DNA from: Botryllus schlosseri
Taxonomy: Eukaryota
Assembly: GCA_051294905.1 (NCBI GenBank)
Contig: CM119371.1
Location: 4,838,001 to 4,902,000 of the forward strand
Reading direction: 5' to 3'
Length of the DNA stretch: 64,000 bases
Shown here: positions 1 to 64,000 of the stretch, piece by piece
Position numbering within the stretch: position 1 is the stretch's first letter
How the letters are laid out: each line of letters opens with the position of its first letter
Notes under the pieces: generated by a model
Database searches by the model: none
What the model was told of the DNA's origin: nothing
What the model saw: only the letters and a program-made list of their open reading frames with translations
Position numbers and translations under genes: made by a program

Positions 1-984
1 ACAACAGACTACTTAACTAACATATGAATTACTGAATTGTAATGAACTGAGAAATAAGAACATCACACAACAAAAAAAAAGGTATCACGATTTACACGGA
101 ACGTGTTTCCTAGCTGTCCGACAACTAAACTTTTCAAATCCGCATTTACAACTACTAAAAAAGCAGTCTTTTGATGGCCTCCAACTAACTAGATTGGTAA
201 TTTGTACAAGTCTTGTGTAACTAAATGCGGAATTTGTATTGACAGTTGAAGAATCTCTTCCTGAGCAACAACATGAAGATTGGAGATTTGGCCTAGCTAC
301 CGAGGTCGACTTTGACATCCAAAGAAAGGACACGTTCTGCGGCACATCCAACAATATTGCCCCGGAAGTTTTACGGAAGTAAGGACACAGTTTCGAAGTG
401 GACACCCGGTCGATGGGTTGTGTTATGTGAGTATGATGCAATATTGGGGTTTCAAGGTTCTTTGGTGTGGACATGGAAAATATCCCGCACCCGAGTAATT
501 CGATTCTGAATCGAGTCGAGTATTTGAGTAGCATTCATGACAGCGTTAACAACATTATGAATGAAGTACAAAATTCAAATTTGTACCTTTTATGCGGCCA
601 CAAAGGATATAGCGTCAGTTCTACATCATAGGAAAGATAATTTTGTGTTTTTGCGGCCGTGCCTAATCCATTGCACTTTGTGACAATGCTGCGAGTTGAT
701 GAGCGTGAATTCATCTCGAAACTCTAATTCTCGTTGATAAGTTAACTCTACTGTCAAGGAGCGTATCATCTCAGTACTTGAAAAAATGATCTCTCGCTAC
801 CCAGCTCGAACTATCAGAATTGATACTCAATTCACATTCGAGCACTTCAATCATTGTGCCAAACCCTATTGGAAATTTCTGATATTAAGAGTCACCTGCC
901 CAACAAACATTTCTCTTGGTAACTCGATGCATGCTTTGCTTTAGTATACATTGTTGGCCGCTAATTTACCGTTTGAGGGCCAGA

Positions 985-1530
985 ATGGACTCAAGTCAAA
1001 TTGTGTAAACGGCATGTGACTTGTGACTCGAAGATAGTTACTTGACTTGACTCGAGTCACGATATGATGATAATGACTTCATATGACTTGTGACTAGAAA
1101 ATAGTAACTTGACTTGACTCGAGTCAAAATATGCAATGACTTGATATGACTTGTGACTCAAAATAGTAACTTGACTTGACTTGAGTCAAAATATGCAATG
1201 ACTCGATATGACTTGTGACTAGAAAATAGTAACTGGACTTGACTCGAGTCAAAATATGCAATGACTCGATATGACTTGTGAGTAAAAAATAATAACTTGA
1301 CTTGACTCGAGTCAAGATATGCAATGACTCGATATGACTTGTGACTAGTAAATAGTAACTTGACTTTACTCAGTCAGAATACTTCTGAATATAAAATAGT
1401 AACTTGACTTGACTCTAGTCAAGATATACAATGACTTGTGACTAGTAAATAGTAACTTGACTTGACTCTAGTCAAGATTGGGAAAGACTTGAGATGACTT
1501 GTAACTTGAAGTCGACTTGATCCCAACACA
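985..1530. repeat. Tandem ~63-bp GACTTGACTCGAGTC-rich array (end of a CAGTGTTGGGAT-TIR MITE family)
   Basis: Repeated unit 'gacttgtgactagaaaatagtaacttgacttgactcgagtcaaaatatgcaatgact'; ends in ..gatcccaacac like the element at 36942-37890. Confidence 0.85.
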
Positions 1531-1829
1531 GAATGTTATCTATTTACCCATCTTAACGACCTGCCGCTAAGCAAGTTGTGTCCACAGCCAGTTTTTGCAA
1601 GGCGACATACCTCAACAACTACCGACCATCTGCTTGACTATCACCATCACATTATCACAACACATCAACTCGAGACAACGTTCAATGGTGAGGTTTTCAT
1701 AATTCTACGACAAGGTTGTGATAAATTGCGGAGCGGGCAGACTTGAACAACTATAGATCATTTTCAGCTACCATCATTTTTCATGTATAATGTGCAAAAT
1801 TTTACTGATTTTTTGCCTTAAAATAGGGG

Positions 1830-2548
1830 GATGCGTATTATACATGGTAACAACAAACCTTGAAAAAAATCTCCCTCAATAAAAACTTGAAATCACACCT
1901 TTCTTCATGTTTGTTTCCTACGCGCATCACTTTCAGCCATCGCGCCCAGTAATTAGTATTATCAGCGTAACGCGCTACCAATTACGGAGAAACGTGTTGC
2001 CAATTAACGAGAGTCGTCTGCACAGCACACGATCTCCTGCTGAGTTAGTTTGCCTGCCGTTCGTACGCGAGCGAAATTAGGTCATCGAACACGAGCATTG
2101 CTGCACGCGCGCGTGGCAATCCTCGCTAATTCATCGTGTCAACGACAGGCCTTAACAATCGCATATACAACAGGCCATGTGCGCAAGATAATCCCTTCCG
2201 TGCTCAGTCGCCTCTCCAACAGTCCTGGTGCGCACGACATAACCGTTGGGCTGAGCAATCGCATTTAATAGGCCTCGTGCGCAAGATGTGTCGCTAGCCT
2301 CTGAACTATTGCGTCACCGGCTTTGGCTGCTATCTACTATCGTTTAGAGACAATGCCGTTAATTGTATTATGATTAGCGATGGTTATGTCATGATTGTTG
2401 AACAGTGACATCGCAAAACAGAAGGACATCGTGTACTAAAACACAACTATTCATGTAGTGCGAATGCAGGGTGCGTACTATACATGGGTACAGGCTCCCG
2501 GAATTTACCCGCCATTTTAAGGGTGCGTATTATACATGGGGGCGCACT
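1830..2548. mobile_element. Probable pogo/Tc1-mariner-derived MITE remnant
   Basis: Repeated 'gtgcgtattatacatgg' motifs and a right end '..cactatattcggaaaattacggta' typical of pogo-like TACCGTA termini; left end not identified. Confidence 0.45.
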
Positions 2549-5500
2549 ATATTCGGAAAATTACGGTATTCAAATTGCATTACAGTTACAATTATAAATA
2601 CAATTTTTTGTTCAACTTGGACTAGAACTAGAATTACAGCTACACAATAGTTGCCAAATTAGATTAGAATACTAATTATAGCTAGATATATTCAAAATAG
2701 TTTGTAATAAAAATCAATGCTACACAGGTTTTTTCAAATTAGATTAAAATTTGATTTAAAGAATTCGCGAAAAGGAAATTGCATCAAGTTCGGTTCATAT
2801 GAAATCAGAGCCCATTCTCATAAGCCCGAGAATGGCAAATTTCTGCCTGGATTGTTTTACATGATACAGTACTCTCGTAGCAATTTCAGGAAAATCAGAA
2901 ATTAGATTAGAGTTAAAATGATAGCGTGTAGAAGCATTTCCCAAATTAAAATTGAATTAGATTACAGGCATGTCGCTGTAACTAGTGTAATTAGACAACT
3001 AGAATTATTCAATTGTTCAAACCTGATCAGTAAGATTGGGCTAAATCAAGTCTCTGTGTGAATCGATTCGGAGCCTAATACTAAGTGTCGAGTAGACTAT
3101 TCTAGTATCGGTCCCCGACAAGTAGTAGTTTGCGAATCATATCGAGTCGATATCAGACTTTGAAAGAAGTATCGGTATTGGCCATGAGCGGCGATACAAT
3201 ATCAACTATCTTGATGACGTCACAACTTGGTAGTAGGAAGTTAGACAACTCTAATCTATGACTGTTTGACTTGGGACATTCATATGTCAATTCTAGACTA
3301 CATACATAGATGGTCGAAGTAGTCAGTAGAGTTTTCACTCAATTACAGGTGGCTTGGCTATGCTAGGTGGCTACTTCACGGCAATATATTGGGTGTTGTT
3401 TCAAGCCCTGTGGATGGCATTTTGTGTTTTTTTTTATGTAGACCGGCTGATTACAAAGGATTGAGCTAGATACCAGACCTTTTGAGTGTCTACCTAATAT
3501 ATCTGCTTTTTCTGTGACTTCAAAATCTGATATTGGTCATGCTCTTGTCACGATACATTACAGAGCCTGCCAATCTTGCTAAGCTGTAGGGCTGGGTAAA
3601 ATCGAGTATCTGGGTGATTTGAATCCGAATGTAATGTTAGATTTCAGTATAGTATTCCAGTACCCCGTACCATGAAGTTAATAACAGTTGTAATAACTTT
3701 AAAAGGTGACATAAGTATTGCTTGTGGCCGCAAGGAAAATGCCAGATACACTTCATGCAAAATAATTTCGTATTTTTAAAGCATCACTGTTTTGAAGCTA
3801 TTGTGCGAGTTGATCTCTAAGAGAAATATTTATGCTGAGATATGACTAACGGCGGTTTCGGGTAACCAATAGCAAAAGAGAAGTATTGAAACTATTTTTC
3901 GTTATTAATTTATTACGCTTGTCGCTTAGTGTAGGTGACGATGCCTGATAATCACGCTGTGGATTGGGAAACGTATGGTGTGTGACTTCGAATTTCAAGA
4001 ATCCTATTAATTCACACTCTAATCAATTATATGAAGTTTTACCAACTCATCACAAAGGTGATGCTATTGTCGACTAGTTGTATCAATTTAATCTTGTTAT
4101 ATTTTACAGGTGCTACTAATACAGAGACACAGACACTTGTTGGTGACAAGCCAGAGCGACCATCATATGCGGTAACAAATCACCAGACTTCCATATGACA
4201 GAATTGGATGCTCAGCTTCAGATATTGATCAATAACAATTCAACGAGCAGCTTGCTATCATCTATCAACATGGGTGAGTCTTTGTGTAATCTATGATATT
4301 TTTATTTCGGATAGCTCTCTGAAATGTAGGGTATTTCTACGAACCAGAGATTTAATATCTTGAAATCCGAAACTGGTATTGGGTCAAATCAATTCATGAG
4401 TGACAACTCTGTAGCAGACTTGGACAACTTGAAAATTTCCACCTTTTCAAAATTACATTAGAATAACAATTGAAGCTCAATATTTTTTTTACATTAGACT
4501 AGAATTAGAATGATATCTGCATAGTTTTTTTTTTCAAACTTGGTAAAAATTAGTATTAGAGCTACACAGTTTTTTTTCTTCAAATTAGATTATAATTAGA
4601 ATTACTGGAATTGCAAAAACTTGGACTTAGAATCAAGTTCATTTCGTATCAAATTGTAGTTCGTTCTTATAGGCATGAAAATGGGAAATCTCGGTGCAAG
4701 CTAGACTCGCTTCGCACTATACAGTTCTCCTGTAGTATTTTCAGGAAATCCGGAAATTAGATTACAATGAGAGCATATAAACATTTCACAAATTAGATTA
4801 TAATTTTCTAGTTATCCAAGTCTGCTCCGATTAAAATATCAGAAATTTCCTGTTACAATCCAGTTTATAAAATGATATTGACGCAAATCTGGCGATAACC
4901 AGATATCCGAAATTATTCTGAGCCAGTGCTGATCTTAAAATTCAAAAGGAAATGTTTAAATTCAAAGTTATTGGGAATTCCGTGTCCATGTCGTGTTGAG
5001 CAGATACATTACAACTCTTGCTGGTGTGTGACTCCACCAAAAAGATGCTCAGCCATGGCTTAATTTGCAATTTCCGTATTTGAAAACTCCCTTTAATTCA
5101 ACTGATGAGGCACAAGACCCAGCCAATTAGCAAATGGGTGGATTTAACGGATAAAGCAGGATTTGGTCTGGAAATCTTGGTATCATATTTGTACAAACTA
5201 CAGGATTTTCGAACTAGAACTAGAACTAGAACTTTTCAAAACTCACAACTAGATCTCAAACTGCTCACTTCAACATTTGAAGCTAGAACTTACTTTCCAA
5301 AATCTTCATCCACAACACAGATCTAGAAGTAAAACTACTTACTTTTCAAATCTGCAACTGCATTGCTCACTTTACAAAACTTGCAAATAGAACAGGGGTT
5401 TTACAACACAGAAGCATTCTGAGAAGAGCGACAGGTCTGTTTGAGAAATTAGGGGTTTGATGAAAGTTTGTCATATTCTTCCCGCAAGACATATATCGAC

Positions 5501-6007
5501 ATTGATGAATTGAACGTACATCGAATTATTCACCTGACTCTAATATTGAGACGTAGTGGCAGTTATAGTGTCATAATGTAGCCCTCAAGTCGAAAATGGG
5601 AGGAGAGAAGCTCTCTGTTGCCGCAACTAGAACTGGTCACTTTTCTAAACTAGCAGCTATAACTGGAACTACTCGCTTTTCAATACTCGCAGCTACAACT
5701 AGAGCTAGTCTCTCTTTAAATCTCGCAATAACAACTAGAAAGCCAAAACTCAGAAATGCAGCAGTAAGGTGATCGTTACCTAACTGCTAGTTTGTACAAT
5801 TCTGCTTGGATTTGTGATCCAAAATATACAATATTTTATCAATTTTGATGGATTCACTTCCTATTTCAGGCTACTAACGATGTGACAACAGCGACGGAGT
5901 ATTTTACAACGATAGCACGTGAATACTTCTGTACGCCAACAACGAGTAATTGCAGTACATTGACAGAGACATGACACAATCATACTACACACTCCAACAA
6001 TACCCGA

Positions 6008-7198
6008 TAGGGTGGAGTGAAAATGACTTTTTTTTTTCAAATCTAAAAACGGGCTTCCTCAATCCTGACAAATGACCTAAAACTTCAATAAAAAGTGACT
6101 TCAGGGTATTACCCCCATTTTCCAGCCGGCAACCCCCCAATTTCTGCGCGTGGGGGGGGGGGGGGGGTAAAATGGCCCATCTCGGCAACCGCTGGTCGTA
6201 GAGTCATGATATATAGCTCAAAATCTGCGGAAGCATCATGTTTCTATCTGTCTTAAGAAGAAAGTTTTCTCTATTGTGAACACGAAATGAGTTATAGCCA
6301 AAAAAACAATATATACACACATTTTTGTTGAAATTCAGCATTTATTCTGACGAATTGTGATCCGTCATCATTTTTTTGGAAAGAAAAGTAATATACTGAC
6401 TCGTGGTATGCCTTTGCTTCCAAGTTCAACTTTGGGATATGCAAAGGCATATCACGAGTTGGTTGATATTGAACCTTATCAACAACTTCCTCCAGCGATT
6501 GAGCACTTAACTGATGAAGACTTAAAAGAATGCCGCGAGAAGCCTCTGATTTTGTTTCATCCATGCCACAATCAAACAGTGGAATGACATGTAAAGCTCG
6601 TAACAGAAGCATCAGCACAAGTTTCGGCATTTGAAAGACGAGAGAGATGGCCTCATTCGGCAAAAAATTAAGTCTCGTAAACTGATGAAAAAATTCGACA
6701 CAAAAATGCATTTTCGATAAGTCGTTAAAGGTGAGTTTTTCATTACGATGTTTTGAACCGATTTTAAAAGGTCTGTGTTGTGAATATATTTGTATCATGA
6801 GCCCAATATTCGGTATTGTCAGTGTATTACTTTTCTTTTCAAAAAAACTGATGACGGATCACAATTCGTCAGAATAAATGCTGAATTTCAACAAAAATGT
6901 GTGTATATATTGTTTTTTGGCCATAACTCATTTTGTGTTCACAATAGAGAAAACTTTCTTTTTAAGACAGATAGAAACATGATGCTCCGCAGATATTGAG
7001 CTATATATCATGATTCTACGACCAGCGGTTGCCGAGATTGGCCATTTAACCCCCCCACGCGCCGAAATTGGGGTGTTGCCGGCTGGAAAATGGGGGTAAT
7101 ACCCTGAAGTCACTTTTTACTGAAGTTTTAGGTCATTTGTCAGGATTGAGGAAGCCCGTTTTTAGATTTGAAAAAAAAGTCATTTTCACTCCACCCTA
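6008..7198 (+). mobile_element. hATm-type non-autonomous DNA transposon with long TIRs and a transposase C-terminal remnant, inserted into the PLK polo-box exon
   Basis: TAGGGTGGAGTGAAAATGAC...GTCATTTTCACTCCACCCTA; ~370-bp inverted ends; perfect 8-bp TSD ATACCCGA (6000-6007, 7199-7206). Internal HPCHNQTVE*HVKLVTEASAQVSAF..RDGLIRQKIKSRKLMKKF resembles the hATm transposase C-terminus. Confidence 0.9.
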
Positions 7199-9838
7199 AT
7201 ACCCGAGCACCCCAACCGAGAAAGTATCCTTGCTCAAGTATCTCCGCAAGTACATGTCCGAGTAATTGATCAAGGTGAGTCAAATAATCTTGTTGCAATT
7301 TTATTGTAAAATAATAAGCGATGTTTCTATACTGATAATCTATAACAATGAGAGGTGGTCAGTAAAGAAGTATTTCCACTTGGTCGGTGTACTCAATGAC
7401 CAGAAACGGTTTTAAGACATGATAAATCTACTTCAAGTAGCAATCAGCGTTGTAGAAGTAGAAGTAACAACTTGAATTTCTATGTAATTTCTATCTAATT
7501 CAAGTAGCAGTTAGCGTTGCTACCAGGTTTTAATGACTTGAGTCTAGGACGGCAAAGACAGCCATTTCACTGTAACTTCGAAGGATAGTAAAGTCGCCAC
7601 ATGATTTGTATTTCGTCTATCAGTCCTGATACTTGGACAATAAGCCCAGAAACTGTTAGACTGAGGACAACTGCGATATTATGACTGCGAGCCATTCTGT
7701 CACTTGAGCATAGTTGAAAAAGTGAGTTGCAGCTGATTGAACTCAAAACTGAATATGAGCATAATTACTCGGACCCGACCCTCTACTCACTGCCTTGGAC
7801 TCGGGCTTGACTCGGTGGTGAATTGAAAATGACTCGACTCACTCGAATCAAAACTATAAAAGTAAGATTGACTTGTGACTCAGAACCTTGTCGCTTGGTT
7901 ACAACCCTGGTTGCTACTCAAGTAGAAGTAGGTATTTGAAAGTATGTAGAATGTAGATTTACTAAGCCTAGTTTGGCAAACAAAACCGGAATGGTTCAAA
8001 ATGATGAGCACTTGGGACAGTGGTGCAAGTGGCAAATCCAACTTCGTTACGGAGCGGCGAATACTAGGGTTGTTCAAAACAATCTTTTATCAGGATTTCG
8101 GTGAATACACTAATGAAATTGTTGGGTTGCCTAAAAAAAGCTGCTCACCAAATTTGACTCGATTTCAACCGATGGATGTGAACGCACTGGAGTTTGAAAA
8201 TTTTAAATTTATTATAAAAATATTGAAAAAATTCAGACTTGGCTGGCAACCCAACGAAATTGTTACGTTGTCTAAAAGAACAATGCTCACCCATCTTTGT
8301 CACTTCAGGACCACAGAAACCTGATTCTGTGTCCTCTGATGGGAGTCGTGACTTACATCGACCAGCAAGCAACTTCACAACCTACAAATTGGAATTGCTA
8401 CAAAACACGGTTACAATTAAAGTCTGGGCACTCAATTACAATGAGTAGAGTTCATGTTGGAAAGACTGATGTTTGAAGACTCTACTTCAGGAGATGATTC
8501 GTGACATGCTCGCTACAGCGAGCAATCTATTTCTATTCGCAAATTTAATCGATCTAACTTATTCAACTGATTCTCATTTGAGCTTAAAGTGAATAAATGA
8601 TTTCATAACATGAATTTGTTTGTTGCCATATTTAAATTCTGTAACACGATTGAATTCGCGTAAAATGATTTCGGATTGTTACGTCTATATGTCCAATGCA
8701 GCTTTGACAGTAAAGCCTTTCTCTTCTAAAGTGTTAATTGAAGTGTATTGATATCTTGCAACAGGATTTGTGTTTGGCGTTACAGTTTTGAGGTATGCAG
8801 CTCTGGTCAAAAGTAGTCTGACCTTGGTACTCGATTTGAAGCAGAAGTCACGAGGTAAATCTTCACTGAATCGTGGGTATAACTAGCTACAGATCAACTA
8901 CAAGTAGATAATAAAATACCTGATAAGTAGTCTAGTAAATAGCCTACTGTAGTTTAAAAAAAATTATTTGGTTCAAGTGACGAGCAGCCCGTTACTAGCA
9001 GTTCATTATCTGCAGCCGCTATTTTCGAAATCGCAAGATGGATCTTCGTAACTCACGCAAAAAGACTACTTACATTACGAATAGTTACAATATTTGAGTT
9101 TGAATCTGACCCTGATACTGGGTGTTTCGGCCATTTGTCATGACAATATCACTCGTAAAAGTGATGCAGACGTACCGTAAGACTACGTTCTACATTTAAA
9201 AATACAAAGTGTGGCAAGTAAGTAGCCACTTGAGTAAGCCTGATTGAGAACGCCGCAAAAGTAGAAGTACTATTGTTACTGACCAACTTTGAAGAATTAG
9301 CGGTGGGTGTTGGTTAAAGATTGACGAAATCTAATTTGTTATGATAAGTTCTCAATCACGGCGCTTGTGTTGGACCTAGTGGCATATTTCTAATATATTC
9401 TGTACTTTTGAAGTTCTGAGAGAAATTAATTTCGTCGACCTATGGGATTTCTGCACCAGAACTTACGCCCGAGCTAAGCCACTTTTGGTAATGATGACTC
9501 TGAGCTAGCCATAGCTGCAAAAACGTCACACTGCAGAACACTGACGTATTGCGATTCACACGTATAGGCCTACATGTTTTTAATTGTTGTACAACTAAAT
9601 TTTCTTTCAATACAACCACATCCATTGTGGTAAAACACTCATTAACCTCGAAGACTTTTCGGATGCCTCTTTCCAAGAGATTTAGGCTCACTAAATTTTC
9701 ACCAAAATATGCAACTGGAACTAGAACTACTCGAAAATAAGTACTAACTAGATTGGTTGTTGTACAAGTCGGCTCTAATTTGGTCGTTAACCCATATTTA
9801 ACCCCTTTGCGTCCCATACTTCAAGGACATAGTTTGTC

Positions 9839-9878
9839 CATAGCAATTTACAGCGTAGCTACGCTGTAGATTGCTACG
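9839..9878. mobile_element. 40-bp palindromic micro-insertion with 7-bp TSD
   Basis: CATAGCAATTTACAGCGTAG|CTACGCTGTAGATTGCTACG (2 mismatches) flanked by GTTTGTC on both sides (9832-9838, 9879-9885). Confidence 0.65.
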
Positions 9879-10497
9879 GTTTGTCAGCATTAGTCAAATA
9901 CAACAGTACCGCGTTAGTTCTTGCCCTGACAGCTTCAGCCAATGTGCAACTGCGGTTGTCTGATTCACATGTATTCGTCGAACTTGAATAAGTTGCATGA
10001 GTCTACATCAGGGGCAGGCAACTTCTCCAATCGGCGGGCCGGATAGAGGAAAATTAAATATACTTGGCGGGCCGGATTGCCGAATGGATACATCATTCGC
10101 CTATTTATCCAAATATACAATGAATTAAACGTATTTGAAGAGTGTATTTTGACGACAACAATGTCACTTCAAAGCTTATTCTCGCCGACAATGACGAATC
10201 CCATGTGGATTTGAGAACAGCATTGTCGTACAGGCGCCGCCATGTCTGCTTCTCTCTGGTCGATCAACACATGGTGCAATCCTTCATTATGATTTCGAGC
10301 CGTTCGGTAAGACCAGTACCAAAATTTACCAAGATATCAATTCATCAAAGGTTGATTAGGTGGTGAGTTAGCGTAGTGGTATAATCCACAGCTCCAACAC
10401 TAACGGCTTATTATGGGTTCGGACCCAACTCCAGATTTACCCACAAAAGTGTTGGAGGTTTGTCTGGGTTCTTCCTCGCCATCTCATTCGTGTAAGC

Positions 10498-12955
10498 AAG
10501 TGGTTCCCAGCCTTTTTTCCATCCACGTACCATTTTGAGGTTTTATGCAGTGCTCGCGTACCACCTACATAAGCTACGCGAGCTGAAGGCGGTCAAGAAA
10601 CGTTTCCATCGAAAGAAAATAAGGCGCAGTATATGATTTATGTAGTGCAGGAGTGGCCAACCTTTTTGCTATTCACGGCCGCATTTCGAGTATAGTCAAT
10701 AGCCAATGGCCGCATTCTAAGACTCTTTTTCGTAATGAACAAAGTGGATGCCGAATACCCATTTTGAAGTGTCCATGTCCATTTTCAGTGTGCTCCAGAC
10801 CAACGTATCTATTCATATCGACTTACGAAACGCACCGAGATCCAGAGGTGGTCAACGTAGTCAAGAAAGCTACTCAAGTACAAGTAGAAATAGCGACGAA
10901 AAAATCTACTCAAGTACAAGTAGAAGTACTTCTTTCATAAGCCACCTAAAACTACTTGAAGTAGAAGTCGAATTTCCTGACTTTAAATCTACTCAAGTAA
11001 GTAGTTTTGAAAACAGTCTTAATTCGTTCGCATGGACTGTCAAAATAAGCTGCAAATTGAGCTATGCGGAAGGTGCAGCTTGATTCGTACTGATGCATCC
11101 CAGGAGGTATCAACCATCGACAGAATAAGCATTTTTTCGCAGCATGGGATGCAAATCATAGTATTGATATGAAAATGCGATACTAACTCGTTGTTTACTA
11201 GAAGACCCCATTTTGGCGAATATCATGGTATTGCGCCTTACCCCATATTATAAGGCCCTGAGTTTAGGCGAAGAGCAATACGGAAAAGTTGTATCTTATA
11301 CGGTTTCAACACTTTGCGCGACTGGTATACGTTAATGGCAAATATTGTGGATCGTGAAATTTATATTGAGTGTAGCTTTATTTTCGGAAAATAGAGGCAT
11401 TCCTGCATTTGCTGTTCTGCTTCGACATGTATGTTCTGCATACAAAAGAAATGAAAATTATTAGAACTCAATATATGATACTCGGGATTGAAAGTGAAAT
11501 ACAAATACCACTTCTAAAAAGCGGAAAATATATTTCATGTCTTTTGTCCATAAAGCTTCAAAGGTGATCTGCTATAACAGGTGTAACGATAAAAAAGCCG
11601 GATTTTCCAGATTAGCAGGACACGCCATGGGCTGCTAGATTACGATATGAGAGGTAATTGCTAGATTGCGAAACGGTAGTTTCAAACGTTGTGGTGAGCC
11701 CTAATTACTGTGATGAAATATTCGATACGGGCGACAATGCGGTGTGAGCGGAACCAAGCAATCCGTTACCTAAATTATATTCACTAGTACTTTCGTGAAA
11801 ACATATTTGTTACTCCATAACTACTGTGTGTGAAGCGGAACAAAATTTCTGGGCTTTTCTTGACTTTTATGAATATTAAATGTTAGTACTACGTGAACAC
11901 AGCCCCGAAATTGATCAGACTATATTTCGCATTGGGGCATTAAACTACTTCTACTTGACAAACTGAAAATAGCGAAAAGTAAGTAAGTAGATCACAAAAT
12001 ATTATAAAGTGGAAGTAGAGAAAATCAGATCTACTTGAGTAAGTACCAGAAGTAGATGAAAACTACTTGAGTACTTCCAAAAAGTAGAAGTACTTCGTTG
12101 CTGACCACCTCCGCCGAAATCACGAGTGGTCAGCTGATGAATAGATTCTTCGACATGGTCGGGCTGAGCGCGAAATTTTCTCACGTTCACTAATGAAATT
12201 CATTAATATTCGTAGTTTCACATATTACTATCAAACAGTTATCCTTTCTCGGCCAATGTGATCAAATTCCAAGGCAAATTTATTGGAAGTTGTGTTTTCG
12301 AAAATTTAGGGCAATTAACAAATTGTGGACCAATTGTGGACCAATTGTGGACCAATTGTAATAAGTCACTTTGTTGTATGCTGTTATCCCATCAGGATTG
12401 GCGGTATATTGGAAATATATCGAAATCACCAAAACGCACCATAGAAAGAAATTTCTTTCGAGAGGAGGACACGATTCCAAGTTGGTATTTCTAAATGGGG
12501 CGCATCATTTTTCATTGCTGTTCACATCTGTAATGTTGTGCTCAGGTTGCAAATGAAGCTAATACAGTAAAATCGAAAAATGAAGTCGCGTTGAAGAAAA
12601 TTTTAAGGTTAATCCAAATCTCGTAAAAATTGGGAGTAAATTTATAAATTGAATTTTCATGTCCAATGCCACCAACACATACTAATTAAAATACGTGTCC
12701 ACGGCCGCACAAATTTCCTTCTATGGCCGCAGGTTGGCCACCCTTGCTGTAAGGGATCTGTATGGAATTCTTGTGATCAACTATTCTAAAACGGAATTTG
12801 GTTACGACGACGACGGTTTAAACAAAATAAAAATCAGCCGCACTCGAACTATAACTCTCTTCGGTCGACTAAAATAAACAGAATCTACTCGCGTACCACC
12901 TGGAAGACCTTCGTGTACGACTAGTGGTACGCGTACCACAGGTTGGGAACCACTG
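10498..12955. mobile_element. hAT-type MITE carrying two nested MITEs (10648-12746 and 10843-12113)
   Basis: Outer ends (c/a)AGTGGTTCCC...GGGAACCACTG, TSD GTGTAAGC/GTATAAGC. Middle CAGGAGTGGCCAACC...GGTTGGCCACCCTTG. Inner CAGAGGTGGTCAACG...CGTTGCTGACCACCTCCG, TSD CCGAGATC/CCGAAATC. Confidence 0.75.
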
Positions 12956-12964
12956 GTATAAGCG

Positions 12965-13366
12965 TAGGGTTACCATATTCTGGAATCGAGAAAGGAAGAC
13001 ACTTTTTCAAATTTTTCAGACTTAGTAGGCTGGAGTCAAATCCGAAAAATTTTCCACGAAATTGTGGTTGGTTGACTAAAAAAAAGTCGACTGTCCGGCT
13101 GACTCTAGAAATATAGTTTTTCTTTCAGATTTCCTGTTAGCTGACTAAAGAAACTCAAAAAAGGACGTCACATACGTTCGGACCACGAATTTCCTATTTA
13201 GCGTCATTTATGCTGATTTCCCTCAAATTTATCCATCATGTTACCTCTAAAAGCTGTAAAAGAGGACGAATTGCTAGAAAGGACATTTCGCCGTCGTCGT
13301 AAGAAATTTTCAAAAACTTGAAAAAGGAGGAGAAATCCTCCAAAAGGAGGACGTATGGGAACCCTA
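12965..13366. mobile_element. hAT (Blackjack-like) MITE
   Basis: TAGGGTTACCATA...TATGGGAACCCTA, internal AGGACA/AGGACG motifs, degenerate TSD; related to 38063-38477. Confidence 0.7.
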
Positions 13367-13451
13367 CATAAGCAGTGTCTTAAAAAGCCGTGTTACAAGT
13401 CGTCGGTTACGGAATCAAAAATAAGAAATATCGGCCTGGCGTAAATGACTA

Positions 13452-13833
13452 TAGGGCTGGGCAAAATCTGAGTGATTCTATTCTGAATCACGTAATATGC
13501 TTCGAGTCGAGTGACACTCATTATGACGACATAACAGAATGTAATATGTCAAAATTCAAATATCTATCTTTTATGCGACCACACAAATACAATGCCTGTT
13601 ATCCATCGCAGTAAGGATACTTTGATACTATATTTCGTATGCTACAATACGGCCAATCAAAGTTTCAAGGCTTCAACAGTTAAAATTAGCATCGGATCGG
13701 AACTACAATTTACGTTGATTAATTAACTTTCAGTGACGAGGAGCTTATAATTTCAGTACCCGAAAAAATCGTCTTCAACTACTCGACTCGAATCATTAAA
13801 ATTAATACTCGAAAATCATTTTGCCCAGCCCTA
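13452..13833. mobile_element. hAT-like MITE
   Basis: TAGGGCTGGGCAAAAT...ATTTTGCCCAGCCCTA TIRs; related sequence at ~500-870. Confidence 0.65.
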
Positions 13834-15129
13834 TAAAGACCATTGTAGTCGACAAACACCATAATTACCCTTGAGTAGCTGCTTCGTATATGACGATACT
13901 GCAAGTCTTCTCGCTTCGACGAACTTACGCGTAATCTCCACTATCGCACGCTGCGCACACACATATATAATAACAAGTCGCTGAAATTTTACCTGGTTAT
14001 AGCAAGTAGTGGGCAATCTCGGCAGACTGATGCCGTTGGCCACATCATCATGCAAGACGTTAAACTGTCCGCGGCCGGACAAAATCCCGTCGTGGCCAGA
14101 TCCCGCGCGCGGGCCGTATGTTGCCCGCCCCTGGTCTACATATACCATGATAGCGAGAGACATGCTTTACCACGTTCAATGTTCAGCAGTCACTAGACGG
14201 AGTTAAACAGTGCCCGTCATCAAGTCACATTTTTGCCGACTGGTCGCGTGTGGGGCTGGGCATAATGATTCGAGTGCTCAAATCTGAATTGAGTACTAAT
14301 TCAACGAGTCGAGTAGTGAGTGAGTAGTCAATGATGGGCAATTTATCAACGAGAATTATGTTTCCGATACGAATTTCCAATGTGAAAGGCAGTAAACCTC
14401 GATCGGTCGTATACGAAACCTGTAATACAGAGCCACGCACGTTACGCATTTCTACAAAGTCATGAGCACACCAATATCGCAAAATGCAATGGTATTCGTA
14501 TGGGTATGGACGAAAAATACCACAAACTATTTAATGGGAGGCAAAACTGATGGATGTTGATTTATGCCACATAAAAGGTACATATTCGAACTTTTCACCA
14601 TCCATCACACTGCTGTGACGTCTACATGGGTTATACTCCAGTACTCGACTCGAAGTTTACAGAACCACGTTCCGACATTTACATATATTTTGCATACCGT
14701 CACATGTTACATCGTTTCCATCGCTTGTTCTTTCCATATTACCCTCAGCTACTTTTAACTCGCTGTACACTGCACAGTACATGTATTTATTAACATGTTC
14801 GGGACAAAGGTTTGATTTAAAGAATACATTATTTCATTTCGATGCCTTCCCAATTTTCAAGTCCATGACAACCATCTGGAGTTCCGAAATGATTAATCAA
14901 CAGAACTGAGCATTTCAATAGGGATGGAATTTGAGGTACTTGTTCAGATAAAATGTTTTTTCGAGAATGATGCAAGCACATTTAAGGATCCCAGCACAAA
15001 AAGCCGAATGACACTTTTGATATGCAGATCTTAGTAAATTAATTTTCGAACAACCAAATTTTAATTGTTCACACCAACATAATATGACGCTCTTCATAGT
15101 AATTATTTCCTACAAAAATCAGTTTTGTC

Positions 15130-15580
15130 ATCTGGATGCATATCAATATGTTTGAGGTCTGCTTTGCGAGTAAATGATTTTCTACAGAAGTCGCATTCAC
15201 GATTTGTGGTGCCAACATGCATATCCATTTGGCGCATGAGATCTCACTTACCAGTAAATGTCACATTTCAAAGTTTCGACACCAGCATGTATGTCCACAT
15301 GATAGTTGAAGCGACTAATCAAGGTGAATGCTTTTCCACATATATCACATTCACGATTTTCGATGTAAGCATGCAAATCCATGTGATGCTTGAGGCTATC
15401 CGTCAAAGGAAATGCTTTCTAACAGAATCACATTTTTGATTTCAGCATGCATATTCAACTTTCTCAATGAATGCTTTTCCACGACATACATCACATTCAT
15501 GATTTTTTATTCCAACATGCTTATCCATATGAAGATTGAGGTAACCTTTCTTGCGGAATGCTTTCCCACATAAATCACAT
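15130..15580 (-). pseudogene. Degenerate continuation of the zinc-finger array
   Basis: [33 protein letters not shown].., ECDICGKAFTLISRFNYHVD.. with indels and stops. Confidence 0.8.
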
Positions 15581-16621
15581 TCATGATTTTTTTATTCCGG
15601 CATGCATATACATATGACGCCTGAGGCCTAAGTTCTGAATGAATGCCTTACCACATACATCACATTCATGATTTTTTATTCCAGCGTGCATATCCATATG
15701 ACGTTTCAGGTCGCACTTCAGCAAAAATGTTTTCCCACATACATCACATTCTTGATTTTTGATTCCAGCATGCGTATCCATATGACGCTTGAGGCTAAAT
15801 TTCTCTATGAATGCTTTACCACATACAACACATCCATGATTTTTTATTCCAGCATGCATATCCATATGACGCTTGAGGTGATTGTTTTCGGTAAATGCTT
15901 TCCCACATACATCACAGTCATGATTTTTGATTCCATCATGCATATTCATATGACGCTTGAGGTGACTCTTCTTGGCAAATGCTTTCCCACATATGGCACA
16001 TGCATGATTTTTGGTTCCAGCATGCATATCCTTATGACACTTGAGGTCTCCCTTCCAGGTAAATGCTTTCCCACATATGGCACATGCATGATTCCTGATG
16101 CCAGCATGCATATCCACATGGCGCTTGAGGTTACCTTTATGAATGAAAGCTTTCCCACATACGTCACATTCATGATTCTTGATTCCATCATGCGTATCCA
16201 TATGAAGCTTGAGGCTAACTTTCCGAATGAATGCTTTCCCACATAAATCACATTCACGATTTTTTATTCCAGAATGCATATCCATATGAAGCTTGAGGTA
16301 ACCATTCCGAATGAATGCTTTCCCACATACATCACATTCATGATTTTTGATTCCAGCGTGCAGACCCATATGACGTTTGAGGCCGTGCTTCTGCAAAAAT
16401 TCTTTCCCACATACATAACATTCATGATTTTTGATTCCAGCATGGCTATCCTTATGACGCTTGAGGTCTCCCTTCCAGGTAAATGCTTTCCCACATATGG
16501 CACATGCATGATTTTTGATTCCAGCATGCATATTCATATGAAGCTCAAGGTGACTTTTCTGAATGAATGCTTTCCCACACACTTCACATACAAGATTTTT
16601 CATTCCAGCGTGCTTATCCAT
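15581..16621 (-). CDS. Tandem C2H2 zinc-finger array, 12 intact fingers; possibly a pseudogenised exon
   Basis: 12 x CxxCGK(A)Fx5LxxHxxxH with linker (A/D/S)GIKNH(E/A) on an 84-bp period. Degenerate fingers continue upstream (to ~16720, in-frame TGA) and downstream after a 1-nt frameshift in a T-run near 15590. Confidence 0.85.
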
Positions 16622-16729
16622 ATGGTGCTTGAGATTACTCTTTCAACTGAATGCTTTCCCACGCATATAATTTTTATTGCTAGCATCAGTAGCATAGATA
16701 TTCTTATGAAGCTTGAGAAAGTTTTAGTA

Positions 16730-17105
16730 AATATTTTCAAATTTTTCTGTCAACCCAATAAAATTGTTAGACTGTCACTAGAGAGGAATCAGATGATGCA
16801 CACCAAATTTGGCTCAATTCCGACCACTAGAAGCGAAGTTATTGCAGAATAAAAATTTGGATTTGATTAAAATAGTATTTACGGTGACTAACCGATAACC
16901 ATTTATTCATTTATTATAAAATCATGGAATTGAGCATTTTCCACTGCAATAACTTCGCTTCTAGTGGTTGGAATTGATCCAAATTTGATGTGCATCATCT
17001 CCACTGACAACTTGACAATTTTATGGGACTGACAGAAAAGTTTTGAATCTTTTATTTTCAATGATAAATTCGAAATTTATACTGCAGTAAAATCGCTTCT
17101 ACTGG
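16730..17105. repeat. MITE-like repeat with internal inverted repeat, abutting the 5' side of the ZF array
   Basis: CCACTAGAAGCGAAGTTATTGCAG (~16825) is inverted at ~16945; flanking 'gatgcaccaaattt' motifs are also inverted. Confidence 0.55.
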
Positions 17106-17629
17106 CTTTAAGGCTGTATCAGACGAAGCGATGTCGGCGGAGCGTTAGTGTTTGTTTTATCATCGCTGCCATCGGCCGAATCGCCGCCGATTTTATTTGA
17201 CAGTGTCAATTAACTCGGCGACATCGCCGGTGATGAGAGAAGTGGGAGATGCGCTCATGCGTATTAATATATAAACCCTAGTCGAGACTTGAATCGTATT
17301 ACTTCTGCTGAAGCCTTTTCGCAGACGGACCTGCTGGCGAGGCTTGTATGATAAAAATGGGGACTGACTTCCTTGAATTGTTAATTAGTGAAGTGGCGAA
17401 ACGTCCGTTTATATACGACGCGAGAAAACAGGATCGTTATAACCATAATCAAAAGCCAATACTACCATGGTTCCGAGAAGGTTTCATTCGACAAGACATC
17501 GCAGCATGAACACATTCAACAGGCATCATAATACGGTAGTGTACGTACTCTACAGCAGTGCTCTTCAACCTGGGTTTTCGTACACCCTAGGGCAGTGCTC
17601 TTCAACCGGGGTTTTCGTACGCCCTAGGG

Positions 17630-18335
17630 CAGGGCCGGCCAACCCGTGGCCCGCGAGAAGGTTTTGAGTGGCCCGCGCGGTAATTTCCGAAATTGGTAAT
17701 GTTATAAAAAATGAACTGCACAGATCGTGAACTTGCAAGGCCAACCAAAAATTTGATTAGTCTGGAAGCAACACTTGAGATGTTATGACTAAAATATCAG
17801 TTACGACGCATTGGCATTTCCATGAGCCAGTTACACTTTGGTAGATCATCGTACACTACAATAAAGCAGAATAATTTGCGATAAATTTATCAAAAGTAAA
17901 TATTTTCTACTCGCTTCGCGCAACATGTTGTCACTCGATTTCTTGCTTTTAATATTGTTGCCCCTTTGTGAAAATGAAAGAACGCCTAATGTATCAGATT
18001 GAGTCTAACTATATTCTCGATTACGAGACAAAGTGTCGTTCAGCATATGCGACTTTGCGTTTGCGCTCGCAGAAAGACCGTCGACTATGAAACCTAGGCA
18101 CAAAACGATTGACGCATGTTAGTCGAAGCTTTCGAAATTGATATGACCAGGTGCTGAATAGTCCAGTCCTGGCATACTGAGCCCAGCGATATACTGCAAG
18201 CCCGCAATATAGTCAAGTGACAATATTATTGAGCTATAAACTTCGAAAAATTTTCGCGCTTCGCGCGGCTAGTGGCCCGCGCAATATTTCGTCGATCGAA
18301 TGTGGCCCTTTGACTGAAAAGGTTGGCCAGCCCTG
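17630..18335. mobile_element. hAT (Charlie-like) MITE, copy 1
   Basis: CAGGGCCGGCCAACC...GGTTGGCCAGCCCTG with perfect 8-bp TSD CCCTAGGG; diverged second copy at 50421-51136. Confidence 0.9.
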
Positions 18336-21300
18336 CCCTAGGGTGTACCAGAATTTTCAAAGGGTGTACCACTCGGATGGGGTGTACAGGGGTGTACCAG
18401 ATCCGAATTACAATAAGCCGATGGCTAGCTATCACAAATGCAGGTATATGCGTCAGTACAGGGCAGTTTCTTTTTTACATGTCAAAATTTGTCAAAATTT
18501 TGTCAAAATTGTAGCGTTAGGTCAAAATTTGTCAAAATTGTTCATAAAGTCAACATTTTTTTGACGTCTTTATTTCGTTTGTATCGTAAATTTTGCACAG
18601 AAGATCCAAATCATCGCGGCTCATTTGGTAACTCGGTCAAAGATCCGTGATCACGTGCAGAGTTGGATATTACAACATTTTAATTCAATTACAAGTACAA
18701 TTACTTCCTTGCATGTTTTATTAAAATTACAATTACAATTACTCAATGCTGAAATATCAAATTACAATTGCAATTACAATTACTTTTAAACAGGTCATTG
18801 ATTCAATAAAGATCGAGGTGTTCTTTGACTACCGTAGCGACGTATAATTAGCAACAATCTCAAGCTATTCATGTTTAATTCCTGATATGTAGAATACCCT
18901 TTAACTAGAAAAAAATCGTATTCGTACGTATTCGAACTATTCCTAATCATGAGTACTGATAACTACAAGCACCGAAAAATGTTTCAAGCGAATGTTAAGA
19001 ACAAAACGTTTGAGCGACTAACAGCGAATAGGCTACAGGACAGTCAATGAAATGTAATCAAAGGATTAGGCTACTCAGAGCTGAGTGAGGATAATGAAAT
19101 GTAATTGGTAAGGCGTCAGCGATAAGGATGATTCCGATAAGGTGCGTAAAATTAAAATAACTGCAAAAGGAGAGAACCTCCTGATAACTAAGAATTACAA
19201 TAATTTGGTTCACATTTACATTTCCACTTGGTCGGAAATTGTTTAATTGCATTTGATGAACATTAGGGTGCGAAAAGTTTCTGGCTCCAGTAATTTTGGC
19301 CAAGATTAGGATAACATCTCTGCAAATGCGTGATCAAGTTTGATGAAGCCTAGGTTAAAACTTGAATTTTTTTTCTTATTGTTGCAACAAGCCTCGGTAC
19401 TGGTCAGAGATTTAAAAAAATCGACAATGGTGTAGGAAATGGTTCAGCACAGGTTTCAGAAGAGTTTATTTGCGGTTCATCCATTTTTGAAATATTAAGA
19501 TTTAGGTTAGCCACTGGTTCTCTAACTTTTTTAGACACGCCCCCTTTGTGATAGTGAATATTTCGTGCCCCCCCTGATCGTCATAGCACACAATGAAATC
19601 AGAAAGTTAGCAACACTTACATATAGTTTGAGGGTATGGGTGCATTGCATTCGTTGCCAAATCGATATATGCACCTTCAAACACTTCCACCAGAGAGCCG
19701 AACTCTCTCTGTTTCAAAGCGTGAGCGCACAAGTATAAAATTACGGTCACTTTCTCGTTACAGAGGACATTATCACTTTGAGCTCTCAGTGACATGAGGG
19801 GAAGTCTGGCGTTCGGGGTCATTTCTGAGCGAGCCAATCAGTCCTTCTCCTTTCCTTCCATGGCTGGAAATCAGCACCAATATAGTTACAGAAGTCAGCA
19901 TTGTCAAGTCGATGTTTTTCGCTAGTCCCCTGCCCATGTTTGCCCTGCAAGCATTTCCACTACAAATATGTCCACTCTTATGAAATGCAACCATATTGAG
20001 CTATGTAATGTAGCCCATGTGAAGTCGGTGGATTCGCCCAATGCTAGGCTCAAGTATTCGAAGCGGCTACACGTTTCGGAACATGCGATAAAAGAACGAC
20101 TGACATTGCTGTTACTCTTCTAGTCAAGGTTGATTCGAAATTTGCCTGGTGCTGTTTTCCTTTCGGAAGTATTCTCACAGTTTGTTAGAGTTTAATTGAA
20201 ATGCACCTTCTCAAGCAGATTTCTTGGGTTTAGCGATATTCCAAGCAGTTTTGAACTATGCGACTGTAACGTCGTCGGCAATATTAACGATCTCGAAATA
20301 TGGATTGCTGGGCTTGACATCTAGCTAGCAAAGTCTTTTCTAAGAATCAGGCGATATGTATGACTGCAAAAGAAACTGCCAAGGTAATTTTGAGCTTCTA
20401 CGCTTCATAACGACAACTGCTCTTCGACAAATATTACACATCGGCTTTCAAATTATATCGGAGAAAGCAAATTCATTGTTCAACGCAGAGTTACAGAACC
20501 AGTTTTTGACGTTTAATTTCCCGTTCCTTGTTCTTGTTTTTGTTTAAACCATTCGACGTGAGTGAAATACTCTTGAAAGCTGTACTACGCAGCCGGATTC
20601 CCTTGAACCACAGTCCAGCCGAATACCGAGTCAAAACAATAACAATCTAAACCCGAGCATATAAGTAGTAGGATGGGATGCGTTTGTTACCGCCCCTCAG
20701 GCTATTTAGAATGTAAACACTCTCATAATATAATTAACGTTGGACTGTGCCCGGTCCATGCTTCCGAGAGATAAATAACATTCATTATACGTTAGATGAT
20801 ACTTTTCCTTGATATTCTATTATGTGTATTTAGGACTAATGCGACAACGGTAGACTATCGCCGTGTGTATTTATGAGCATCTCTCGCCGCTACACTCTCG
20901 AAACTTTCCTCCGACAATTTTACGACTTATGATTACCGCGTCAAAACTTACATTGGCACTTTACTTAGTCTCCTTGAAATAGCATTGTATAGTGTACGAG
21001 TTCATTTTATTTCGAAAAAAGAGCATATCAATGATATCGTTGATCGTTATTGCGTCGATTCATTAGCTGAAATCCTCCAGATCGGTTGATGTTTCGAGGT
21101 ACACCGCTTTGCTGCCGTCCGACACTGCGATCCGAGTTCTTGCGTTCGATCTGACCGTTTTGTTTGATGTAGCGATCACTGGCTTGTAGTATATACGATA
21201 CGAGCGGAAGGTCGGGATTATGAACAACTACGCTAGGCGAATAGATGACGAATTCATCAGCTCGCAGTATAACCGCTACCTGTATAATGTTTGCATGTCG

Positions 21301-24129
21301 AGTATAAGGGTATTTAACTCGGCACTAAAATGCCAACGGAATAGCCGCAGGGAGTCGGTTCTCGTTGCTATAATTAAACGAACACCTTCGCCGCAGGTAC
21401 GCGATCACCGACGTTATAATGATAGGGACAAATTAGCCGCATGAAAGCGAGTCTAATGAATATAACGACAGACAACAAGTTAGTTGAAAAGTAAAACTAA
21501 TCGTGACCGATGCAAGACGGCGTGAAACAGCGCTTTCGCTCGATTCTTGTAGTGACCACAATTCATACGATTCAGTCCTTTTCATGTCACTAGAATAAGG
21601 GTGATTAAACCAACAGTGAAACGCCGCTTCACAATTGCAAGTTAGTGTAATGCAAATTTTACCCCTTCAAGGGTTATAAAAGTATGGACGGCAAAAGGTA
21701 TAATTTTGGATCGACATGGTGCCTTAGCTATCTATCAATAGGTATGTAATATTTGTTGAAATAGTTGCTATTGATCATAGACCAAGCTTGCTTTCAGAGC
21801 TGGAAACTAAACGCATATGAAAATTTACCTAGGTGTTCCCCACACGCATCAAATGTAGGCCTACTCAAGTGTTTATGAGGTGGCGAATAGTTCGACGGTT
21901 GTTGGCATGCAAGGACGTCACATAGAATTGTGGAGTTTTCTGTAAACTATAATCCAGTGATCTATTTTCAATCACTATATTTTTCATTAATCTAAACTAA
22001 GTACTGTTAGTAGGCAAACCCTAGGAAAGTATATCCTCTGATAAAAGCAGGAATAATTTGTTATCCGTGAAATAAATAGATGGTGCGACTCTAATGGACA
22101 TAAAGAAATGAACATTTTGTAAAGTAGATATTTTTCGGTATGCTAAATTCGGCTACGCGGTGCTAGACTTCTTGGCCGCATGAAATAGGATGTTTTAGCT
22201 TCAACCTCAACGCATTAGCACACCGAATTTAAATATAGGCGATAAATAATATACAGTAGCTCCAATTTTAATGAAAAAATAAAAATAAAAAAGCGTGAAA
22301 AATTGCATTTATCCTGGAACGCACCAAGAAAAACCGTATGAATTTGTAAAGTAGTTAGAAAACTACACTATTCCGCTACACTAAAGACTTAAACAATCCG
22401 GATTTTGTATGGTGTATACTAATTTTACATTGCGGAGTATTCAGTAAAGTTCAATCCAGTGAATTCGCGTAGGCTATGCATACAAATGAGGAAAGTTACA
22501 TCAGCGCGTGTTAACTAGTTGTATTATGTAGCTTGCAATTCATGCAAGTTTCGAAACTTCCACACTGAGTCTTTTAAAATAGATAGAAACGAAAAAAACT
22601 AATCGAAAAAATTTACGAAGTTTGGATGCGGCATATTTAGGTTTTCTAAAAATTATTCATACCCATGACTCGAAATATTGTTAACTAACTTATCATGTTC
22701 TGAAGTCTCATACATGCACCGACTCTGTGCATTCAATGTAGGGGTAGCTGACTTGGAGACAGAAAAACACACATATTTGACCGTAACATGGTCTTAGTAT
22801 GAACCGACATGCATTCGACTTGTGGAAAAATGTGTCGCAGCGTGTAGTGTACAAATTTCGATGTTGCGCAAATACCACAGACATAAGATAAGCGTGTAGT
22901 GTACAAATTTCGATGTTGCGCAAATACCACGATTTTACATCGAATTATTCGAATCGACTACGTACATTGTATAGGTGTGAGGTGAAATAAAACGGATTTA
23001 CGCAAAAGTTCGACACTAAAACGCATACGGTGTCTTATAAAGTAATAATGTAAGCTGCGATGGATGCTGCTATATAATGCTAGTAGCGAATATAGTAGAA
23101 AGTCCCCGTCCGGATGAATGTAAGCAGGTGCGCTTAGTAACGTAGTAAATCGCATAACAGAATTTACATAAATTGCTACTTCTACCTTAATTTAATGGAT
23201 TTATCTGAGATCATTGCTTTACTTAATCTCTCCAAAATGTGCATTATACAAGTACGTCACCATCGAAACCATCTACCTATAACTAGCTGGCAGTATAATT
23301 GTAGCAAATACTCGAGTACTAATTTTAAAGTAACTTAGATATCTAAATGAGCTCTGAGTCGTTGTTATCTCGCATCTTGTACTTGTATTCGCACTTTACC
23401 TTTACACGTCGTTTTTGTATAATGGATACTAATTTTATTAAAAATACACAAAAAGCGCGAAAAATACATTTTATCCCGGAACGGAGCAAGAAAATGCGTA
23501 TGAATTTTGTAAAGTAGATATTCTATTCTATTATGTGTATTTAGGGCTAATGCGACATCACTATGTTAGCGACAGGCCTGATTTGAACACACTAACTTTG
23601 CAAATTAAACTTATCACCCACCACGAACACTCAATGAAGAGCACCCTGGAGCACCCTCATAAATGCTCCACAATTCGTGACGTATAATATACTGAGCATA
23701 TAATAAGCTGACAAAACTGATACTTGAGTACTCCGAAATGCACAAGTACTTTACCTTTACACGGCGTTTTTTGTAAAATGAATACTAATGGTACGCGAAT
23801 GATCATAGACTAAGCTTGCTTTCAGAGTTGGAAACTAAATGCATACGAAAATTTAACTATGTTTTCCCCTCACGCATCAAATGTAGGCATACTCAAGTGT
23901 TTATGAGGCGGCGAACAGTTCGAAGGTTGTTGGTATGCAAGGACGTCACATAGAATTGTGGAGTTTTCTGTAAACTATAATCCAGTGATCTATTTTCAAT
24001 CACTATACTTTTATTAATCGAAACTAAGTACTGTTAGTAGGCAAACCCTAGAAAAGTATCCTCTGATAAAAGCAGGAGTAATTCGTTATCTGTGAAATAT
24101 ATAGATGGCGCGCAATATGAGCGGTGTTA

Positions 24130-25935
24130 CGAATATAACAGAATTACCATGCTAATATGTGACTCATCACCTTGAAACTAGGTACGTAGTTGTAGGACAT
24201 TGTGATTATGTAGAATACCAAATTTCCTCGTACATTTCATGATGGAACTTTAAAACTAACGCGACTCTACAACGACTCTTTGCGTACATCTGTTTTGCGG
24301 GAGCGTATATAGCACGTACCCATACATACCCAACTTTAATAACGGAATTACCATGCTTAACATTGAATCCAAACTCTAAACTTGATACGAACACACTAAT
24401 TTCGCAAATTAAACTTATCACCCACCACGAACACTCAATGAAGAGCACCCTGGAGCACCCTCGTAAATGCTCCACAATTCGTGACGTATAATATACTGAG
24501 CATATAATAAGCTGACAAAACTGATACTTGAGTACTCCGAAATGTACAAGTACTTTACCTTTACACGACGGTTTTTGTAAAATGAATACTAATGGTACGC
24601 GAATGATCATAGACTAAGCTTGCTTTCAGAGTTGGAAACTAAATGCATACGAAAATTTAACTATGTTTTCCCCTCACGCATCAAATTAGTTGTATCGAGT
24701 TATCGAATGATTTTTTTCTTTACATCAAAATAACTAGAGTGTGTAACTACATTAAAAACGTATCTAAATGAGCTCCAGGTCATTGTGATTATACAGCATA
24801 CTAAATTTCATCACACATTTCATGATGGAACAACTTTAAAACTAACGCAGCTCTATAGCAAGTTTTGCCTAAATCTGTTTTCGGTAGCATGTACATATCC
24901 ATAGTCAGCTTTAATAACAGAATTACCATGCTAATATGTGACTCCTCACCTTGAAACTTGGTACGTAGTTGTAGGACATTGTGATTATGCAGCATACCAA
25001 ATTTCTTCACGCATTTCATAATGGAACAACTTTAAAACTAACGCGGCTCTACATCGACTTTTTTCGAACATCTGTTTTGCGGGAGCGTATAGCACGTACC
25101 TATACATAGTCAACTTTAATAACGGAATTACCATGCTTAACATTGAATCCCAACTCTAAACTTTATTCGTAGTTGTAGGACATTGTGGCAATGCACCATG
25201 CTAAATTTCATCGCACATCTAATGATGGATCACCTTTAAAACTAACGCAGTCGAATACCGACTTTTAAGCATATCTGTTTTGCGTGAACATAGCATATAC
25301 CTATGCATAGTCAATTTTAATAGCAGAATTACCGTGTTAAACATTGAATTCCCACCTTGAAAGTTGGTACGCGATTATAGGACACTATAACAATGCACCA
25401 TACCAAATCCCATCACACATTTCATGATGGAACAACTTTAAAACTAACGCGGCTCTACATCGACTTTTTGCGTATATCTGTTTTGCGGGGGGCGTATAGC
25501 ACGTACTCATACATAGCTAACTTTAATAACGGAATTACCATGCTTAACATTGAATCCCAACTCTAAACTTGATACGTAGTTGTAGGACATTATGGCAATG
25601 AACCATGCTAGACTTCATCACACATCTAATGATGGAACACCTTTGAAACTATCGCAGTCGAATACCGACTTTTACACGTATCTGTTTTTCGTGAACATAG
25701 CATATACCCATACATACTCAATTTTAATAACAGAATTAGCATGCTAAACCTTAAATTCTCACCTTGAACGTTGATACCCAGTTGTAGGACATAATAACAA
25801 TGCACCATACCAAATTTCGTCAGGCATTTCATGATGTAACACTTTCAAAACCAACGCAGTTCTATACAGGCTTTTGGCTAAATCTGTTTTTCCGTAGCGT
25901 AGCACGTACCTATACATAGTCAACTTTAATATCAA
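24130..25935. repeat. ~203-bp tandem repeat with ~407-bp dimeric higher order (left arm)
   Basis: 'atgatggaac..tttaaaactaacgc' recurs at ~24240, 24822, 25018, 25222, 25424, 25629, 25830; subtype motifs recur at ~407-bp spacing. Confidence 0.85.
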
Positions 25936-27955
25936 TACATGTTTATCGTAAGTCCTACACAGTCATGATATCCGGCCGAGTTTGACTTTTAGAAAACATT
26001 ATACCGACATCGCGACATCTTACAAAATTGAAACCGCGGTGACTGCTTGAGAGACCTACCAGTGATATCGCGGTAATCTAGTTACTTCCACAAAATAGTA
26101 TGTATTCAACTTACTTTCCACAAATCTAACGCGCAAAACAATTTACTTTGCTAACGAAAAGTGCTGAGTCATCATATCATTATCCACGCAACAATACACC
26201 TAAAACATACTATCGTACAAAATGGTCGCTAACCTCTTTGTGCACCAGCTGTAAATCTCACAAGCAACAAGTTTCAAGATTCCAGTTATTGCGCCAAGTC
26301 GTTATGTTGACGAAAGCGTATATTGTAATATCATGATCGATTTGCATTCGTTGGTCACAAACTGTCACTACTCTAAATAATTATTTTTCACTCAAACACA
26401 ACAGCATACTTGTCGCCATTCGTTTTCATCAAGCACGAGTTCAATAAACTTACTTACTACGACATGAATTGGTATTTTTATGTTGTGTAAATAGGTAATA
26501 ATTAATTTTAGTAACACTATACCAACATCATCGAGTTGTGCGAATAGATTTACATGTGGTGTTATGGTTTTAATCGAAGTACACTGCACGATCTAATGTA
26601 GAGTCATCTCTATTGTATAGCAACTCGGTAATCGAAATGCATGCATTAACATTTAAACAGCGATCGTGTTTCGTCACGCGAAAAATATAATGCGATACTC
26701 TGCACAGGGCATGCAAATCCTTTTCACACTCGTAATAGTATACCAACGGCTACCGGCGACAACGTTTAACAATACCAACGACACTAAACATACGATACGT
26801 ACCCAATCTGCAAATTCTTTCGATTTATTCTGTCCGTTTCAATTTAAGATAAGGAAGCCCATTTCACTCAATGTATCGATGCCTACGGTACTCTACAAAT
26901 TTTTCTGATTAATTCTCCCTATGCTTATTTATCACAAGAAAGATGATTTGACACCTAAAGTACGAAATACTTTTTCGCTTGAACTAAGCCGCAGCGCCTG
27001 GAGTGGAATTTTACGGGGTATGTGGACTCATTTCGTAGGGCTCTATACCATAGGAGCATACTTTACGCTCCAATTCGATTCCCACACATTCCATATAATT
27101 ACTAACAGAACCATTGAGTACCAGCCTTGACATTTTCCGTAGTACTAGATGGCATGTATACAATTTCACGACATCCGACATTACGACGAAGACTATCAAA
27201 ATATCGAAAGAAGCCCTCTATTCTTTTCTGAAATAATCAAGGTTTTATCAGGACTTCCCTTCATATAAACTCCAGCAGAATCACTAATAACCTCTCAAGT
27301 GTACTCAATTTACTCTAATTTGATACTCGTGTACCAAATCCCTATTTTCCGCAAGTATGATAGAGGCTATCGCTCGATACTCAACGATTCGTAATTTTGC
27401 TGGAATACAAGTACAATTAGTTTAAAGTAGTTTGAGGTTACGTTTGTATCACCTTGACAAGTGCTATTATCAAAAAATGCTTTTGCTAAACTCTTACACT
27501 TTCACTAAACTTCTACACTGAATCTTGTAAAGTAGATAGAAAAGAAAAACTATTAACATAAGGTAAGTGAGAAGCACGCAAATTTCGATTGCATACAAAT
27601 GTCACAAACTGCGCTAACTTCCAGAGTTGTTAAGTATAGAAGTACTCGTACGTCTTGAGTATACCCAAGTAGGTTTTTTGCCTACATGTACCAAATACTC
27701 TCAAGTCCTTATGATATTGGAGTACATCAACTTCATGATAGCTACAGTATTAAACAGAAATAGACCTAGAGTACTAACGTTTTTGTGCAGTGAGAGTTCG
27801 CAAATTATCGAAGTATTTTTGTTATTTTTATTGCGATAAGTCATTCTGCAGCGCAAAAATGCGTCGTAGGATATAGATGAAACTAGCACCTCTCATCAAG
27901 ACCGCTGATAACAGTACATTTCAACATAAAAAGCATAAAAAACATTCCCGCGCGC

Positions 27956-27998
27956 GTCTTAGTATTAGGTGGTAGGGTAGGAAGTGTTAGGTTTAGGA
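27956..27998 (+). other. 43-bp asymmetric G-rich spacer at the palindrome centre
   Basis: GTCTTAGTATTAGGTGGTAGGGTAGGAAGTGTTAGGTTTAGGA: one C, six G-runs, three TTAGG; clamped by CCCGCGCGC/GCGCGCGGG. Confidence 0.9.
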
Positions 27999-30018
27999 GC
28001 GCGCGGGAATGTTTTTTATGCTTTTTATGTTGAAATGTACTGTTATCAGCGGTCTTGATGAGAGGTGCTAGTTTCATCTATATCCTACGACGCATTTTTG
28101 CGCTGCAGAATGACTTATCGCAATAAAAATAACAAAAATACTTCGATAATTTGCGAACTCTCACTGCACAAAAACGTTAGTACTCTAGGTCTATTTCTGT
28201 TTAATACTGTAGCTATCATGAAGTTGATGTACTCCAATATCATAAGGACTTGAGAGTATTTGGTACATGTAGGCAAAAAACCTACTTGGGTATACTCAAG
28301 ACGTACGAGTACTTCTATACTTAACAACTCTGGAAGTTAGCGCAGTTTGTGACATTTGTATGCAATCGAAATTTGCGTGCTTCTCACTTACCTTATGTTA
28401 ATAGTTTTTCTTTTCTATCTACTTTACAAGATTCAGTGTAGAAGTTTAGTGAAAGTGTAAGAGTTTAGCAAAAGCATTTTTTGATAATAGCACTTGTCAA
28501 GGTGATACAAACGTAACCTCAAACTACTTTAAACTAATTGTACTTGTATTCCAGCAAAATTACGAATCGTTGAGTATCGAGCGATAGCCTCTATCATACT
28601 TGCGGAAAATAGGGATTTGGTACACGAGTATCAAATTAGAGTAAATTGAGTACACTTGAGAGGTTATTAGTGATTCTGCTGGAGTTTATATGAAGGGAAG
28701 TCCTGATAAAACCTTGATTATTTCAGAAAAGAATAGAGGGCTTCTTTCGATATTTTGATAGTCTTCGTCGTAATGTCGGATGTCGTGAAATTGTATACAT
28801 GCCATCTAGTACTACGGAAAATGTCAAGGCTGGTACTCAATGGTTCTGTTAGTAATTATATGGAATGTGTGGGAATCGAATTGGAGCGTAAAGTATGCTC
28901 CTATGGTATAGAGCCCTACGAAATGAGTCCACATACCCCGTAAAATTCCACTCCAGGCGCTGCGGCTTAGTTCAAGCGAAAAAGTATTTCGTACTTTAGG
29001 TGTCAAATCATCTTTCTTGTGATAAATAAGCATAGGGAGAATTAATCAGAAAAATTTGTAGAGTACCGTAGGCATCGATACATTGAGTGAAATGGGCTTC
29101 CTTATCTTAAATTGAAACGGACAGAATAAATCGAAAGAATTTGCAGATTGGGTACGTATCGTATGTTTAGTGTCGTTGGTATTGTTAAACGTTGTCGCCG
29201 GTAGCCGTTGGTATACTATTACGAGTGTGAAAAGGATTTGCATGCCCTGTGCAGAGTATCGCATTATATTTTTCGCGTGACGAAACACGATCGCTGTTTA
29301 AATGTTAATGCATGCATTTCGATTACCGAGTTGCTATACAATAGAGATGACTCTACATTAGATCGTGCAGTGTACTTCGATTAAAACCATAACACCACAT
29401 GTAAATCTATTCGCACAACTCGATGATGTTGGTATAGTGTTACTAAAATTAATTATTACCTATTTACACAACATAAAAATACCAATTCATGTCGTAGTAA
29501 GTAAGTTTATTGAACTCGTGCTTGATGAAAACGAATGGCGACAAGTATGCTGTTGTGTTTGAGTGAAAAATAATTATTTAGAGTAGTGACAGTTTGTGAC
29601 CAACGAATGCAAATCGATCATGATATTACAATATACGCTTTCGTCAACATAACGACTTGGCGCAATAACTGGAATCTTGAAACTTGTTGCTTGTGAGATT
29701 TACAGCTGGTGCACAAAGAGGTTAGCGACCATTTTGTACGATAGTATGTTTTAGGTGTATTGTTGCGTGGATAATGATATGATGACTCAGCACTTTTCGT
29801 TAGCAAAGTAAATTGTTTTGCGCGTTAGATTTGTGGAAAGTAAGTTGAATACATACTATTTTGTGGAAGTAACTAGATTACCGCGATATCACTGGTAGGT
29901 CTCTCAAGCAGTCACCGCGGTTTCAATTTTGTAAGATGTCGCGATGTCGGTATAATGTTTTCTAAAAGTCAAACTCGGCCGGATATCATGACTGTGTAGG
30001 ACTTACGATAAACATGTA

Positions 30019-31824
30019 TTGATATTAAAGTTGACTATGTATAGGTACGTGCTACGCTACGGAAAAACAGATTTAGCCAAAAGCCTGTATAGAACTGCGT
30101 TGGTTTTGAAAGTGTTACATCATGAAATGCCTGACGAAATTTGGTATGGTGCATTGTTATTATGTCCTACAACTGGGTATCAACGTTCAAGGTGAGAATT
30201 TAAGGTTTAGCATGCTAATTCTGTTATTAAAATTGAGTATGTATGGGTATATGCTATGTTCACGAAAAACAGATACGTGTAAAAGTCGGTATTCGACTGC
30301 GATAGTTTCAAAGGTGTTCCATCATTAGATGTGTGATGAAGTCTAGCATGGTTCATTGCCATAATGTCCTACAACTACGTATCAAGTTTAGAGTTGGGAT
30401 TCAATGTTAAGCATGGTAATTCCGTTATTAAAGTTAGCTATGTATGAGTACGTGCTATACGCCCCCCGCAAAACAGATATACGCAAAAAGTCGATGTAGA
30501 GCCGCGTTAGTTTTAAAGTTGTTCCATCATGAAATGTGTGATGGGATTTGGTATGGTGCATTGTTATAGTGTCCTATAATCGCGTACCAACTTTCAAGGT
30601 GGGAATTCAATGTTTAACACGGTAATTCTGCTATTAAAATTGACTATGCATAGGTATATGCTATGTTCACGCAAAACAGATATGCTTAAAAGTCGGTATT
30701 CGACTGCGTTAGTTTTAAAGGTGATCCATCATTAGATGTGCGATGAAATTTAGCATGGTGCATTGCCACAATGTCCTACAACTACGAATAAAGTTTAGAG
30801 TTGGGATTCAATGTTAAGCATGGTAATTCCGTTATTAAAGTTGACTATGTATAGGTACGTGCTATACGCTCCCGCAAAACAGATGTTCGAAAAAAGTCGA
30901 TGTAGAGCCGCGTTAGTTTTAAAGTTGTTCCATTATGAAATGCGTGAAGAAATTTGGTATGCTGCATAATCACAATGTCCTACAACTACGTACCAAGTTT
31001 CAAGGTGAGGAGTCACATATTAGCATGGTAATTCTGTTATTAAAGCTGACTATGGATATGTACATGCTACCGAAAACAGATTTAGGCAAAAGTTGCTATA
31101 GAGCTGCGTTAGTTTTAAAGTTGTTCCATCATGAAATGTGTGATGAAATTTAGTATGCTGTATAATCACAATGACCTGGAGCTCATTTAGATACGTTTTT
31201 AATGTAGTTACACACTCTAGTTATTTTGATGTAAAGAAAAAAATCATTCGATAACTCGATACAACTAATTTGATGCGTGAGGGGAAAACATAGTTAAATT
31301 TTCGTATGCATTTAGTTTCCAACTCTGAAAGCAAGCTTAGTCTATGATCATTCGCGTACCATTAGTATTCATTTTACAAAAACCGTCGTGTAAAGGTAAA
31401 GTACTTGTACATTTCGGAGTACTCAAGTATCAGTTTTGTCAGCTTATTATATGCTCAGTATATTATACGTCACGAATTGTGGAGCATTTACGAGGGTGCT
31501 CCAGGGTGCTCTTCATTGAGTGTTCGTGGTGGGTGATAAGTTTAATTTGCGAAATTAGTGTGTTCGTATCAAGTTTAGAGTTTGGATTCAATGTTAAGCA
31601 TGGTAATTCCGTTATTAAAGTTGGGTATGTATGGGTACGTGCTATATACGCTCCCGCAAAACAGATGTACGCAAAGAGTCGTTGTAGAGTCGCGTTAGTT
31701 TTAAAGTTCCATCATGAAATGTACGAGGAAATTTGGTATTCTACATAATCACAATGTCCTACAACTACGTACCTAGTTTCAAGGTGATGAGTCACATATT
31801 AGCATGGTAATTCTGTTATATTCG
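30019..31824. repeat. Mirror copy of the ~203/407-bp array (right arm)
   Basis: Reverse complement of 24130-25935. Confidence 0.85.
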
Positions 31825-34800
31825 TAACACCGCTCATATTGCGCGCCATCTATATATTTCACAGATAACGAATTACTCCTGCTTTTATCAGAGGATACTT
31901 TTCTAGGGTTTGCCTACTAACAGTACTTAGTTTCGATTAATAAAAGTATATTGATTGAAAATAGATCACTGGATTATAGTTTACAGAAAACTCCACAATT
32001 CTATGTGACGTCCTTGCATACCAACAACCTTCGAACTGTTCGCCGCCTCATAAACACTTGAGTATGCCTACATTTGATGCGTGAGGGGAAAACATAGTTA
32101 AATTTTCGTATGCATTTAGTTTCCAACTCTGAAAGCAAGCTTAGTCTATGATCATTCGCGTACCATTAGTATTCATTTTACAAAAAACGCCGTGTAAAGG
32201 TAAAGTACTTGTGCATTTCGGAGTACTCAAGTATCAGTTTTGTCAGCTTATTATATGCTCAGTATATTATACGTCACGAATTGTGGAGCATTTATGAGGG
32301 TGCTCCAGGGTGCTCTTCATTGAGTGTTCGTGGTGGGTGATAAGTTTAATTTGCAAAGTTAGTGTGTTCAAATCAGGCCTGTCGCTAACATAGTGATGTC
32401 GCATTAGCCCTAAATACACATAATAGAATAGAATATCTACTTTACAAAATTCATACGCATTTTCTTGCTCCGTTCCGGGATAAAATGTATTTTTCGCGCT
32501 TTTTGTGTATTTTTAATAAAATTAGTATCCATTATACAAAAACGACGTGTAAAGGTAAAGTGCGAATACAAGTACAAGATGCGAGATAACAACGACTCAG
32601 AGCTCATTTAGATATCTAAGTTACTTTAAAATTAGTACTCGAGTATTTGCTACAATTATACTGCCAGCTAGTTATAGGTAGATGGTTTCGATGGTGACGT
32701 ACTTGTATAATGCACATTTTGGAGAGATTAAGTAAAGCAATGATCTCAGATAAATCCATTAAATTAAGGTAGAAGTAGCAATTTATGTAAATTCTGTTAT
32801 GCGATTTACTACGTTACTAAGCGCACCTGCTTACATTCATCCGGACGGGGACTTTCTACTATATTCGCTACTAGCATTATATAGCAGCATCCATCGCAGC
32901 TTACATTATTACTTTATAAGACACCGTATGCGTTTTAGTGTCGAACTTTTGCGTAAATCCGTTTTATTTCACCTCGCACCTATACAATGTACGTAGTCGA
33001 TTCGAATAATTCGATGTAAAATCGTGGTATTTGCGCAACATCGAAATTTGTACACTACACGCTTATCTTATGTCTGTGGTATTTGCGCAACATCGAAATT
33101 TGTACACTACACGCTGCGACACATTTTTCCACAAGTCGAATGCATGTCGGTTCATACTAAGACCATGTTACGGTCAAATATGTGTGTTTTTCTGTCTCCA
33201 AGTCAGCTACCCCTACATTGAATGCACAGAGTCGGTGCATGTATGAGACTTCAGAACATGATAAGTTAGTTAACAATATTTCGAGTCATGGGTATGAATA
33301 ATTTTTAGAAAACCTAAATATGCCGCATCCAAACTTCGTAAATTTTTTCGATTAGTTTTTTTCGTTTCTATCTATTTTAAAAGACTCAGTGTGGAAGTTT
33401 CGAAACTTGCATGAATTGCAAGCTACATAATACAACTAGTTAACACGCGCTGATGTAACTTTCCACATTTGTATGCATAGCCTACGCGAATTCACTGGAT
33501 TGAACTTTACTGAATACTCCGCAATGTAAAATTAGTATACACCATACAAAATCCGGATTGTTTAAGTCTTTAGTGTAGCGGAATAGTGTAGTTTTCTAAC
33601 TACTTTACAAATTCATACGGTTTTTCTTGGTGCGTTCCAGGATAAATGCAATTTTTCACGCTTTTTTATTTTTATTTTTTCATTAAAATTGGAGCTACTG
33701 TATATTATTTATCGCCTATATTTAAATTCGGTGTGCTAATGCGTTGAGGTTGAAGCTAAAACATCCTATTTCATGCGGCCAAGAAGTCTAGCACCGCGTA
33801 GCCGAATTTAGCATACCGAAAAATATCTACTTTACAAAATGTTCATTTCTTTATGTCCATTAGAGTCGCACCATCTATTTATTTCACGGATAACAAATTA
33901 TTCCTGCTTTTATCAGAGGATATACTTTCCTAGGGTTTGCCTACTAACAGTACTTAGTTTAGATTAATGAAAAATATAGTGATTGAAAATAGATCACTGG
34001 ATTATAGTTTACAGAAAACTCCACAATTCTATGTGACGTCCTTGCATGCCAACAACCGTCGAACTATTCGCCACCTCATAAACACTTGAGTAGGCCTACA
34101 TTTGATGCGTGTGGGGAACACCTAGGTAAATTTTCATATGCGTTTAGTTTCCAGCTCTGAAAGCAAGCTTGGTCTATGATCAATAGCAACTATTTCAACA
34201 AATATTACATACCTATTGATAGATAGCTAAGGCACCATGTCGATCCAAAATTATACCTTTTGCCGTCCATACTTTTATAACCCTTGAAGGGGTAAAATTT
34301 GCATTACACTAACTTGCAATTGTGAAGCGGCGTTTCACTGTTGGTTTAATCACCCTTATTCTAGTGACATGAAAAGGACTGAATCGTATGAATTGTGGTC
34401 ACTACAAGAATCGAGCGAAAGCGCTGTTTCACGCCGTCTTGCATCGGTCACGATTAGTTTTACTTTTCAACTAACTTGTTGTCTGTCGTTATATTCATTA
34501 GACTCGCTTTCATGCGGCTAATTTGTCCCTATCATTATAACGTCGGTGATCGCGTACCTGCGGCGAAGGTGTTCGTTTAATTATAGCAACGAGAACCGAC
34601 TCCCTGCGGCTATTCCGTTGGCATTTTAGTGCCGAGTTAAATACCCTTATACTCGACATGCAAACATTATACAGGTAGCGGTTATACTGCGAGCTGATGA
34701 ATTCGTCATCTATTCGCCTAGCGTAGTTGTTCATAATCCCGACCTTCCGCTCGTATCGTATATACTACAAGCCAGTGATCGCTACATCAAACAAAACGAT

Positions 34801-35530
34801 CAGATCGAACGCAAGAACTCGGATCGCAGTGTCGGACGGCAGCAAAGCGGTGTACCTCGAAACATCAACCGATCTGGAGGATTTCAGCTAATGAATCGAC
34901 GCAATAACGATCAACGATATCATTGATATGCTCTTTTTTCGAAATAAAATGAACTCGTACACTATACAATGCTATTTCAAGGAGACTAAGTAAAGTGCCA
35001 ATGTAAGTTTTGACGCGGTAATCATAAGTCGTAAAATTGTCGGAGGAAAGTTTCGAGAGTGTAGCGGCGAGAGATGCTCATAAATACACACGGCGATAGT
35101 CTACCGTTGTCGCATTAGTCCTAAATACACATAATAGAATATCAAGGAAAAGTATCATCTAACGTATAATGAATGTTATTTATCTCTCGGAAGCATGGAC
35201 CGGGCACAGTCCAACGTTAATTATATTATGAGAGTGTTTACATTCTAAATAGCCTGAGGGGCGGTAACAAACGCATCCCATCCTACTACTCATATATCAA
35301 GAAACCAGAACACACCAAAGAATGAGTAATCAATCGAAACAGAGACGGGGCGATAAGAGAGTTAAGTAGCTAAATTAATATGTAACAACACTGTGCTATA
35401 ATAGTAATTGCGTTAATAATGAAAGATGTCGCGGGCCGCAAAATATACGTCTGCGGGCCGCGGGTTGAGAACCCCTGATATAAACTGACTATATTCGAAT
35501 TCAACTTCAAAACAAAAGGTTTGGTTAAGG

Positions 35531-36203
35531 CAGTGGTTCCCAACCTTTTTCGTCTCGTGCCCCCTCCCCCTTGGCAGATATTTGAGCTAAAATCCCCCCG
35601 CCCTCCCTATGAAAAAGTTGCCCGTGACTAAAAAATGTGCTTTTTAACGCGCAACCATTTGTTGACTGAGTAATGAATGGCCAAACATATTCAGATATGC
35701 CCGAACTATGGCGAATGCGCACCAAACTTTGGTGAAGTACATTCAAATTTGACCTGTTTTTGACCGGTCAGGTAGCTGCTGACGAATAATACATCATCAA
35801 GTCCGCTTGCTATGGACTTGAGTTGAATCAATGAATTTGGTACGGTATGTTTTTCATGTTAGCTTATATGTTGGCTTAAGAAGTTAAACAATTTAAGTAG
35901 CGACCTTAAGCTGAATTCGGCTTGACGTTTTCCTGCTTAGTAGCAATTTGGTCGAGAGGCTGTCGCAGAGCTAACAAAATCGTCTCGTGAGCCTCAGTTT
36001 ATCAGGGGGTGTAATCCGCCAAAGAAACATACAGATGTAAAGAACTAATATCCACTTAACAGTTCCATACCATTAATATCTAAAAACCTTGTGAACCGAG
36101 TGTATCTTCCAATACAATGGCAAAGCCAGATTTCCAAAAAAAAAATTTAAGACAGATTCCCCCCGAAAAATTTCAAAATCCACCCCCCGGTTGGGAACCA
36201 CTG
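35531..36203. mobile_element. hAT-type MITE
   Basis: CAGTGGTTCCCAACC...GGTTGGGAACCACTG, perfect 8-bp TSD GGTTAAGG. Confidence 0.9.
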
Positions 36204-36941
36204 GGTTAAGGTAAGAACAGAGAACAGAAATAGAATTTTGCTATCAAATTACTTTACTGAACTAGTTTACTACAACGTAAGCTGTAAGCTTCGATCACTT
36301 CGTTTGATGTCAATTTATTTGTGATAGGCAATGGAGGCTCAGTAACACGCACTATCGCTGAATGATTGGTCGCTCTCACGGATTACACCATCTTTTCGCG
36401 AACAATCCGACCATTTGCAAGATACAGTGATTTTTATCGACACCGATTACTTGATGACTTGAAATTGACTCGTGAATTTCGCTCCGAGTCACGAGTCAAT
36501 CCACATTTCTGATACGCCGAGTCAAGTCAAGTCAAGTCATTTTAGAAAAGTGACTCGAGTCAAGTCAAGTCATACGAAAAAGGTGACTCGAGTCATCCTA
36601 ACACTGTAATTACCAAAGCGAGGATCGTTATCAAGAAATCGCGCGCGCAGATCGTATTACAGCACGGCGGAGATGCCTCAATTTTGCGTTTAAATATGAA
36701 CAGCGAAAATGCGTAAATGATTTAGCCTGTTGCCTTTTGTAGCCTGTTGCCGGTTATTGCACATGATCTGGATTAAATTTATTTCAAATCAATGTAATTT
36801 CTACTGTCTGCTAAGATGGTGTAGTATTTTGATGAGTGGAGATAGTTAAGACAAAATAACGCTCGAGCTTGTGCGATTGTATCTCTTGAATAACAGCGGC
36901 CCGGCGCAGGCCCAGTCTGCAACCAAAAAGCATTCCCACAT

Positions 36942-37890
36942 CAGTGTTGGGATCAAGTCACTACCTTCGAGTCACGAGTCATTTCGAGTCATTGCACATT
37001 TTGACTCGAGTCAAGTCAAGTCAATCTATTTTCGAAGGTGACTCGAGTCAAGTCACTCGATTTTTGGAGGTGACTCGAGTCAAGTCGAGTCAAGTCAAGT
37101 CAAGTCACGAGTCAAGTCACAATTCAAGTCAAATTGAATTTTCGAAGTGAGAGTGATGATGCAAAGTCACAACATTTTGCCAGTTGTGTGAAAAATAGAT
37201 TAATTAGCCATTTATCTTGAATCAAATACCGATTATAAAGTTAAATATACATGCAAAATTGCATTGTATCAAACACGCATACCTAGAACTACTAATAAAA
37301 TACGTGAGTAACTGTATAGGTACATGCTACAGTCTGTTATTTATGTTATTATCAGAGATTCGAATACAAAGCCTCGAGAAGTTCAAACAAATTGATATGG
37401 TACAATACACTACCCAACTATACATCCGGGAATATAAATGCATGAACTATATTCTTTCTATTTAAATAATACAAGATGGTTTATGAAGGTGAGCACTGCG
37501 CAATGTAAGCACTGAATCGTCTAAGAAACAGAGATACGTTGCTATTGATCTGTTTACTACTACGTAAGCTGTGATCATTTCGTTTGCGGCCAATATATTT
37601 GTGATGTAACAAGGGAGTACCAGTGAAACGTACAATAAGTGAATGACTGGTTGCTCTCGCAAGTGTCACCGGCGTATCGCTAATAATCCGAATACACACA
37701 TGATGCAGGGATTTGGTCGACAACGTTTACTTATTAATGACTTGAAATTGACTCGTAAATTTCGCTCCCAAGTCACGAGTCAAACCACATTTCTGAAGCT
37801 CCGAGTCGGGTCAAGTCAAGTCATTTTTGCAAAGTGACTCGAATCAAGTCAAGTCATACGAAAAAGTGGACTCGAGTCATCCCAACACTG
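36942..37890. mobile_element. hAT-type MITE with GACTCGAGTC subterminal repeats
   Basis: CAGTGTTGGGAT...ATCCCAACACTG, perfect 8-bp TSD TCCCACAT. Partial copy at ~36280-36606; related arrays at ~7730-7910, ~58500-58722 and ~61742-62170. Confidence 0.9.
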
Positions 37891-38062
37891 TCCCACATGC
37901 GTTTGCGTTGCAAACTTGACAATCGCAAATTGTCCAGGCCAAGGCTATAACTTCTCATCATTACAAAGTTACATCGAACATTGATAGCACTATCACGCGC
38001 CTTGAGTTACGGAGTGGCCTAATTTTCCTAGCCTCCGATTTTCTACTACTGGCCATATAGCC

Positions 38063-38477
38063 TAGGCTTACCAAACGTCCTCTTTTAAGAGGATTTGTCC
38101 TCTTTTTTGCCTTTTTTGAAAGTGTCTTCGGAGGACGCCCTTTTGTACTCTTTTTTGAGATTTTGTCCTCTTTCTTGAAAATTTAGGTGAGATTTAGAGC
38201 AAATTGCGAGTGATATGCCGCAAATTAGCACAGAAGTGCCGCTCTGGCGGGTATTTCGGAGTGAAAAGCGGTGAATTTTGCTCTGAGCGAAAAGATGACC
38301 TTTTTTTTAGTCATCAGCCTGGCAATGTGGAGAGAAAAACGGTATTTTGAGTTCTGAGCAGAAGTGATGACCTTTTTTTTAGTCAACCGATCACAAAGTG
38401 GGAAAAATTCACCGTTGCAAGTTGCAAATTTCTGAAAAAGTGTCCTCTTTTTGGATTTCCAAAATATGGTAAGCCTA
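38063..38477. mobile_element. hAT (Blackjack-like) MITE
   Basis: TAGGCTTACCA...TGGTAAGCCTA, perfect 8-bp TSD ATATAGCC. Confidence 0.9.
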
Positions 38478-38784
38478 ATATAGCCAAGGTTGTTAAAACA
38501 GGACAATCAGCAGATGGGTCAGAGGCCCGAGACACACAAAGACTGGAAATCTATTCAACAACCGAATTAAATCAACGCAAATTGGATCAATACACAGTAC
38601 AATCTGTTTTGGTGCTATCTCTAACAATACAAGACTAGGTCGGCTGCAATGTAATGTGATACGCTAATTACTCCCGCTGTTACAGACGAGAGAGGAATAG
38701 GATGAAAAAGGGTATGGTCGCATTTATTGTTCTGTGAATCGCTGATTAGGCATCTAATCACGAATGAGAATTAAGTGATTATAC

Positions 38785-39955
38785 CAGGGGTTCTCAACTT
38801 GCCTCGTATAACTGTCCGCATTTTAACAGCCAAAGACCCTGCGGGCCGCAGAACACTATCACCATGTATTTGTAAACGACTATTAAATTAAGAATACTAT
38901 GTAGCTTATTGACCAGTGATATAGGGGCATAGTACATTTTTATGCATTCTAAAGCAATAATGGACAGCGTTCGTAAGTTTGAAGTTGCTGTTTTTTGGAG
39001 AATATATATCTTCCAGTGGCGCAAGTACATCTCTTCACAGAACATGGCCTACATTGCATTCGTTGCCAAGTCGGCATATGCATCTTTACACCCTTCCACC
39101 CGAGAACCGAACTCTCTGTTTCAATACGTGAGCGAACAAGTATAAAATTACTTTTCGTTACAATGACCGTTATCACCTTGAGCTCACAGTGATATGAGAA
39201 GAATTCTGGCGTTCGGGGTAATTTCTGAGTAAACCAATCAACGCTGCTCTTTCATTCCATGGCTGGAGCCCTACACCATTAGTTAGAGAAGTCAGCTTTT
39301 TCAAGTTTATGTTTTTCACTGGTCCTCTCCCCCTACCCACGTTTGCCCCGTCAGCATTTCCTCTGAAAATATGTCCAACCTGATGAAACGCGCCTATATT
39401 AGCTATGTAATCTGTGTGCACTTTGCAGTCGGTGGATTCGTCCAATGTCAGGCTAAAAGTCTACGTTGCAACGTGTTTCAGAGCATATGCGATTCGACTG
39501 ACATCGCTGTTACTCTTCTGGTCACGGCTGAATCAGACAATTGTAGCTTCGAAATATGTCAGCTGATGTTGAACCTGATACTAAGTTCCGGAAACAGCGA
39601 ATATTCGCACAGTAGGCCTACGTTAAAGTTTTATTGAAGTCACGCCTTCACTCGCAGATTCTTGGGCTTACCGATATTTCAAGCAATATTGAGCAATGTG
39701 GCTGTAACGTCGTCGGCAATTTTAACAATTCCTCGAAATATGGATTCATGGGCTTGAAATCTAGCTAGGAACGTTTTCTCTAACATCAGGCGATATGTAG
39801 GCCTATAACTCCAGAAGAAACTATTTGGTGTTATCATTTTAAGCTTCTACATTTCGTTACGACAACTGTTCTTCGACGAATGTGACACGGGTGACAATAC
39901 TTTGCCAGTAGTAATTGCGTTCATATTGAAAGATGTCGCGGGTTGAGAACCCCTG
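38785..39955 (-). mobile_element. Internally deleted hAT (SPIN/GTF2IRD2-like) transposon with transposase remnant
   Basis: TIRs CAGGGGTTCTCAAC/GTTGAGAACCCCTG; alignable to 19640-20430; minus-strand LKKLTSLT..AALIGLLRNYPE. Confidence 0.8.
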
Positions 39956-40749
39956 GACTGGATTATGCTAAGATAATAACAGAGAGCTAGATTTTGGTTT
40001 CAAGAGGAGGGGTAGTTTGAGCTTGGGAACGAGGGATATTGGACACCGATTATCACCCGCTGTCTTCGCCCAACTCAGTTATAATCGCTACCCTAAGAAC
40101 ATTTTTTTTTACCAAGTATAGTTCGTGTTTGAGTAAACATCTGCTGATTGAAGAACTTGCAAACCTCAGCACAGGATTCCAGGTTATGTTGCCAGTAAGG
40201 CTAACCTAATATATATCGGTCAGTCACTTTGTTACTACAGAAATGCCGCCAAGTCTCTCTACTGTTGCAGTACATATATCAGTGCGAGGTCTGAATGAAT
40301 AATGCATGGAGAATGCAAGATTCTGGAATCGGGATCACTTGAATTGTATAGAAGACACCTGACTAGTGACTTGTACGAAGTATCAATTTAGCTGGTCGAC
40401 AGTCAGTTGATTATTACCAGTTCATTGAGTAGTTTTCGTTCTAATTGAGTGTTTTGAAAATAGAGTAGTTGGTACAATTCTGGAAAAACTCTTTTCGCGA
40501 CACAAAATATATACTACATACTAAGAGGAGTCTGACTATAGTACTGACTGACCACTTCCCTCGCACCAATGTCTTTGCCAATGTCTAAAGCTGAGCAATC
40601 ACTCAAAATATGAACTTTGATCATGCAGGATAGATGCATGATACAGGGCTAATGGCTTTCAGACAATACAAATCAATGCAAAAGGTCACTTGGCCAAGAG
40701 AAAATGCATATTCAAATCATTTCAATACAGTCGAAAACTTGGATTTTGT

Positions 40750-40781
40750 CAGGGATATCTAGAAGTTTCTAGATATCCCTG
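40750..40781. mobile_element. 32-bp perfect hairpin micro-insertion with 8-bp TSD
   Basis: CAGGGATATCTAGAA-GT-TTCTAGATATCCCTG flanked by GATTTTGT on both sides (40742-40749, 40782-40789). Confidence 0.8.
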
Positions 40782-42817
40782 GATTTTGTAAACAAAGCTT
40801 GGAAATAGACTGCAGCTAGAACTAGGCCTACTCACGCGCAGCTATAACTAGAACAACTCAAAGGGACATTATCCAGTTAGAACGTAACCAACAAGACTAG
40901 ACCCTTAATAACAAGATTGGTCGTTTGTACAAGTCTGCTCTCTCTTCAGGCATGCCTGGAATGGAACACAATGTTAGGTCGTGGGAAACTCAACAAATTA
41001 GCAATCAGTGTAAGGCAAGAGTCGTTACAGCATGTAGATGTCATAGACGAGCTTTTGGAATCCTGACAGCTGTAATCATACAAGGCATTATTATCCCAAC
41101 GCATAATATATCACATACTAAGTTATCTGGATGAGCCTGACTAGTACTGACCGACTATTTCCCAAAATATCGCGAAATACTGTCAGTGCTACTGTTATTA
41201 CTACTCGCGCGCTTTTGTATTGCTTTCGGAAGTGCCACATATCGATTTTACAATCCACCACGGGCTACAGAGTACAGACACGCCTCCATAACACCTATTG
41301 ACCGCGTAAACCAGCAGCGCGATTGAATGAACCCTAACACTAACTGTGAAAACGGGCAGGGGTCGCGACATGATTTTTCGTGACCTAAATTCATGGCGCG
41401 CAGACTTATTTCATGTACATGACGTCCTATTATGACCATATTTGCTGCAAATCCAGCATCAGTTTGTGAATTAATTTCATCATTTCAAAACACCGCAAAG
41501 GCTGCGCTACAATGAAAAGATAGGAAGGTGTCAAACAGCTTGGAGTAGTCTTTGAAATCGGACACCCACCTTGCGCCTGTCAAGAGAGAGAGAGATAGTC
41601 TTTATTTTCATCCAACCAAAATACATAACAACAGACGGCAATGAGAGCGGTAGAGAAAAGATAGGAATGATCGATACGACCTGCAGGGTCAACTAGTCTG
41701 ATCTGATCACATCCGCATCGAACAGATAGGCCGTACACTTAACTCTATACCAGGGCTCTCAACCTTTTTTAGACACGCCCCCCTTTATGAGGGTGAAAAA
41801 TTTCGCGCACCTCTTATCGTCATATCACAAAATCCAACCGGGATGCTAGCAACCTCAACAGATTGTTTGATGGCATGGAAGGTTATGACTGTTAGTGTTC
41901 ATCATCATCAACATTGGTTTATTAGCAATTTTATCAGGTCAATACATCACAAAAATGCGATACAATGAAAAGACAAGAAGACGTCTAAGCGACTTGTAGT
42001 AGTCTATGGAATCAGACACCCACCTCGGCCTAGGCGATGTAAAGAGGAGGCATGCACACCAGTGACGTGCGGTCCAATGAGGCAGGTGAGGCAGTATCTC
42101 ACCTGTCGTCTGGATGAGTAAGTGAAAATTGTGAAACCCCTTCATGAGTCGATGGTTATGTTGATGTTACACGTCAATGTTCATAAATAACTAAATTGGA
42201 ACATTTTTTCACCGAACATCATCAATTTGCATCATTAATATTCAAAAATACAACGCGAAAGGCGAGGTGGGGCACAGGTGAGCCACGGGCGGGTCTTGCC
42301 TCATCTGCAACAATACAATTCATCATAAATAGCTCGGAATTCTTAATAACTGGAATCAGTGAAATGCTATAGTCACACTGATTCCGGAAATCCAAATATC
42401 AACAGTGTCAGAGCCCCAGAACCCCGCAAAATCGCCAAGGAAGGTGACCTTCGCCTTTATTACAGACAATGCCATCGTAGAGAAACAATGGCTAGGTGAG
42501 GCACAAACGAATGTGCTTCATCCACTATTCGCTAACAATTGGACAATCGAAACGCAGTGAAACGCGCTACCGATTTCGGAATCCAACAGTCTTGTAGGAA
42601 TTATATGAGAATAAGAAGCGACGGCCAATGCGTTATGCGAGCCAATACATTCCCTTACTTATTATGTAGCTGTTATGTATTTTGCACCCATTGCTACGTT
42701 AAATTGTCGCATGTGATAGCTACTTGCATAGGCTGCATTGTTGTTGTTTGTGTCCTCTATGCTGTGTTCGACTGCAATCCCTTTAACCGTTAATTGTGGT
42801 ATGTGATTGTGATAGAC

Positions 42818-45800
42818 CAGGGGTCACCAACCTTTCTGCAACCAAGGGATACTTTTGTGTACTGATTGAAGCGACGGGCTACCGTTTAATCCCGCCGTTT
42901 ACCCGTACCAGACACAATTTCCGGTTTGATATTCATAGCATGGGGAGGTATCGCATAGCGGTAAGATTTCTAAGAGATTCTTTTAAATCAAAACATCTCA
43001 TTTCAAACAGCTACCAGCTAGCCACTAAGACTTTTTAAGAAATCACTGCAAGCTCAGATTTTGAAATAAATCTCGTCACATGTTAGACTGGACAAAGTGG
43101 ACATCGTGTTATCTGTTTCTAAACCAGTCAGTGGGAAGCCTGGTATTGCATGCTATCAACTGGTGCGCTATACTCTGATATGTAACTTACACTGCAACTC
43201 TGAGTGGTGTTCCAGATGTGAATTAGTGAGGCGTGTTCTGTGTTTGTAATTTAATGAATGTCGTGTCCGCAAAGGCTGATTCACAACGATAAGTTGAACC
43301 AAACACGCTTGCAACCTTCATAGCTGCTGCGCAATTGCGCAATGCGCATTCACCACTGAACTTTTCCGTGTCAACACGGCACCAAAAGTTTGCTGCAGCC
43401 TTGTGGGCTTTGAGGTGGAGGTGATTTTGCAGTGGTACAATTTCTATCTCTAATTGTTCAGCATTTAGACATCACAGATTTCATTGTACCTGACAGCAGC
43501 ATCGATTACAGAAAGTTAGAAACATGGTACTATAAATTGCGTTGAGTGTAAGTGAGACAAGCTGTGTCAAAAGATGCAATACATATCGGGCATACTGCAT
43601 CTGCTAGTACGTCACCGCCATTTGCTACGGATAGTAATGTTGTTTACTACTTTGGCATTGTGCGGGACGTCGAGCTACCATAACGGAACCCCCACCCTTT
43701 CACCAAGAAGACCGTGGATGGCATGCCGTCATATCGCCTGTATGAGCAGTACGCTGTGGAGCTCTGGCTCCTTCTCTCTCCTATCTGTTATGGTATAATG
43801 CTATATCACGTGACTTATCGCATAGTTATAACCGAGTGCATATCAAAGATTGACTCAGATTATGAGACTCATGTACGCTGAAACTTACTGCTAAAACTAT
43901 CCAAATTACTGTACAATATATCTGGAAAAGGCAATTGTTGTCGTCTCTATTGAACTGCCAGTCAAGAACTACACAGAACACAGGACGTTCGTGTCAGCTA
44001 CTGCGGAAGTGCCAGTTAAGTATAAACTGTAAGCTGATATCCGTAGACAACGGACTTGCCGTATACTATCCGCAGACGACGGACGGGCTATATCTGCCAT
44101 ATGGCGCCCCGAGTTCGTGACCAAGTTCAAACGTAAAGACTCCTTGCCGCTTCATCATCGGAACATTAGCATTCGCTTGCAACGATACGGAAATTCACGT
44201 AAACACCAGGACTGCAAGACACATCCGGTATTTACCCCTTTTATACGATTTCTGGATTTGTTTGTCGGCTGGCAGTTCGCATATATACATTTGACTGTAA
44301 TTTTCCGTGTCATAACATTTCGCTTTTGATATTTCATTTATATTCGCAAATTTATTGCGGTTTTTGTTACGATGGCAACCAACAGCGAATCAAATGCGGG
44401 TTTAGCGTATGAAATAGCGCATAAGTTCGATCTTAGATACCGCGAGGATGAACCCTTTATTGGCTTCGCCATATCCGATGATGATCTTCAAAACAATATA
44501 GGCTTACATCACGAAAATCAAAATTTTGATCAGTCCGCCCATCGGGCAGACGCCGGCGATAATGATGTCGTTTCCGCGGAGTGAACGGCGAAATTTCCCG
44601 GAATGCACGGCCTATACCCGTGATCCAATTCGTATCCTACTAATTTGATTGTTTGACTCACTTTTACTTATTTTAAAGATGCAACTTTTGATCGAAAATC
44701 TCCTGCTATATGCTTCATTAATTTCAATAGGTTGTTCGAAAATATCAATATTACATCACATTTCGCATGCTCTACATTACATTAATCTAATGCGTTTTAC
44801 TTGATATTTGTTTTGACTATGGAACTAAACAATTATTCCTAATTGATTCGGGAATTGAAACGAGCTTCATAAAAGCTCTGACTCATTCGTTTGGTAATTA
44901 CACCGTTGCGTTCTGCTGCCTAAATGATACAATACTTCTCGGTAACGATAAATCGGAATTGACGATGCAATTTATTAGTTCTTCGCTTGTATATAAATTC
45001 ATTTTTGAGATCGCATCGCTATCCTATTGAATAATTGCCTCTGACTTCCTTTGTTGTTTTAAACGTTCGCGAGCGCACGATTAGCGATGAATACAATCAG
45101 ACAACGATCTCAGCTCTTTCAGACGCCCACAATTCGATTTGCTATCTAACGTAAATTCACATTGTATGAATAACCTTATTGCGTCGTGCTATATCACGCT
45201 ACCAATAAGCGCGTTTTGACTCCGAACTCAACATACCGCATTTGTACGTATTCTAATTTGATACACATTTAACACATGACGCGTAATTTTCTGGATCGTT
45301 TAACCAGACGATTCGCCTACTCTAATGCACTGAATAAGGTACGTAAATACAATATTTAGGACGATTGTCCCGCACAAATGCTTCTCTCTCCCGTGAAATC
45401 GAATAATTACTACCGATTCACTATTCACTATTTCCATAGATACAACTTCACTTTCGCACGAATAGCCTACCTTAGTCGTGTAACATACCATTTGCTTACA
45501 GTTGTTTGATTGTTTAACACCCCCATTTCGATTCTGATTATAAATTTTGCGGTTTTTCCTACCTTCATATTACCGCGTAAATCACTTCCAACCACCCTGG
45601 TAATTTACCAATCTATTTTTTGTTCGTTTTTTAAATTCACGGCATCTCCGTGGAACATAACTACCAATTCCATGATATTAATTTTTGTGATTTCATATGT
45701 CATTCATGCGACATTGACTTACGCGCGTATTTAAGCGCTACCCTTTTTAACTACCGTAACTATACCGTCAATGTTACTTCGATAAAAATAGTGACCCGGC

Positions 45801-48800
45801 TTTTCGCCGGACTATAGCATAGCATTCCATCGGGATTCTATATGATGTTCCGCGGCAAAATCTGCTATTTTTAACCGACAATTTAGATTTCGGCTTTGCA
45901 CTATTTGAATATACCAGTATCACTGGGAATGGGGATTTTGTAACTAACTTAACTCTGCATAACGCAACTTCATCTTATCTCACTACACGTATTCGCATAA
46001 CCTCGCTTTTGCTACAATTACCCATAATCATAATTCGATTTTAATCACATATTAGCGTTACTTCTAACTCAGCGCTTTGCTGGAATTAATAAATACGGAA
46101 GTTACTTCCCTATTTTCTTCAAACATTGACTTCCTTACTTTCTTTATACTAGGTCTTGGACATTTTCGCTTACTTCTAATTACCCATACTTAAATAAGGC
46201 CGCTTTAACACGGTGACAAATTGTCATTTTTTTTCCGTAATTTACGCCCTTATATACTTACCCGCTATAATGTCATCTGAACATACTCAGATTTTGCAAC
46301 CTATAGTTACATGCGATTAGCTATACATATCTTGTACCTTTATACATTGTACATTGTACATTTCATGGCATTGCCACCTATTACTGACATCTGGTCACCT
46401 ATCCGTGATACGTTTGTATAGTCACGAATCTGTTAAATTTTGAATATCACGTCGTTGCCCATATTATCGCTACACGGGGAAATCGTTAATTAAGGTTATG
46501 GTCGAAGTACCGGGTCTACGATTTCACTTTTGCTCCTGGGATCGTGTGTAATGAGTGGGTTTGGCCATGTTATCTCGCCAAATCGTTTTTAGACATGGGG
46601 ATTGCTTGTGCGTGACTCAGCGGTTCTACCGGCCGGGGAATCTATGGGTTGTGGGCATGCGATTTTAACTCATGCTATTAACTTCCGTCGTTACATAACG
46701 AAGTTGAGGTGAAGTTCGGTCGACTCGCGTCTCGCCCGTACGCTTTTTTTATCGACATGATCCACGATCGGACACTATTAGTGTATATACGGTTGGATGA
46801 ATTATTTATCCGGTATTAGGGAATTTGACCTAATACTTACCGTTTTTTTTAGATGTATCTTACCGGTCGATACGTCATTAGGCATTGCCATGTGTAAGTC
46901 TTCGAAGCACATTATTGAAGTAGCCGGGCGCACGTTCATACACTTGCGATATGTTAAGTGGCGTGCAGTGATGATTCATTGCTATTGTTATCCCTTCCTT
47001 CGATCCGTTAGTGGACCAAATTCTTGATTAAACTACGTCAATATGACTATTCCCGTTGATTTTATATCGACACTAGCTTTGACTTGCTACCACAATACGC
47101 GTCTTTCGATGTACTTAGATGACCAGTTTGATTTCTACCTTTTTTTTTCATTATTTTTACGAGCGGTTGCCTACGTCACATAGATGACGTCACCCCCACC
47201 ACTTGAATTGAAATCGGCAGATAGATGTACTAGTTTCCTACCTAAAGGAAGGAGCCATCCTCATCTGTTTCGCTGCCGCCACACGTGACTTAATTGTTGC
47301 CTTATTATTGTCTGCATGCTTTGTTGTTATTATGTTCTTATTGTTACTCGTGTTTACGGCGCGAGCATATGTATTTGTTTTCGTGATACTGCTGCCCGAC
47401 TTATCTTCCAGAAATCGTATTCACGCCGCCGTGACCGCACCAAATTGCCGAACGCCGAATGCTCACAGAGACATTACTCGTTACCTTCCCGCGATGCCCA
47501 AATACGCGCTGAATCGCTTATCTCAAGATCGACCTATACCTGGCGGATGAATCCCATTCACGATTACAACGTGCGGTTCTAAGGATGCTGTTTCAACCGG
47601 AATCATATCGCACCATTTCCGCGTCGCGCGCATCGAAAATCTACGAAACCGGTTGGTCTTTAATGCCATATCGCGATTACATATGGCCATTACATTGGCG
47701 GGGTTATCAATACATGAAATGAGCAGAGACTTCTGTAAATATTTCGGCAATTTGGCGGTTTTTTTTCACACAGCTTTGTAAATAACTTTCGTTCTTTGAC
47801 ATAACATGACGAACGGACTTTCCCACTCGCGCCATTAGCGGCACATGTGATCGTCACATCCCCTAATGGAGGCCGGATGGCTGGACATTGATTTATCCCT
47901 CATAGGATCAACTTTAATGTGTTTTCATTATTCCCCTTTTTATGCATGCATGTATTTTGCTTGGCGATCATAACTACCGTTCTTTGTCGGCAACCCGCGT
48001 CATTAATTGGATTTGGTTTCGGTTTTTTTCATTCATGACTATACTCTAACACGACTTTGTTCTCAAGTCACATATTTTGTCGGTAACCCGTTCTCACAAC
48101 TCCTAGCATAAAATTCGCATAATATGACTTCATCATCTCTCATTCCCCTCTCAGAAGTCCGAAAATTATTCCCCCGTAATTGTCGATTTACGAGTTGGGT
48201 AATTCGCCTTTTTAACTCCAAATCGTCCCACACTCGCAGATACGGGATTTCCGATGACTCCTTAAAACCTTCAAGTACTGTATGCCACGCCGTACACATT
48301 AACTTTACGCACGCATGGCGCGGTGGTTATGACGCAACTCGCCATTTACTTTGTTGTTCTTTATTTCTGATGCGATTGTTGATATACAATGTTCTTTCCA
48401 ATTCTCTACTAGTTGCTGACGATTACCCCTGACGAGTGTCAGCCGAAAATATTCGGGTTCATTTCAATATGAATATACTATTTAATTGTATATTGAAGTT
48501 CTGTACCTCCAAGAAGCTCTTCTTTATTTCTTATAATAATACATAAAAACTTTGCCTTTTCCAAGCCAAATCATCTCTTTTTTTCCCATAACTTATCGAT
48601 TTTATGTTTCGACCTTACCACGTTTTCTCACGACTTCACTACAGTGTTATGTTGCAAAATTTAATTCCGGAATCGTATCGTTACCATTCCATGCATGTAT
48701 TATCTAACTGTCATTTTGTATTGTCGCTAATCACGCCTCCTTGGAAGGGGTGATGTGGAGCTCTGGCTCCTTCTCTCTCCTATCTGTTATGGTATAATGC

Positions 48801-49396
48801 TATATCACGTGACTTATCGCATAGTTATAACCGAGTGCATATCAAAGATTGACTCAGATTATGAGACTCATGTACGCTGAAACTTACTGCTAAAACTATC
48901 CAAATTACTGTACAATATATCTGGAAAAGGCAATTGTTGTCGTCTCTATTGAACTGCCAGTCAAGAACTACACAGAACACAGGACGTTCGTGTCAGCTAC
49001 TGCGGAAGTGCCAGTTAAGTATAAACTGTAAGCTGATATCCGTAGACAACGGACTTGCCGTATACTATCCGCAGACGACGGACGGGCTATATCTGCCATA
49101 AGGCCGTTGGCCTATTATATGTCCTCGGTATATCTTGTTACTACATGTTGGTATATTACTAATTGTAATCGGGTGTATTTGATATCATCATTTTAAGTGG
49201 TTTATATATATGTATTGTCATTTCTAAGTCACATGTTATAGTGTGATTTAAACAACAATAGATAAATCACTGGTGATAATCTGACGAATATTGGCAAATG
49301 CTGCTATTCGATCTATTTTTAGAACAGGCTCGCGGGCCACTCATCTGGTCCTCGCGGGCTACCTGGTGCCCGCGGGCACCAGGTTGGTGACCCCTG
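42818..49396. mobile_element. hAT (Charlie-like) MITE nested in 42060-49827 and hosting the LTR element
   Basis: CAGGGGTCACCAACCT...AGGTTGGTGACCCCTG; degenerate TSD TGATAGAC/TGATACAA. Confidence 0.85.
43755..49100 (+). mobile_element. Non-autonomous LTR retrotransposon (LARD-like), 347-bp LTRs, no gag/pol
   Basis: Direct repeats 43755-44101 and 48754-49100 (TGTGG...CCATA, no difference seen). PBS TGGCGCCCCGAG at 44102; PPT GGAAGGGGTGA at 48743-48753; imperfect 4-bp TSD ACGC/AGGC. The ~4.65-kb interior lacks long ORFs. Confidence 0.88.
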
Positions 49397-49989
49397 TGAT
49401 ACAAAGCCTGCGTTGTTGTTTGTGGTAGTGGTGCCACTCCCAAACACTAGATCTAGTGTATTATGAGTTTATGACTTGACCTAGTGCATTTTCTTTCGAA
49501 ATTCGGCCAATCTAGTGTTTTTTTTACTGAATAAAATTTGTAACTGAGGATGCTTTTTTCATGTTCTTCTAATAATCTATACCGGAAGGCCTATACTTGA
49601 AGAGATGGTAATTATTATTTGTCTAAACGTGCTCATTTAGCACAATAGCGACCAGTCCTACATGTATTATAAAATGTAACATTGCAACGGCTACCATAGT
49701 GTACACAGAAAATGCTCTCTATACCCGCTGCGGTTATTCACATTTCAAGTCTCTATACGTGCGTGTTGTTCTTTTGTATGGGGGGGGGGCGTGCCTAACC
49801 AGCCGTGAACCTCACCGCACGTCACTGATGCACACTGTATAAAAGTTAAGAGGATAGTATAGAAAAAAAGCGATAACAAATAGGGCGCATGTCATGGGAA
49901 GCGAGATCGATTAGATAGGTCAGTCGTGTTCCGGTAATCTTGAGGATGGACTGTATTTATTTAGTAGCCTAGTTAATTGCTTGTATTTC

Positions 49990-51215
49990 GACTTGAGTGT
50001 GGACATGCCCGTCGATGACCGTCGGGATACTGTTCCACACATCAGGTCCGGCATATTTGATGGAGCGATGATCTTTTCGGTCGATCATATGACATTTGGA
50101 CGACGTGGATACGCGCGCGTGTCGTACTTGTGCGCTTTTGATTCCGAGGTAAAGAAGTCATTGAAATATTTGGGGCAACGACCGCAGTGGAACTGATACA
50201 TAAAGTTGGCGATTTCTAGTTTCCGCGTATCTTCTATGTTTAGGACGCCGAATCTCATCAGCAGAGACTTGTTGGATGGGCAGCCAGGCCCCTTTGGGCC
50301 CTAGCTATGATTCGGAGTAGTTTATGCTGTAGTTTTTGCAGTGGCTTGAGTGTAGTTTTACCGGCAGCCTCCCAACAGGGGATGCCATAATGTAACTTCG
50401 ATTGGATTATGGATTTAAAGCAGGGCCGGCCAACCCGTGGCCCGCGGGCCACATTTGCCCCGCGAGAAGGTTTTGAGTGGCCCGCGAGGTAATTTTAGAA
50501 ATGAGTAATACAACCAAAAATGGATTGCCCAGATTGTTAACTTGCATGGCCAACCAGAAATTTGATTAGTCTGGATGCGTCACTGGGGATGTGACGACTA
50601 AAATATCAGTTTCGACGCATTGGCAAATCCATATGGATAGGTCAAATTTTGGTAGATCTTCGTACATTACAATAAAGCAAATATTCTGCGGTAGATTTAT
50701 CTAAAGTTAACATTTTGTTCACATTTCCAGCAATGTGTTGTCACTCGATTTCTTGCTTTTAATATTGTTACCACCTCCTAAAAATGAAAGAGCGCCTAGT
50801 GTACGAGATTAAGTCTAATTATATTCGCAATTACGAGAGAAAGTGTCATCCAACATGCGACCTTGCGTTTGCGCTCGCATAAAGACCGTCGACGATGAAA
50901 CATAGGCATAAAGAGATTGACGCATGTTGGCCGAAGCTTTCGATATCGATATGTCCAGGCACCGAATAGTCCAGTTCTTGCAAACTGAGCCCAGCAATAT
51001 GCAGCAGACCCTCAATATACTCGAGTAACAATAATATTGACCTATAAACTTTTAACAAATTTCTCGCTTCGCGCGGCTAGTGGCCCGATTCGTCAGTAGA
51101 ATGTGGCCCTTCGGCCAAATAGGTTGGCCAGCCCAGATTTAAAGAGTATCAGAAGAACCCATGCTGGCATGAAAGCACCTAAGGCTGTAGAACAGGCCGC
51201 ACTTCGGTGATAAGT
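49990..51215 (-). mobile_element. CR1/L2-like LINE ORF2 C-terminal remnant, interrupted by a MITE
   Basis: Minus strand: FMPAWVLLILFKSIIQSKLHYGIPCWEAAGKTTLKPLQKLQHKLLRII..GVLNIEDTRKLEIANFMYQFHCGRCPKYFNDFFTSESKAHKYDTR. A possible 3' tail lies at ~41590-41750. Confidence 0.8.
50421..51136. mobile_element. hAT (Charlie-like) MITE, copy 2
   Basis: CAGGGCCGGCCAACC...GGTTGGCCAGCCCAG, perfect TSD ATTTAAAG; homologous to 17630-18335. Confidence 0.9.
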
Positions 51216-51463
51216 TAGTGTCTAGGGCAGGCCTGGGCAAAGTGCGGCCCGCGGGTCAAATGCGGCCCGCGCAAGGTTGCTTGGAATTCAAAACATAAAA
51301 CTTGCTTTTTGAATGACTAAAGCCATAAGCTGTATCAAATGAACAGGAAATTCGTTTACTTTGTTGCTCATTATATGCTAAGATTACGTGGCCTACGTGG
51401 CCTACGTAGCCTACCTGACATGCGTGATCCATATTCAAAAGAAAGGCAATGTGGCAAAGTGAG

Positions 51464-54400
51464 TGCAGTGGTAGCTAGTAGATACATGCCAACGCGCAAG
51501 CGTGTGTGTGTACGCTAACATGCATGACTAGTTTCATGGGACCTCGTGTTCCATTCGTACTCTGATACTTGTGAAGAATACAGCTTTGATTAACGTAAGA
51601 GTGAACTTCGTATATAGATAGAAACAGCCAGACGCGCAGGACCTTTACCGCTCGAAGTCACGACTACTGCATGGTGACAGCGCTGGCTAGCATTCTATTA
51701 TCGAGCAAGAATCCGCTGAGATCTAAGTAAAATGGCGAAATGTACAGCGCCTGGTCCGTTAACGCTCACGGCCGGAGCAAACCACTTCGAAGAATGGCGC
51801 CGATGGAGGAGGGAATTTGAATTTCACCTCAAGGGCACCGAATCTTTCGAGAAACCAGGACGCGTTAAAGGCAACATTTTACTTTCCAACATCGGCAGTA
51901 AGGCTCTTGCAATATATGACAGATTCACCTTCGCGCCTGCCGTCGCTGAAGCAGATGGCGTTGAAGCTAGAGAAGCTGAGGATGACGAGCACTATGATGT
52001 AATAATGCGGAAGTTCGACGAACACTTCCAACTTCGTAAGCGTGACGATAGAGTCAGGAATAGAGTACGCTTCATCACTCGCCTACATCGAGGGAAAAAC
52101 CAGCCACTTGTCTCTTGGGTCGAAGAAGTGACCAAAATGGCATGCGAATGCGATTATCGCGACGACGAACGGGAAAACTTAATTAGAGACAAACTCTTAG
52201 CATCGACCAACGATTCCGTCATACTTGTCAGAACGTATGCCGTGAAGCATGACGAACTCTCGTTGCAAATGGTCATTGATATAATGACGGAGAGAGAAGA
52301 CAGACTGGCGGACGCTGACCAGCAAGCGAGTTTGTTAACAGTTGGCGCAGTATCAAAACGGAATCCCAAACCTCAAGCTCATGACGCACCGAAGAAGCTT
52401 TATAAATGCAAATGGTGTGGCGAAAAGCATCAGTTTGGGAAGAAGTACTGCCCAGCAGCTAAAAGCAAGTGCCCGAAATGCAAGAAAGTTGGACACTATC
52501 CGACTCAATGCTTCACGAAATCAGTTCGTGCTGTTGAAGCTGACCCGGATTCCGTTCACTCAGTACAATCCGTACAAATCTCCCGTGAGAACAACGCAGA
52601 CGTAGTCTTCTGTGGTGCTGTAAATTCAGTTCCAGATGTTGACAACTTCAGATTCATGAAAGACATGCGAGTCGGACGTGAAACGTTCTCATGGATGCTA
52701 GACACTGGAGCAGAAGTCTCAGTGATGCCGGAACACATGTACAAAGAAGAGTATGGCACCTTACAGCCTACTAGAACAATACTTCGTAGCGCTGATGGAC
52801 GTGACATGACAACTCTAGGGGTGGTGGAAATGACAATTTCCGCACAAGAGAAAACCTTTTCTGAGAAAGTCTACATTGTACGCGACGCTACAAATTTACT
52901 TCTTGGATGCCCGGGGGTTTACAAACTTGGAGTTATCAATACAAGCAAGGTTCGGATCGAACATCTGAACGCAACGGCAAAAGCTGACTGTAATACAATA
53001 TCATTGCGTGACAAGGATGACGTTATGTTGGCATATCCAGATCTATTCACAGGTGTTGGTCGACTCAAAGATTACCAATACACTATCAAACTGAAGAAAG
53101 ATGCCAAACCATTTTGCCTGAATACGCCGAGAAGAGTTGCAATACCGTTAATAGGCAAATTGACTGAAGAGATTGCAAAGCTGAAAGACTTGGGAATTAT
53201 AGAACCGGTCGACGAACCGACGGATTGGTGTGCTCCCATAGTGGTTGCAGCCAAGAAAGATGGAAACATACGACTTTGTGTGGATTTATCAAAGCTCAAC
53301 GAAGCAGTTAAAAGAGAACTATATCCCATGCCCACTGTCGAAAATTCTTTGGGCCAGATATCGAAAGGATCTCTATTCGCTAAGTTGGATGCAAATTGTG
53401 GATTCCACCAAATCGAACTGACTCCAGAATGCCGTAAGTTGACAACCTTTATTACTCCCATTGGTCGTTTTATGTACAAGAGACTCCCATATGGCATTAG
53501 TTCTGCGCCAGAAATATTTCAAAAATGTATGGGAAAAGTACTAGCTGGAATCCCACATGTGACATGTCACGTCGATGACATCGTCATATCATGTCAGCCG
53601 GAAACTTACAATCAGACTCTGACAACAGTCCTTGACAAGCTGAAAGCATCAGGCGTGACCCTGAATGCTAATAAATGTGTATTTCATGCAACTAAGATTG
53701 ATTACTTGGGCCAAGTCGTTAGCCAAGATGGTATCACTAAAGACCAGAAAAAGGTCACGGCCATCACCGGTTTTCCACCTCCCCAAGATATAGCCCAACT
53801 GAGAAGATTCCTCGGCATGGCAAATCAGTTAATGAAATTCACTCCCCATTTGGCTGAAACTACTCAACCTTTGAGAGAACTGCTGTCTAAGAAAAATGCA
53901 TGGCTCTGGGGACCCAAACAGAAAGAGGCGTTTGAAAAAGTGAAAACTGATCTCACCTCTACGGTAATCCTGGCCTTGTATGACCCGAATAGAGAAACCT
54001 TAGTTTCCGCAGACGCAAGCAGCTATGGCTTAGGAGCCGTGTTAATGCAAAAGCAAGATGATGATATTTTTCGACCCGTTGCATATGCCAGTAGGTCAAT
54101 GAATGACACAGAACGACGCTATGCTCAAATCGAAAAGGAGGCATTGGCAACTACATGGGCTATTGAACGTTGGAGAGATCTGTTACTAGGTATGAAAGGG
54201 TTTCGAGTAGAAACTGACCATAAGCCTCTGGTTCCGCTCCTCTCCACAAAATCATTGGACGAGCTTCCGCTTCGGATCCAAAGATTCCGTATGCGACTAA
54301 TGAAATATGACTTCAAAATCAGTCATACTCCTGGGAAACTAATGTATTCCGCAGATGCTCTTAGTCGTAGTCCGCTGCCAGACTTCGCTGATGCTGACGA

Positions 54401-56152
54401 CCTGCGCGAACAGACTGAATATCACATCAATAGACTGTTCACAGACTTGGCTCCGACCAATGACAGACTAGATCAAATTCGAGACGAGACTCGAAAAGAC
54501 GCGACCTTGTCAACTGTTATGGGCTACATCCGCAATGGTTGGCCCAAAACGAAAAAGACATTGTATGGTCCAGTACGCCCATACTGGAACGAACGCGGTG
54601 TACTGACAGTACACGATGACGTATTACTCAAGGGAGATAGACTCGTAATTCCCCAAACTTTGAGAGAAGATGCATTGACGCACCTTCATGACGGTCACTT
54701 AGGCGTGACCAAAACGAGACAGCTTGCCTCGCAAACTTGTTGGTGGCCCGGATCCTCAACTGACATTGAGAGAATCGTGAGAAACTGCGATCGCTGCTTA
54801 GAACAACGACGTGATCGCGTAGAACCAATGATCTCGACTGACTTTCCGGAAAGACCATGGTCTCGCATAGCATCTGACTTTTTCAAATTTGGAAACAATT
54901 ACTATATGCTTGTTGTGGATTACTATTCAAGGGATATTGAAGTCTCCCGTGTTAACCACAACATCAATTCTGCACAGACTATAACAGAATTCAAGAAAGT
55001 TTTCAGCCGTAGAGGTATTTGTGATGTGCTGATGACCGACAACGCTCCGCTGTACGTTTCGAAAGAGTTCCAGCAATTCTGTAAAGCCTGGAACTTCAGC
55101 CACATTACCTCGTCGCCTCGATTTCCTCAAAGTAACGGGTTAGCTGAAAAAACGGTATCCTCCCTTCAGGGGCTGATGGCAAAGAGCGACGACTTCCTCC
55201 TCGCTCTGATGAATTACCGAAATACTCCGCTGCATAATGGATTTTCTCCAGCGCAGCTGAGCATGGGACGCCGCCTAAAAACACTTGTTCCGTGCCACCC
55301 AGATCGTTTGCTTCCTGAGACGATCGACAAATCTACTCTTCAAAGGAAGGAGAGAGAATATAGGAAGAAGATGTCCAAAGACTACAACAAACGACATCGC
55401 GTGGTCGAAAGCGACAGCTTTGAAGTTGGCGATAATGTATACATTCCCGACTGCCGAAAGCGAGCAACAGTGAAAGAAATGCATGACGCTCCAAGATCAA
55501 TCGTCGTAGAAACCGACCAAGGAAAAATGAGACGCAATAGAAGACACCTTCGAAATTATCATTCACCTGGAAACCCTGAAGACCACATGCCAGATGACAT
55601 CGATAACTCATTAGATCCGATTGAAGACACCGAAACACCTCTTCGAGTGACTCTACCGAAACCTCTTCAACAACCTCAATCTTCAACTAACGTTCCTGAT
55701 GCAAACCCGCGCAGATCTTCGAGACTTCGCAGACGACCTCAGAGACTCATTGAAGAATGCTAACTTAACTGTTTCTTAGGAGACAGGATCCATTCAAGGG
55801 GCAGAATAATCCCCGGACCTGTTGAATACATGGGGCAGTCTACCCCCACTGTATTAGTTAGGCTAAGTTCGCCCTTTCTGCATGTTGTAGGAAGTGATTT
55901 GTTTTGTTGAAATTTAATATGCTCTCCACACGCTTTGGGGGAGATGCAGTGGTAGCTAGTAGATACATGCCAACGCGCAAGCGTGTGTGTGTACGCTAAC
56001 ATGCATGACTAGTTTCATGGGACCTCGTGTTCCATTCGTACTCTGATACTTGTGAAGAATACAGCTTTGATTAACGTAAGAGTGAACTTCGTATATAGAT
56101 AGAAACAGCCAGACGCGCAGGACCTTTACCGCTCGAAGTCACGACTACTGCA
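51464..56152 (+). mobile_element. Full-length Ty3/Gypsy LTR retrotransposon (Mag-like), young
   Basis: 208-bp LTRs 51464-51671 and 55945-56152 (TGCAGT...ACTGCA, no difference seen); 5-bp TSD GTGAG; PBS TGGTGACAGCG at 51672 (tRNA-Leu-like); PPT GGGGGAGA before the 3' LTR. Confidence 0.97.
51732..55763 (+). CDS. Gag-Pol polyprotein (Gag zinc knuckles, aspartic protease, RT, RNase H, integrase), 1343 aa
   Basis: CKWCGEKH..CPKCKKVGHYPTQC knuckles; LDTGA protease; LPYGISSAPEIFQ and HVDD RT; ADASSYGLG/YAQIEKE/TDHKPL RNase H; H..H..CDRC zinc domain and D..D(TDN)..E integrase, in Gypsy order. Confidence 0.97.
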   Translation: MAKCTAPGPLTLTAGANHFEEWRRWRREFEFHLKGTESFEKPGRVKGNILLSNIGSKALAIYDRFTFAPAVAEADGVEAREAEDDEHYDVIMRKFDEHFQLRKRDDRVRNRVRFITRLHRGKNQPLVSWVEEVTKMACECDYRDDERENLIRDKLLASTNDSVILVRTYAVKHDELSLQMVIDIMTEREDRLADADQQASLLTVGAVSKRNPKPQAHDAPKKLYKCKWCGEKHQFGKKYCPAAKSKCPKCKKVGHYPTQCFTKSVRAVEADPDSVHSVQSVQISRENNADVVFCGAVNSVPDVDNFRFMKDMRVGRETFSWMLDTGAEVSVMPEHMYKEEYGTLQPTRTILRSADGRDMTTLGVVEMTISAQEKTFSEKVYIVRDATNLLLGCPGVYKLGVINTSKVRIEHLNATAKADCNTISLRDKDDVMLAYPDLFTGVGRLKDYQYTIKLKKDAKPFCLNTPRRVAIPLIGKLTEEIAKLKDLGIIEPVDEPTDWCAPIVVAAKKDGNIRLCVDLSKLNEAVKRELYPMPTVENSLGQISKGSLFAKLDANCGFHQIELTPECRKLTTFITPIGRFMYKRLPYGISSAPEIFQKCMGKVLAGIPHVTCHVDDIVISCQPETYNQTLTTVLDKLKASGVTLNANKCVFHATKIDYLGQVVSQDGITKDQKKVTAITGFPPPQDIAQLRRFLGMANQLMKFTPHLAETTQPLRELLSKKNAWLWGPKQKEAFEKVKTDLTSTVILALYDPNRETLVSADASSYGLGAVLMQKQDDDIFRPVAYASRSMNDTERRYAQIEKEALATTWAIERWRDLLLGMKGFRVETDHKPLVPLLSTKSLDELPLRIQRFRMRLMKYDFKISHTPGKLMYSADALSRSPLPDFADADDLREQTEYHINRLFTDLAPTNDRLDQIRDETRKDATLSTVMGYIRNGWPKTKKTLYGPVRPYWNERGVLTVHDDVLLKGDRLVIPQTLREDALTHLHDGHLGVTKTRQLASQTCWWPGSSTDIERIVRNCDRCLEQRRDRVEPMISTDFPERPWSRIASDFFKFGNNYYMLVVDYYSRDIEVSRVNHNINSAQTITEFKKVFSRRGICDVLMTDNAPLYVSKEFQQFCKAWNFSHITSSPRFPQSNGLAEKTVSSLQGLMAKSDDFLLALMNYRNTPLHNGFSPAQLSMGRRLKTLVPCHPDRLLPETIDKSTLQRKEREYRKKMSKDYNKRHRVVESDSFEVGDNVYIPDCRKRATVKEMHDAPRSIVVETDQGKMRRNRRHLRNYHSPGNPEDHMPDDIDNSLDPIEDTETPLRVTLPKPLQQPQSSTNVPDANPRRSSRLRRRPQRLIEEC

Positions 56153-58144
56153 GTGAGTAACAATTGAAGTCACAAGAAATCAATCTTTCCATTTAGTTTA
56201 GTTCAAACCTTCCTTGTTGCCATTGCCACATTACGCAATATAAGTTATGTTTCAATTTGTTACGTGCTATGTTTCCAAATCCCAATTCGTAGAACAAGTC
56301 AATCATCTCTCATGATTAGCCTACTATGACTCATCATATCTATCTCTCCTAAAGGATTAACGGGCATGCCAAAAAAGAAAGCCGAAAACTGAAATTCAAA
56401 GAAGATTTAGGTTTAGAATTTAGAGCAATAAGTATTCGCATACTGGAGTCAGGTCTCGTTCTTTCAGTTTTTGCTGAACATATCGCCGAGATTACCGATT
56501 TAATTTAAAATCGGTCTTATGACAAAAACACAAAATACTCTGTCAAGGGAGGGCGAAGTTCAGAAAAACTGCAAGCTTCGCTCAACATAAAGGCTATATC
56601 GCCTGCTGCACACTGCTAGGAAGGCAGCGACCAATAAAATAAGCTTTGTACTTGCATATACATTTCAGTGCAGTGGTTCTCGAACTGAGGACGTGAAATA
56701 ATCAGAAGGGGATGCGCGAAGCAGAGTTTATTGAAATTTTTTTCGCGCTCTGCGCAATATACCCCTAGCTTATAGTTTTTGCTCTGTGTATTGTCCGACT
56801 TGATATTTAACAATTCTCTCATAAACAGCCATAATCGTCCATGCCATCAAAATATCCATTGGGATTGCTAGCATTCTGGTTGCACTTCTAATATTTTGTG
56901 ATATCATGATAAGGGGGCGCGAAATTGTTCACTATCATAAAGGGAGGCGTGCCTAAAAAAGTTTGAGAACCACTGTTTTTGAGTCATAATAGAAGAACGT
57001 GAATAGGGATTTAAAGAGAGCTAAAATGTATCACTTTTAACATTGCTTCGAATCATGACAGCAAATGAATATTTTTTTAAATAAGCGCCACTGACTCATT
57101 ACCTGATATCAACCAATTCACTGAGCAGCATTTATTAACAATGTAATTTAGAAATAAAATTAAAATACTCTGGATAATATAGCTAAAATTTCACTCGGCC
57201 CGCCGACGTATGTATTTTTCTCATTTGGCCCGCGGAGGAAAATAATTGCCCACCCCTGGTCCAGGGAAACATCACATAAGAAATTCAAACATACCTTATA
57301 ATGCGTAATGTGACAATGGCAACAAGGAAAGTTTGAACTAAACTGAAGACGGAAATACTGATTTCATCTAACGTTGTGTGACGTCATTCATATCCAGTAC
57401 AAAGTATCATTCGAAACATTCATTTTTCTAAATCGCCGACAGCGATTACCTTATCTCCTCGCGCTGAAAGAATGTACTTTTCTGTTACTTAAGACTTTAT
57501 AGTTCTGCCATATCGCTTTTGACCCCTCGTAGCTGACCGACACGTGTTATGACTTTTAATCCTAAAGCATGCGATTGACCGACAGGGTTGGTTTTAAAGC
57601 AGCTTAGCAATAACAGCGGATTGCCTCGAATACTACACATTAGTTCGGTGATGCCAATGAATAATTTCCCTTCGTAGCCCAGTTTTCAGACAATTTCACT
57701 CAAACTTATGCGAACTCAAACCTAAACTACTTTGTCTTAGAAAATCCAAAGCAGTACTCTAGAACTACTAAAAAAGTAGTTAGCTAACCGTCAACTAACT
57801 AGAATGGAGGTTACACAAGCCTTGTCACTCAACGTATCTGCCATAAATTGAGCACACGATACCAATCCGCCGGATGATATTTATTGATAAGTATATCAAC
57901 TCGCGTTACAAAGGAAAGGCAAAAGTAACTCCATCGAGAGAGAGGTAGTGGAGATGAAGTAGGAAAAAGATGTCAAGTCATATAGAAACGCTACGCCGCA
58001 CTTTTCAAACTGTTGCTGACAAAGTCCTGGTTTTTGATCCAGTACGTACTTCACCAGCCAAAACATTTCCATCGGAGATCATACACAATGTCAATAAATC
58101 GTCTTATGGCAAACGTTAGTTTTGCTCGGCGGACGAATGGTTGG

Positions 58145-61100
58145 AGGTGAGTTTTTCAGCGTGGTCGTGGAGTACCGAAGTCGATGGCCAAGCTCTCAGC
58201 TACATCCGTATGTCTCGATCACGCTCTGCTTGTACGTTATGAAGCTGCGTTCTCGGTAGATGCAAGTCGAGGCTCCCATCAGAGGACACAAAATCACTTT
58301 GGTGTGGTCCTGCATGATAGAAAATGCTTAGTTTCCAGTTGAAGTCTTCCTAAACCCACTTTTTTAACTCTGTTTGGTAATATCGAATGGTTCGCATTTA
58401 TAATATATCAATTTTCCTCAATTTTAGCAGTTTCTGGTCGCATTTTCAAGCACCAGTACACACAAACGAAATCCCAATAGTGTGTTGGCTTCGAAATTAC
58501 AATGAAATGTCGGTCTTCGCCATCTGAATCTCGAGTCAATGACTTGTTTCGAGTCATGCGCAATGACTCGAGTCCAAGTCGAGTCAATACACAGATTGAC
58601 TCGAGTCGAGTCGAGTCATTTCCGTATTTTGAGAAAATGACTCGAGTCGAGTCGAGTCATCCGAAAATCGTGACTCGAGTCTGACTCGAGTCGAGTCATG
58701 ACTCGAGTCATTACAACCCTGGTCTCACATTACCTCGAATAAGTTGATCTGTATAGTCCGGTTGCTCAGATGCAGCACAATGGCGCTTCTCGTCCTAAAC
58801 CACGTTCTGAGAAAGGGCAGATGCGTACTGGTGATCTTCTTTCAATGCTATCAATGCTCCAGCCTGAAAAGTGTACCGGCATTCATAGCTCAACCATAAC
58901 AGCGCGATAAGAGTTGCGATAAAATCACTGCCTTTGAGTTGAACGTCAATTCGACTGAATTCGAACATGGGAATTATCACTACACAATATTTTACAAATT
59001 AAACTAAAATTATATTCAATGCTTCAGTTCTTACCAAATTAGGTTACAATAAGAATTTCACCTACATTGTTATCTTCAAATTAGTTAAATATTAAAATTA
59101 CTGAATTCGCGAAAACTTACACTTTGAATCATGCTCAGTTCAACTTATTCCAAATCGGAGTTCTCATTCACCAGGCAGACTATAATTAGAATACCATATC
59201 GCTCTAATTAGCATAATTGTATAACTACAATTATCTAGTTGTCCAAGTCTGCTATAAAGGTTATGTCGAGGGAAGTAATGCTTGTGCGTGTCGACGAAAT
59301 TTATTGCCCTATTTTGTCGAAATTGCCAAAAAATACGAACTCGAGAGTTTTTAAGCGCCTGATATACGAATGGTTGAAAATAGAGAGTGACCGATATCGG
59401 ATTCCCAAGCCGTTATCGATAAAACCGACTACTAGTCTACGACTACCGCCGATAACCCCAATGTTTTAGCTTTGACACGACTTGAAATTCTTTTCTTGTA
59501 ATCGAATTATCTTTAGTTTTTTTCGAATAGCGAAAGTGAGTACTTCAACCAATTGTGATTGCTTAATGTAGCTAGTTAACTGCCAGTAGTGTTGCAGTGC
59601 AGCAGTAGTTGAGTTTGTCACGTTACTTCTAGATCAAATGATATCACGATAATATCAACCAACCATGATCAAATGCACACATATGTAGTTGCTGAAATAC
59701 TTGAGCAAGGCGACTTTCTAGGTTAGTGAGCACGGGCATTGTTGGAGTGTGTAGTAACATACTGCCTTGTCTCTGTATATGTACTGCAGTGGCTCGTCGT
59801 CTGCGTACACAAGTATTCACGTGCTATCGTCGGAATGGCGCCGTTGCTGTTGTCATATCGTTAGTAGTCAATTAACGTTTTTACCATATTTTGGACCACA
59901 AGTAAACATGTCAAACACAAATGCGCAAACTACCATAAGGTTGACGATACCTACCCTAGTAGTTTTAGTTTTGGATTTCAAAAATAGAGTAACACATTTG
60001 AAAAAAATATTCATATTTATTCCCGAAGCTTTTCGGCTGATCCTCGTCAAGGGATATCGTCAGCAATATTGCGAGAATTCGAATGACTATGTTCAACAAC
60101 AATATATATCGCTAATTATGACGTCACACGGAAATATACAAAGTTAGTTGAGTAGTCATGGCTACAGTTTTGGATTTGGAAAGGAAATAATTATAGTATT
60201 AATTAGTTTGGAAAATTGAGTAGTTCTAATTGTAGTTGTCGATTTTGAAAAGCGAGTAGTTGTAGTTCTAGTTCTAGTTCAAAATTTGAAAAGTGAGTAG
60301 TTCTAGTGGTACTGCAAGTTTTTTAAAATGAGTAGTTCTAGTTCCAGCTGTGTGTTTTGAAAAGTGACTAGTGTGAGTTCTCGTTGCTAGTTTTGAAAAG
60401 TGGGTATTCCTAGTTTCATTTGCGATTTAGGAAATAAGTGTTTTGAAGATGAGTCTTTGTAGTTGCGCGTTTTTGAAAATCTTCTAGTTTGTACACGTCT
60501 GACACAAACATTTCCACACCTAATCCTGTTTTGTCCGTCAGATCCACCCATTTGATCATCAAAATTCTGCGGCATCTGTTGAATTGAACATAGTTTTGAC
60601 ATACAGAAATTCAATATGTCGCCAGTGCTAACAATCTTTTTGCTAATGTCGAGTATCAGCAAGAGTCGTAACTTGCGTCCGTAATACCCGCTCAACTGGA
60701 TATGCATCTGGAATTACTAATCATTTTGAGTTTCAAGATTAGCAGCGAGTTGGATTCGAATATGTCGGTTTGATTAACATCATGTAATTTCTGATATTTC
60801 TCTGGGCAGACTTGGACACTAGATAATTCCGGTTGACTAAGTAGAGTGCAATGCCGATAATCAAAATCTAATGCAATTATTTACTCTCATTCCAATCTAA
60901 TTTGTGAAATTATTTTTGCTCTCATTATAATTCCGGTCTAATTTTAGGTTTCCCGAAAATGAATGCTACAGGAGAACCGTATCGTACGAAACGAGCTAAT
61001 TTTGCTTTACAGACATTTGCCATTCTTGTACTTACGAGTATGACTCTGATTTGATATGAACTGAACTTCATTCAATTTCCAAGTTTTTGCGAATTCAGTG

Positions 61101-63590
61101 GTCATTACCAGATGCAGATTTCAAGATACAAAATCTCTGATATGTAGTGGAAATATCCTACATTTCAAGATGGAAGTATATTCCAAATAAATACAATCAG
61201 TTGTCACAAAATCAATACTCACAGATATTTATAGGGGATTTCAAGGTTGGATTGGTATCGATCGATTTCTTGAGCCGAGCTGCCATTTCTGCCATAGGAA
61301 AGTCTGTTGATTGGCTTGTCACCTACAGGTTTCCGTGTATCATCTGTATTAGCAGCACCTGTCGAGTAAAATAATAAACTGATACAATTAATCCACAACC
61401 GCAATACATTTTTGTTGAGTTGGAAAAAATCGCATCCTTTGCAAGCGTGCATTAGGTTGAAATGTGGATTGGTCGGTTTTCTTCCTCCATATGACCACAT
61501 AAAAAGTGGTACTTAACTCTCAGAATAGAACCAGTCAAACGCTGGAATTTGTATAGCTAGTTGGCGACCTCCTGATGTGGTACAAATTATCATCAGCAAT
61601 AAATCAACGATTAAGTTACAGTACAAAACTCTTGAATTAGGCTCCAAAAAGTAATTTTCACAAGTCGCAATGAAGGGATTTGACGAGACTGCTGGAGGCA
61701 CAGAACTACAATATGATTGAATCATGTATAGTTATTTAAATCAGGGTTGTGATGACTCGATTCGAGTCTGACTCGAGTCATTTTCTCAAAATATGGAAAT
61801 GACTCGACTCGAGTCAATCTGTGTATTGACTCGACTTGGACTTGAGTCATTGCGCATGACTCGAGACTCTGACCGCCAAGACCGACATTTCATTGCACTT
61901 TCGAGGAATAGTAAAGTAACCACACTATTGGGATTTCGTCTATTGGTAGTTGGTACTGGTACTTGAAAATGCGATCAGCAACTGCTAACAGTTATAAAAG
62001 TGGGTCTAACGAGACTTCAACTGGAAACTGAGCAGTCAACACAATGACTTGGACTCAATTCATAATAACATGACTCGGACTCAAACCTCTGCTCGCTGAC
62101 TTTGACCTGGACTCGGACTTGACTGGGTGGTGAATTGAAAATGACTCAACTTGACTCGAGTCAAAACAATAAAAGGTGACTTGCGAATTGGTTAGAGCCC
62201 TTATAGAAATAAACCCAAATATTTCAGTCCGGGGTAATTGTCAGCAACGAGTAGAGGATGGAAAACAACTTTTTATATCAACATAATTGGTTATATTTTA
62301 ATTCTCCATTAGTTGCTAACAATTACCCCTGTCGGCCAAAATTATTTGGGTTCATTTCAATATCAATAGATCATTCAATTGTAGAGAGGTAATTCCTGTC
62401 ACAGAATTGCTTCTTGCAAGATTGCTGGGACAAATGAGAGAAAAAATGAAGGTTGATTTAAAAGTCAATCCAGTAATTATAACATAATAGATTCAAATGA
62501 CCAACTGAGGCTGCTGATTTCTTTGATTTACGAAGTAATACTAGGCACAAGATATCACTCAGGGCTTCGTGTTGTCAAATACGAATTTATTATTATCTTA
62601 AATGTCATGATTCAAGTCAAGTAGTGAGAGACTATTTTTGAAGTAACTGACATATAGGCCATTCACACGAAGTGTAATATACCAATACTCGATTCAGGTT
62701 CGAGTGCTGGAATCATTGCGTCTAGCCCTACATGCGAGTTATGACCCCTTTTAAAAACCAAGTTCAATATTGAGAAATAGTGACGAAACCCAACTAGGTG
62801 TCCACTCCCAACCCATGTCCATTCTTGTCATAAATTTCCGGGAATATTTAGTTGGGTGTGGCTCAAAATGCATTCTTAGTTTGGCTGTCAAAGTCGACGT
62901 TTCTTGCTGGGCTCAAATCTATAATCTTCACCTCGATGTTGGTTTTCAGAAATACGTTCTCGAGCTGTCAAGACAAATTTCTCATTCAGTTCAACATGTA
63001 GGCAATATAGCTAAACTAATAATGTAGTTAGTTGAAGATCAACTAACTATTGTTAATTTAACTAGTTCCAGTTCTAATTCTAGTTGCACAGTTTCAAAAA
63101 CTTTAGTTGCTAAACAACTAGAACACATGTGTCAATGTTTGGCGTGAATCGTGATACCGGTATTCTGTTGTTTGATGTTCTTGCAGCCATTGCTAGATCA
63201 GAGACATTACTACTATAAGTGAGGGAGGCTGGGGGTGTATTTTGGGGGTCGAAATCGGTGCATTCAAAAGTCGAAATGCCGAATGATTGGATCTCAAATA
63301 TTTCTCAGCTCATTTACAATACAGCCATTTGTATTATACGTTATTAGTTAGTTTTAGGTTTGTTAGTTGCGGATTCTTAATGTTTGTCACGGTAATTATA
63401 GTTCTTAGAGCGCATTTTGAAAATCGAGAAGTTTGTACATATCTGGTTCCTGCAAGCAATGTCACCTTGATATCTCTGTGAATAATCTTACAATCATGAA
63501 GATAAACAATATCAATACTCATGGGATTGCTAGAATACAAACAACTACAGTATTTGTCAGGCACATTCAAAGCTGCGCTTTTCAACCAGA
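58145..63590 (-). pseudogene. PLK1: Second PLK1-like pseudogene, intron-containing; 5' part probably lies beyond the window
   Basis: Minus-strand exon blocks. ~63466-63585: YLHDCKIIHRDIK. ~62775-62964: LENVFLKTNIEVKIIDL..AF*ATPN*IFPE. ~61222-61358: linker. ~60522-60585: IKWVDLTDKTGLG. ~59665-59880: polo-box 1. ~58733-58863: [34 protein letters not shown]. ~58145-58311: DHTKVILCPLMGASTCIYRERSFITYK..YGCS*ELGHRLRY. Confidence 0.9.
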
Positions 63591-64000
63591 ATTACAATTA
63601 TAGCTACACATTTCCCCCAAATTAGATTAGAATAACTGATTGGTGGTAGAGAACCTGAACACACCGATTCGGTTTCGAATCTAACCTGTTCTATGTCCTT
63701 TATCATGCCTGTCGCTCTTGATAAGAGGAACGCGAAAAGTTTTTCGAATCAATACACGTTACTGTGAATGCATCGTTGAAAGCTGTGAATTAGAATTGCT
63801 TAATTCATGAAAGCCATACAACAAAAATCAAGGTAACTTGATATCAGTTCTAAATTCCCTGTCATAAAGCAACGGAATGACAAATGTCTGTACACCAAGC
63901 TTTGCTAGTTACGTACTATAAAATTCTCCTGCAGTATTTTCAGGAAACCAGAAAATAAATTACAATCGAAATAAGAGCTTGGAAACATTTAACAAATTAG

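Follow-up and report, generated by a model that had tools for sequence, protein, structure and literature searches.

In the vertebrate survey of Barreat and Katzourakis, Mavericks (Polintons) are recognised by an end motif combined with a perfect 6-bp target-site duplication (TSD), the commonest ends being 5'-(AGT)2//(ACT)2-3', and the elements measure 12,723-24,620 bp with terminal inverted repeats (TIRs) of 46-1,447 bp (PMC8097293). Butterfly polintons possess gene-containing TIRs of ~2 kb, a precedent for TIR growth (bioRxiv 10.1101/2025.02.07.637071). Replication and movement of Mavericks, comprising excision, panhandle formation and protein-primed copying, still exist as a model only. In the literature titles and abstracts searched, a scope outside which Repbase and subscription journals lie, no palindromic or fold-back Maverick is described. 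Here we describe a locus in a 64-kb window, the whole stretch of Botryllus schlosseri DNA that was analysed. Our leading reading, which we regard as evenly poised between right and wrong, is that the locus is a real, non-autonomous, gene-less fold-back element that was moved by a Maverick integrase and became palindromic via fold-back copying.

Comparison of the interval 20664-35290 with its own reverse complement revealed a near-perfect palindrome of 14,627 bp. It is composed of a non-coding left arm of 7,292 bp (20664-27955, forward strand), a right arm of equal length (27999-35290, reverse strand) that is the reverse complement of the left with 5 mismatches, and a 43-bp, non-palindromic, G/T-rich spacer (27956-27998, forward strand; G17 T15 A10 C1). 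An inverted-repeat search returned a single repeat with arms at 20659-27955 and 27999-35295 separated by 43 nt, a call that overran the element by 5 nt into the AT-rich flanks. The arms differ at 21155/34799, 22489/33465, 22978/32976, 24003/31951 and 24862/31092, with no indels, and the remaining 16 mismatched pairs all fall within the spacer. A sequence-only reading of this DNA had described the whole interval as palindromic, with the same arm and spacer lengths, the same five mismatches and no indels, and the self-comparison recovered each of these exactly. Chance is excluded as the origin of the palindrome. The five arm differences, equivalent to 0.07%, suggest a palindromisation event that is recent, though not brand new.

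The innermost end of each arm carries the self-complementary hexamer GCGCGC (27950-27955, mirrored at 27999-28004), a candidate microhomology for fold-back priming; a self-complementary 6-mer would be expected by chance in 1 of 64 cases, and this microhomology is weak taken alone. The left arm further contains a tandem array (24797-25931, forward strand; mirror 30023-31157) with 5.6 copies of a 202-bp unit at 75% matches, which can alternatively be read as a 407-bp higher-order unit.

The element begins AGTAGTAGG and finishes CCTACTACT. Its left end carries AGTAGT, or (AGT)2, at 20664-20669 (forward strand), followed by AGG, and its right end carries the mirror motif ACTACT, or (ACT)2, at 35285-35290 (forward strand). 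Immediately outside lie the two copies of a perfect 6-bp duplication, CATATA, at 20658-20663 and 35291-35296, where the sequence-only reading had placed them. Among 311 AGTAGT...ACTACT pairs in the window, one is bracketed by perfect 6-bp repeats, against 0.098 expected, and this sole pair is the palindromic element. The earlier assignment of the ends to Polinton/Maverick is supported, as the (AGT)2//(ACT)2 termini and 6-bp TSD fit the hallmark of PMC8097293; the motif is documented for vertebrates, a group to which the host may not belong. TIRs are likewise present, yet at 7,292 bp they lie far above the 46-1,447 bp range. The terminal 19-23-mer has no match in the viral and metagenome collections searched. 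The flanks outside CATATA gave no blastn match to the arm, and the left and right flanks are unrelated to each other.

An IS3EU/GingerRoot identity was considered and rejected. That group shares a 6-bp TSD with the element and has TA..TA ends, occasionally TG..CA (PMC10045372), whereas the element ends AG..CT; a 2-base shift of the boundary would give TA ends at the cost of the duplication.

No autonomous Maverick, pPolB or Maverick-type integrase was seen in the window. Its ORFs of at least 150 aa comprise only a zinc-finger array, opposite-strand overlapping frames, an unannotated 188-aa frame and an LTR-retrotransposon gag-pol, and the LTR retrotransposon at 51464-56152 supplies the only rve domain. 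Within one arm plus the spacer, where no ORF exceeds 135 aa, none of the 99 stop-to-stop ORFs of at least 35 aa reached the Pfam cut-off, four of them giving chance-level matches (E 0.06-0.09; ~13 bits against cut-offs of 25-27), and none of the six read-through frames matched Pfam at E <= 0.5. The Maverick genes for pPolB, integrase (rve), ATPase, adenain-like protease and major and minor capsid were thus not detected in the element by a Pfam screen that capsid-like genes lacking a Pfam model might escape, in agreement with the earlier claim that no ORF for Maverick proteins is visible. The left arm also contains no Rfam family and no tRNA. The arm carries no decayed Maverick genes, which rules it out as one half of a Maverick genome that was truncated recently.

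The absence of a nearby Maverick gene would suit a fold-back element of another or unknown cut-and-paste superfamily, with AGTAGT ends and a 6-bp TSD that are coincidental and bear no link to Mavericks. Fold-back elements composed almost entirely of long inverted repeats with internal repetition are indeed known, including Galileo of the P superfamily (PMC3573991). We consider this explanation improbable, since the end motif and TSD length jointly match the published Maverick hallmark (PMC8097293), the IS3EU/GingerRoot ends do not match, and the literature examined yielded no further family that pairs AG(T) ends with 6-bp TSDs.

The left half of the element was compared with Logan contigs of three public runs, X1, X4 and X7, representing three studies and two organism labels; such contigs stop at repeat borders without flanks and are unable to bridge arm-spacer-arm or flank-arm, and the rows listed include none for the 20663/20664 junction. 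A total of 69,383 contigs were placed from X1, 241 from X4 and 5,084 from X7. The arm sequence, non-coding and rich in repeats, occurs in multiple copies in the species. From ~20759 inward the terminal region is multi-copy; X1 gives 68 variants among its contigs at 20770, where nearly all contigs (68 in X1, 22 in X7, 2 in X4) have A and the element has G. At mismatch 24862 nearly all contigs show the right-arm state, identifying the left-arm G as a private change that followed the duplication. Spacer position 27977 is covered by contigs of all three runs, and the centre, recurring across three studies and two organism labels, is therefore not read junk. In X4, depth is 14.2 at both arm position 27949 and spacer position 27977, with a neighbouring arm contig at 13.6. 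Coverage of the spacer equals that of the adjoining arm and is not halved. In many relatives the "spacer" is therefore probably just an ordinary internal stretch, and the palindrome itself may be confined to the 20664-35290 locus.

A loose-end boundary "before 27421" was also seen in X1 (22 contigs), and an AGTAGT lies 5 nt inside it, at 27426. Together with the mirror ACTACT ending at 28528, this motif delimits a possible inner fold-back unit (27426-28528) sharing the centre of the large palindrome. This is a lead only: the chance of such a coincidence with the boundary is ~3%, and resemblance to the outer element end is weak.

Internal-deletion joints such as 22515->24687 are present in X1, X4 and X7, and these variants in other copies bear on a route by core loss, in which an autonomous Maverick with very long, repeat-filled TIRs dropped its entire unique core, as might happen by slippage at the base of the stem, leaving TIR-43 bp-TIR. 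The 202-bp array within the arms and the report of Polintons with ~2-kb TIRs (bioRxiv 10.1101/2025.02.07.637071) lend this route some substance. However, TIRs of 7.3 kb would be five times the vertebrate maximum of 1,447 bp (PMC8097293), no long-TIR parent was seen, and the deletion variants better fit a non-autonomous family; we judge core loss to have little chance of being correct.

An assembly artefact, with one half mirrored from a fold-back chimeric read or a mis-join, has to be weighed as well. Long-read data are known to go wrong at long palindromes, and no single read or contig was seen across the whole structure, the longest placed contig being shorter than the stretch. Against this stand the position of the palindrome mid-window between two different, unrelated flanks, outer ends that coincide, to the base, with a perfect TSD and a transposon-type terminal motif, the five differences between the arms, and the recovery of the spacer sequence from three runs of three studies. 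In addition, a small remainder of the X1 depth at 24862 lacks the family-majority letter (69,649.9 in total vs 69,597.2 with C). Together these make an artefact very improbable.

Host break repair acting in situ is a serious rival, although we consider it unlikely. An ordinary non-autonomous TIR element with Maverick-type ends would have inserted first, creating the CATATA duplication. A later internal double-strand break would have allowed the left end to fold back and prime at GCGCGC or a small inverted repeat, with synthesis continuing as far as the left TIR and the TIR copy so made annealing to its resected right counterpart, so that termini and TSD were retained. No palindromic molecule would have been transposed or copied by a Maverick polymerase. 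In-situ repair predicts the observed structure exactly and requires no such polymerase, and fold-back priming at short inverted repeats beside breaks is established in yeast as a source of inverted duplications (PMC7467729, PMC10622511). It also accords with an arm of old, repeat-filled, non-coding DNA and with the X4 depths of 14.2 in the spacer and 13.6 in the arm, expected if most relatives are non-palindromic. On the other side, it requires resection or loss of everything in the original right half as far as the right TIR and leaves the Maverick-range total length unexplained, maybe as a coincidence; the sequence holds nothing that separates it from the leading reading.

In that leading reading, the precursor would be a non-autonomous, repeat-filled element, and synthesis on one half would fold back where GCGCGC pairs with itself, or at a small inverted repeat that pre-existed in that place. 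The strand would then recopy the same arm outward to its end, generating a second, identical terminus, with the 43 nt that separate the paired sites left over as a loop. A retroviral-like integrase from an autonomous Maverick elsewhere in the genome would recognise both identical ends and insert the element through cuts staggered by 6 bp. The AGT repeated twice at each 5' end may also act as a protein-primed replication origin, its reiteration allowing the primed polymerase to jump back, comparable to the adenovirus 3'-GTAGTA end. Terminal reiteration and jumping-back belong to protein-primed replication (PMC5175343), and the terminal trinucleotide reiteration seen here is compatible with that process. 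Since the arm shows no traces of Maverick genes, a link with Maverick replication would depend on the six terminal bases and the TSD length.

A stronger form of this idea, which extends the snap-back satellite proposed by the sequence-only reading, holds that the locus represents the snap-back genome of an active Maverick system, integrated in the germ line: a non-autonomous satellite that the protein-primed polymerase of the Maverick copied back on itself. Every strand displaced would form a 7.3-kb hairpin whose origin is ready-made, and the satellite would be held near unit length for packaging and integrated as a palindrome. The ends, TSD, 14.6-kb length and gene absence stand in its favour; the arm, lacking any viral gene remnant, does not, and we regard the proposal as doubtful. 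If true, it would provide the first natural record of Maverick strand-displacement/panhandle replication, long proposed and never shown, and a transcribed locus would yield a 7.3-kb hairpin RNA able to silence a ~100-copy family.

A gene-less element with only 6-base ends and a 6-bp footprint would show the minimal cis needs of the integrase and perhaps of the polymerase. If the palindrome arose in element replication, it would be the fossil of a copy-back event, tying Mavericks to the biology of defective genomes in adenoviruses and linear plasmids. In practical terms, a palindrome 14.6 kb long is likely to be a fragile site and could give rise to long hairpin RNA.

Among known systems, the fold-back transposons Drosophila FB and Galileo generate TSDs of 9 bp and 7 bp, respectively. 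Like the present element, which is non-autonomous, they consist almost wholly of two long inverted repeats with tandem repeats; the TIRs of Galileo are long and internally repetitive (PMC3573991). Their ends and TSD length nevertheless differ from those of the element, and they use other transposases. Palindromic derivatives of protein-primed replicons are said to include adenovirus incomplete-particle DNA, attributed to Daniell in 1976, and the yeast killer-plasmid "hairpin plasmid", attributed to Kikuchi in 1985. In snap-back and copy-back defective viral genomes, one end is copied back full length into a symmetric palindrome and the origin is present at both ends (PMC13506859), and the element has this very structure, a full-length palindrome of one end with a putative origin at each terminus. 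Those genomes are extrachromosomal replication products, whereas the element is chromosomal and its arm, without a viral gene remnant in the Pfam screens, is not recognisably derived from a parental viral genome. With vertebrate Mavericks the element shares (AGT)2//(ACT)2 ends, a 6-bp TSD, TIRs and a length within 12.7-24.6 kb (PMC8097293), but it differs in lacking pPolB, integrase, ATPase, protease and capsid genes or their remnants and in having inverted repeats that make up all but 43 bp of its length. C. elegans Polinton_CE_TIR (bioRxiv 10.1101/2024.01.15.575659) similarly combines Polinton ends with the absence of a coding core, but it occurs as 744-bp TIR pieces at rearranged loci, whereas the element described here is a single 14.6-kb palindrome bracketed by a TSD.

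The inverted-repeat scan yielded a single dominant pair, with arms at 20659-27955 and 27999-35295 lying 43 nt apart. The element itself, measuring 14,627 bp (20664-35290), is composed of two arms (20664-27955 and 27999-35290) around a spacer (27956-27998). Comparison of the element with its own reverse complement revealed five mismatched arm pairs and no indels, the other 16 mismatched pairs all falling inside the spacer. These results reproduce every detail of the palindrome given in the sequence-only reading, including the missing indels and the exact positions of the five mismatches. The left boundary reads ...GAG CATATA / AGTAGTAGGATGGG and the right boundary CCCATCCTACTACT / CATATA TCAAG, with the perfect 6-bp target-site duplication (TSD) at 20658-20663 and 35291-35296. 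The window contains 30 AGTAGT and 27 ACTACT sites, forming 311 ordered pairs with a separation above 200 bp. Only one of these pairs is immediately bracketed by a perfect 6-bp direct repeat (0.098 expected), and it consists of the ends of the palindrome, bearing out the CATATA bracketing noted earlier. The two flanks are mutually unrelated, and the arm has no blastn match in the window flanks. The structural observation is solid.

The arms differ at five positions in 7,292 bp (0.07%), which indicates that they have diverged slightly since duplication. All five differences lie in the outer 4.2 kb (P ~0.06 under uniform spread), and at least one, at 24862, is private to one arm: nearly all contigs from public DNA runs carry C, the right-arm state, so the left-arm G is a private later change. 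An assembly artefact is unlikely as the source of the palindrome, which sits mid-window with different flanks on either side, has boundaries that match a transposon motif and its TSD base for base, differs between its arms at five sites and has a spacer present in three independent studies.

Part of window 19000-28999 is contained in 20 of 24 listed public runs (eight studies; organisms coded A and B), none of these 20 on record as RNA, and two runs contain at least half of its sampled words. Three DNA runs, X1, X4 and X7, which come from three studies and carry two organism labels, were compared as contigs, and the RNA run X23 as raw reads, with the left half only, 19000-28300, on which 69,383 (X1), 241 (X4) and 5,084 (X7) contigs were placed. 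In X4, flank bins (19622-20554) have depths of 1.2-2.4, compared with 7.6-146 within the arm, and X4 contigs of 200-600 bp carry 0-3 differences from the arm. Almost every contig at 20770 (68 in X1, 22 in X7, two in X4) reads A, compared with G in this copy. Two internal-deletion joints recur, 22515 to 24687 in X1, X4 and X7 and 21627 to 23032 in X1 and X7. The read data favour a real, multi-copy element. None of the X1, X4, X7 and X23 sequences placed on 19000-28300 spans it, and the tabulated positions do not include the 20663/20664 junction. The contigs, made from 31-letter words, end at repeat borders and so neither reveal the flanks of other copies nor join the two sides of the centre. 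A repeat of very high copy number occupies 19000-19621, immediately to the left of the insertion site. In each of the DNA runs its summed depth is 10-20 times that of the adjoining flank bins, and RNA reads contain it too.

Over most of 19000-28300, X23 RNA depth is 0-5, reaching 14-34 only at 20866-21487. Since 614 of 628 X23 reads overlap the region only in part and every read listed at 20770 or 20966 shows the variant base, the RNA is attributed to related copies elsewhere, and X23 says nothing on expression of this copy. Within the arm, the segment 20917-21285 has sharp borders common to X7 DNA contigs and X23 RNA reads, and its upstream loose-end sequence is identical in the two. The segment represents a module of another transcribed repeat, embedded in the arm.

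The spacer is G/T-rich, with one C in 43 nt and three TTAGG motifs compared with ~0.03 expected from window density, a telomere-repeat-like composition. Its position 27977 is covered by contigs in X1, X4 and X7, with a one-base insertion variant in three, one and three contigs, respectively. A palindrome predicts a spacer at half the arm depth, whereas X4 has the same depth, 14.2, at arm position 27949 and spacer position 27977, with a nearby arm contig at 13.6. X7 summed depth at 27977 is 14,513 versus 128-163 for single flank contigs. The equal X4 depths and the X7 excess over flank imply that the spacer itself is multi-copy. In many relatives it may simply belong to the ordinary interior. 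Spacer/arm depth ratios, from depths summed over all relatives, are estimated at ~0.63 (X1), 0.73 (X7) and 1.04 (X4) and do not settle how many copies are palindromic.

The arm contains no stop-to-stop frame longer than 135 aa. Among 99 frames of at least 35 aa from one arm plus spacer, none reaches the Pfam cut-off and four give chance-level matches (E 0.06-0.09); the six frames of the arm, read through with X at stops, match no Pfam family at E ≤ 0.5, in agreement with the earlier impression that no ORF is visible. A 98-aa ORF (21031-21324, minus strand) in the sole RNA-covered part has no relative among longer proteins, which is weak evidence. No Rfam family occurs in 18000-38000, a tRNA scan of the element is empty, and the search for nested small inverted-repeat elements within the arm returned only four chance-sized 15-nt pairs. 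The arm instead holds a tandem array with a 202-bp unit and a 407-bp higher-order unit (24797-25931) and two internal duplications, one between 23579-23882 and 24383-24686 (97% match) and the other between 21772-22087 and 23800-24112 (92%). GC content is 37.3% versus 39.1% and 41.2% in the flanks. With no coding trace and with these repeats, the arm is non-coding, repeat-filled DNA and does not represent one half of a coding Maverick that was truncated recently.

The window comes from an animal-type genome and holds several other repeats. An apparently intact LTR retrotransposon (51464-56152), flanked by the 5-bp duplication GTGAG, carries a single gag-pol frame of 1,347 aa that includes RVT_1, RNase H, integrase zinc-binding and rve domains; its 208-bp LTRs (TGCAGT...ACTGCA) are identical, which suggests very recent insertion. 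Just upstream lies one of two copies of a dispersed ~640-bp repeat (17636-18279 and 50445-51087; 81-85% identity). Two identical 347-bp direct repeats (43755-44101 and 48754-49100), 4,999 bp apart, enclose no ORF longer than 112 aa and have no obvious duplication at their edges, possibly representing a non-coding LTR-type element. A ~63-bp tandem repeat family occupies 1005-1511 at the window start, with related copies scattered at 36485-37100, 58569-58710 and 61753-61864, some of them near the palindrome's right flank. On the minus strand, a 353-aa open frame (15581-16642) encodes a C2H2 zinc-finger array of ~12 tandem fingers with an 84-nt period. Its linker, H-AGIKN-H-x-C, is unusual, the common C2H2 linker being of the TGEKP type.

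At the centre of the palindrome, the left arm terminates in ...CATTCCCGCGCGC and the right arm starts with GCGCGCGGGAATG..., the final six arm bases, GCGCGC, being self-complementary. Once synthesis has passed the 43-nt stretch, a nascent strand with GCGCGC at its 3' end could anneal to the first GCGCGC in that strand and then be elongated with its own arm as template. The product would be an arm-loop-arm molecule with a second terminus, exactly as observed. In the sequence-only reading, such a template switch would occur while a linear extrachromosomal copy replicates. Palindromic derivatives of adenovirus and of killer plasmids are analogous to this route. Snap-back defective genomes (PMC13506859) offer a further analogue. 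Host fold-back repair of a break within an ordinary, already-inserted TIR element, with the new TIR annealing to the right TIR, would preserve the TSD and require no Maverick polymerase, and fold-back priming is established in yeast (PMC7467729, PMC10622511); we consider this origin less probable, yet a serious rival. A third route, less probable still, starts from a parent whose TIRs were very long and filled with repeats and which then lost its core; the ~2-kb TIRs reported in butterfly polintons (bioRxiv 10.1101/2025.02.07.637071) provide a precedent. Template switching, host repair and core loss would each leave the same arm-loop-arm structure.

A loose-end boundary lies before 27421 in X1 (22 contigs), and an AGTAGT, one of only three on that arm strand, starts at 27426, its mirror ACTACT ending at 28528. 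The chance of this coincidence is ~3%, and it makes possible a small central fold-back unit with the same end type, which may have been the nucleus of the large palindrome. The first 45 nt of the 27426 site resemble the outer end weakly (score 23 versus 8 ± 3.5 for random arm 60-mers), ranking only second among AGTAGT-led sites when the element's own two ends are excluded. Of the AGTAGT-led sites in the window, the one most like the palindrome terminus (score 27) is obtained by reverse-complementing the stretch that runs into a lone ACTACT at 37288-37293; neither a partner end nor a matching 6-bp duplication was found for it, and it may be a chance match or the solo terminus of some related element.

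Fold-back transposons (PMC3573991) and non-autonomous or TIR-only Polinton remnants (bioRxiv 10.1101/2024.01.15.575659) are already known. A palindromic Maverick-ended element is described in none of the titles and abstracts listed by full-text searching, the scope of which excluded Repbase and most subscription journals. The terminal 19-23-mer, also searched in a version with two N positions, has no exact match in viral_contigs or metagenome_contigs.

According to Barreat & Katzourakis (PMC8097293), vertebrate Mavericks measure 12,723-24,620 bp (mean 16,862) and have TIRs of 46-1,447 bp, with perfect 6-bp TSDs in intact elements. The motif and 6-bp TSD of the element match the commonest hallmark given there, 5'-(AGT)2//(ACT)2-3', upholding the earlier assignment of Polinton/Maverick-type ends. 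IS3EU/GingerRoot, the other group of eukaryotic elements that makes 6-bp TSDs, has TA..TA or TG..CA ends (PMC10045372) and does not fit: the element ends AG..CT, and moving the boundary to take in the flanking TA loses the duplication. Protein-primed polymerases regain an end by sliding or jumping back on a terminal reiteration, as at the adenovirus 3'-GTAGTA template end (PMC5175343), and the doubled 5' trinucleotide of the element is a reiteration of this kind. The element resembles vertebrate Mavericks in end motif, TSD length and total size, whereas its TIRs exceed their range five-fold and no Maverick gene was found in it. On this combined evidence, we file it as non-autonomous-Maverick-like, with moderate support for an element that would work like a non-autonomous Maverick rather than a Maverick proper.

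Follow-up and report, generated by a model that had tools for sequence, protein, structure and literature searches.

A giant palindromic element with Maverick-type ends in the genome of Botryllus schlosseri

The palindrome and its coding capacity

The DNA analysed here (the window) spans 64,000 nt without a single N and contains a 14,627-bp element composed almost wholly of two inverted arms of 7292 nt each (Table 1). Direct base-by-base comparison of the arms revealed five mismatches (21155/34799, 22489/33465, 22978/32976, 24003/31951, and 24862/31092) and no indels, which corresponds to 99.93% identity, and the 7292-bp inverted repeat accounts for 99.7% of the element. A repeat search returned a single inverted repeat, with arms at 20659-27955 and 27999-35295 and 43 nt between them; these arms overrun the element by five bases because ATATA is partly self-complementary. 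The element begins AGTAGTAGG and finishes CCTACTACT, and therefore possesses (AGT)2 and (ACT)2 ends. It is bracketed by a perfect 6-bp duplication, and the outer flanks when compared were not inverted copies of one another. The first-pass annotation of this DNA had described the palindrome with its arms, 43-bp spacer, five mismatches, lack of indels, and bracketing CATATA duplication, all of which were reproduced to the base. An inverted repeat of 7.3 kb at this level of identity cannot have arisen by chance, and a target-site duplication brackets the interval, which is a genuine insertion. Public sequencing runs yielded contigs of only 80-370 bp, none of them seen to span the junctions or the centre, and the region is highly repeated; thus, support for the structure comes from the assembly and from the many loci at which it recurs. 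The interval is almost certainly a real structure.

Table 1. Features of the palindromic element, with window positions.
Feature	Position	Strand	Mirrored position	Evidence
Left target-site duplication, CATATA	20658..20663	.		Sequence, base comparison
Left arm, 7292 nt, non-coding	20664..27955	+		Repeat search, ORF scan, base comparison, Pfam
28-nt terminus opening (AGT)2	20664..20691	+	35263-35290	27/28 bases shared with both ends of C5:20788136-20807016
Terminal region, ~253 bp	20664..20916	+	35038-35290	Shared (91-97%) with other copies
Subterminal block, arm nt 294-964	20957..21627	+	34327-34997	97.8% over 672 bp to L057:358-1027
Remnant of Maverick left-end accessory ORF	21136..21261	-	34693-34818	37% over 62 aa to 197-aa ORF L054:2123-2713
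Tandem array, period 202/407 bp, 5.6/2.8 copies	24797..25931	.	30023-31157	Repeat search
Inner core of arm	25950..27955	+	27999-30004	Genome matches
Turn-around loop, 43 nt, non-palindromic	27956..27998	+		Base comparison; conserved at centres of other copies
Right arm, reverse complement of left arm with 5 mismatches	27999..35290	-		Repeat search, base comparison
Right target-site duplication, CATATA	35291..35296	.		Sequence, base comparison

The longest stop-to-stop ORF within an arm comprises 135 aa, and none of the 15 ORFs of ≥70 aa in the element matched a Pfam family at E≤0.01. Neither Rfam families nor tRNA genes were found in the element. When 20 ORFs of a coding Maverick were used as tblastn queries, only the accessory-ORF remnant was recovered. 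A Maverick polymerase gene was absent by ORF scan, Pfam, and tblastn, and the latter two approaches detected neither a retrovirus-like (rve) integrase nor the virion module of double jelly-roll capsid protein, packaging ATPase, and protease. The earlier remark that Polinton genes are not visible here thus holds.

The arms are divisible into several parts. Nucleotides 7-26 of the terminal region vary strongly from copy to copy, and are the same at both ends within each copy. The match partner of the subterminal block is the left end of a coding Maverick at C5:20.79 Mb. The two arms have an end and a left-end accessory-ORF remnant in common, and the conserved loop lies at the centre. Copies of the inner core with ~100% identity occur at C11:26.60 Mb, C6:7.12 Mb, and C9:1.00 Mb, and at least 30 other arms, nearly always arranged as inverted pairs, match it at 97-98% identity. 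The loop is G/T-rich with TTAGG-like repeats and is bracketed by ...CATTCCCGCGCGC and GCGCGCGGGAATG...; its conservation extends from the focal copy to E4, E5, E9, and E10, where it is likewise central, and a variant is present in E6.

A family of palindromes and the coding Mavericks of the same genome

The first 300 bp of the focal element produced 66 scored matches in the genome (1076 first-look candidates), mostly as inverted pairs 12-22 kb apart, and the 28-nt terminus recurred at 25 further sites with three or fewer mismatches. When adjacent plus and minus matches were read as pairs (13 further, then 9, then 14 more), the focal element was placed among at least 36 inverted terminus pairs separated by 10-26 kb. 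The ten other non-coding copies that were fetched all proved to be giant palindromes with arms of 4.2-7.8 kb and 99.27-99.99% identity, most with perfect duplications, as anticipated by the first-pass annotation which had predicted palindromic copies with different 6-bp duplications elsewhere. Perfect 6-bp duplications flank the focal copy, E1, E4, E7, E8, E9, E10, the pair at C6:19.98 Mb, and the coding Maverick M16 described below. Imperfect cases are E3 (5/6 bases), E5 (no match), and E2 (right end damaged). In the shared architecture, two inverted arms and a conserved 42-44-nt loop make up nearly the whole of an element of 10-26 kb, with an interior that is mosaic and variable between copies. 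The shortest of ~37 terminus pairs measures 10.25 kb. Other copies bear Bcl-2 and Death-domain ORFs, an apoptosis-gene cargo that also occurs in a coding Maverick. For the near-twins centred at C11:26.60 Mb and C6:7.12 Mb, neither the 300-bp nor the 28-nt search located a focal-type terminus as far out as one would be expected, a result indicative of elements exchanging parts instead of being simply copied. No match was found in viral and metagenome contig collections.

Searches for integrase, long-ORF, and capsid-like ORF sequences indicate that coding Mavericks number in the hundreds in this genome. The integrase search gave 144 scored matches of 770 candidates, nearly all in open frames of 339-359 aa, and one integrase copy displayed rve and chromodomain matches in Pfam. 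An ORF of ~1290 aa yielded 78 scored matches of 261 candidates and the capsid-like ORF 97 of 272. The coding copies carry a Pox_A32 ATPase, and the DJR-like match is weak (E=0.014). The ~1290-aa ORF gave no polymerase match in Pfam, and a search of the genome for PF03175 found nothing. The N-terminal 556 aa of this ORF, taken from the C11 copy in which it is split, are similar to PF03175 clusters in language-model features (score 0.95), a resemblance by which the ORF may be considered polymerase-like.

The coding element M16 (C5:20788136-20807016; 18.9 kb) provides the link between the two groups. Its integrase (20798570) and capsid-like ORF (20801439) are 2869 bp apart, a spacing typical of the coding class, and it has a perfect CACAAG duplication, an ordinary 69-bp terminal inverted repeat (TIR), and a focal-type terminus. 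The left 1.6 kb of M16 is arm-type DNA that is related to the focal arm over the subterminal block and to E6 at 98.7% over 946 bp, and ~75 terminal nt are shared with E10. The right-end 400 bp of M16 finds matches where ends would be expected in at least 15 members of the coding class, and judged from these matches this end type is native to a multi-copy coding Maverick class. The terminus had been attributed beforehand to Polinton-like elements, and a search for autonomous Polintons with the same end had been suggested. The attribution is supported in that the end is not unique and is carried by an integrase-bearing element, and the search led to M16; but M16 itself may be defective, because its polymerase is not among the 78 scored ~1290-aa ORF matches. 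Among 23 terminus pairs from the 300-bp and 28-nt searches, only one encloses a scored integrase match. The focal copy shares the coding-Maverick end type over its first 28-32 nt only, and its terminus looks recombinant since a different end type (CCGCCCCTCAGGCTATTTAG...) takes over from nt 29.

The signature published for vertebrate Mavericks consists of (AGT)2//(ACT)2 ends with 6-bp duplications (PMC8097293). Total lengths are given as 12.7-24.6 kb (PMC8097293) or about 13-25 kb (PMC8097293, PMC10748475), and TIRs as 46-1447 bp or 100-1500 bp (PMC8097293, PMC10748475). The focal element lies inside this length range, with an inverted repeat ~5-fold longer than the maximum stated in these sources. 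It is very probably a Maverick-ended non-autonomous element.

Likeness of the arms and origin of the palindrome

In six modules shared among the elements, the two arms of every element agree at 147 of 153 variable sites. These mirrored differences fit either hairpin-type regeneration or arm-to-arm conversion. The two termini of one element are 97.7-100% alike compared with an average of 75.7% between elements (55 pairs), and the score deficits of the C11 and C6 near-twins relative to the focal copy are equal for the two arms.

The best explanation, to which a probability of roughly 0.75 is assigned, is that the focal element is a non-autonomous, non-coding Maverick/Polinton derivative and a member of a multi-copy palindrome family. 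The arms would derive from the left end of a Maverick, where the accessory genes lie. We infer mobilisation in trans and snap-back replication: Maverick integrases supplied in trans would insert the element, which would explain the 6-bp duplications, and the Maverick protein-primed polymerase would copy it from the (AGT)2 ends. The terminal repeats of Mavericks have been tied to jumping-back during protein-primed replication (PMC8097293). A displaced single strand might then fold back at the loop to give a 7.3-kb hairpin with a complete origin restored at its open end, and passage through the hairpin, whether via copying around the loop or via repair of stem mismatches, would keep both arms alike. 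Hairpin-type regeneration considered by itself has slightly less than an even chance of being correct. Doubling of a half-length defective genome could also restore a length that Maverick capsids accept, and packaging of the palindromic elements is a tentative proposition. The mirrored differences between copies, the conserved loop, and the lack of terminus pairs below 10 kb lend indirect support to snap-back replication, mobilisation in trans, and packaging.

The arms of large genomic palindromes stay alike through chromosomal arm-to-arm gene conversion, and ordinary conversion of this type can equally maintain arm identity here. The principal alternative, which is possible but distinctly less probable than the explanation above, is that a Maverick-ended palindrome arose once in an ancestor and was moved by integrase as double-stranded DNA without a hairpin, its arms being homogenized by conversion. 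Most copies have the same loop and inner core, an indication of descent from one ancestral palindrome. E1, E5, and E6 retain kilobase-sized insertions or deletions on one arm only; thus, the arms are not always regenerated, an outcome that is expected if conversion mends point differences and not kb-sized gaps. In addition, all five focal mismatches fall within the outer 4.2 kb of the arms, and arm identity does not track duplication state, being 99.96% in E2 despite its damaged end. However, conversion leaves unexplained both the absence of copies shorter than 10 kb and the identity of the hypervariable terminal 20 nt at the two ends of each copy, and would need to be sufficiently rapid to mirror 147 of 153 differences over 7-kb arms at dozens of loci.

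It is very improbable that a half element, comprising one arm and the loop, was inserted and converted into a palindrome in place when chromosomal replication folded back in error at the short GC-rich inverted repeat adjacent to the loop. A candidate for such a half element lies at C9:992976-1001302, where a terminus and the loop accompany an arm of 8283 nt and a second arm was not detected, but fold-back in place would not yield the second proper terminus and matching 6-bp duplication that were seen in nine elements. Even less credence is given to an unrelated Foldback-type DDE transposon, akin to Drosophila FB or Galileo, with ends that merely look Maverick-like. Very long inverted arms, the 202/407-bp tandem array, a mosaic and variable interior, and the lack of genes would all suit such a transposon. 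Nevertheless, the duplications are 6 bp throughout versus 9 bp for FB and 7 bp for Galileo, no transposase ORF was present in 11 copies of the palindrome family, and the terminus matches at 27/28 bases that of M16, which has Maverick integrase and capsid-like ORFs, with the likeness extending to ~75 nt in E10. Finally, a fold-back chimeric long read or mis-joined haplotype could be suspected in a structure seen in an assembly, for which the public runs supplied only short contigs, and E10 does contain a 100-N gap near its centre, but an artefact is scarcely credible when the two flanks differ and a direct 6-bp duplication is present, the arms differ at five sites in a window devoid of N, and the same architecture recurs at ten of ten other loci, each with its own duplication.

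A more speculative and rather doubtful extension is that the palindromes constitute an integrated record of the defective-interfering or satellite genomes of active Maverick viruses of animals, which would be replicated as hairpins from protein-primed (AGT)2 origins, doubled to a length compatible with the capsid, and both packaged and integrated by helper Mavericks. These would be half-length genomes retaining the left end only, with both arms regenerated from one template in each cycle and sometimes with anti-apoptotic cargo (Bcl-2, Death domain). In that case, the divergence between arms would give an age for each insertion in the manner of retroviral LTR divergence, and the family would represent the first natural evidence of the replication mode of Mavericks and of a size constraint imposed by the virion.

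Comparison with known systems

The focal element resembles autonomous Mavericks/Polintons (polintoviruses, adintovirus-like elements) in the (AGT)2...(ACT)2 ends, 6-bp duplications, and length of 13-25 kb that are described for these elements (PMC8097293, PMC10748475). It also has its terminus and subterminal DNA in common with coding Mavericks of the same genome. In contrast to them, it is without polymerase, integrase, ATPase, protease, and capsid genes, and possesses a 7292-bp inverted repeat and a conserved central loop.

FB, Galileo, and Tetris belong to the MuDR/FB and P superfamilies and have other ends and duplications of other lengths. The Drosophila elements Foldback, Galileo, and Tetris are described as having long inverted arms, internal tandem repeats, and a mosaic, mostly non-coding organization, as found here (PMC3573991, PMC4079207). 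Unlike those elements, the focal palindrome has Maverick-type ends and duplications, and its likely helper is a virus-like element.

Snap-back or copy-back defective genomes of linear viruses likewise have one genome end duplicated in inverted orientation with the origin kept at both ends. In tail-to-tail dimers of undersized helper-dependent adenovirus vectors, inverted duplication of an end restores a packageable length. The terms copy-back and snap-back are applied to defective genomes of RNA viruses (PMC6140465). In contrast to such viral genomes, the palindromes are germline-integrated, multi-copy, and evolving as a family, and are known here from integrated DNA alone. MITE-like non-autonomous DNA transposons are short, share only their ends with an autonomous partner, and use its enzymes. 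Whereas MITEs are short, the palindrome family never falls below about 10 kb in ~37 pairs.

Structure of the palindrome and its relatives

The focal element, a palindrome with Maverick/Polinton-type ends, was compared base by base. Its two arms are 99.93% identical, with five mismatches and no indels, and a repeat search returned a single inverted repeat at the locus with 43 nt separating the arms. Arm length, spacer, and the number and positions of the mismatches are as the first-pass annotation had described them. The proposed ends (AGTAGTAGG at the start, CCTACTACT at the end) and the 6-bp duplication CATATA, a direct repeat on either side of the element, proved exact in sequence comparison. 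Also borne out was the suggested absence of Polinton ORFs: no ORF in the arms exceeds 135 aa, the length of the longest, and none of the 15 ORFs of at least 70 aa in the element matched Pfam. Rfam and tRNA scans of the element produced no match. The spacer is devoid of self-complementarity, the outer flanks bear no relationship to each other, the window contains no N, and a tandem array is present in each arm. A zinc-finger exon and a retroelement pol ORF also were noted in the window (see the table).

Part of the stretch was present in 9 of 12 public sequencing runs. Between 19700 and 21300, four public runs gave contigs of ~50-370 bp at depths in the thousands, marking a highly repeated region, and the junction 20663/20664 was bridged by none of the pieces listed. 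In another sample (X8, record 21), a 152-letter contig matches 20522-20663 and continues with 10 unlike letters; this switch after the last base before the element may at most hint at an empty-site allele.

Relatives were sought in the 495.5-Mb assembly (219 contigs). Used as a query, the element's first 300 bp gave 66 scored matches among 1076 first-look candidates, most of them inverted pairs with 12-22 kb spacing. The 28-nt terminus recurred at 25 further sites with up to three mismatches, compared to zero for a reversed-pattern control, and a related end type added 14 pairs. When adjacent plus and minus terminus matches were counted as a pair, the total was ~37 pairs of 10.25-26 kb, none of which was shorter than 10 kb. 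Ten non-coding pairs (E1-E10) were taken in full and each is a giant palindrome with arms of 4161-7812 nt and 99.27-99.99% identity, some with nested palindromes or kb-sized insertions confined to one arm. Perfect 6-bp duplications flank E1 (GACGGC), E4 (CAGGGG), E7 (TACGTC), E8 (GATGTC), E9 (CATATG) and E10 (CATGTC), as well as a pair at C6:19.98 Mb (CCCCCC). The duplication AGTACA fits E6 provided that the right end bears a third ACT, and that of E3 matches at five of six bases; the 6-mers flanking E5 do not match and the right end of E2 is damaged. The interiors are mosaics of shared modules, with approximately the first 250 bp alone common to all copies. The conserved 31-nt terminal block had no match in collections of viral and metagenome contigs. 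The possibility that the focal palindrome is an assembly artefact was rejected because the flanks are unrelated, CATATA is a direct repeat, and the same architecture recurs in all ten other copies.

E10 is uncertain in its inner structure: 100 N, either from a scaffold gap or from withheld sequence, lie near one of its symmetry centers, a reminder of the difficulty of assembling palindromes of this kind. In genome searches, a locus on C9 matched the terminus, one arm (its inner 2 kb ~100% identical to the focal arm) and a flipped loop. These searches detected no second arm there, and the locus may represent either half an element or a truncated one.

Locations of the features discussed (window positions unless a contig, C, or a sequence piece of a copy, L, is named)
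Feature	Location	Details
Focal element	20664-35290	14,627 bp
Left arm	20664-27955	7292 nt
Right arm	27999-35290	7292 nt
Loop of focal element	27956-27998	three TTAGG in 43 nt
Variable terminal block	20670-20689 and mirror	terminal nt 7-26
Tandem array	24797-25931 and mirror	period 202/407 bp
C2H2 zinc-finger exon	15581-16642 (-)	353-aa open frame, 11 finger pairs
Ty3/gypsy-type pol ORF	51720-55763 (+)	1347 aa (RT, RNase H, integrase)
Near-twin inner cores	C11:26601724-26605778; C6:7119251-7123309	
One-armed locus	C9:992976-1001302	8283-nt arm
100-N run in E10	L052:~1642-1741	
M16, coding Maverick	C5:20788136-20807016	terminus pair, 18.9 kb
Class members with M16-type end (examples)	C1:23815619; C13:17192164/17206271; C11:8194283/8209000	
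C11 Maverick	C11:4506703-4526063 (L054-L056)	gene-dense, 19.4 kb
Bcl-2-family ORF	L043:6678-7337; L044:759-1418; L037:4235-4789; L039:1890-2444; L031:7678-L032:352	PF00452
Penelope-like retroelement, E4 center	L037:6904-L038:4456	RVT_1 plus GIY-YIG; own inverted duplicate, 258-bp spacer

Coding Mavericks and the origin of the arms

The first-pass annotation had anticipated both further palindromic copies with different 6-bp duplications, which the ten copies proved to be, with duplications of their own in most cases, and the occurrence of the terminus on a gene-bearing Maverick. M16 is such an element. Its end, AGTAGTAGGATGGGATTCG..., is identical to the focal terminus at 27 of 28 bases, it is flanked by the perfect duplication CACAAG, and its terminal inverted repeat (TIR) is an ordinary 69 bp. 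Within it are an integrase match (a 339-aa open frame) and a capsid-like match, spaced by 2869 bp as in other members of the 65% integrase class described below; a polymerase for M16 was absent among the 78 scored large-ORF matches. The left 1.6 kb of M16 is arm-type DNA, with 97.8% identity to focal arm 294-964 over 672 bp, 98.7% to both arms of E6 over 946 bp, and 96.9% to both arms of E10 over 671 bp. At least 15 coding class members match the 400 bp of its right end (82-94%) where their own ends are expected, and therefore this end type is that of an intact Maverick class with multiple copies. The terminal ~75 nt of E10 are common to the M16 end type; the focal copy has the first 28-32 nt of that type followed by another end type.

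Genome searches with the polymerase profile PF03175 returned nothing in 9 candidates, and likewise nothing for the controls, and the protease profile PF00770 yielded neither candidates nor a match. These null results are uninformative because coding Mavericks were found with PF04665 and protein queries. A Pox_A32 ATPase match (PF04665) led to the C11 Maverick, which encodes an A32-type ATPase, an integrase with rve and chromodomain, a weak double-jelly-roll match, and accessory ORFs comprising a cell-death block (Death-domain, BIR, caspase) and a ubiquitin-conjugating enzyme. The large split ORF of this element is polymerase-like by its features, which resemble clusters of PF03175 polymerases with a score of 0.95 and with Mollusca as the commonest taxon; this is a lead and not a test. 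The ends carry a 359-bp TIR that lacks (AGT)2, and no target-site duplication is visible at this locus. The integrase of this element retrieved 144 scored loci among 770 candidates, nearly all open frames of 339-359 aa, in at least four classes (~95, 74, 65, and 49% identity to the query). A query with the N-terminal part of the large ORF retrieved 78 scored loci from 261 candidates, mostly open over ~1290-1310 aa; the capsid-like ORF retrieved 97 from 272. Hundreds of Maverick copies thus populate the genome, and the nearly uniform openness of the integrase, polymerase-like and capsid-like frames suggests that Maverick activity is very recent or ongoing.

Traces of accessory genes are present in the arms. 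In the focal arm lies a remnant of an accessory ORF that the C11 Maverick carries at its left end (37% over 62 aa; tblastn E=1.5e-6, pairwise E=1e-10). E6 and E4 have an intronless Bcl-2-family ORF (E down to 9e-22) in each arm, and E1 has a single one in its center; the focal copy has none. E4 also has a Death-domain fragment. In the centers of five foldback copies, the only Pfam matches among 57 ORFs of at least 60 aa were the Bcl-2 fragment and one sub-threshold DUF match. The center of E4 additionally houses a Penelope-like retroelement. The Bcl-2 and Death-domain ORFs of the copies echo the apoptosis-gene cargo of the C11 Maverick. The arms thus look, as judged from sequence, like a Maverick's left end with its accessory genes.

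Concerted arms and a proposed hairpin cycle

Variable sites in six modules common to the focal and other copies were alike on both arms of every element at 147 of 153 positions. Identity of the terminal region is 97.7-100% within elements and averages 75.7% between them (55 pairs). The variable terminal block differs strongly between copies and is identical at both ends of each; the sequence is conserved across copies at the (AGT)2 tip and again from ~nt 30 onward. Over 30 arms contain the innermost 2 kb at 97-100% identity, almost always as inverted pairs. In many of these inner-core pairs the loop is flanked on either side by a further 1196 bp, which the focal form lacks symmetrically. The C11 and C6 cores are near-twins of the focal core, with the focal loop, the same symmetrical absence of 1196 bp, and equal score deficits on both arms. 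Terminus searches detected no focal-type terminus at the expected distance from either core, suggesting that elements have exchanged parts.

The arms end internally in ...CATTCCCGCGCGC, followed by a G/T-rich loop of 42-44 nt with TTAGG-like repeats that lies at the centers of the focal copy, E4, E5, E9, and E10, and in variant form in E6. TTAGG/TTAGGG-like units also were observed in the centers of E4, E5, E9, and E10, and the loop resembles a short degenerate telomere-type repeat.

A single strand of such an element would fold into a hairpin whose open end constitutes a complete origin. During hairpin passage a single template would serve to renew both arms, or they would be corrected within the stem. 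The concerted arms, the conserved loop, and lengths that never fall below 10 kb among the pairs, though the elements need no genes, fit this cycle. The same three features are compatible, too, with ordinary chromosomal gene conversion between the arms, without any hairpin. Formation of the palindromes in place was rejected as a reading. The persistence of kb-sized indels in one arm indicates that arm renewal is not universal. We infer, as putative steps, insertion in trans by a Maverick integrase, protein-primed copying, a hairpin intermediate, and packaging.

Significance and placement among known elements

To our knowledge, no one has yet observed Mavericks/Polintons replicating. For 20 years the model has been protein-primed synthesis via panhandle or hairpin intermediates, and a gene-less multi-copy family that has only Maverick ends, perfect hairpins, mirrored arm evolution, and lengths never below those of Mavericks could render parts of it testable on natural material. 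It can now be asked whether arms are identical at birth, whether extrachromosomal hairpins or duplex palindromes exist, and whether the elements are present in nuclease-protected particles. The family illustrates a route from virus-like elements to large non-coding parasites, by which the host genome gains many perfect palindromes of 10-26 kb that are potential fragile sites.

The focal element works like a non-autonomous Maverick partner. It possesses the cis features of the superfamily (ends, duplication, length) and none of the coding features. As described for vertebrate Mavericks, the commonest end motif is 5'-(AGT)2//(ACT)2-3', duplications are 6 bp, elements span 12.7-24.6 kb, and TIRs measure 46-1447 bp; the same work ties the terminal repeats to jumping-back during protein-primed replication, and links the narrow range of sizes with a capsid constraint (PMC8097293). 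For nematodes, one study reports lengths of 13-25 kb, with TIRs of 100-1500 bp and duplications of 5-8 bp (PMC10748475). Compared to published Mavericks, the inverted repeat here is ~5-fold longer than the maximum and occupies 99.7% of the element, which extends the known Maverick architecture. The literature searched, Repbase and the 2006 founding paper aside, contained no description of palindromic or giant-TIR Maverick derivatives, and there may be an earlier one. Assignment as an FB/P-type foldback transposon was rejected. The likeness to Drosophila Foldback and Galileo is in architecture only. The element resembles the snap-back defective genomes of linear viruses, of which adenovirus cases are examples.

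Follow-up and report, generated by a model that had tools for sequence, protein, structure and literature searches.

The locus holds a 14,627-bp palindrome with a 43-nt non-palindromic centre

The window, by which we mean the whole 64-kb stretch of DNA that was analysed, contains a palindrome of 14,627 bp (20664-35290) that is real in the sequence and is made up of two arms, with a GC clamp at their inner edges, and a short central spacer, as follows.

20664..27955, + strand: left arm, 7,292 nt, a non-coding repeat mosaic
27999..35290, - strand: right arm, which reads as the left arm's reverse complement apart from 5 of 7,292 positions
27947..27955, + strand: left half of the GC clamp, CCCGCGCGC, formed by the 9 nt of the left arm next to the centre
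27999..28007, + strand: right half of the GC clamp, GCGCGCGGG
27956..27998, + strand: non-palindromic centre, a C-poor, TTAGG-rich loop of 43 nt

The mismatches between the arms fall at 21155, 22489, 22978, 24003 and 24862, and the inner 3,093 nt of each arm (24863-27955 on the left) are free of any. At the axis, a 9-bp GC inverted repeat encloses the 43-nt non-palindromic centre, an arrangement that is a hallmark of snap-back. As runs of nine or more G/C are rare, numbering 33 in the 64-kb window with the two clamp halves included, a GC clamp lying exactly at the arm edge is improbable by chance. Neither a further copy of the arm nor a source sequence for the spacer was found elsewhere in the window.

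The outer ends look like those of Maverick elements

The palindrome begins and ends with AGTAGTAGG...CCTACTACT. There are only two occurrences of the AGTAGTAGG motif in the window, both of them at palindrome ends, and each is bordered on its outer side by the hexamer CATATA.

20658..20663, + strand: candidate target-site duplication, left copy, CATATA, identical to 35291-35296
20664..20672, + strand: left terminus, AGTAGTAGG, an (AGT)2-type end motif
35282..35290, - strand: right terminus, AGTAGTAGG
35291..35296, + strand: candidate target-site duplication, right copy, CATATA

For a fixed pair of positions, identity of two random 6-mers of the window has a probability of p = 0.0004, and both the ends and the duplication are known from this one copy. 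Vertebrate Mavericks are described as carrying either 5'-(AG)3//(CT)3-3' or 5'-(AGT)2//(ACT)2-3' end motifs and perfect target-site duplications of 6 bp, with end repeats that serve jumping-back during protein-primed replication and an element size that varies by ~10% around roughly 17 kb (PMC8097293, in excerpt). The locus has both a perfect 6-bp duplication and inverted-repeat ends with a reiterated AGT-type motif. Judged from their sequence, the outer ends thus look like those of a protein-primed, Maverick-type element with a target-site duplication, the end-motif rule being that of vertebrate Mavericks and the window having an invertebrate-like CpG observed/expected ratio of 1.07. The match of the terminal AGT motif and the flanking CATATA repeat to the description of Maverick/Polinton ends goes beyond the first-pass annotation of this DNA. 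A scan with the 19-nt terminus gave 0 matches in viral and prokaryote genomes.

The two flanks of the palindrome are unrelated to one another, yet they are neighbours in a paralogue at 39599-39942 (77-78% similar) that joins 20439 to 35382, as expected for an insertion. Next to the duplication this paralogue is short of another 224 and 85 nt; owing to this missing flank sequence we rejected it as a clean empty site, and it decides neither way.

The arms have no recognizable coding content

None of the 69 arm reading frames of at least 40 amino acids had a credible Pfam match, and neither a resolvase nor a nickase was found among them. Remnants of polymerase, integrase or capsid genes were likewise not found in the arm. 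The search for protein-primed PolB, retroviral-type integrase and capsid domains of Maverick kind was negative in the 79 other frames scanned in the window (7 + 72), in which the sole rve/RT match is a Ty3/gypsy ORF at 51732-55763, whose matches in a protein atlas come from mixed animal phyla; tRNA genes and Rfam families were also not found in the window. The missing Maverick genes are expected if the element is non-autonomous, and its Maverick membership is read from its ends. The left arm has a 202-nt tandem array (24797-25931) along with internal duplications.

The centre is a shared feature of a multi-copy family

Twenty listed public sequencing runs, from 10 studies, contain 26900-28100 wholly or in part. 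Of 24 listed runs, four (X1, X3, X4 and X15) had their contigs aligned to the locus, and the other 20 do not count as evidence for the centre, with the proviso that the depth of a Logan contig is not a copy number and that contigs give neither orientation nor long-range structure. The palindrome family was shown to be multi-copy, and in X1 alone 23,830 contigs fell on 26000-28100. Other high-copy repeats make up the inner arm as a mosaic, with 26142-26800 up to ~10-fold deeper in X1, and the inner arm also contains a module.

27421..27907, + strand: inner-arm module, 487 nt long, with a family boundary at its left edge

At this boundary X1 has loose ends before 27421, and X4 contigs both end and start at 27420/27421. 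A single X4 contig links 27907 back to 27421, placing the module in tandem, which also fits satellite-like DNA. On the other side of the axis, a non-palindromic parent with the short repeat and spacer would run into other sequence after 28007; no loose ends lie at 28007 among the 24 listed of 352, and X3 has a loose end before 28027 in two contigs.

Two of the four runs, X1 and X15, have contigs over the spacer, and these two come from different studies and bear different organism labels; X4 is without cover over the centre and X3 without cover at 27989/27990, and neither is counted as evidence. Over the spacer and clamp, summed depth was 12,386-21,584 in X1, versus 71,181 at 27855, and 36.6-50.3 in X15. 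Of the seven X15 bins within 27421-27907, six had depths of 54-90 and one of 31.5, compared with 26.7 outside, a profile (inner arm ~55-90, centre 36-50, 26.7 beyond 27421) that fits two arms per centre. Spacer variants within the family consist of a T inserted after 27977 and A>T or G>T at 27989/27990, and a left-clamp variant lacking 2 nt at 27949 was seen in 19 X1 contigs and one X15 contig; these centre variants sit 29-33 nt from contig ends. In the contigs of both runs the centre is always attached to the same arms, with no single contig shown to span arm, spacer and arm.

The first-pass annotation had suggested that the centre was not a random template-switch junction and had proposed that the centres of other copies be collected. 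When these were compared, the same spacer with small variants was found in X1 and in the independent X15, instead of the unrelated centres that would have refuted the suggestion, which bears out that view: the 61-nt centre recurs in other copies and under a second organism label, and is not a random private junction. Because it is present in two studies and under two labels, the centre is neither an adapter artefact, a candidate that we rejected for the spacer on this run-contig evidence, nor a private junction. The spacer is a family feature rather than a one-off accident.

The same runs bear on the relationship between the two arms. At six positions (26900, 26983, 27047, 27545, 27602 and 27855) the window has a rare base that accounts for at most 14% of X1 depth and is absent from X3 and, where covered, from X4. 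In X15, the window base is absent at five of the six positions, and 27545 shows both letters (the other letter making up 28.7 of 48.1). With at least six rare variants common to both arms, the two arms are each other's closest kin.

Exact scans with a 21-nt piece of the spacer gave 0 matches in metagenome and viral contigs. For a 20-nt word from the inner arm the count was likewise 0 in genomes of viruses and prokaryotes, and the two metagenome loci that match this word were rejected as chance matches, showing no similarity beyond it.

The loop is telomere-repeat-like and predicted to be unpaired

The description of the spacer in the first-pass annotation was accurate. It is 43 nt long (A10 C1 G17 T15), lies between CCCGCGCGC and GCGCGCGGG, and has TTAGG starting at 27965, 27987 and 27993, TAGGG at 27973 and six G runs of two or more. 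In a stretch of this length TTAGG is expected ~0.04 times and is observed three times, and the spacer is the sole site in the window with at least three TTAGG/CCTAA inside 60 nt. Of 63,958 stretches of 43 nt, 191 (0.3%) contain no more than a single C or no more than a single G, and adding the condition of at least 15 of the partner base leaves three independent places in the window. The telomere-repeat-like make-up of the loop is genuine.

The structural claims made for it fared less well. The loop had been proposed to extend the stem on the G-rich strand through G·T pairs, and a 9-bp helix with four such pairs (CTTAGTATT/AGTGTTAGG) can indeed be drawn, but it is matched by 98 of 1000 shuffled spacers. 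The supposed echo of the terminal motif, a likeness of 15 out of 20, is equalled by 157 of 2000 shuffled spacers. On the strength of these shuffle tests, both the G·T stem and the likeness between centre and terminus were rejected as signals, since composition suffices to produce them. When single-stranded DNA folding was run, as had been suggested, the idea of an incompletely paired hairpin tip found no support, as no pairing past the GC clamp is predicted on either strand: both strands are predicted to form the 9-bp GC stem with the 43-nt loop entirely open (-10.9 and -10.6 kcal/mol, z -3.0 and -3.7 for the two strands), and the spacer folded alone has a minimum free energy of 0.

A two-tier G-quadruplex, also raised in the first-pass annotation, does have a matching motif within the spacer.

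27968-27981, + strand: two-tier G-quadruplex motif, GGTGGTAGGGTAGG, inside the spacer

This motif is nevertheless weak and commonplace: two-tier motifs have 45 starts on the + strand of the window, a G-quadruplex-aware fold gains only 2.6 kcal/mol using quadruplex energies that are RNA-derived, and no three-tier motif was found. As to its role, the loop may represent a telomere-like tract that was captured or added, a site for a protein, or a weak G-quadruplex.

A fold-back Maverick-type element as the preferred reading

We consider it somewhat probable that the palindrome is a gene-less, non-autonomous fold-back element of Maverick type, whose centre is an inherited snap-back point consisting of a clamp and an unpaired loop. 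As to how the snap-back arose and what the loop does, we infer the following course of events. A one-ended fragment of a linear protein-primed replicon would have regained a second end through single-strand snap-back or a polymerase strand switch at a short GC-rich inverted repeat, with the 43 nt between the repeat halves left as an unpaired loop. For the genome-sized palindrome that resulted, copying and insertion could then have been provided in trans by a Maverick that carries genes, and each displaced strand could fold back to give a 7.3-kb hairpin in which a duplex origin is already present. In such a cycle the GC clamp would fix the register and the non-complementary loop would permit the turn, while in the chromosome the same loop may reduce cruciform or hairpin fragility. 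Snap-back at short inverted repeats, 5-9 bp in length, is described as able to generate large palindromic duplications, and a shorter or missing spacer as raising palindrome fragility (PMC7999016, in excerpt); a panhandle model has been described for displaced strands in protein-primed replication (PMC11886824, in excerpt).

A related possibility, to which we give appreciably less than even credence, is a gene-less, self-complementary Maverick/Polinton satellite, in which nothing but the helper's end for replication and integration was retained and doubled to a helper-sized palindrome, each displaced strand snaps back to a hairpin with an origin in place, the arms are re-equalised in each cycle and the loop is a selected, obligatory turn-around. 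Making the arms alike in every cycle would explain the rare variants that are common to both. Such a satellite would be the transposon counterpart of adenovirus snap-back defective genomes and of self-complementary parvovirus vectors.

Alternative explanations

A host-made palindrome, arising when a break or a replication template switch in DNA rich in repeats snapped back at the GC repeat, and spreading by satellite-like or segmental amplification, would involve no transposon and would render the ends and CATATA coincidental. A short inverted repeat with a non-palindromic centre is a known footprint of snap-back (PMC7999016, in excerpt), and this explanation also draws on the arms being non-coding mosaics with tandem arrays, on the tandem arrangement of the 487-nt inner module in one X4 contig and on a flank paralogue that provides no clean empty site. 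We nonetheless regard it as unlikely, given that the palindrome halts at the same base on both sides, at an AGT motif found nowhere else in the window, that a perfect 6-bp direct repeat flanks it, that the joint chance of these end features is very small, and that the flanks, mutually unrelated and adjacent in the paralogue, are insertion-like. Less probable again is that the palindrome is false, an error of sequencing or assembly brought about by a hairpin adapter or by a chimeric long read of fold-back type. The near-perfect arms and the synthetic appearance of the GC-clamped, C-poor 43-nt centre are what such an error would leave, but the occurrence of the centre in two runs of different studies and labels, with indel and substitution variants and constant arms, the differences between the arms at five sites, and the possession by each outer end of its own flank and target duplication make this very improbable.

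The first-pass annotation had suggested a dedicated hairpin telomere or concatemer-resolution site of the poxvirus, ASFV or parvovirus kind, which would lie here in its unfolded duplex form, with an imperfect tip and flip/flop isomers. The structure does equal an unfolded 7.3-kb hairpin with a 43-nt tip, and that tip is conserved among copies and across two organism labels and is strongly non-random in composition. Hairpin priming has been proposed for certain virophages and PLVs of protists that have terminal palindromes (10.64898/2026.07.28.741278, a preprint, in excerpt). Against this stand the tip itself, which is unpaired beyond the GC clamp and whose G·T helix is equalled in 98 of 1000 shuffled spacers, the negative search for a nickase, resolvase or other gene in the arm, and the integration of the element with a duplication and with open outer ends of the protein-primed type. 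In addition, the pox-type resolution consensus, T6-N7-9-YAAAW, is absent from the 3 kb on either side of the centre, the nearest matches lying at 24711 and 31224, ~3.2 kb away. With an open loop, no resolvase among the arm frames and no nearby consensus, we consider a dedicated hairpin-end or resolution site of this kind improbable. We are equally doubtful of a hairpin-RNA gene, in which read-through would yield a 7.3-kb dsRNA with a 43-nt loop and small silencing RNAs against the family. This explanation is compatible with any origin and draws on the structure alone, the G·T pairs becoming legitimate G·U pairs on the G-rich strand, but the helix they form is no better than those of shuffled spacers.

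Significance

Should the fold-back Maverick-type reading be right, fully palindromic, gene-less, high-copy parasites can arise from the protein-primed virus-like transposons of animals, and the locus would offer a natural case of how long palindromes arise, stay symmetrical and are tolerated by eukaryotic genomes. A further lesson would be what an unpaired centre that is conserved and telomere-repeat-like contributes. Elements of this kind can mislead long-read assembly and repeat annotation, and for this one the 61-nt centre combined with AGT-repeat ends is diagnostic.

Comparison with known systems

The element resembles Mavericks/Polintons in its 5'-AGT AGT ends, perfect 6-bp duplication, terminal inverted repeats and near-Maverick length (PMC8097293, in excerpt). 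It differs from them in that the inverted repeats, at 7,292 bp each, account for the entire 14,627-bp element, in that the middle is a 43-nt telomere-repeat-like loop, and in the lack of any polymerase, integrase or capsid remnant. A literature search, whose sources were mostly titles and the openings of abstracts, returned no description of a fully palindromic Maverick derivative among the papers listed.

The rDNA palindrome of Tetrahymena is a snap-back palindrome formed at a short inverted repeat. With the snap-back palindromes of yeast and mammals the element shares long perfect arms, a short inverted repeat and a centre of tens of bases (PMC7999016, in excerpt). Those palindromes are one-off chromosomal or minichromosomal events, whereas here there are transposon ends, a duplication and a centre common to many copies.

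Among Foldback-type elements, Drosophila FB makes a 9-bp and Galileo a 7-bp target-site duplication. Like the present element, they have very long inverted arms with tandem repeats and little or no coding sequence (PMC3573991). The end motif and the 6-bp duplication of the present element indicate a different integration machinery.

Finally, poxviruses, ASFV and parvoviruses have hairpin telomeres and concatemer junctions, and the palindrome is comparable to these in being, formally, the duplex copy of a hairpin with an unpaired tip. Unlike these, it has no mismatched paired tip, no resolution motif near its centre and no viral genes, and it is an integrated element whose ends are open and of the protein-primed type.

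Structure and outer ends of the palindrome

The element, 14,627 bp in length, lies in gene-poor, repeat-rich, animal-like DNA, and no tRNA or Rfam family was found in the window. It consists of two arms, with the spacer as the axis of the palindrome:

20664-27955, left arm, 7,292 nt
27947-27955, left half of the GC clamp, CCCGCGCGC
27956-27998, spacer, 43 nt (A10 C1 G17 T15)
27999-28007, right half of the GC clamp, GCGCGCGGG
27999-35290, right arm, 7,292 nt
20658-20663 and 35291-35296, direct repeat CATATA, 6 bp, immediately outside the ends

The arms differ from one another at five positions (21155, 22489, 22978, 24003 and 24862), with no mismatch in their inner 3,093 nt. Each arm is a mosaic that includes a 202-nt tandem array (24797-25931) and several internal duplications. 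None of the 69 arm frames of at least 40 aa gave a credible Pfam match, and no Maverick gene was found in the window outside the element either.

The palindrome stops at the identical base on either side, at AGTAGTAGG, which has no further occurrence in the window. For the 6-bp direct repeat beyond it, the probability that two random 6-mers from the window are identical is 0.0004. In vertebrates, Maverick/Polinton elements are described as ~17 kb in size, varying by about 10%, with 5'-(AG)3//(CT)3-3' or 5'-(AGT)2//(ACT)2-3' at their ends and a perfect 6-bp target-site duplication; the role ascribed to their end repeats is "jumping back" during protein-primed replication (PMC8097293). The end-motif rule is likewise derived from vertebrates, and the observed/expected CpG ratio of the window (1.07) argues against vertebrate DNA.

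The flanks (19643-20439 and 35382-35435) are 77-78% similar to a second copy at 39052-39942, 4 kb downstream of the palindrome, where both flanks are adjacent. This copy is without 224 and 85 nt beside the insertion point and is thus not a clean empty site; the DNA around the palindrome is part of an older repeat. To check how well duplications can be read in the window, an unrelated 1.19-kb element was used as a control, and its 8-bp duplication is clean. This element and two other features are:

6008-7198, long-TIR element, 1.19 kb, inverted ends of ~390 nt (6008-6400 and 6818-7198) starting TAGGGTGGAG
15461-16662, C2H2 zinc-finger array, 14 units of 84 nt, 346-aa open frame on the - strand
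51732-55763, intact-looking Ty3/gypsy pol ORF, 1,343 aa, domains for protease, RT, RNase H and integrase

The duplication at the long-TIR element, ATACCCGA, is perfect (6000-6007 and 7199-7206) and hAT-like; a G16 run occurs within the element at 6152. Separately, a short palindromic unit based on GACTCGAGTC/AGTCAAGTCA forms arrays with periods of 27-63 nt at 1017-1492, 36525-37132 and 58675-58709, and the three are probably one repeat family.

Composition and predicted folding of the centre

The first-pass annotation had described a C-poor, TTAGG-rich spacer between GC clamp halves, and these were found exactly where it had placed them. Across the whole window, 191 of the 63,958 43-nt windows contain no more than one C, or no more than one G, and those that also have at least 15 of the partner base fall in only three independent places. 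The spacer carries three TTAGG (~0.04 expected), and it is the sole site in the window where as many TTAGG or CCTAA fall within 60 nt. Because long G/C runs are rare (33 of at least 9 nt per 64 kb, two of them the clamp halves), a clamp precisely at the arm edge is unexpected by chance. Taken together, composition, TTAGG count and clamp are non-random. Two finer details proposed for the spacer were no better than chance: a helix of 9 bp, four of them G·T, was matched by 98 of 1000 shuffled spacers, and the echo of the terminus (15/20) by 157 of 2000. On the + strand the telomere-like, G-rich tract points 5'-3' away from the left arm, and its direction is that of a telomerase-extended end, which we offer as a lead only.

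When both strands of the centre were folded with DNA energy parameters, the predicted structure was a 9-bp stem around a 43-nt loop that stays fully open (-10.9 and -10.6 kcal/mol on the two strands), and the spacer by itself had a predicted minimum free energy of 0 on either strand. The suggested G-quadruplex holds as a motif, GGTGGTAGGGTAGG, but only as a two-tier one, of a kind with 45 starts on the + strand of the window; G-quadruplex-aware folding predicted a gain of 2.6 kcal/mol using energies that are RNA-derived.

The idea that the centre is a hairpin telomere or resolution site, as in viral hairpin ends, found no support. The tip is predicted to be unpaired beyond the clamp, Pfam revealed no resolvase or nickase among the 69 arm frames, and the nearest matches to the pox resolution consensus lie 3.2 kb from the centre. 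The outer ends are of the open, protein-primed type with a duplication, which speaks against a hairpin-ended replicon.

Copies of the centre in public sequencing runs

All or part of 26900-28100 was matched by 20 listed runs across 10 studies, whose labels name five organisms as well as several metagenomes from aquatic settings (seawater, marine and hot-spring); the arm probably comes from an aquatic animal that is abundant or whose DNA is widespread in samples of this kind. Exact-word scans of metagenome, viral and prokaryote collections gave no usable match to further copies. Four of the organism-labelled runs (X1, X3, X4 and X15) were aligned as Logan contigs, which carry no orientation, to 26000-28100. 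Loose ends, where contigs leave similarity to the window, and contig pieces are described from the best-supported examples, beyond which there are 328 of the former and 24,079 of the latter.

X1 alone has 23,830 contigs on 26000-28100, and the family is therefore multi-copy. Its summed depth, which is not copy number, is 12,386 at 27989, 19,766 at 27977 and 21,584 at 27949 in the centre, compared with 71,181 in the neighbouring arm (27855). X15, from a different study and organism label, covers the spacer at depth 36.6-50.3, and X3 covers clamp and spacer to at least 27977 at depth 12.8, with two contigs departing from the arm before 28027. Only small variants were seen: a 2-nt loss at 27949 (19 X1 contigs, 1 X15 contig), a T inserted after 27977 (9 and 2), and a double substitution, A>T at 27989 plus G>T at 27990 (5-6 and 1), 29-33 nt from contig ends. 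The centre is thus conserved among copies, as X1 and X15 attest and as the first-pass annotation had predicted. Among the contigs listed, none runs arm-spacer-arm in one piece. In X15, six of the seven inner-arm bins (27421-27916) have depths of 54-90 and the remaining one 31.5; the centre has 36-50 and the stretch 26852-27419 has 26.7, a profile expected from two arms per centre. An artefact from adapters or chimeric reads is ruled out, since the centre shows variants and occurs in two studies, the arms differ at five positions, and each outer end has a flank of its own.

Parts of the arm show satellite-DNA-like behaviour in the run contigs. At 26142-26800 and its mirror, X1 contig depth reaches up to ~10x that of other arm parts, and the loose ends common to all four runs include, among those listed, 26139, 26290-26295, 26688-26692, 26748 and 26806. 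Shared loose ends and excess depth together indicate a distinct, far more abundant repeat embedded in the arm. Position 27421 is a family boundary at which, among the examples listed, X1 has loose ends and X4 contigs break; another sign of it is an X4 contig that runs from 27907 straight into 27421.

At 26900, 26983, 27047, 27545, 27602 and 27855, the window base never exceeds 14% of the depth in X1. X3 lacks it, as does X4 where covered; X15 lacks it at five of the six positions and has both bases at 27545 (other letter 28.7/48.1). All six rare bases are present in both arms of the element, and the two arms are each other's closest kin. Because the centre has a much wider distribution than these variants, the arms must have been made alike after the lineage of this copy had separated from most of the family; arm-from-arm copying, repair of a snapped-back hairpin or arm-to-arm gene conversion could each have done so.

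Origin and comparison with known elements

In the best-supported reading, the element derives from one of Maverick/Polinton type and is now non-autonomous and folded back, its ends and duplication being known from one copy. This reading is weakened by the vertebrate basis of the end-motif rule, by the flank copy that is no clean empty site and by the satellite-like parts of the arm. A fragment left with one end may have regained the other when it snapped back, or switched strands, at a short inverted GC repeat; repeats of 5-9 bp can drive large palindromic duplications (PMC7999016). The palindrome would then have been copied and integrated in trans, and no partner element was found in the window or in a terminus scan of viral and prokaryote genomes. 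During replication, displaced strands would self-fold, which takes the panhandle model for such strands to its extreme (PMC11886824). The loop may make the turn possible and reduce chromosomal fragility, short or missing spacers being reported to raise breakage risk (PMC7999016).

The element is a mobile-element palindrome, ordinary in its class of origin, and its form is unusual: the whole of it is palindromic, its arms are concerted, and its conserved loop is GC-clamped and telomere-like. The literature listed, including PMC6431247 and represented mainly by titles and the openings of abstracts, showed no fully palindromic Maverick derivative. Protist virophages and PLVs are described as having terminal palindromes (10.64898/2026.07.28.741278), which differ from the fully palindromic element found here.

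Follow-up and report, generated by a model that had tools for sequence, protein, structure and literature searches.

A conserved stem-loop as the probable fold-back point of a non-coding palindromic transposon family with Maverick-like ends in Botryllus schlosseri

We describe a 93-nt stem-loop in the genome of Botryllus schlosseri which is probably, at a rough probability of 0.6, the fold-back point of a non-autonomous palindromic transposon with Maverick/Polinton-type ends and a copy-back origin. It lies midway along a palindrome of 14,627 bp (20664-35290) in the window, the stretch of 64,000 nucleotides that was analysed (assembly GCA_051294905.1, contig CM119371.1, positions 4,838,001 to 4,902,000 of the forward strand). 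The element carries AGTAGT ends and a 6-bp target-site duplication, has no coding capacity, and belongs to a multi-copy family in which the centre is conserved and variation in one arm is largely mirrored in the other. That Maverick proteins mobilise it in trans, and that it replicates by way of hairpin and dimer forms, is inferred.

Structure of the element in the window

The two arms of the palindrome are 7,292 nt long, differ by 5 mismatches (99.9% alike), and are separated by a short non-palindromic spacer (Table 1). One kind of end, 5'-AGTAGT...ACTACT-3', is found on both sides, and these ends together with the flanking 6-bp duplication identify the palindrome, very probably, as a real integrated transposon. 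The arm sequence is unique over most of its length, and the arm-specific SNP nearest to the centre is 3.1 kb away. The ~1.24 kb missing from the window copy is present in the main family, where it separates the arm from the 25-nt stem.

A preliminary description of this DNA had recognised the palindrome around the spacer, which is real and whose arms have 5 mismatches, not zero. It had also noted the stem flanking the spacer, but gave it too short a length, full complementarity extending over 25 bp. Counting confirmed its inventory of the spacer (one C, three TTAGG, one TAGGG and six G-runs; overall composition G17 T15 A10 C1), and the terminal motif that the spacer was said to echo, AGTAGTAGG, is indeed borne by the outer ends of the element.

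Table 1. Positions of the features of the palindromic element in the window
Feature	Positions	Strand	Description
Left target-site duplication	20658-20663		CATATA, 6 bp
Left arm	20664-27955	+	7,292 nt, starts 5'-AGTAGTAGG
Outer terminal region	20664-20909	+	subfamily-specific; common to many other elements as inverted pairs 12-22 kb apart
Internal tandem repeat	24797-25931		left arm, period 202/407 nt; mirror copy 30023-31157
Deletion junction	27928-27930		mirrored at 28024-28026; window copy lacks ~1.24 kb
Left stem half	27931-27955	+	25-bp stem, AAGCATAAAAAACATTCCCGCGCGC, includes left GC clamp
GC clamp, left	27947-27955		CCCGCGCGC, directly 5' of spacer
Non-palindromic loop/spacer	27956-27998	+	43 nt, G/T/A-rich, single C; GTCTTAGTATTAGGTGGTAGGGTAGGAAGTGTTAGGTTTAGGA
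Two-tetrad G-quadruplex-type motif	27968-27981	+	GGTGGTAGGGTAGG; sole such motif in loop
GC clamp, right	27999-28007		GCGCGCGGG, directly 3' of spacer
Right stem half	27999-28023	+	25-bp stem, includes right GC clamp
Right arm	27999-35290	-	reverse complement of left arm, finishes ...CCTACTACT-3'
Right target-site duplication	35291-35296		CATATA, 6 bp

A dispersed family with a conserved centre

The genome holds 321 candidate places for the 93-nt core, and 97-100% identity was found in all 40 that were scored. Because the other copies have the same centre, this is not a one-off template-switch junction, which bears out one point of the preliminary description. All copies also have homologous arms, so descent from one ancestral accident would fit the conserved centre as well, and the conservation need not imply a dedicated function of the loop. 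A comparison of loop and flank conservation in 27 copies was dropped as a test, since copies chosen by their likeness to the core will show low stem and loop divergence through ascertainment.

In 14 of 31 distinct core loci the palindrome spans the whole 1.5-kb flank; in another 9 it runs for 192-1370 nt, and in the remaining 8 for no more than 104 nt. Asymmetric deletion derivatives adjoin the core at 8 of the 31. Two terminal queries returned 1064 and 1076 first-look candidates, 40 of which were scored for each. The terminal regions occur as inverted pairs 10-24 kb apart, dispersed across many chromosomes, and on C13 and C16 the core sits midway between the end pairs. Among the longest members, of 20-24 kb, are the end pairs C9:14279958-14301979, C14:13018054-13038622, C5:26372144-26396097 and C8:26809533-26833518. 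At about 1070 terminal candidates and about 7 kb each, the family may make up a percent or so of the genome, as a rough figure. The sister copies on C11 and C6 have another version of the outer terminal region.

Perfect 6-bp target duplications were present in six of the seven end pairs examined (CATATA in the window, TACCTA on C11, TGAATG on C6, GACGGC on C5, CAGGGG on C9 and CCTACT on C3), and in the C7 pair one of the six positions differs. Of the 14 ends, 13 have an unaltered AGTAGT/ACTACT and one reads ACTCCT. For vertebrate Mavericks, the passages of PMC8097293 that deal with element ends give the motif 5'-(AGT)2//(ACT)2-3' with perfect 6-bp duplications, and (AG)3 as an alternative motif. 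Applied to the Botryllus schlosseri element by analogy, this vertebrate motif makes Maverick-type ends probable. Ginger2, described in the source consulted as having a 6-bp AT-rich target and TGTNR ends, was ruled out, since the present family has AGTAGT ends and its targets are not rich in A and T.

Independent sequencing data

Contigs from four independent runs, which come from four other studies (2018-2024) and include one from a second organism, all cover the stem-loop-stem with palindromic flanks. These data bear on the idea that the family is an assembly or sequencing artefact, in which hairpin adapters or fold-back chimeric reads were rendered as palindromes by the assembler. Such an origin might be suspected from the loop, whose three-letter composition and GC clamp look synthetic, and from two loci (C7 and C5) where the core is doubled around 100-N gaps, an assembly error. 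Nevertheless, target duplications flank the palindromes at their outer ends, and the copies differ by substitutions in both loop and arms, some of them common to several copies. With the core and its palindromic flanks recurring in all four studies, an artefact is very improbable, and for the family taken together this explanation has been refuted.

Loose contig ends occur at 27927 and 28027 in 4/4 runs. The junction at 27927-27931 is unbridged by the listed contigs of the four runs; contigs drop rare variants, so this is uninformative either way. None of the runs that hold the core is listed as RNA, and six rows presumed to be RNA contain 0.20-0.40 of the words.

Folding and composition of the loop

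DNA folding predicts a stable core hairpin (-29.5 kcal/mol, z = -11) around a loop that by itself, on either strand, has no structure (0 kcal/mol). The preliminary description had proposed that G·T wobbles within the loop extend the stem. The pairing of CTTAGTATT with AGTGTTAGG can be written as five Watson-Crick and four G·T pairs, but it does not abut the stem, and a G·T-extended stem is not among the predicted structures of the loop. The loop sequence probably matters through being non-self-complementary and structure-free, and nothing more.

A G-quadruplex at the centre had also been suggested. Quadruplex formation is generally expected from four G-runs of 3 or more, or from a G4Hunter score above about 1.2. 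The loop scores 0.74 (best 25-nt window 1.08) and contains no motif of four G-runs of at least 3, so that its potential is marginal and restricted to the weak two-tetrad motif, which is interrupted at L025 and L033, two among 31 distinct loci; G-runs are mutated in some copies.

The proposed telomere-like character of the loop holds as a degenerate likeness that exceeds shuffled sequence, but it includes no full unit of the host's telomere repeat. In post-hoc tests against composition-matched shuffles, the local score to a TTAGG-type repeat was 26 (shuffles 10.8 +/- 3.3, matched by 1 of 2000) and that to TTAGGG was 29 (attained in 2 of 500). The host repeat is TTAGGG, for which the genome has 11,190 pattern matches, some of them in an array at the C1 end; (TTAGG)7 has 16 matches in the same genome, all internal.

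These properties also bear on the preliminary reading, in which a linear virus (poxvirus, ASFV or parvovirus type) left its hairpin telomere or resolution site here as a captured concatemer junction, with a functional G·T loop or G-quadruplex. In hairpin-telomere viruses such junctions lie between viral genes, are resolved to covalently closed ends and show flip/flop isomers. The centre is conserved in all scored copies, the loop is strand-asymmetric with its single C, and a two-tetrad motif exists, all of which would suit a viral telomere. Against it, the loop is unstructured and its quadruplex potential low, no open frame in the arm exceeds 135 aa, and the element is spread over many chromosomes with open outer ends, AGTAGT and target duplications, like an integrated transposon. 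Moreover, the exact loop was absent from a prokaryotic genome collection and from viral contigs, and a degenerate core pattern from metagenome contigs, collections that may exclude this type of organism. The viral-telomere reading is thus largely refuted and very improbable. Open ends, 6-bp target duplications and the absence of genes speak in particular against a concatemer junction of the poxvirus, ASFV or parvovirus type. The wider suggestion of a dedicated hairpin-end site survives in part: the core may plausibly be where a linear, virus-like DNA element turns around, but that element is integrated and non-coding, with open AGTAGT ends.

Coding content and candidate helper genes

Mavericks/Polintons encode a protein-primed polymerase, a retroviral-type integrase, a packaging ATPase, a protease and capsid proteins. 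The element is non-coding, its longest stop-to-stop frame in an arm being 135 aa, and because the arms are without genes the window element could at most be a non-autonomous Maverick derivative. An autonomous Maverick with these ends was not found in the genome among the 40 scored of about 1070 terminal candidates.

Searches of the genome for helper genes gave weak or unlinked matches. Nothing was found for PF03175 at E <= 0.001 (best match 24.8 bits, below the cut-off of 25.8), and nothing for PF00770. Weak, sub-threshold matches to protein-primed polymerase fall in several open frames of 774-1455 aa, and a multi-copy open frame of 274 aa resembles the Pox_A32 packaging ATPase (11 of 13 matches). 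The ATPase, polymerase-like and hAT matches all fall outside the listed end pairs (40 scored candidates per terminal query); hAT, the only cut-and-paste family searched, had at least 150 matches. Of the 150 rve matches listed, the one at C15:9448315 is the only one near a terminal match, 18.6 kb inside, the partner end being unseen.

Symmetry and origin of the palindrome

Three copies of the element differ at 37 variable columns, of which 29 vary in mirror fashion in both arms, while 8 vary in one arm alone. A 2-nt insertion and the ~1.24-kb deletion are likewise mirrored. Because so many variable sites are mirrored, the arms appear to owe their likeness to one being copied from the other; gene conversion between the arms within the chromosome fits the mirrored differences equally well.

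Gene conversion is the route taken in an ordinary foldback transposon of the Drosophila FB/Galileo kind, where a cut-and-paste transposase recognises two identical ends and the loop, left over and passive, does no more than keep the palindrome imperfect. Long inverted arms that contain tandem repeats and enclose a short spacer are the hallmarks of this architecture, and the non-coding sequence, the single-arm differences (8/37), the asymmetric core-adjacent deletions (8/31) and the lack of a polymerase gene tied to the family agree with it. FB and Galileo have target duplications of 9 and 7 bp, and P or Mutator-like partners. An element of this kind would thus be expected to have a duplication of 7-9 bp on these values, whereas 6 bp with AGTAGT ends is seen, and no match to hAT lies within a listed end pair. 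The combination of a 6-bp duplication with (AGT)2 ends is, in turn, the one described for Mavericks in the relevant passages of PMC8097293. We therefore regard an ordinary foldback transposon as unlikely.

Under the preferred reading, with Maverick-type ends, the palindrome would arise and stay symmetric through copy-back (snap-back) synthesis, although that this cycle both makes and maintains it is a tentative proposal, for which we would put the odds somewhat below even. Synthesis from one end would displace a strand or make a new one, and this strand would fold back on the 25-bp inverted repeat. With the unstructured 43-nt loop as the turn-around, the polymerase would then copy the arm back to the end. 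The product would have two identical ends and could be inserted by an integrase. As a single strand, the whole would form one 7.3-kb hairpin and so restore one duplex end. A role in jumping-back during protein-primed replication is assigned to the Maverick terminal repeat in the part of PMC8097293 that treats it.

A more specific version, which we consider possible if somewhat doubtful, is that the family consists of 'one-ended' defective Mavericks, hundreds of copies of 10-24 kb, that alternate between a 7-8-kb hairpin and a palindromic dimer. The displaced strand would snap back at the 93-nt core, protein-primed synthesis would round the 43-nt loop, and the resulting dimer with two identical ends would enter the chromosome. 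This would make the core a cis-acting turn-around that the cycle cannot do without, and the family a chromosomal record of polintovirus defective-interfering genomes; if also transcribed, it would be a source of kilobase-long hairpin RNA against polintovirus.

Significance

To our knowledge, Maverick/Polinton replication has never been shown directly, protein-primed synthesis being deduced from genes and end motifs. If the preferred reading is true, a large young family of geneless near-perfect palindromes with Maverick ends and a fixed turn-around would be a natural experiment on this replication, and would lead one to expect hairpin and dimer intermediates, for which existing DNA can be searched. 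The family would also exemplify non-autonomous Mavericks. These are apparently absent in a lizard, according to the portion of PMC3014272 concerned with them, and the literature searched held no description of palindromic or foldback forms. In addition, the elements break assemblies, as at the two loci with the core twice around scaffold gaps.

Comparison with known systems

The element resembles Mavericks/Polintons, as far as these are covered by the sources consulted, in its 6-bp duplication, 5'-(AGT)2...(ACT)2-3' ends, inverted terminal repeats and family length of 10-24 kb. The terminal repeats are met here in an extreme form, comprising the whole 7,292-nt arm instead of a few hundred bases. 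It differs in being geneless, in having a dedicated central stem-loop, and in that no autonomous partner has been linked to it. Foldback elements (Drosophila FB, Galileo and nematode Tm1), in the accounts consulted, likewise consist of very long inverted arms, in which tandem repeats occur, on either side of a short middle spacer; they are mostly non-coding and vary in arm length via deletions. In contrast, the element described here combines 6 bp with AGTAGT, and its arms are mostly unique sequence and 99.9% alike.

Other giant palindromes, such as Tetrahymena rDNA and the palindromic amplifications of yeast and mammals, form when a free DNA end carries a short inverted repeat. As in the present element, this repeat becomes the exact centre of the palindrome, its halves parted by a non-palindromic spacer some tens of bases long, but these palindromes are single-locus and breakage-driven, without target duplications or mobility. 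The linear plasmid pELF1 has one hairpin end, which long reads render as an inverted repeat, and one protein-capped end, and so illustrates that a covalently closed turn-around can be combined with a protein-primed-type end in one replicon, to judge from the sections of PMC6863802 on its ends. Unlike the present element, that plasmid is described there as bacterial and gene-carrying, with a 4-nt loop, and is not integrated.

The snap-back derivatives of protein-primed replicons offer a further parallel. Snap-back or palindromic genomes were reportedly found in incomplete adenovirus particles by Daniell in 1976, and hairpin and palindromic derivatives of the yeast killer plasmid pGKL1 are said to have been described by Kitada and Gunge in 1988. 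These are extrachromosomal defective genomes, whereas the present family is a transposon integrated hundreds of times. What the two have in common, going by those reports, is an inverted second copy of one end on the far side of a turn-around, so that the molecule has two identical origins, as the copy-back model predicts.

A palindromic transposon insertion

The palindrome at 20664-35290 is a transposon insertion. In the host genome (495 Mb, 219 contigs), the same 14.7-kb palindrome recurs on other contigs as two sister copies with different duplications, TACCTA and TGAATG. Genome searches using either the outermost 246 nt of this copy or the outermost 296 nt of the sisters gave 1064 and 1076 first-look candidates, respectively, of which 40 each were scored, and uncovered many inverted pairs lying 10-24 kb apart. 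Among the seven end pairs read, the 6-bp duplication was perfect in six and agreed at 5 of 6 positions in the remaining one, and AGTAGT/ACTACT was unbroken at 13 of the 14 ends. The arm holds a tandem repeat with a period of 202/407 nt and is without any stop-free frame longer than 135 aa. Around the core, the palindrome was 100% complementary in a first comparison; base by base, it has 7,292-nt arms with 5 mismatches.

Features of the palindrome and of the surrounding window (window positions)
Feature	Position	Remarks
Left palindrome end	20664	5'-AGTAGTAGG
Right palindrome end	35290	CCTACTACT-3'
Duplication CATATA	20658-20663 and 35291-35296	both flanks of palindrome
Complementary stem, 25 bp	27931-27955 / 27999-28023	
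Spacer/loop	27956-27998	43 nt, G17 T15 A10 C1; between CCCGCGCGC and GCGCGCGGG
Tandem array, 84 nt x 14	15461-16662	inside a 353-aa minus-strand frame that reads as C2H2 zinc-finger repeats
1,347-aa stop-free frame	51720-55760 (+)	region of raised G+C (0.45-0.46); probably a retrotransposon polyprotein (putative)

The core across the family

The preliminary description had proposed that the same centre be sought in other copies, and it was found at all 40 places scored out of 321 candidates, with the 93-nt core at 97-100% identity. Common descent alone suffices to explain a centre common to all copies. Palindrome extent was measured at 31 distinct loci, each with 1.5-kb flanks: 14 were palindromic up to the flank edge, 9 over 192-1370 nt (several of these ending merely at a small indel or N-run), and 8 over at most 104 nt, owing to deletions on one side adjoining the core. 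Point variants occur in the loops, some common to more than one copy. End pairs on contigs C13 and C16 have the core at their midpoint.

Copies of the main family have ∼1.24 kb more per arm, between window position 27927 and the stem, and this segment is absent from both sides in the window type. In the main family (e.g. locus L046, G000:C12:20868500-20878499 in the host assembly G000), the 1.3 kb beside the core, which is the part missing from the window copy, is built of a ∼690-nt unit present twice in diverged form. One such unit further out, AAACATAAAAAATACTC forms a degenerate counterpart to AAGCATAAAAAACATTC, the outermost 17 nt of the stem, and uniqueness to the centre is therefore limited to the GC clamp and the loop. 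A half copy at locus L043 (G000:C9:993000-1002999, centre at G000:C9:1001207-1001302) comprises a single arm, half of the stem and the loop, with unrelated sequence starting exactly at the first base of the loop. The outer end of its arm is cut by another repeat, which also bounds the palindrome of locus L015.

The palindromic core family is real and not an artefact. The stretch is present in 20 runs from 9 studies (2015-2025) under two organism labels. Contigs of all four runs compared, one of them from the second organism, cover the stem-loop-stem with palindromic main-family flanks, and carry loop variants (+T after 27977; AG>TT at 27989-90). Loose ends at 27927 and 28027, running into the main-family segment, were seen in all four; the window-type junction was bridged by no contig among those listed in these runs, which is uninformative either way. 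At two loci, on C7 (L035+L036, G000:C7:16862000-16881999) and C5 (L037+L038, G000:C5:22916000-22935999), the core occurs twice, 5.4-5.6 kb apart, astride a 100-N gap. The two sides of the gap show a direct overlap, of 5,540 nt with a single mismatch on C7 and of 5,258 nt free of mismatches on C5, and the scaffold thus has one palindrome centre duplicated. These double cores are un-merged contig overlaps, an assembly error due to the palindrome.

Folding and affinities of the loop

The GC-clamped, G-rich spacer reported for 27947-28007 proved correct on re-reading of the window sequence. As single-stranded DNA, the core is predicted to form a plain hairpin (-29.5 kcal/mol; z = -11 relative to 200 shuffled sequences), and the loop by itself gives 0 kcal/mol whichever strand is folded. 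The G·T pairs between CTTAGTATT and AGTGTTAGG, proposed as an extension of the stem, can be written on paper, but are absent from the predicted fold and do not adjoin the stem.

The supposed telomere-like loop is indeed more telomere-like than shuffles, but holds no TTAGGG unit, and the host telomere repeat is TTAGGG, not TTAGG. The former has 11,190 pattern matches in the genome, among them a terminal array on contig C1 (G000:C1:41837632 onward, of 41,841,566 bases), and (TTAGG)7 has just 16, all internal. The suggested G-quadruplex was not borne out, with no G3-type motif and a G4Hunter score of 0.74; the sole two-tetrad motif of the loop is disrupted in 2 of the 31 loci. No sign was seen of a telomere of the poxvirus, ASFV or parvovirus kind, with which the hairpin had been compared.

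Arm symmetry and proposed copy-back

A 6,950-column alignment of the arms of three copies contained 37 variable columns, 29 of them mirrored in both arms of the carrying copy and 8 found in one arm only. The mirroring extends to an insertion of 2 nt and to the 1.24-kb deletion. Arms differ at 1-5 positions within one copy, versus 16-26 between copies. Mirrored variants and few within-copy differences therefore indicate that the arms were repeatedly equalised by copying one from the other. Gene conversion between the arms, in the chromosome, would account for the mirrored differences equally well. Given ends of the protein-primed type, we infer that copy-back, the simplest route to equal arms, is the most likely one. 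A strand would fold back on itself through the 25-bp inverted repeat, with the loop as its turn-around, and synthesis would run back along the same arm, yielding a product whose two ends are identical. The strand displaced from such a dimer would be a 7.3-kb hairpin with a single duplex end. Incomplete particles of adenovirus contain comparable snap-back genomes, and the yeast plasmid pGKL1 has hairpin and dimer derivatives comparable to copy-back forms. Plasmid pELF1, a single replicon closed by a hairpin at one end and capped by protein at the other, is described in PMC6863802.

Comparison with Mavericks

In vertebrate Mavericks, according to PMC8097293, the ends carry the motif 5'-(AGT)2//(ACT)2-3', the 6-bp duplications are perfect, and the repeated end motif serves the jumping-back step in protein-primed replication. 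Ginger2 elements also make 6-bp duplications, but have TGTNR ends and AT-rich targets, neither fitting the present family.

A profile search of the genome with PF03175 gave nothing above the cut-off (top match 24.8 bits), and one with PF00770 gave no match. Several of the weak PF03175 matches, which indicate likeness to protein-primed polymerases, fall in open frames of 774-1455 aa (e.g. C5:11748519, C13:14452325), and an intact 274-aa frame matching the Pox_A32 packaging ATPase (23.9 bits) occurs at at least 11 places (e.g. C1:35767436, C2:2220410, C4:1886648). These ATPase and polymerase-like frames may represent polintovirus-like elements. No PF03175 or Pox_A32 match lies inside the end pairs listed; no autonomous partner could be tied to the family, and Maverick membership is therefore argued for solely by the ends. 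Full-text literature searches found no description of palindromic or foldback non-autonomous Mavericks. Unlike Mavericks, the present family is without genes; like the vertebrate Mavericks, it has exactly their end motif and 6-bp duplication, and falls in the right size range.
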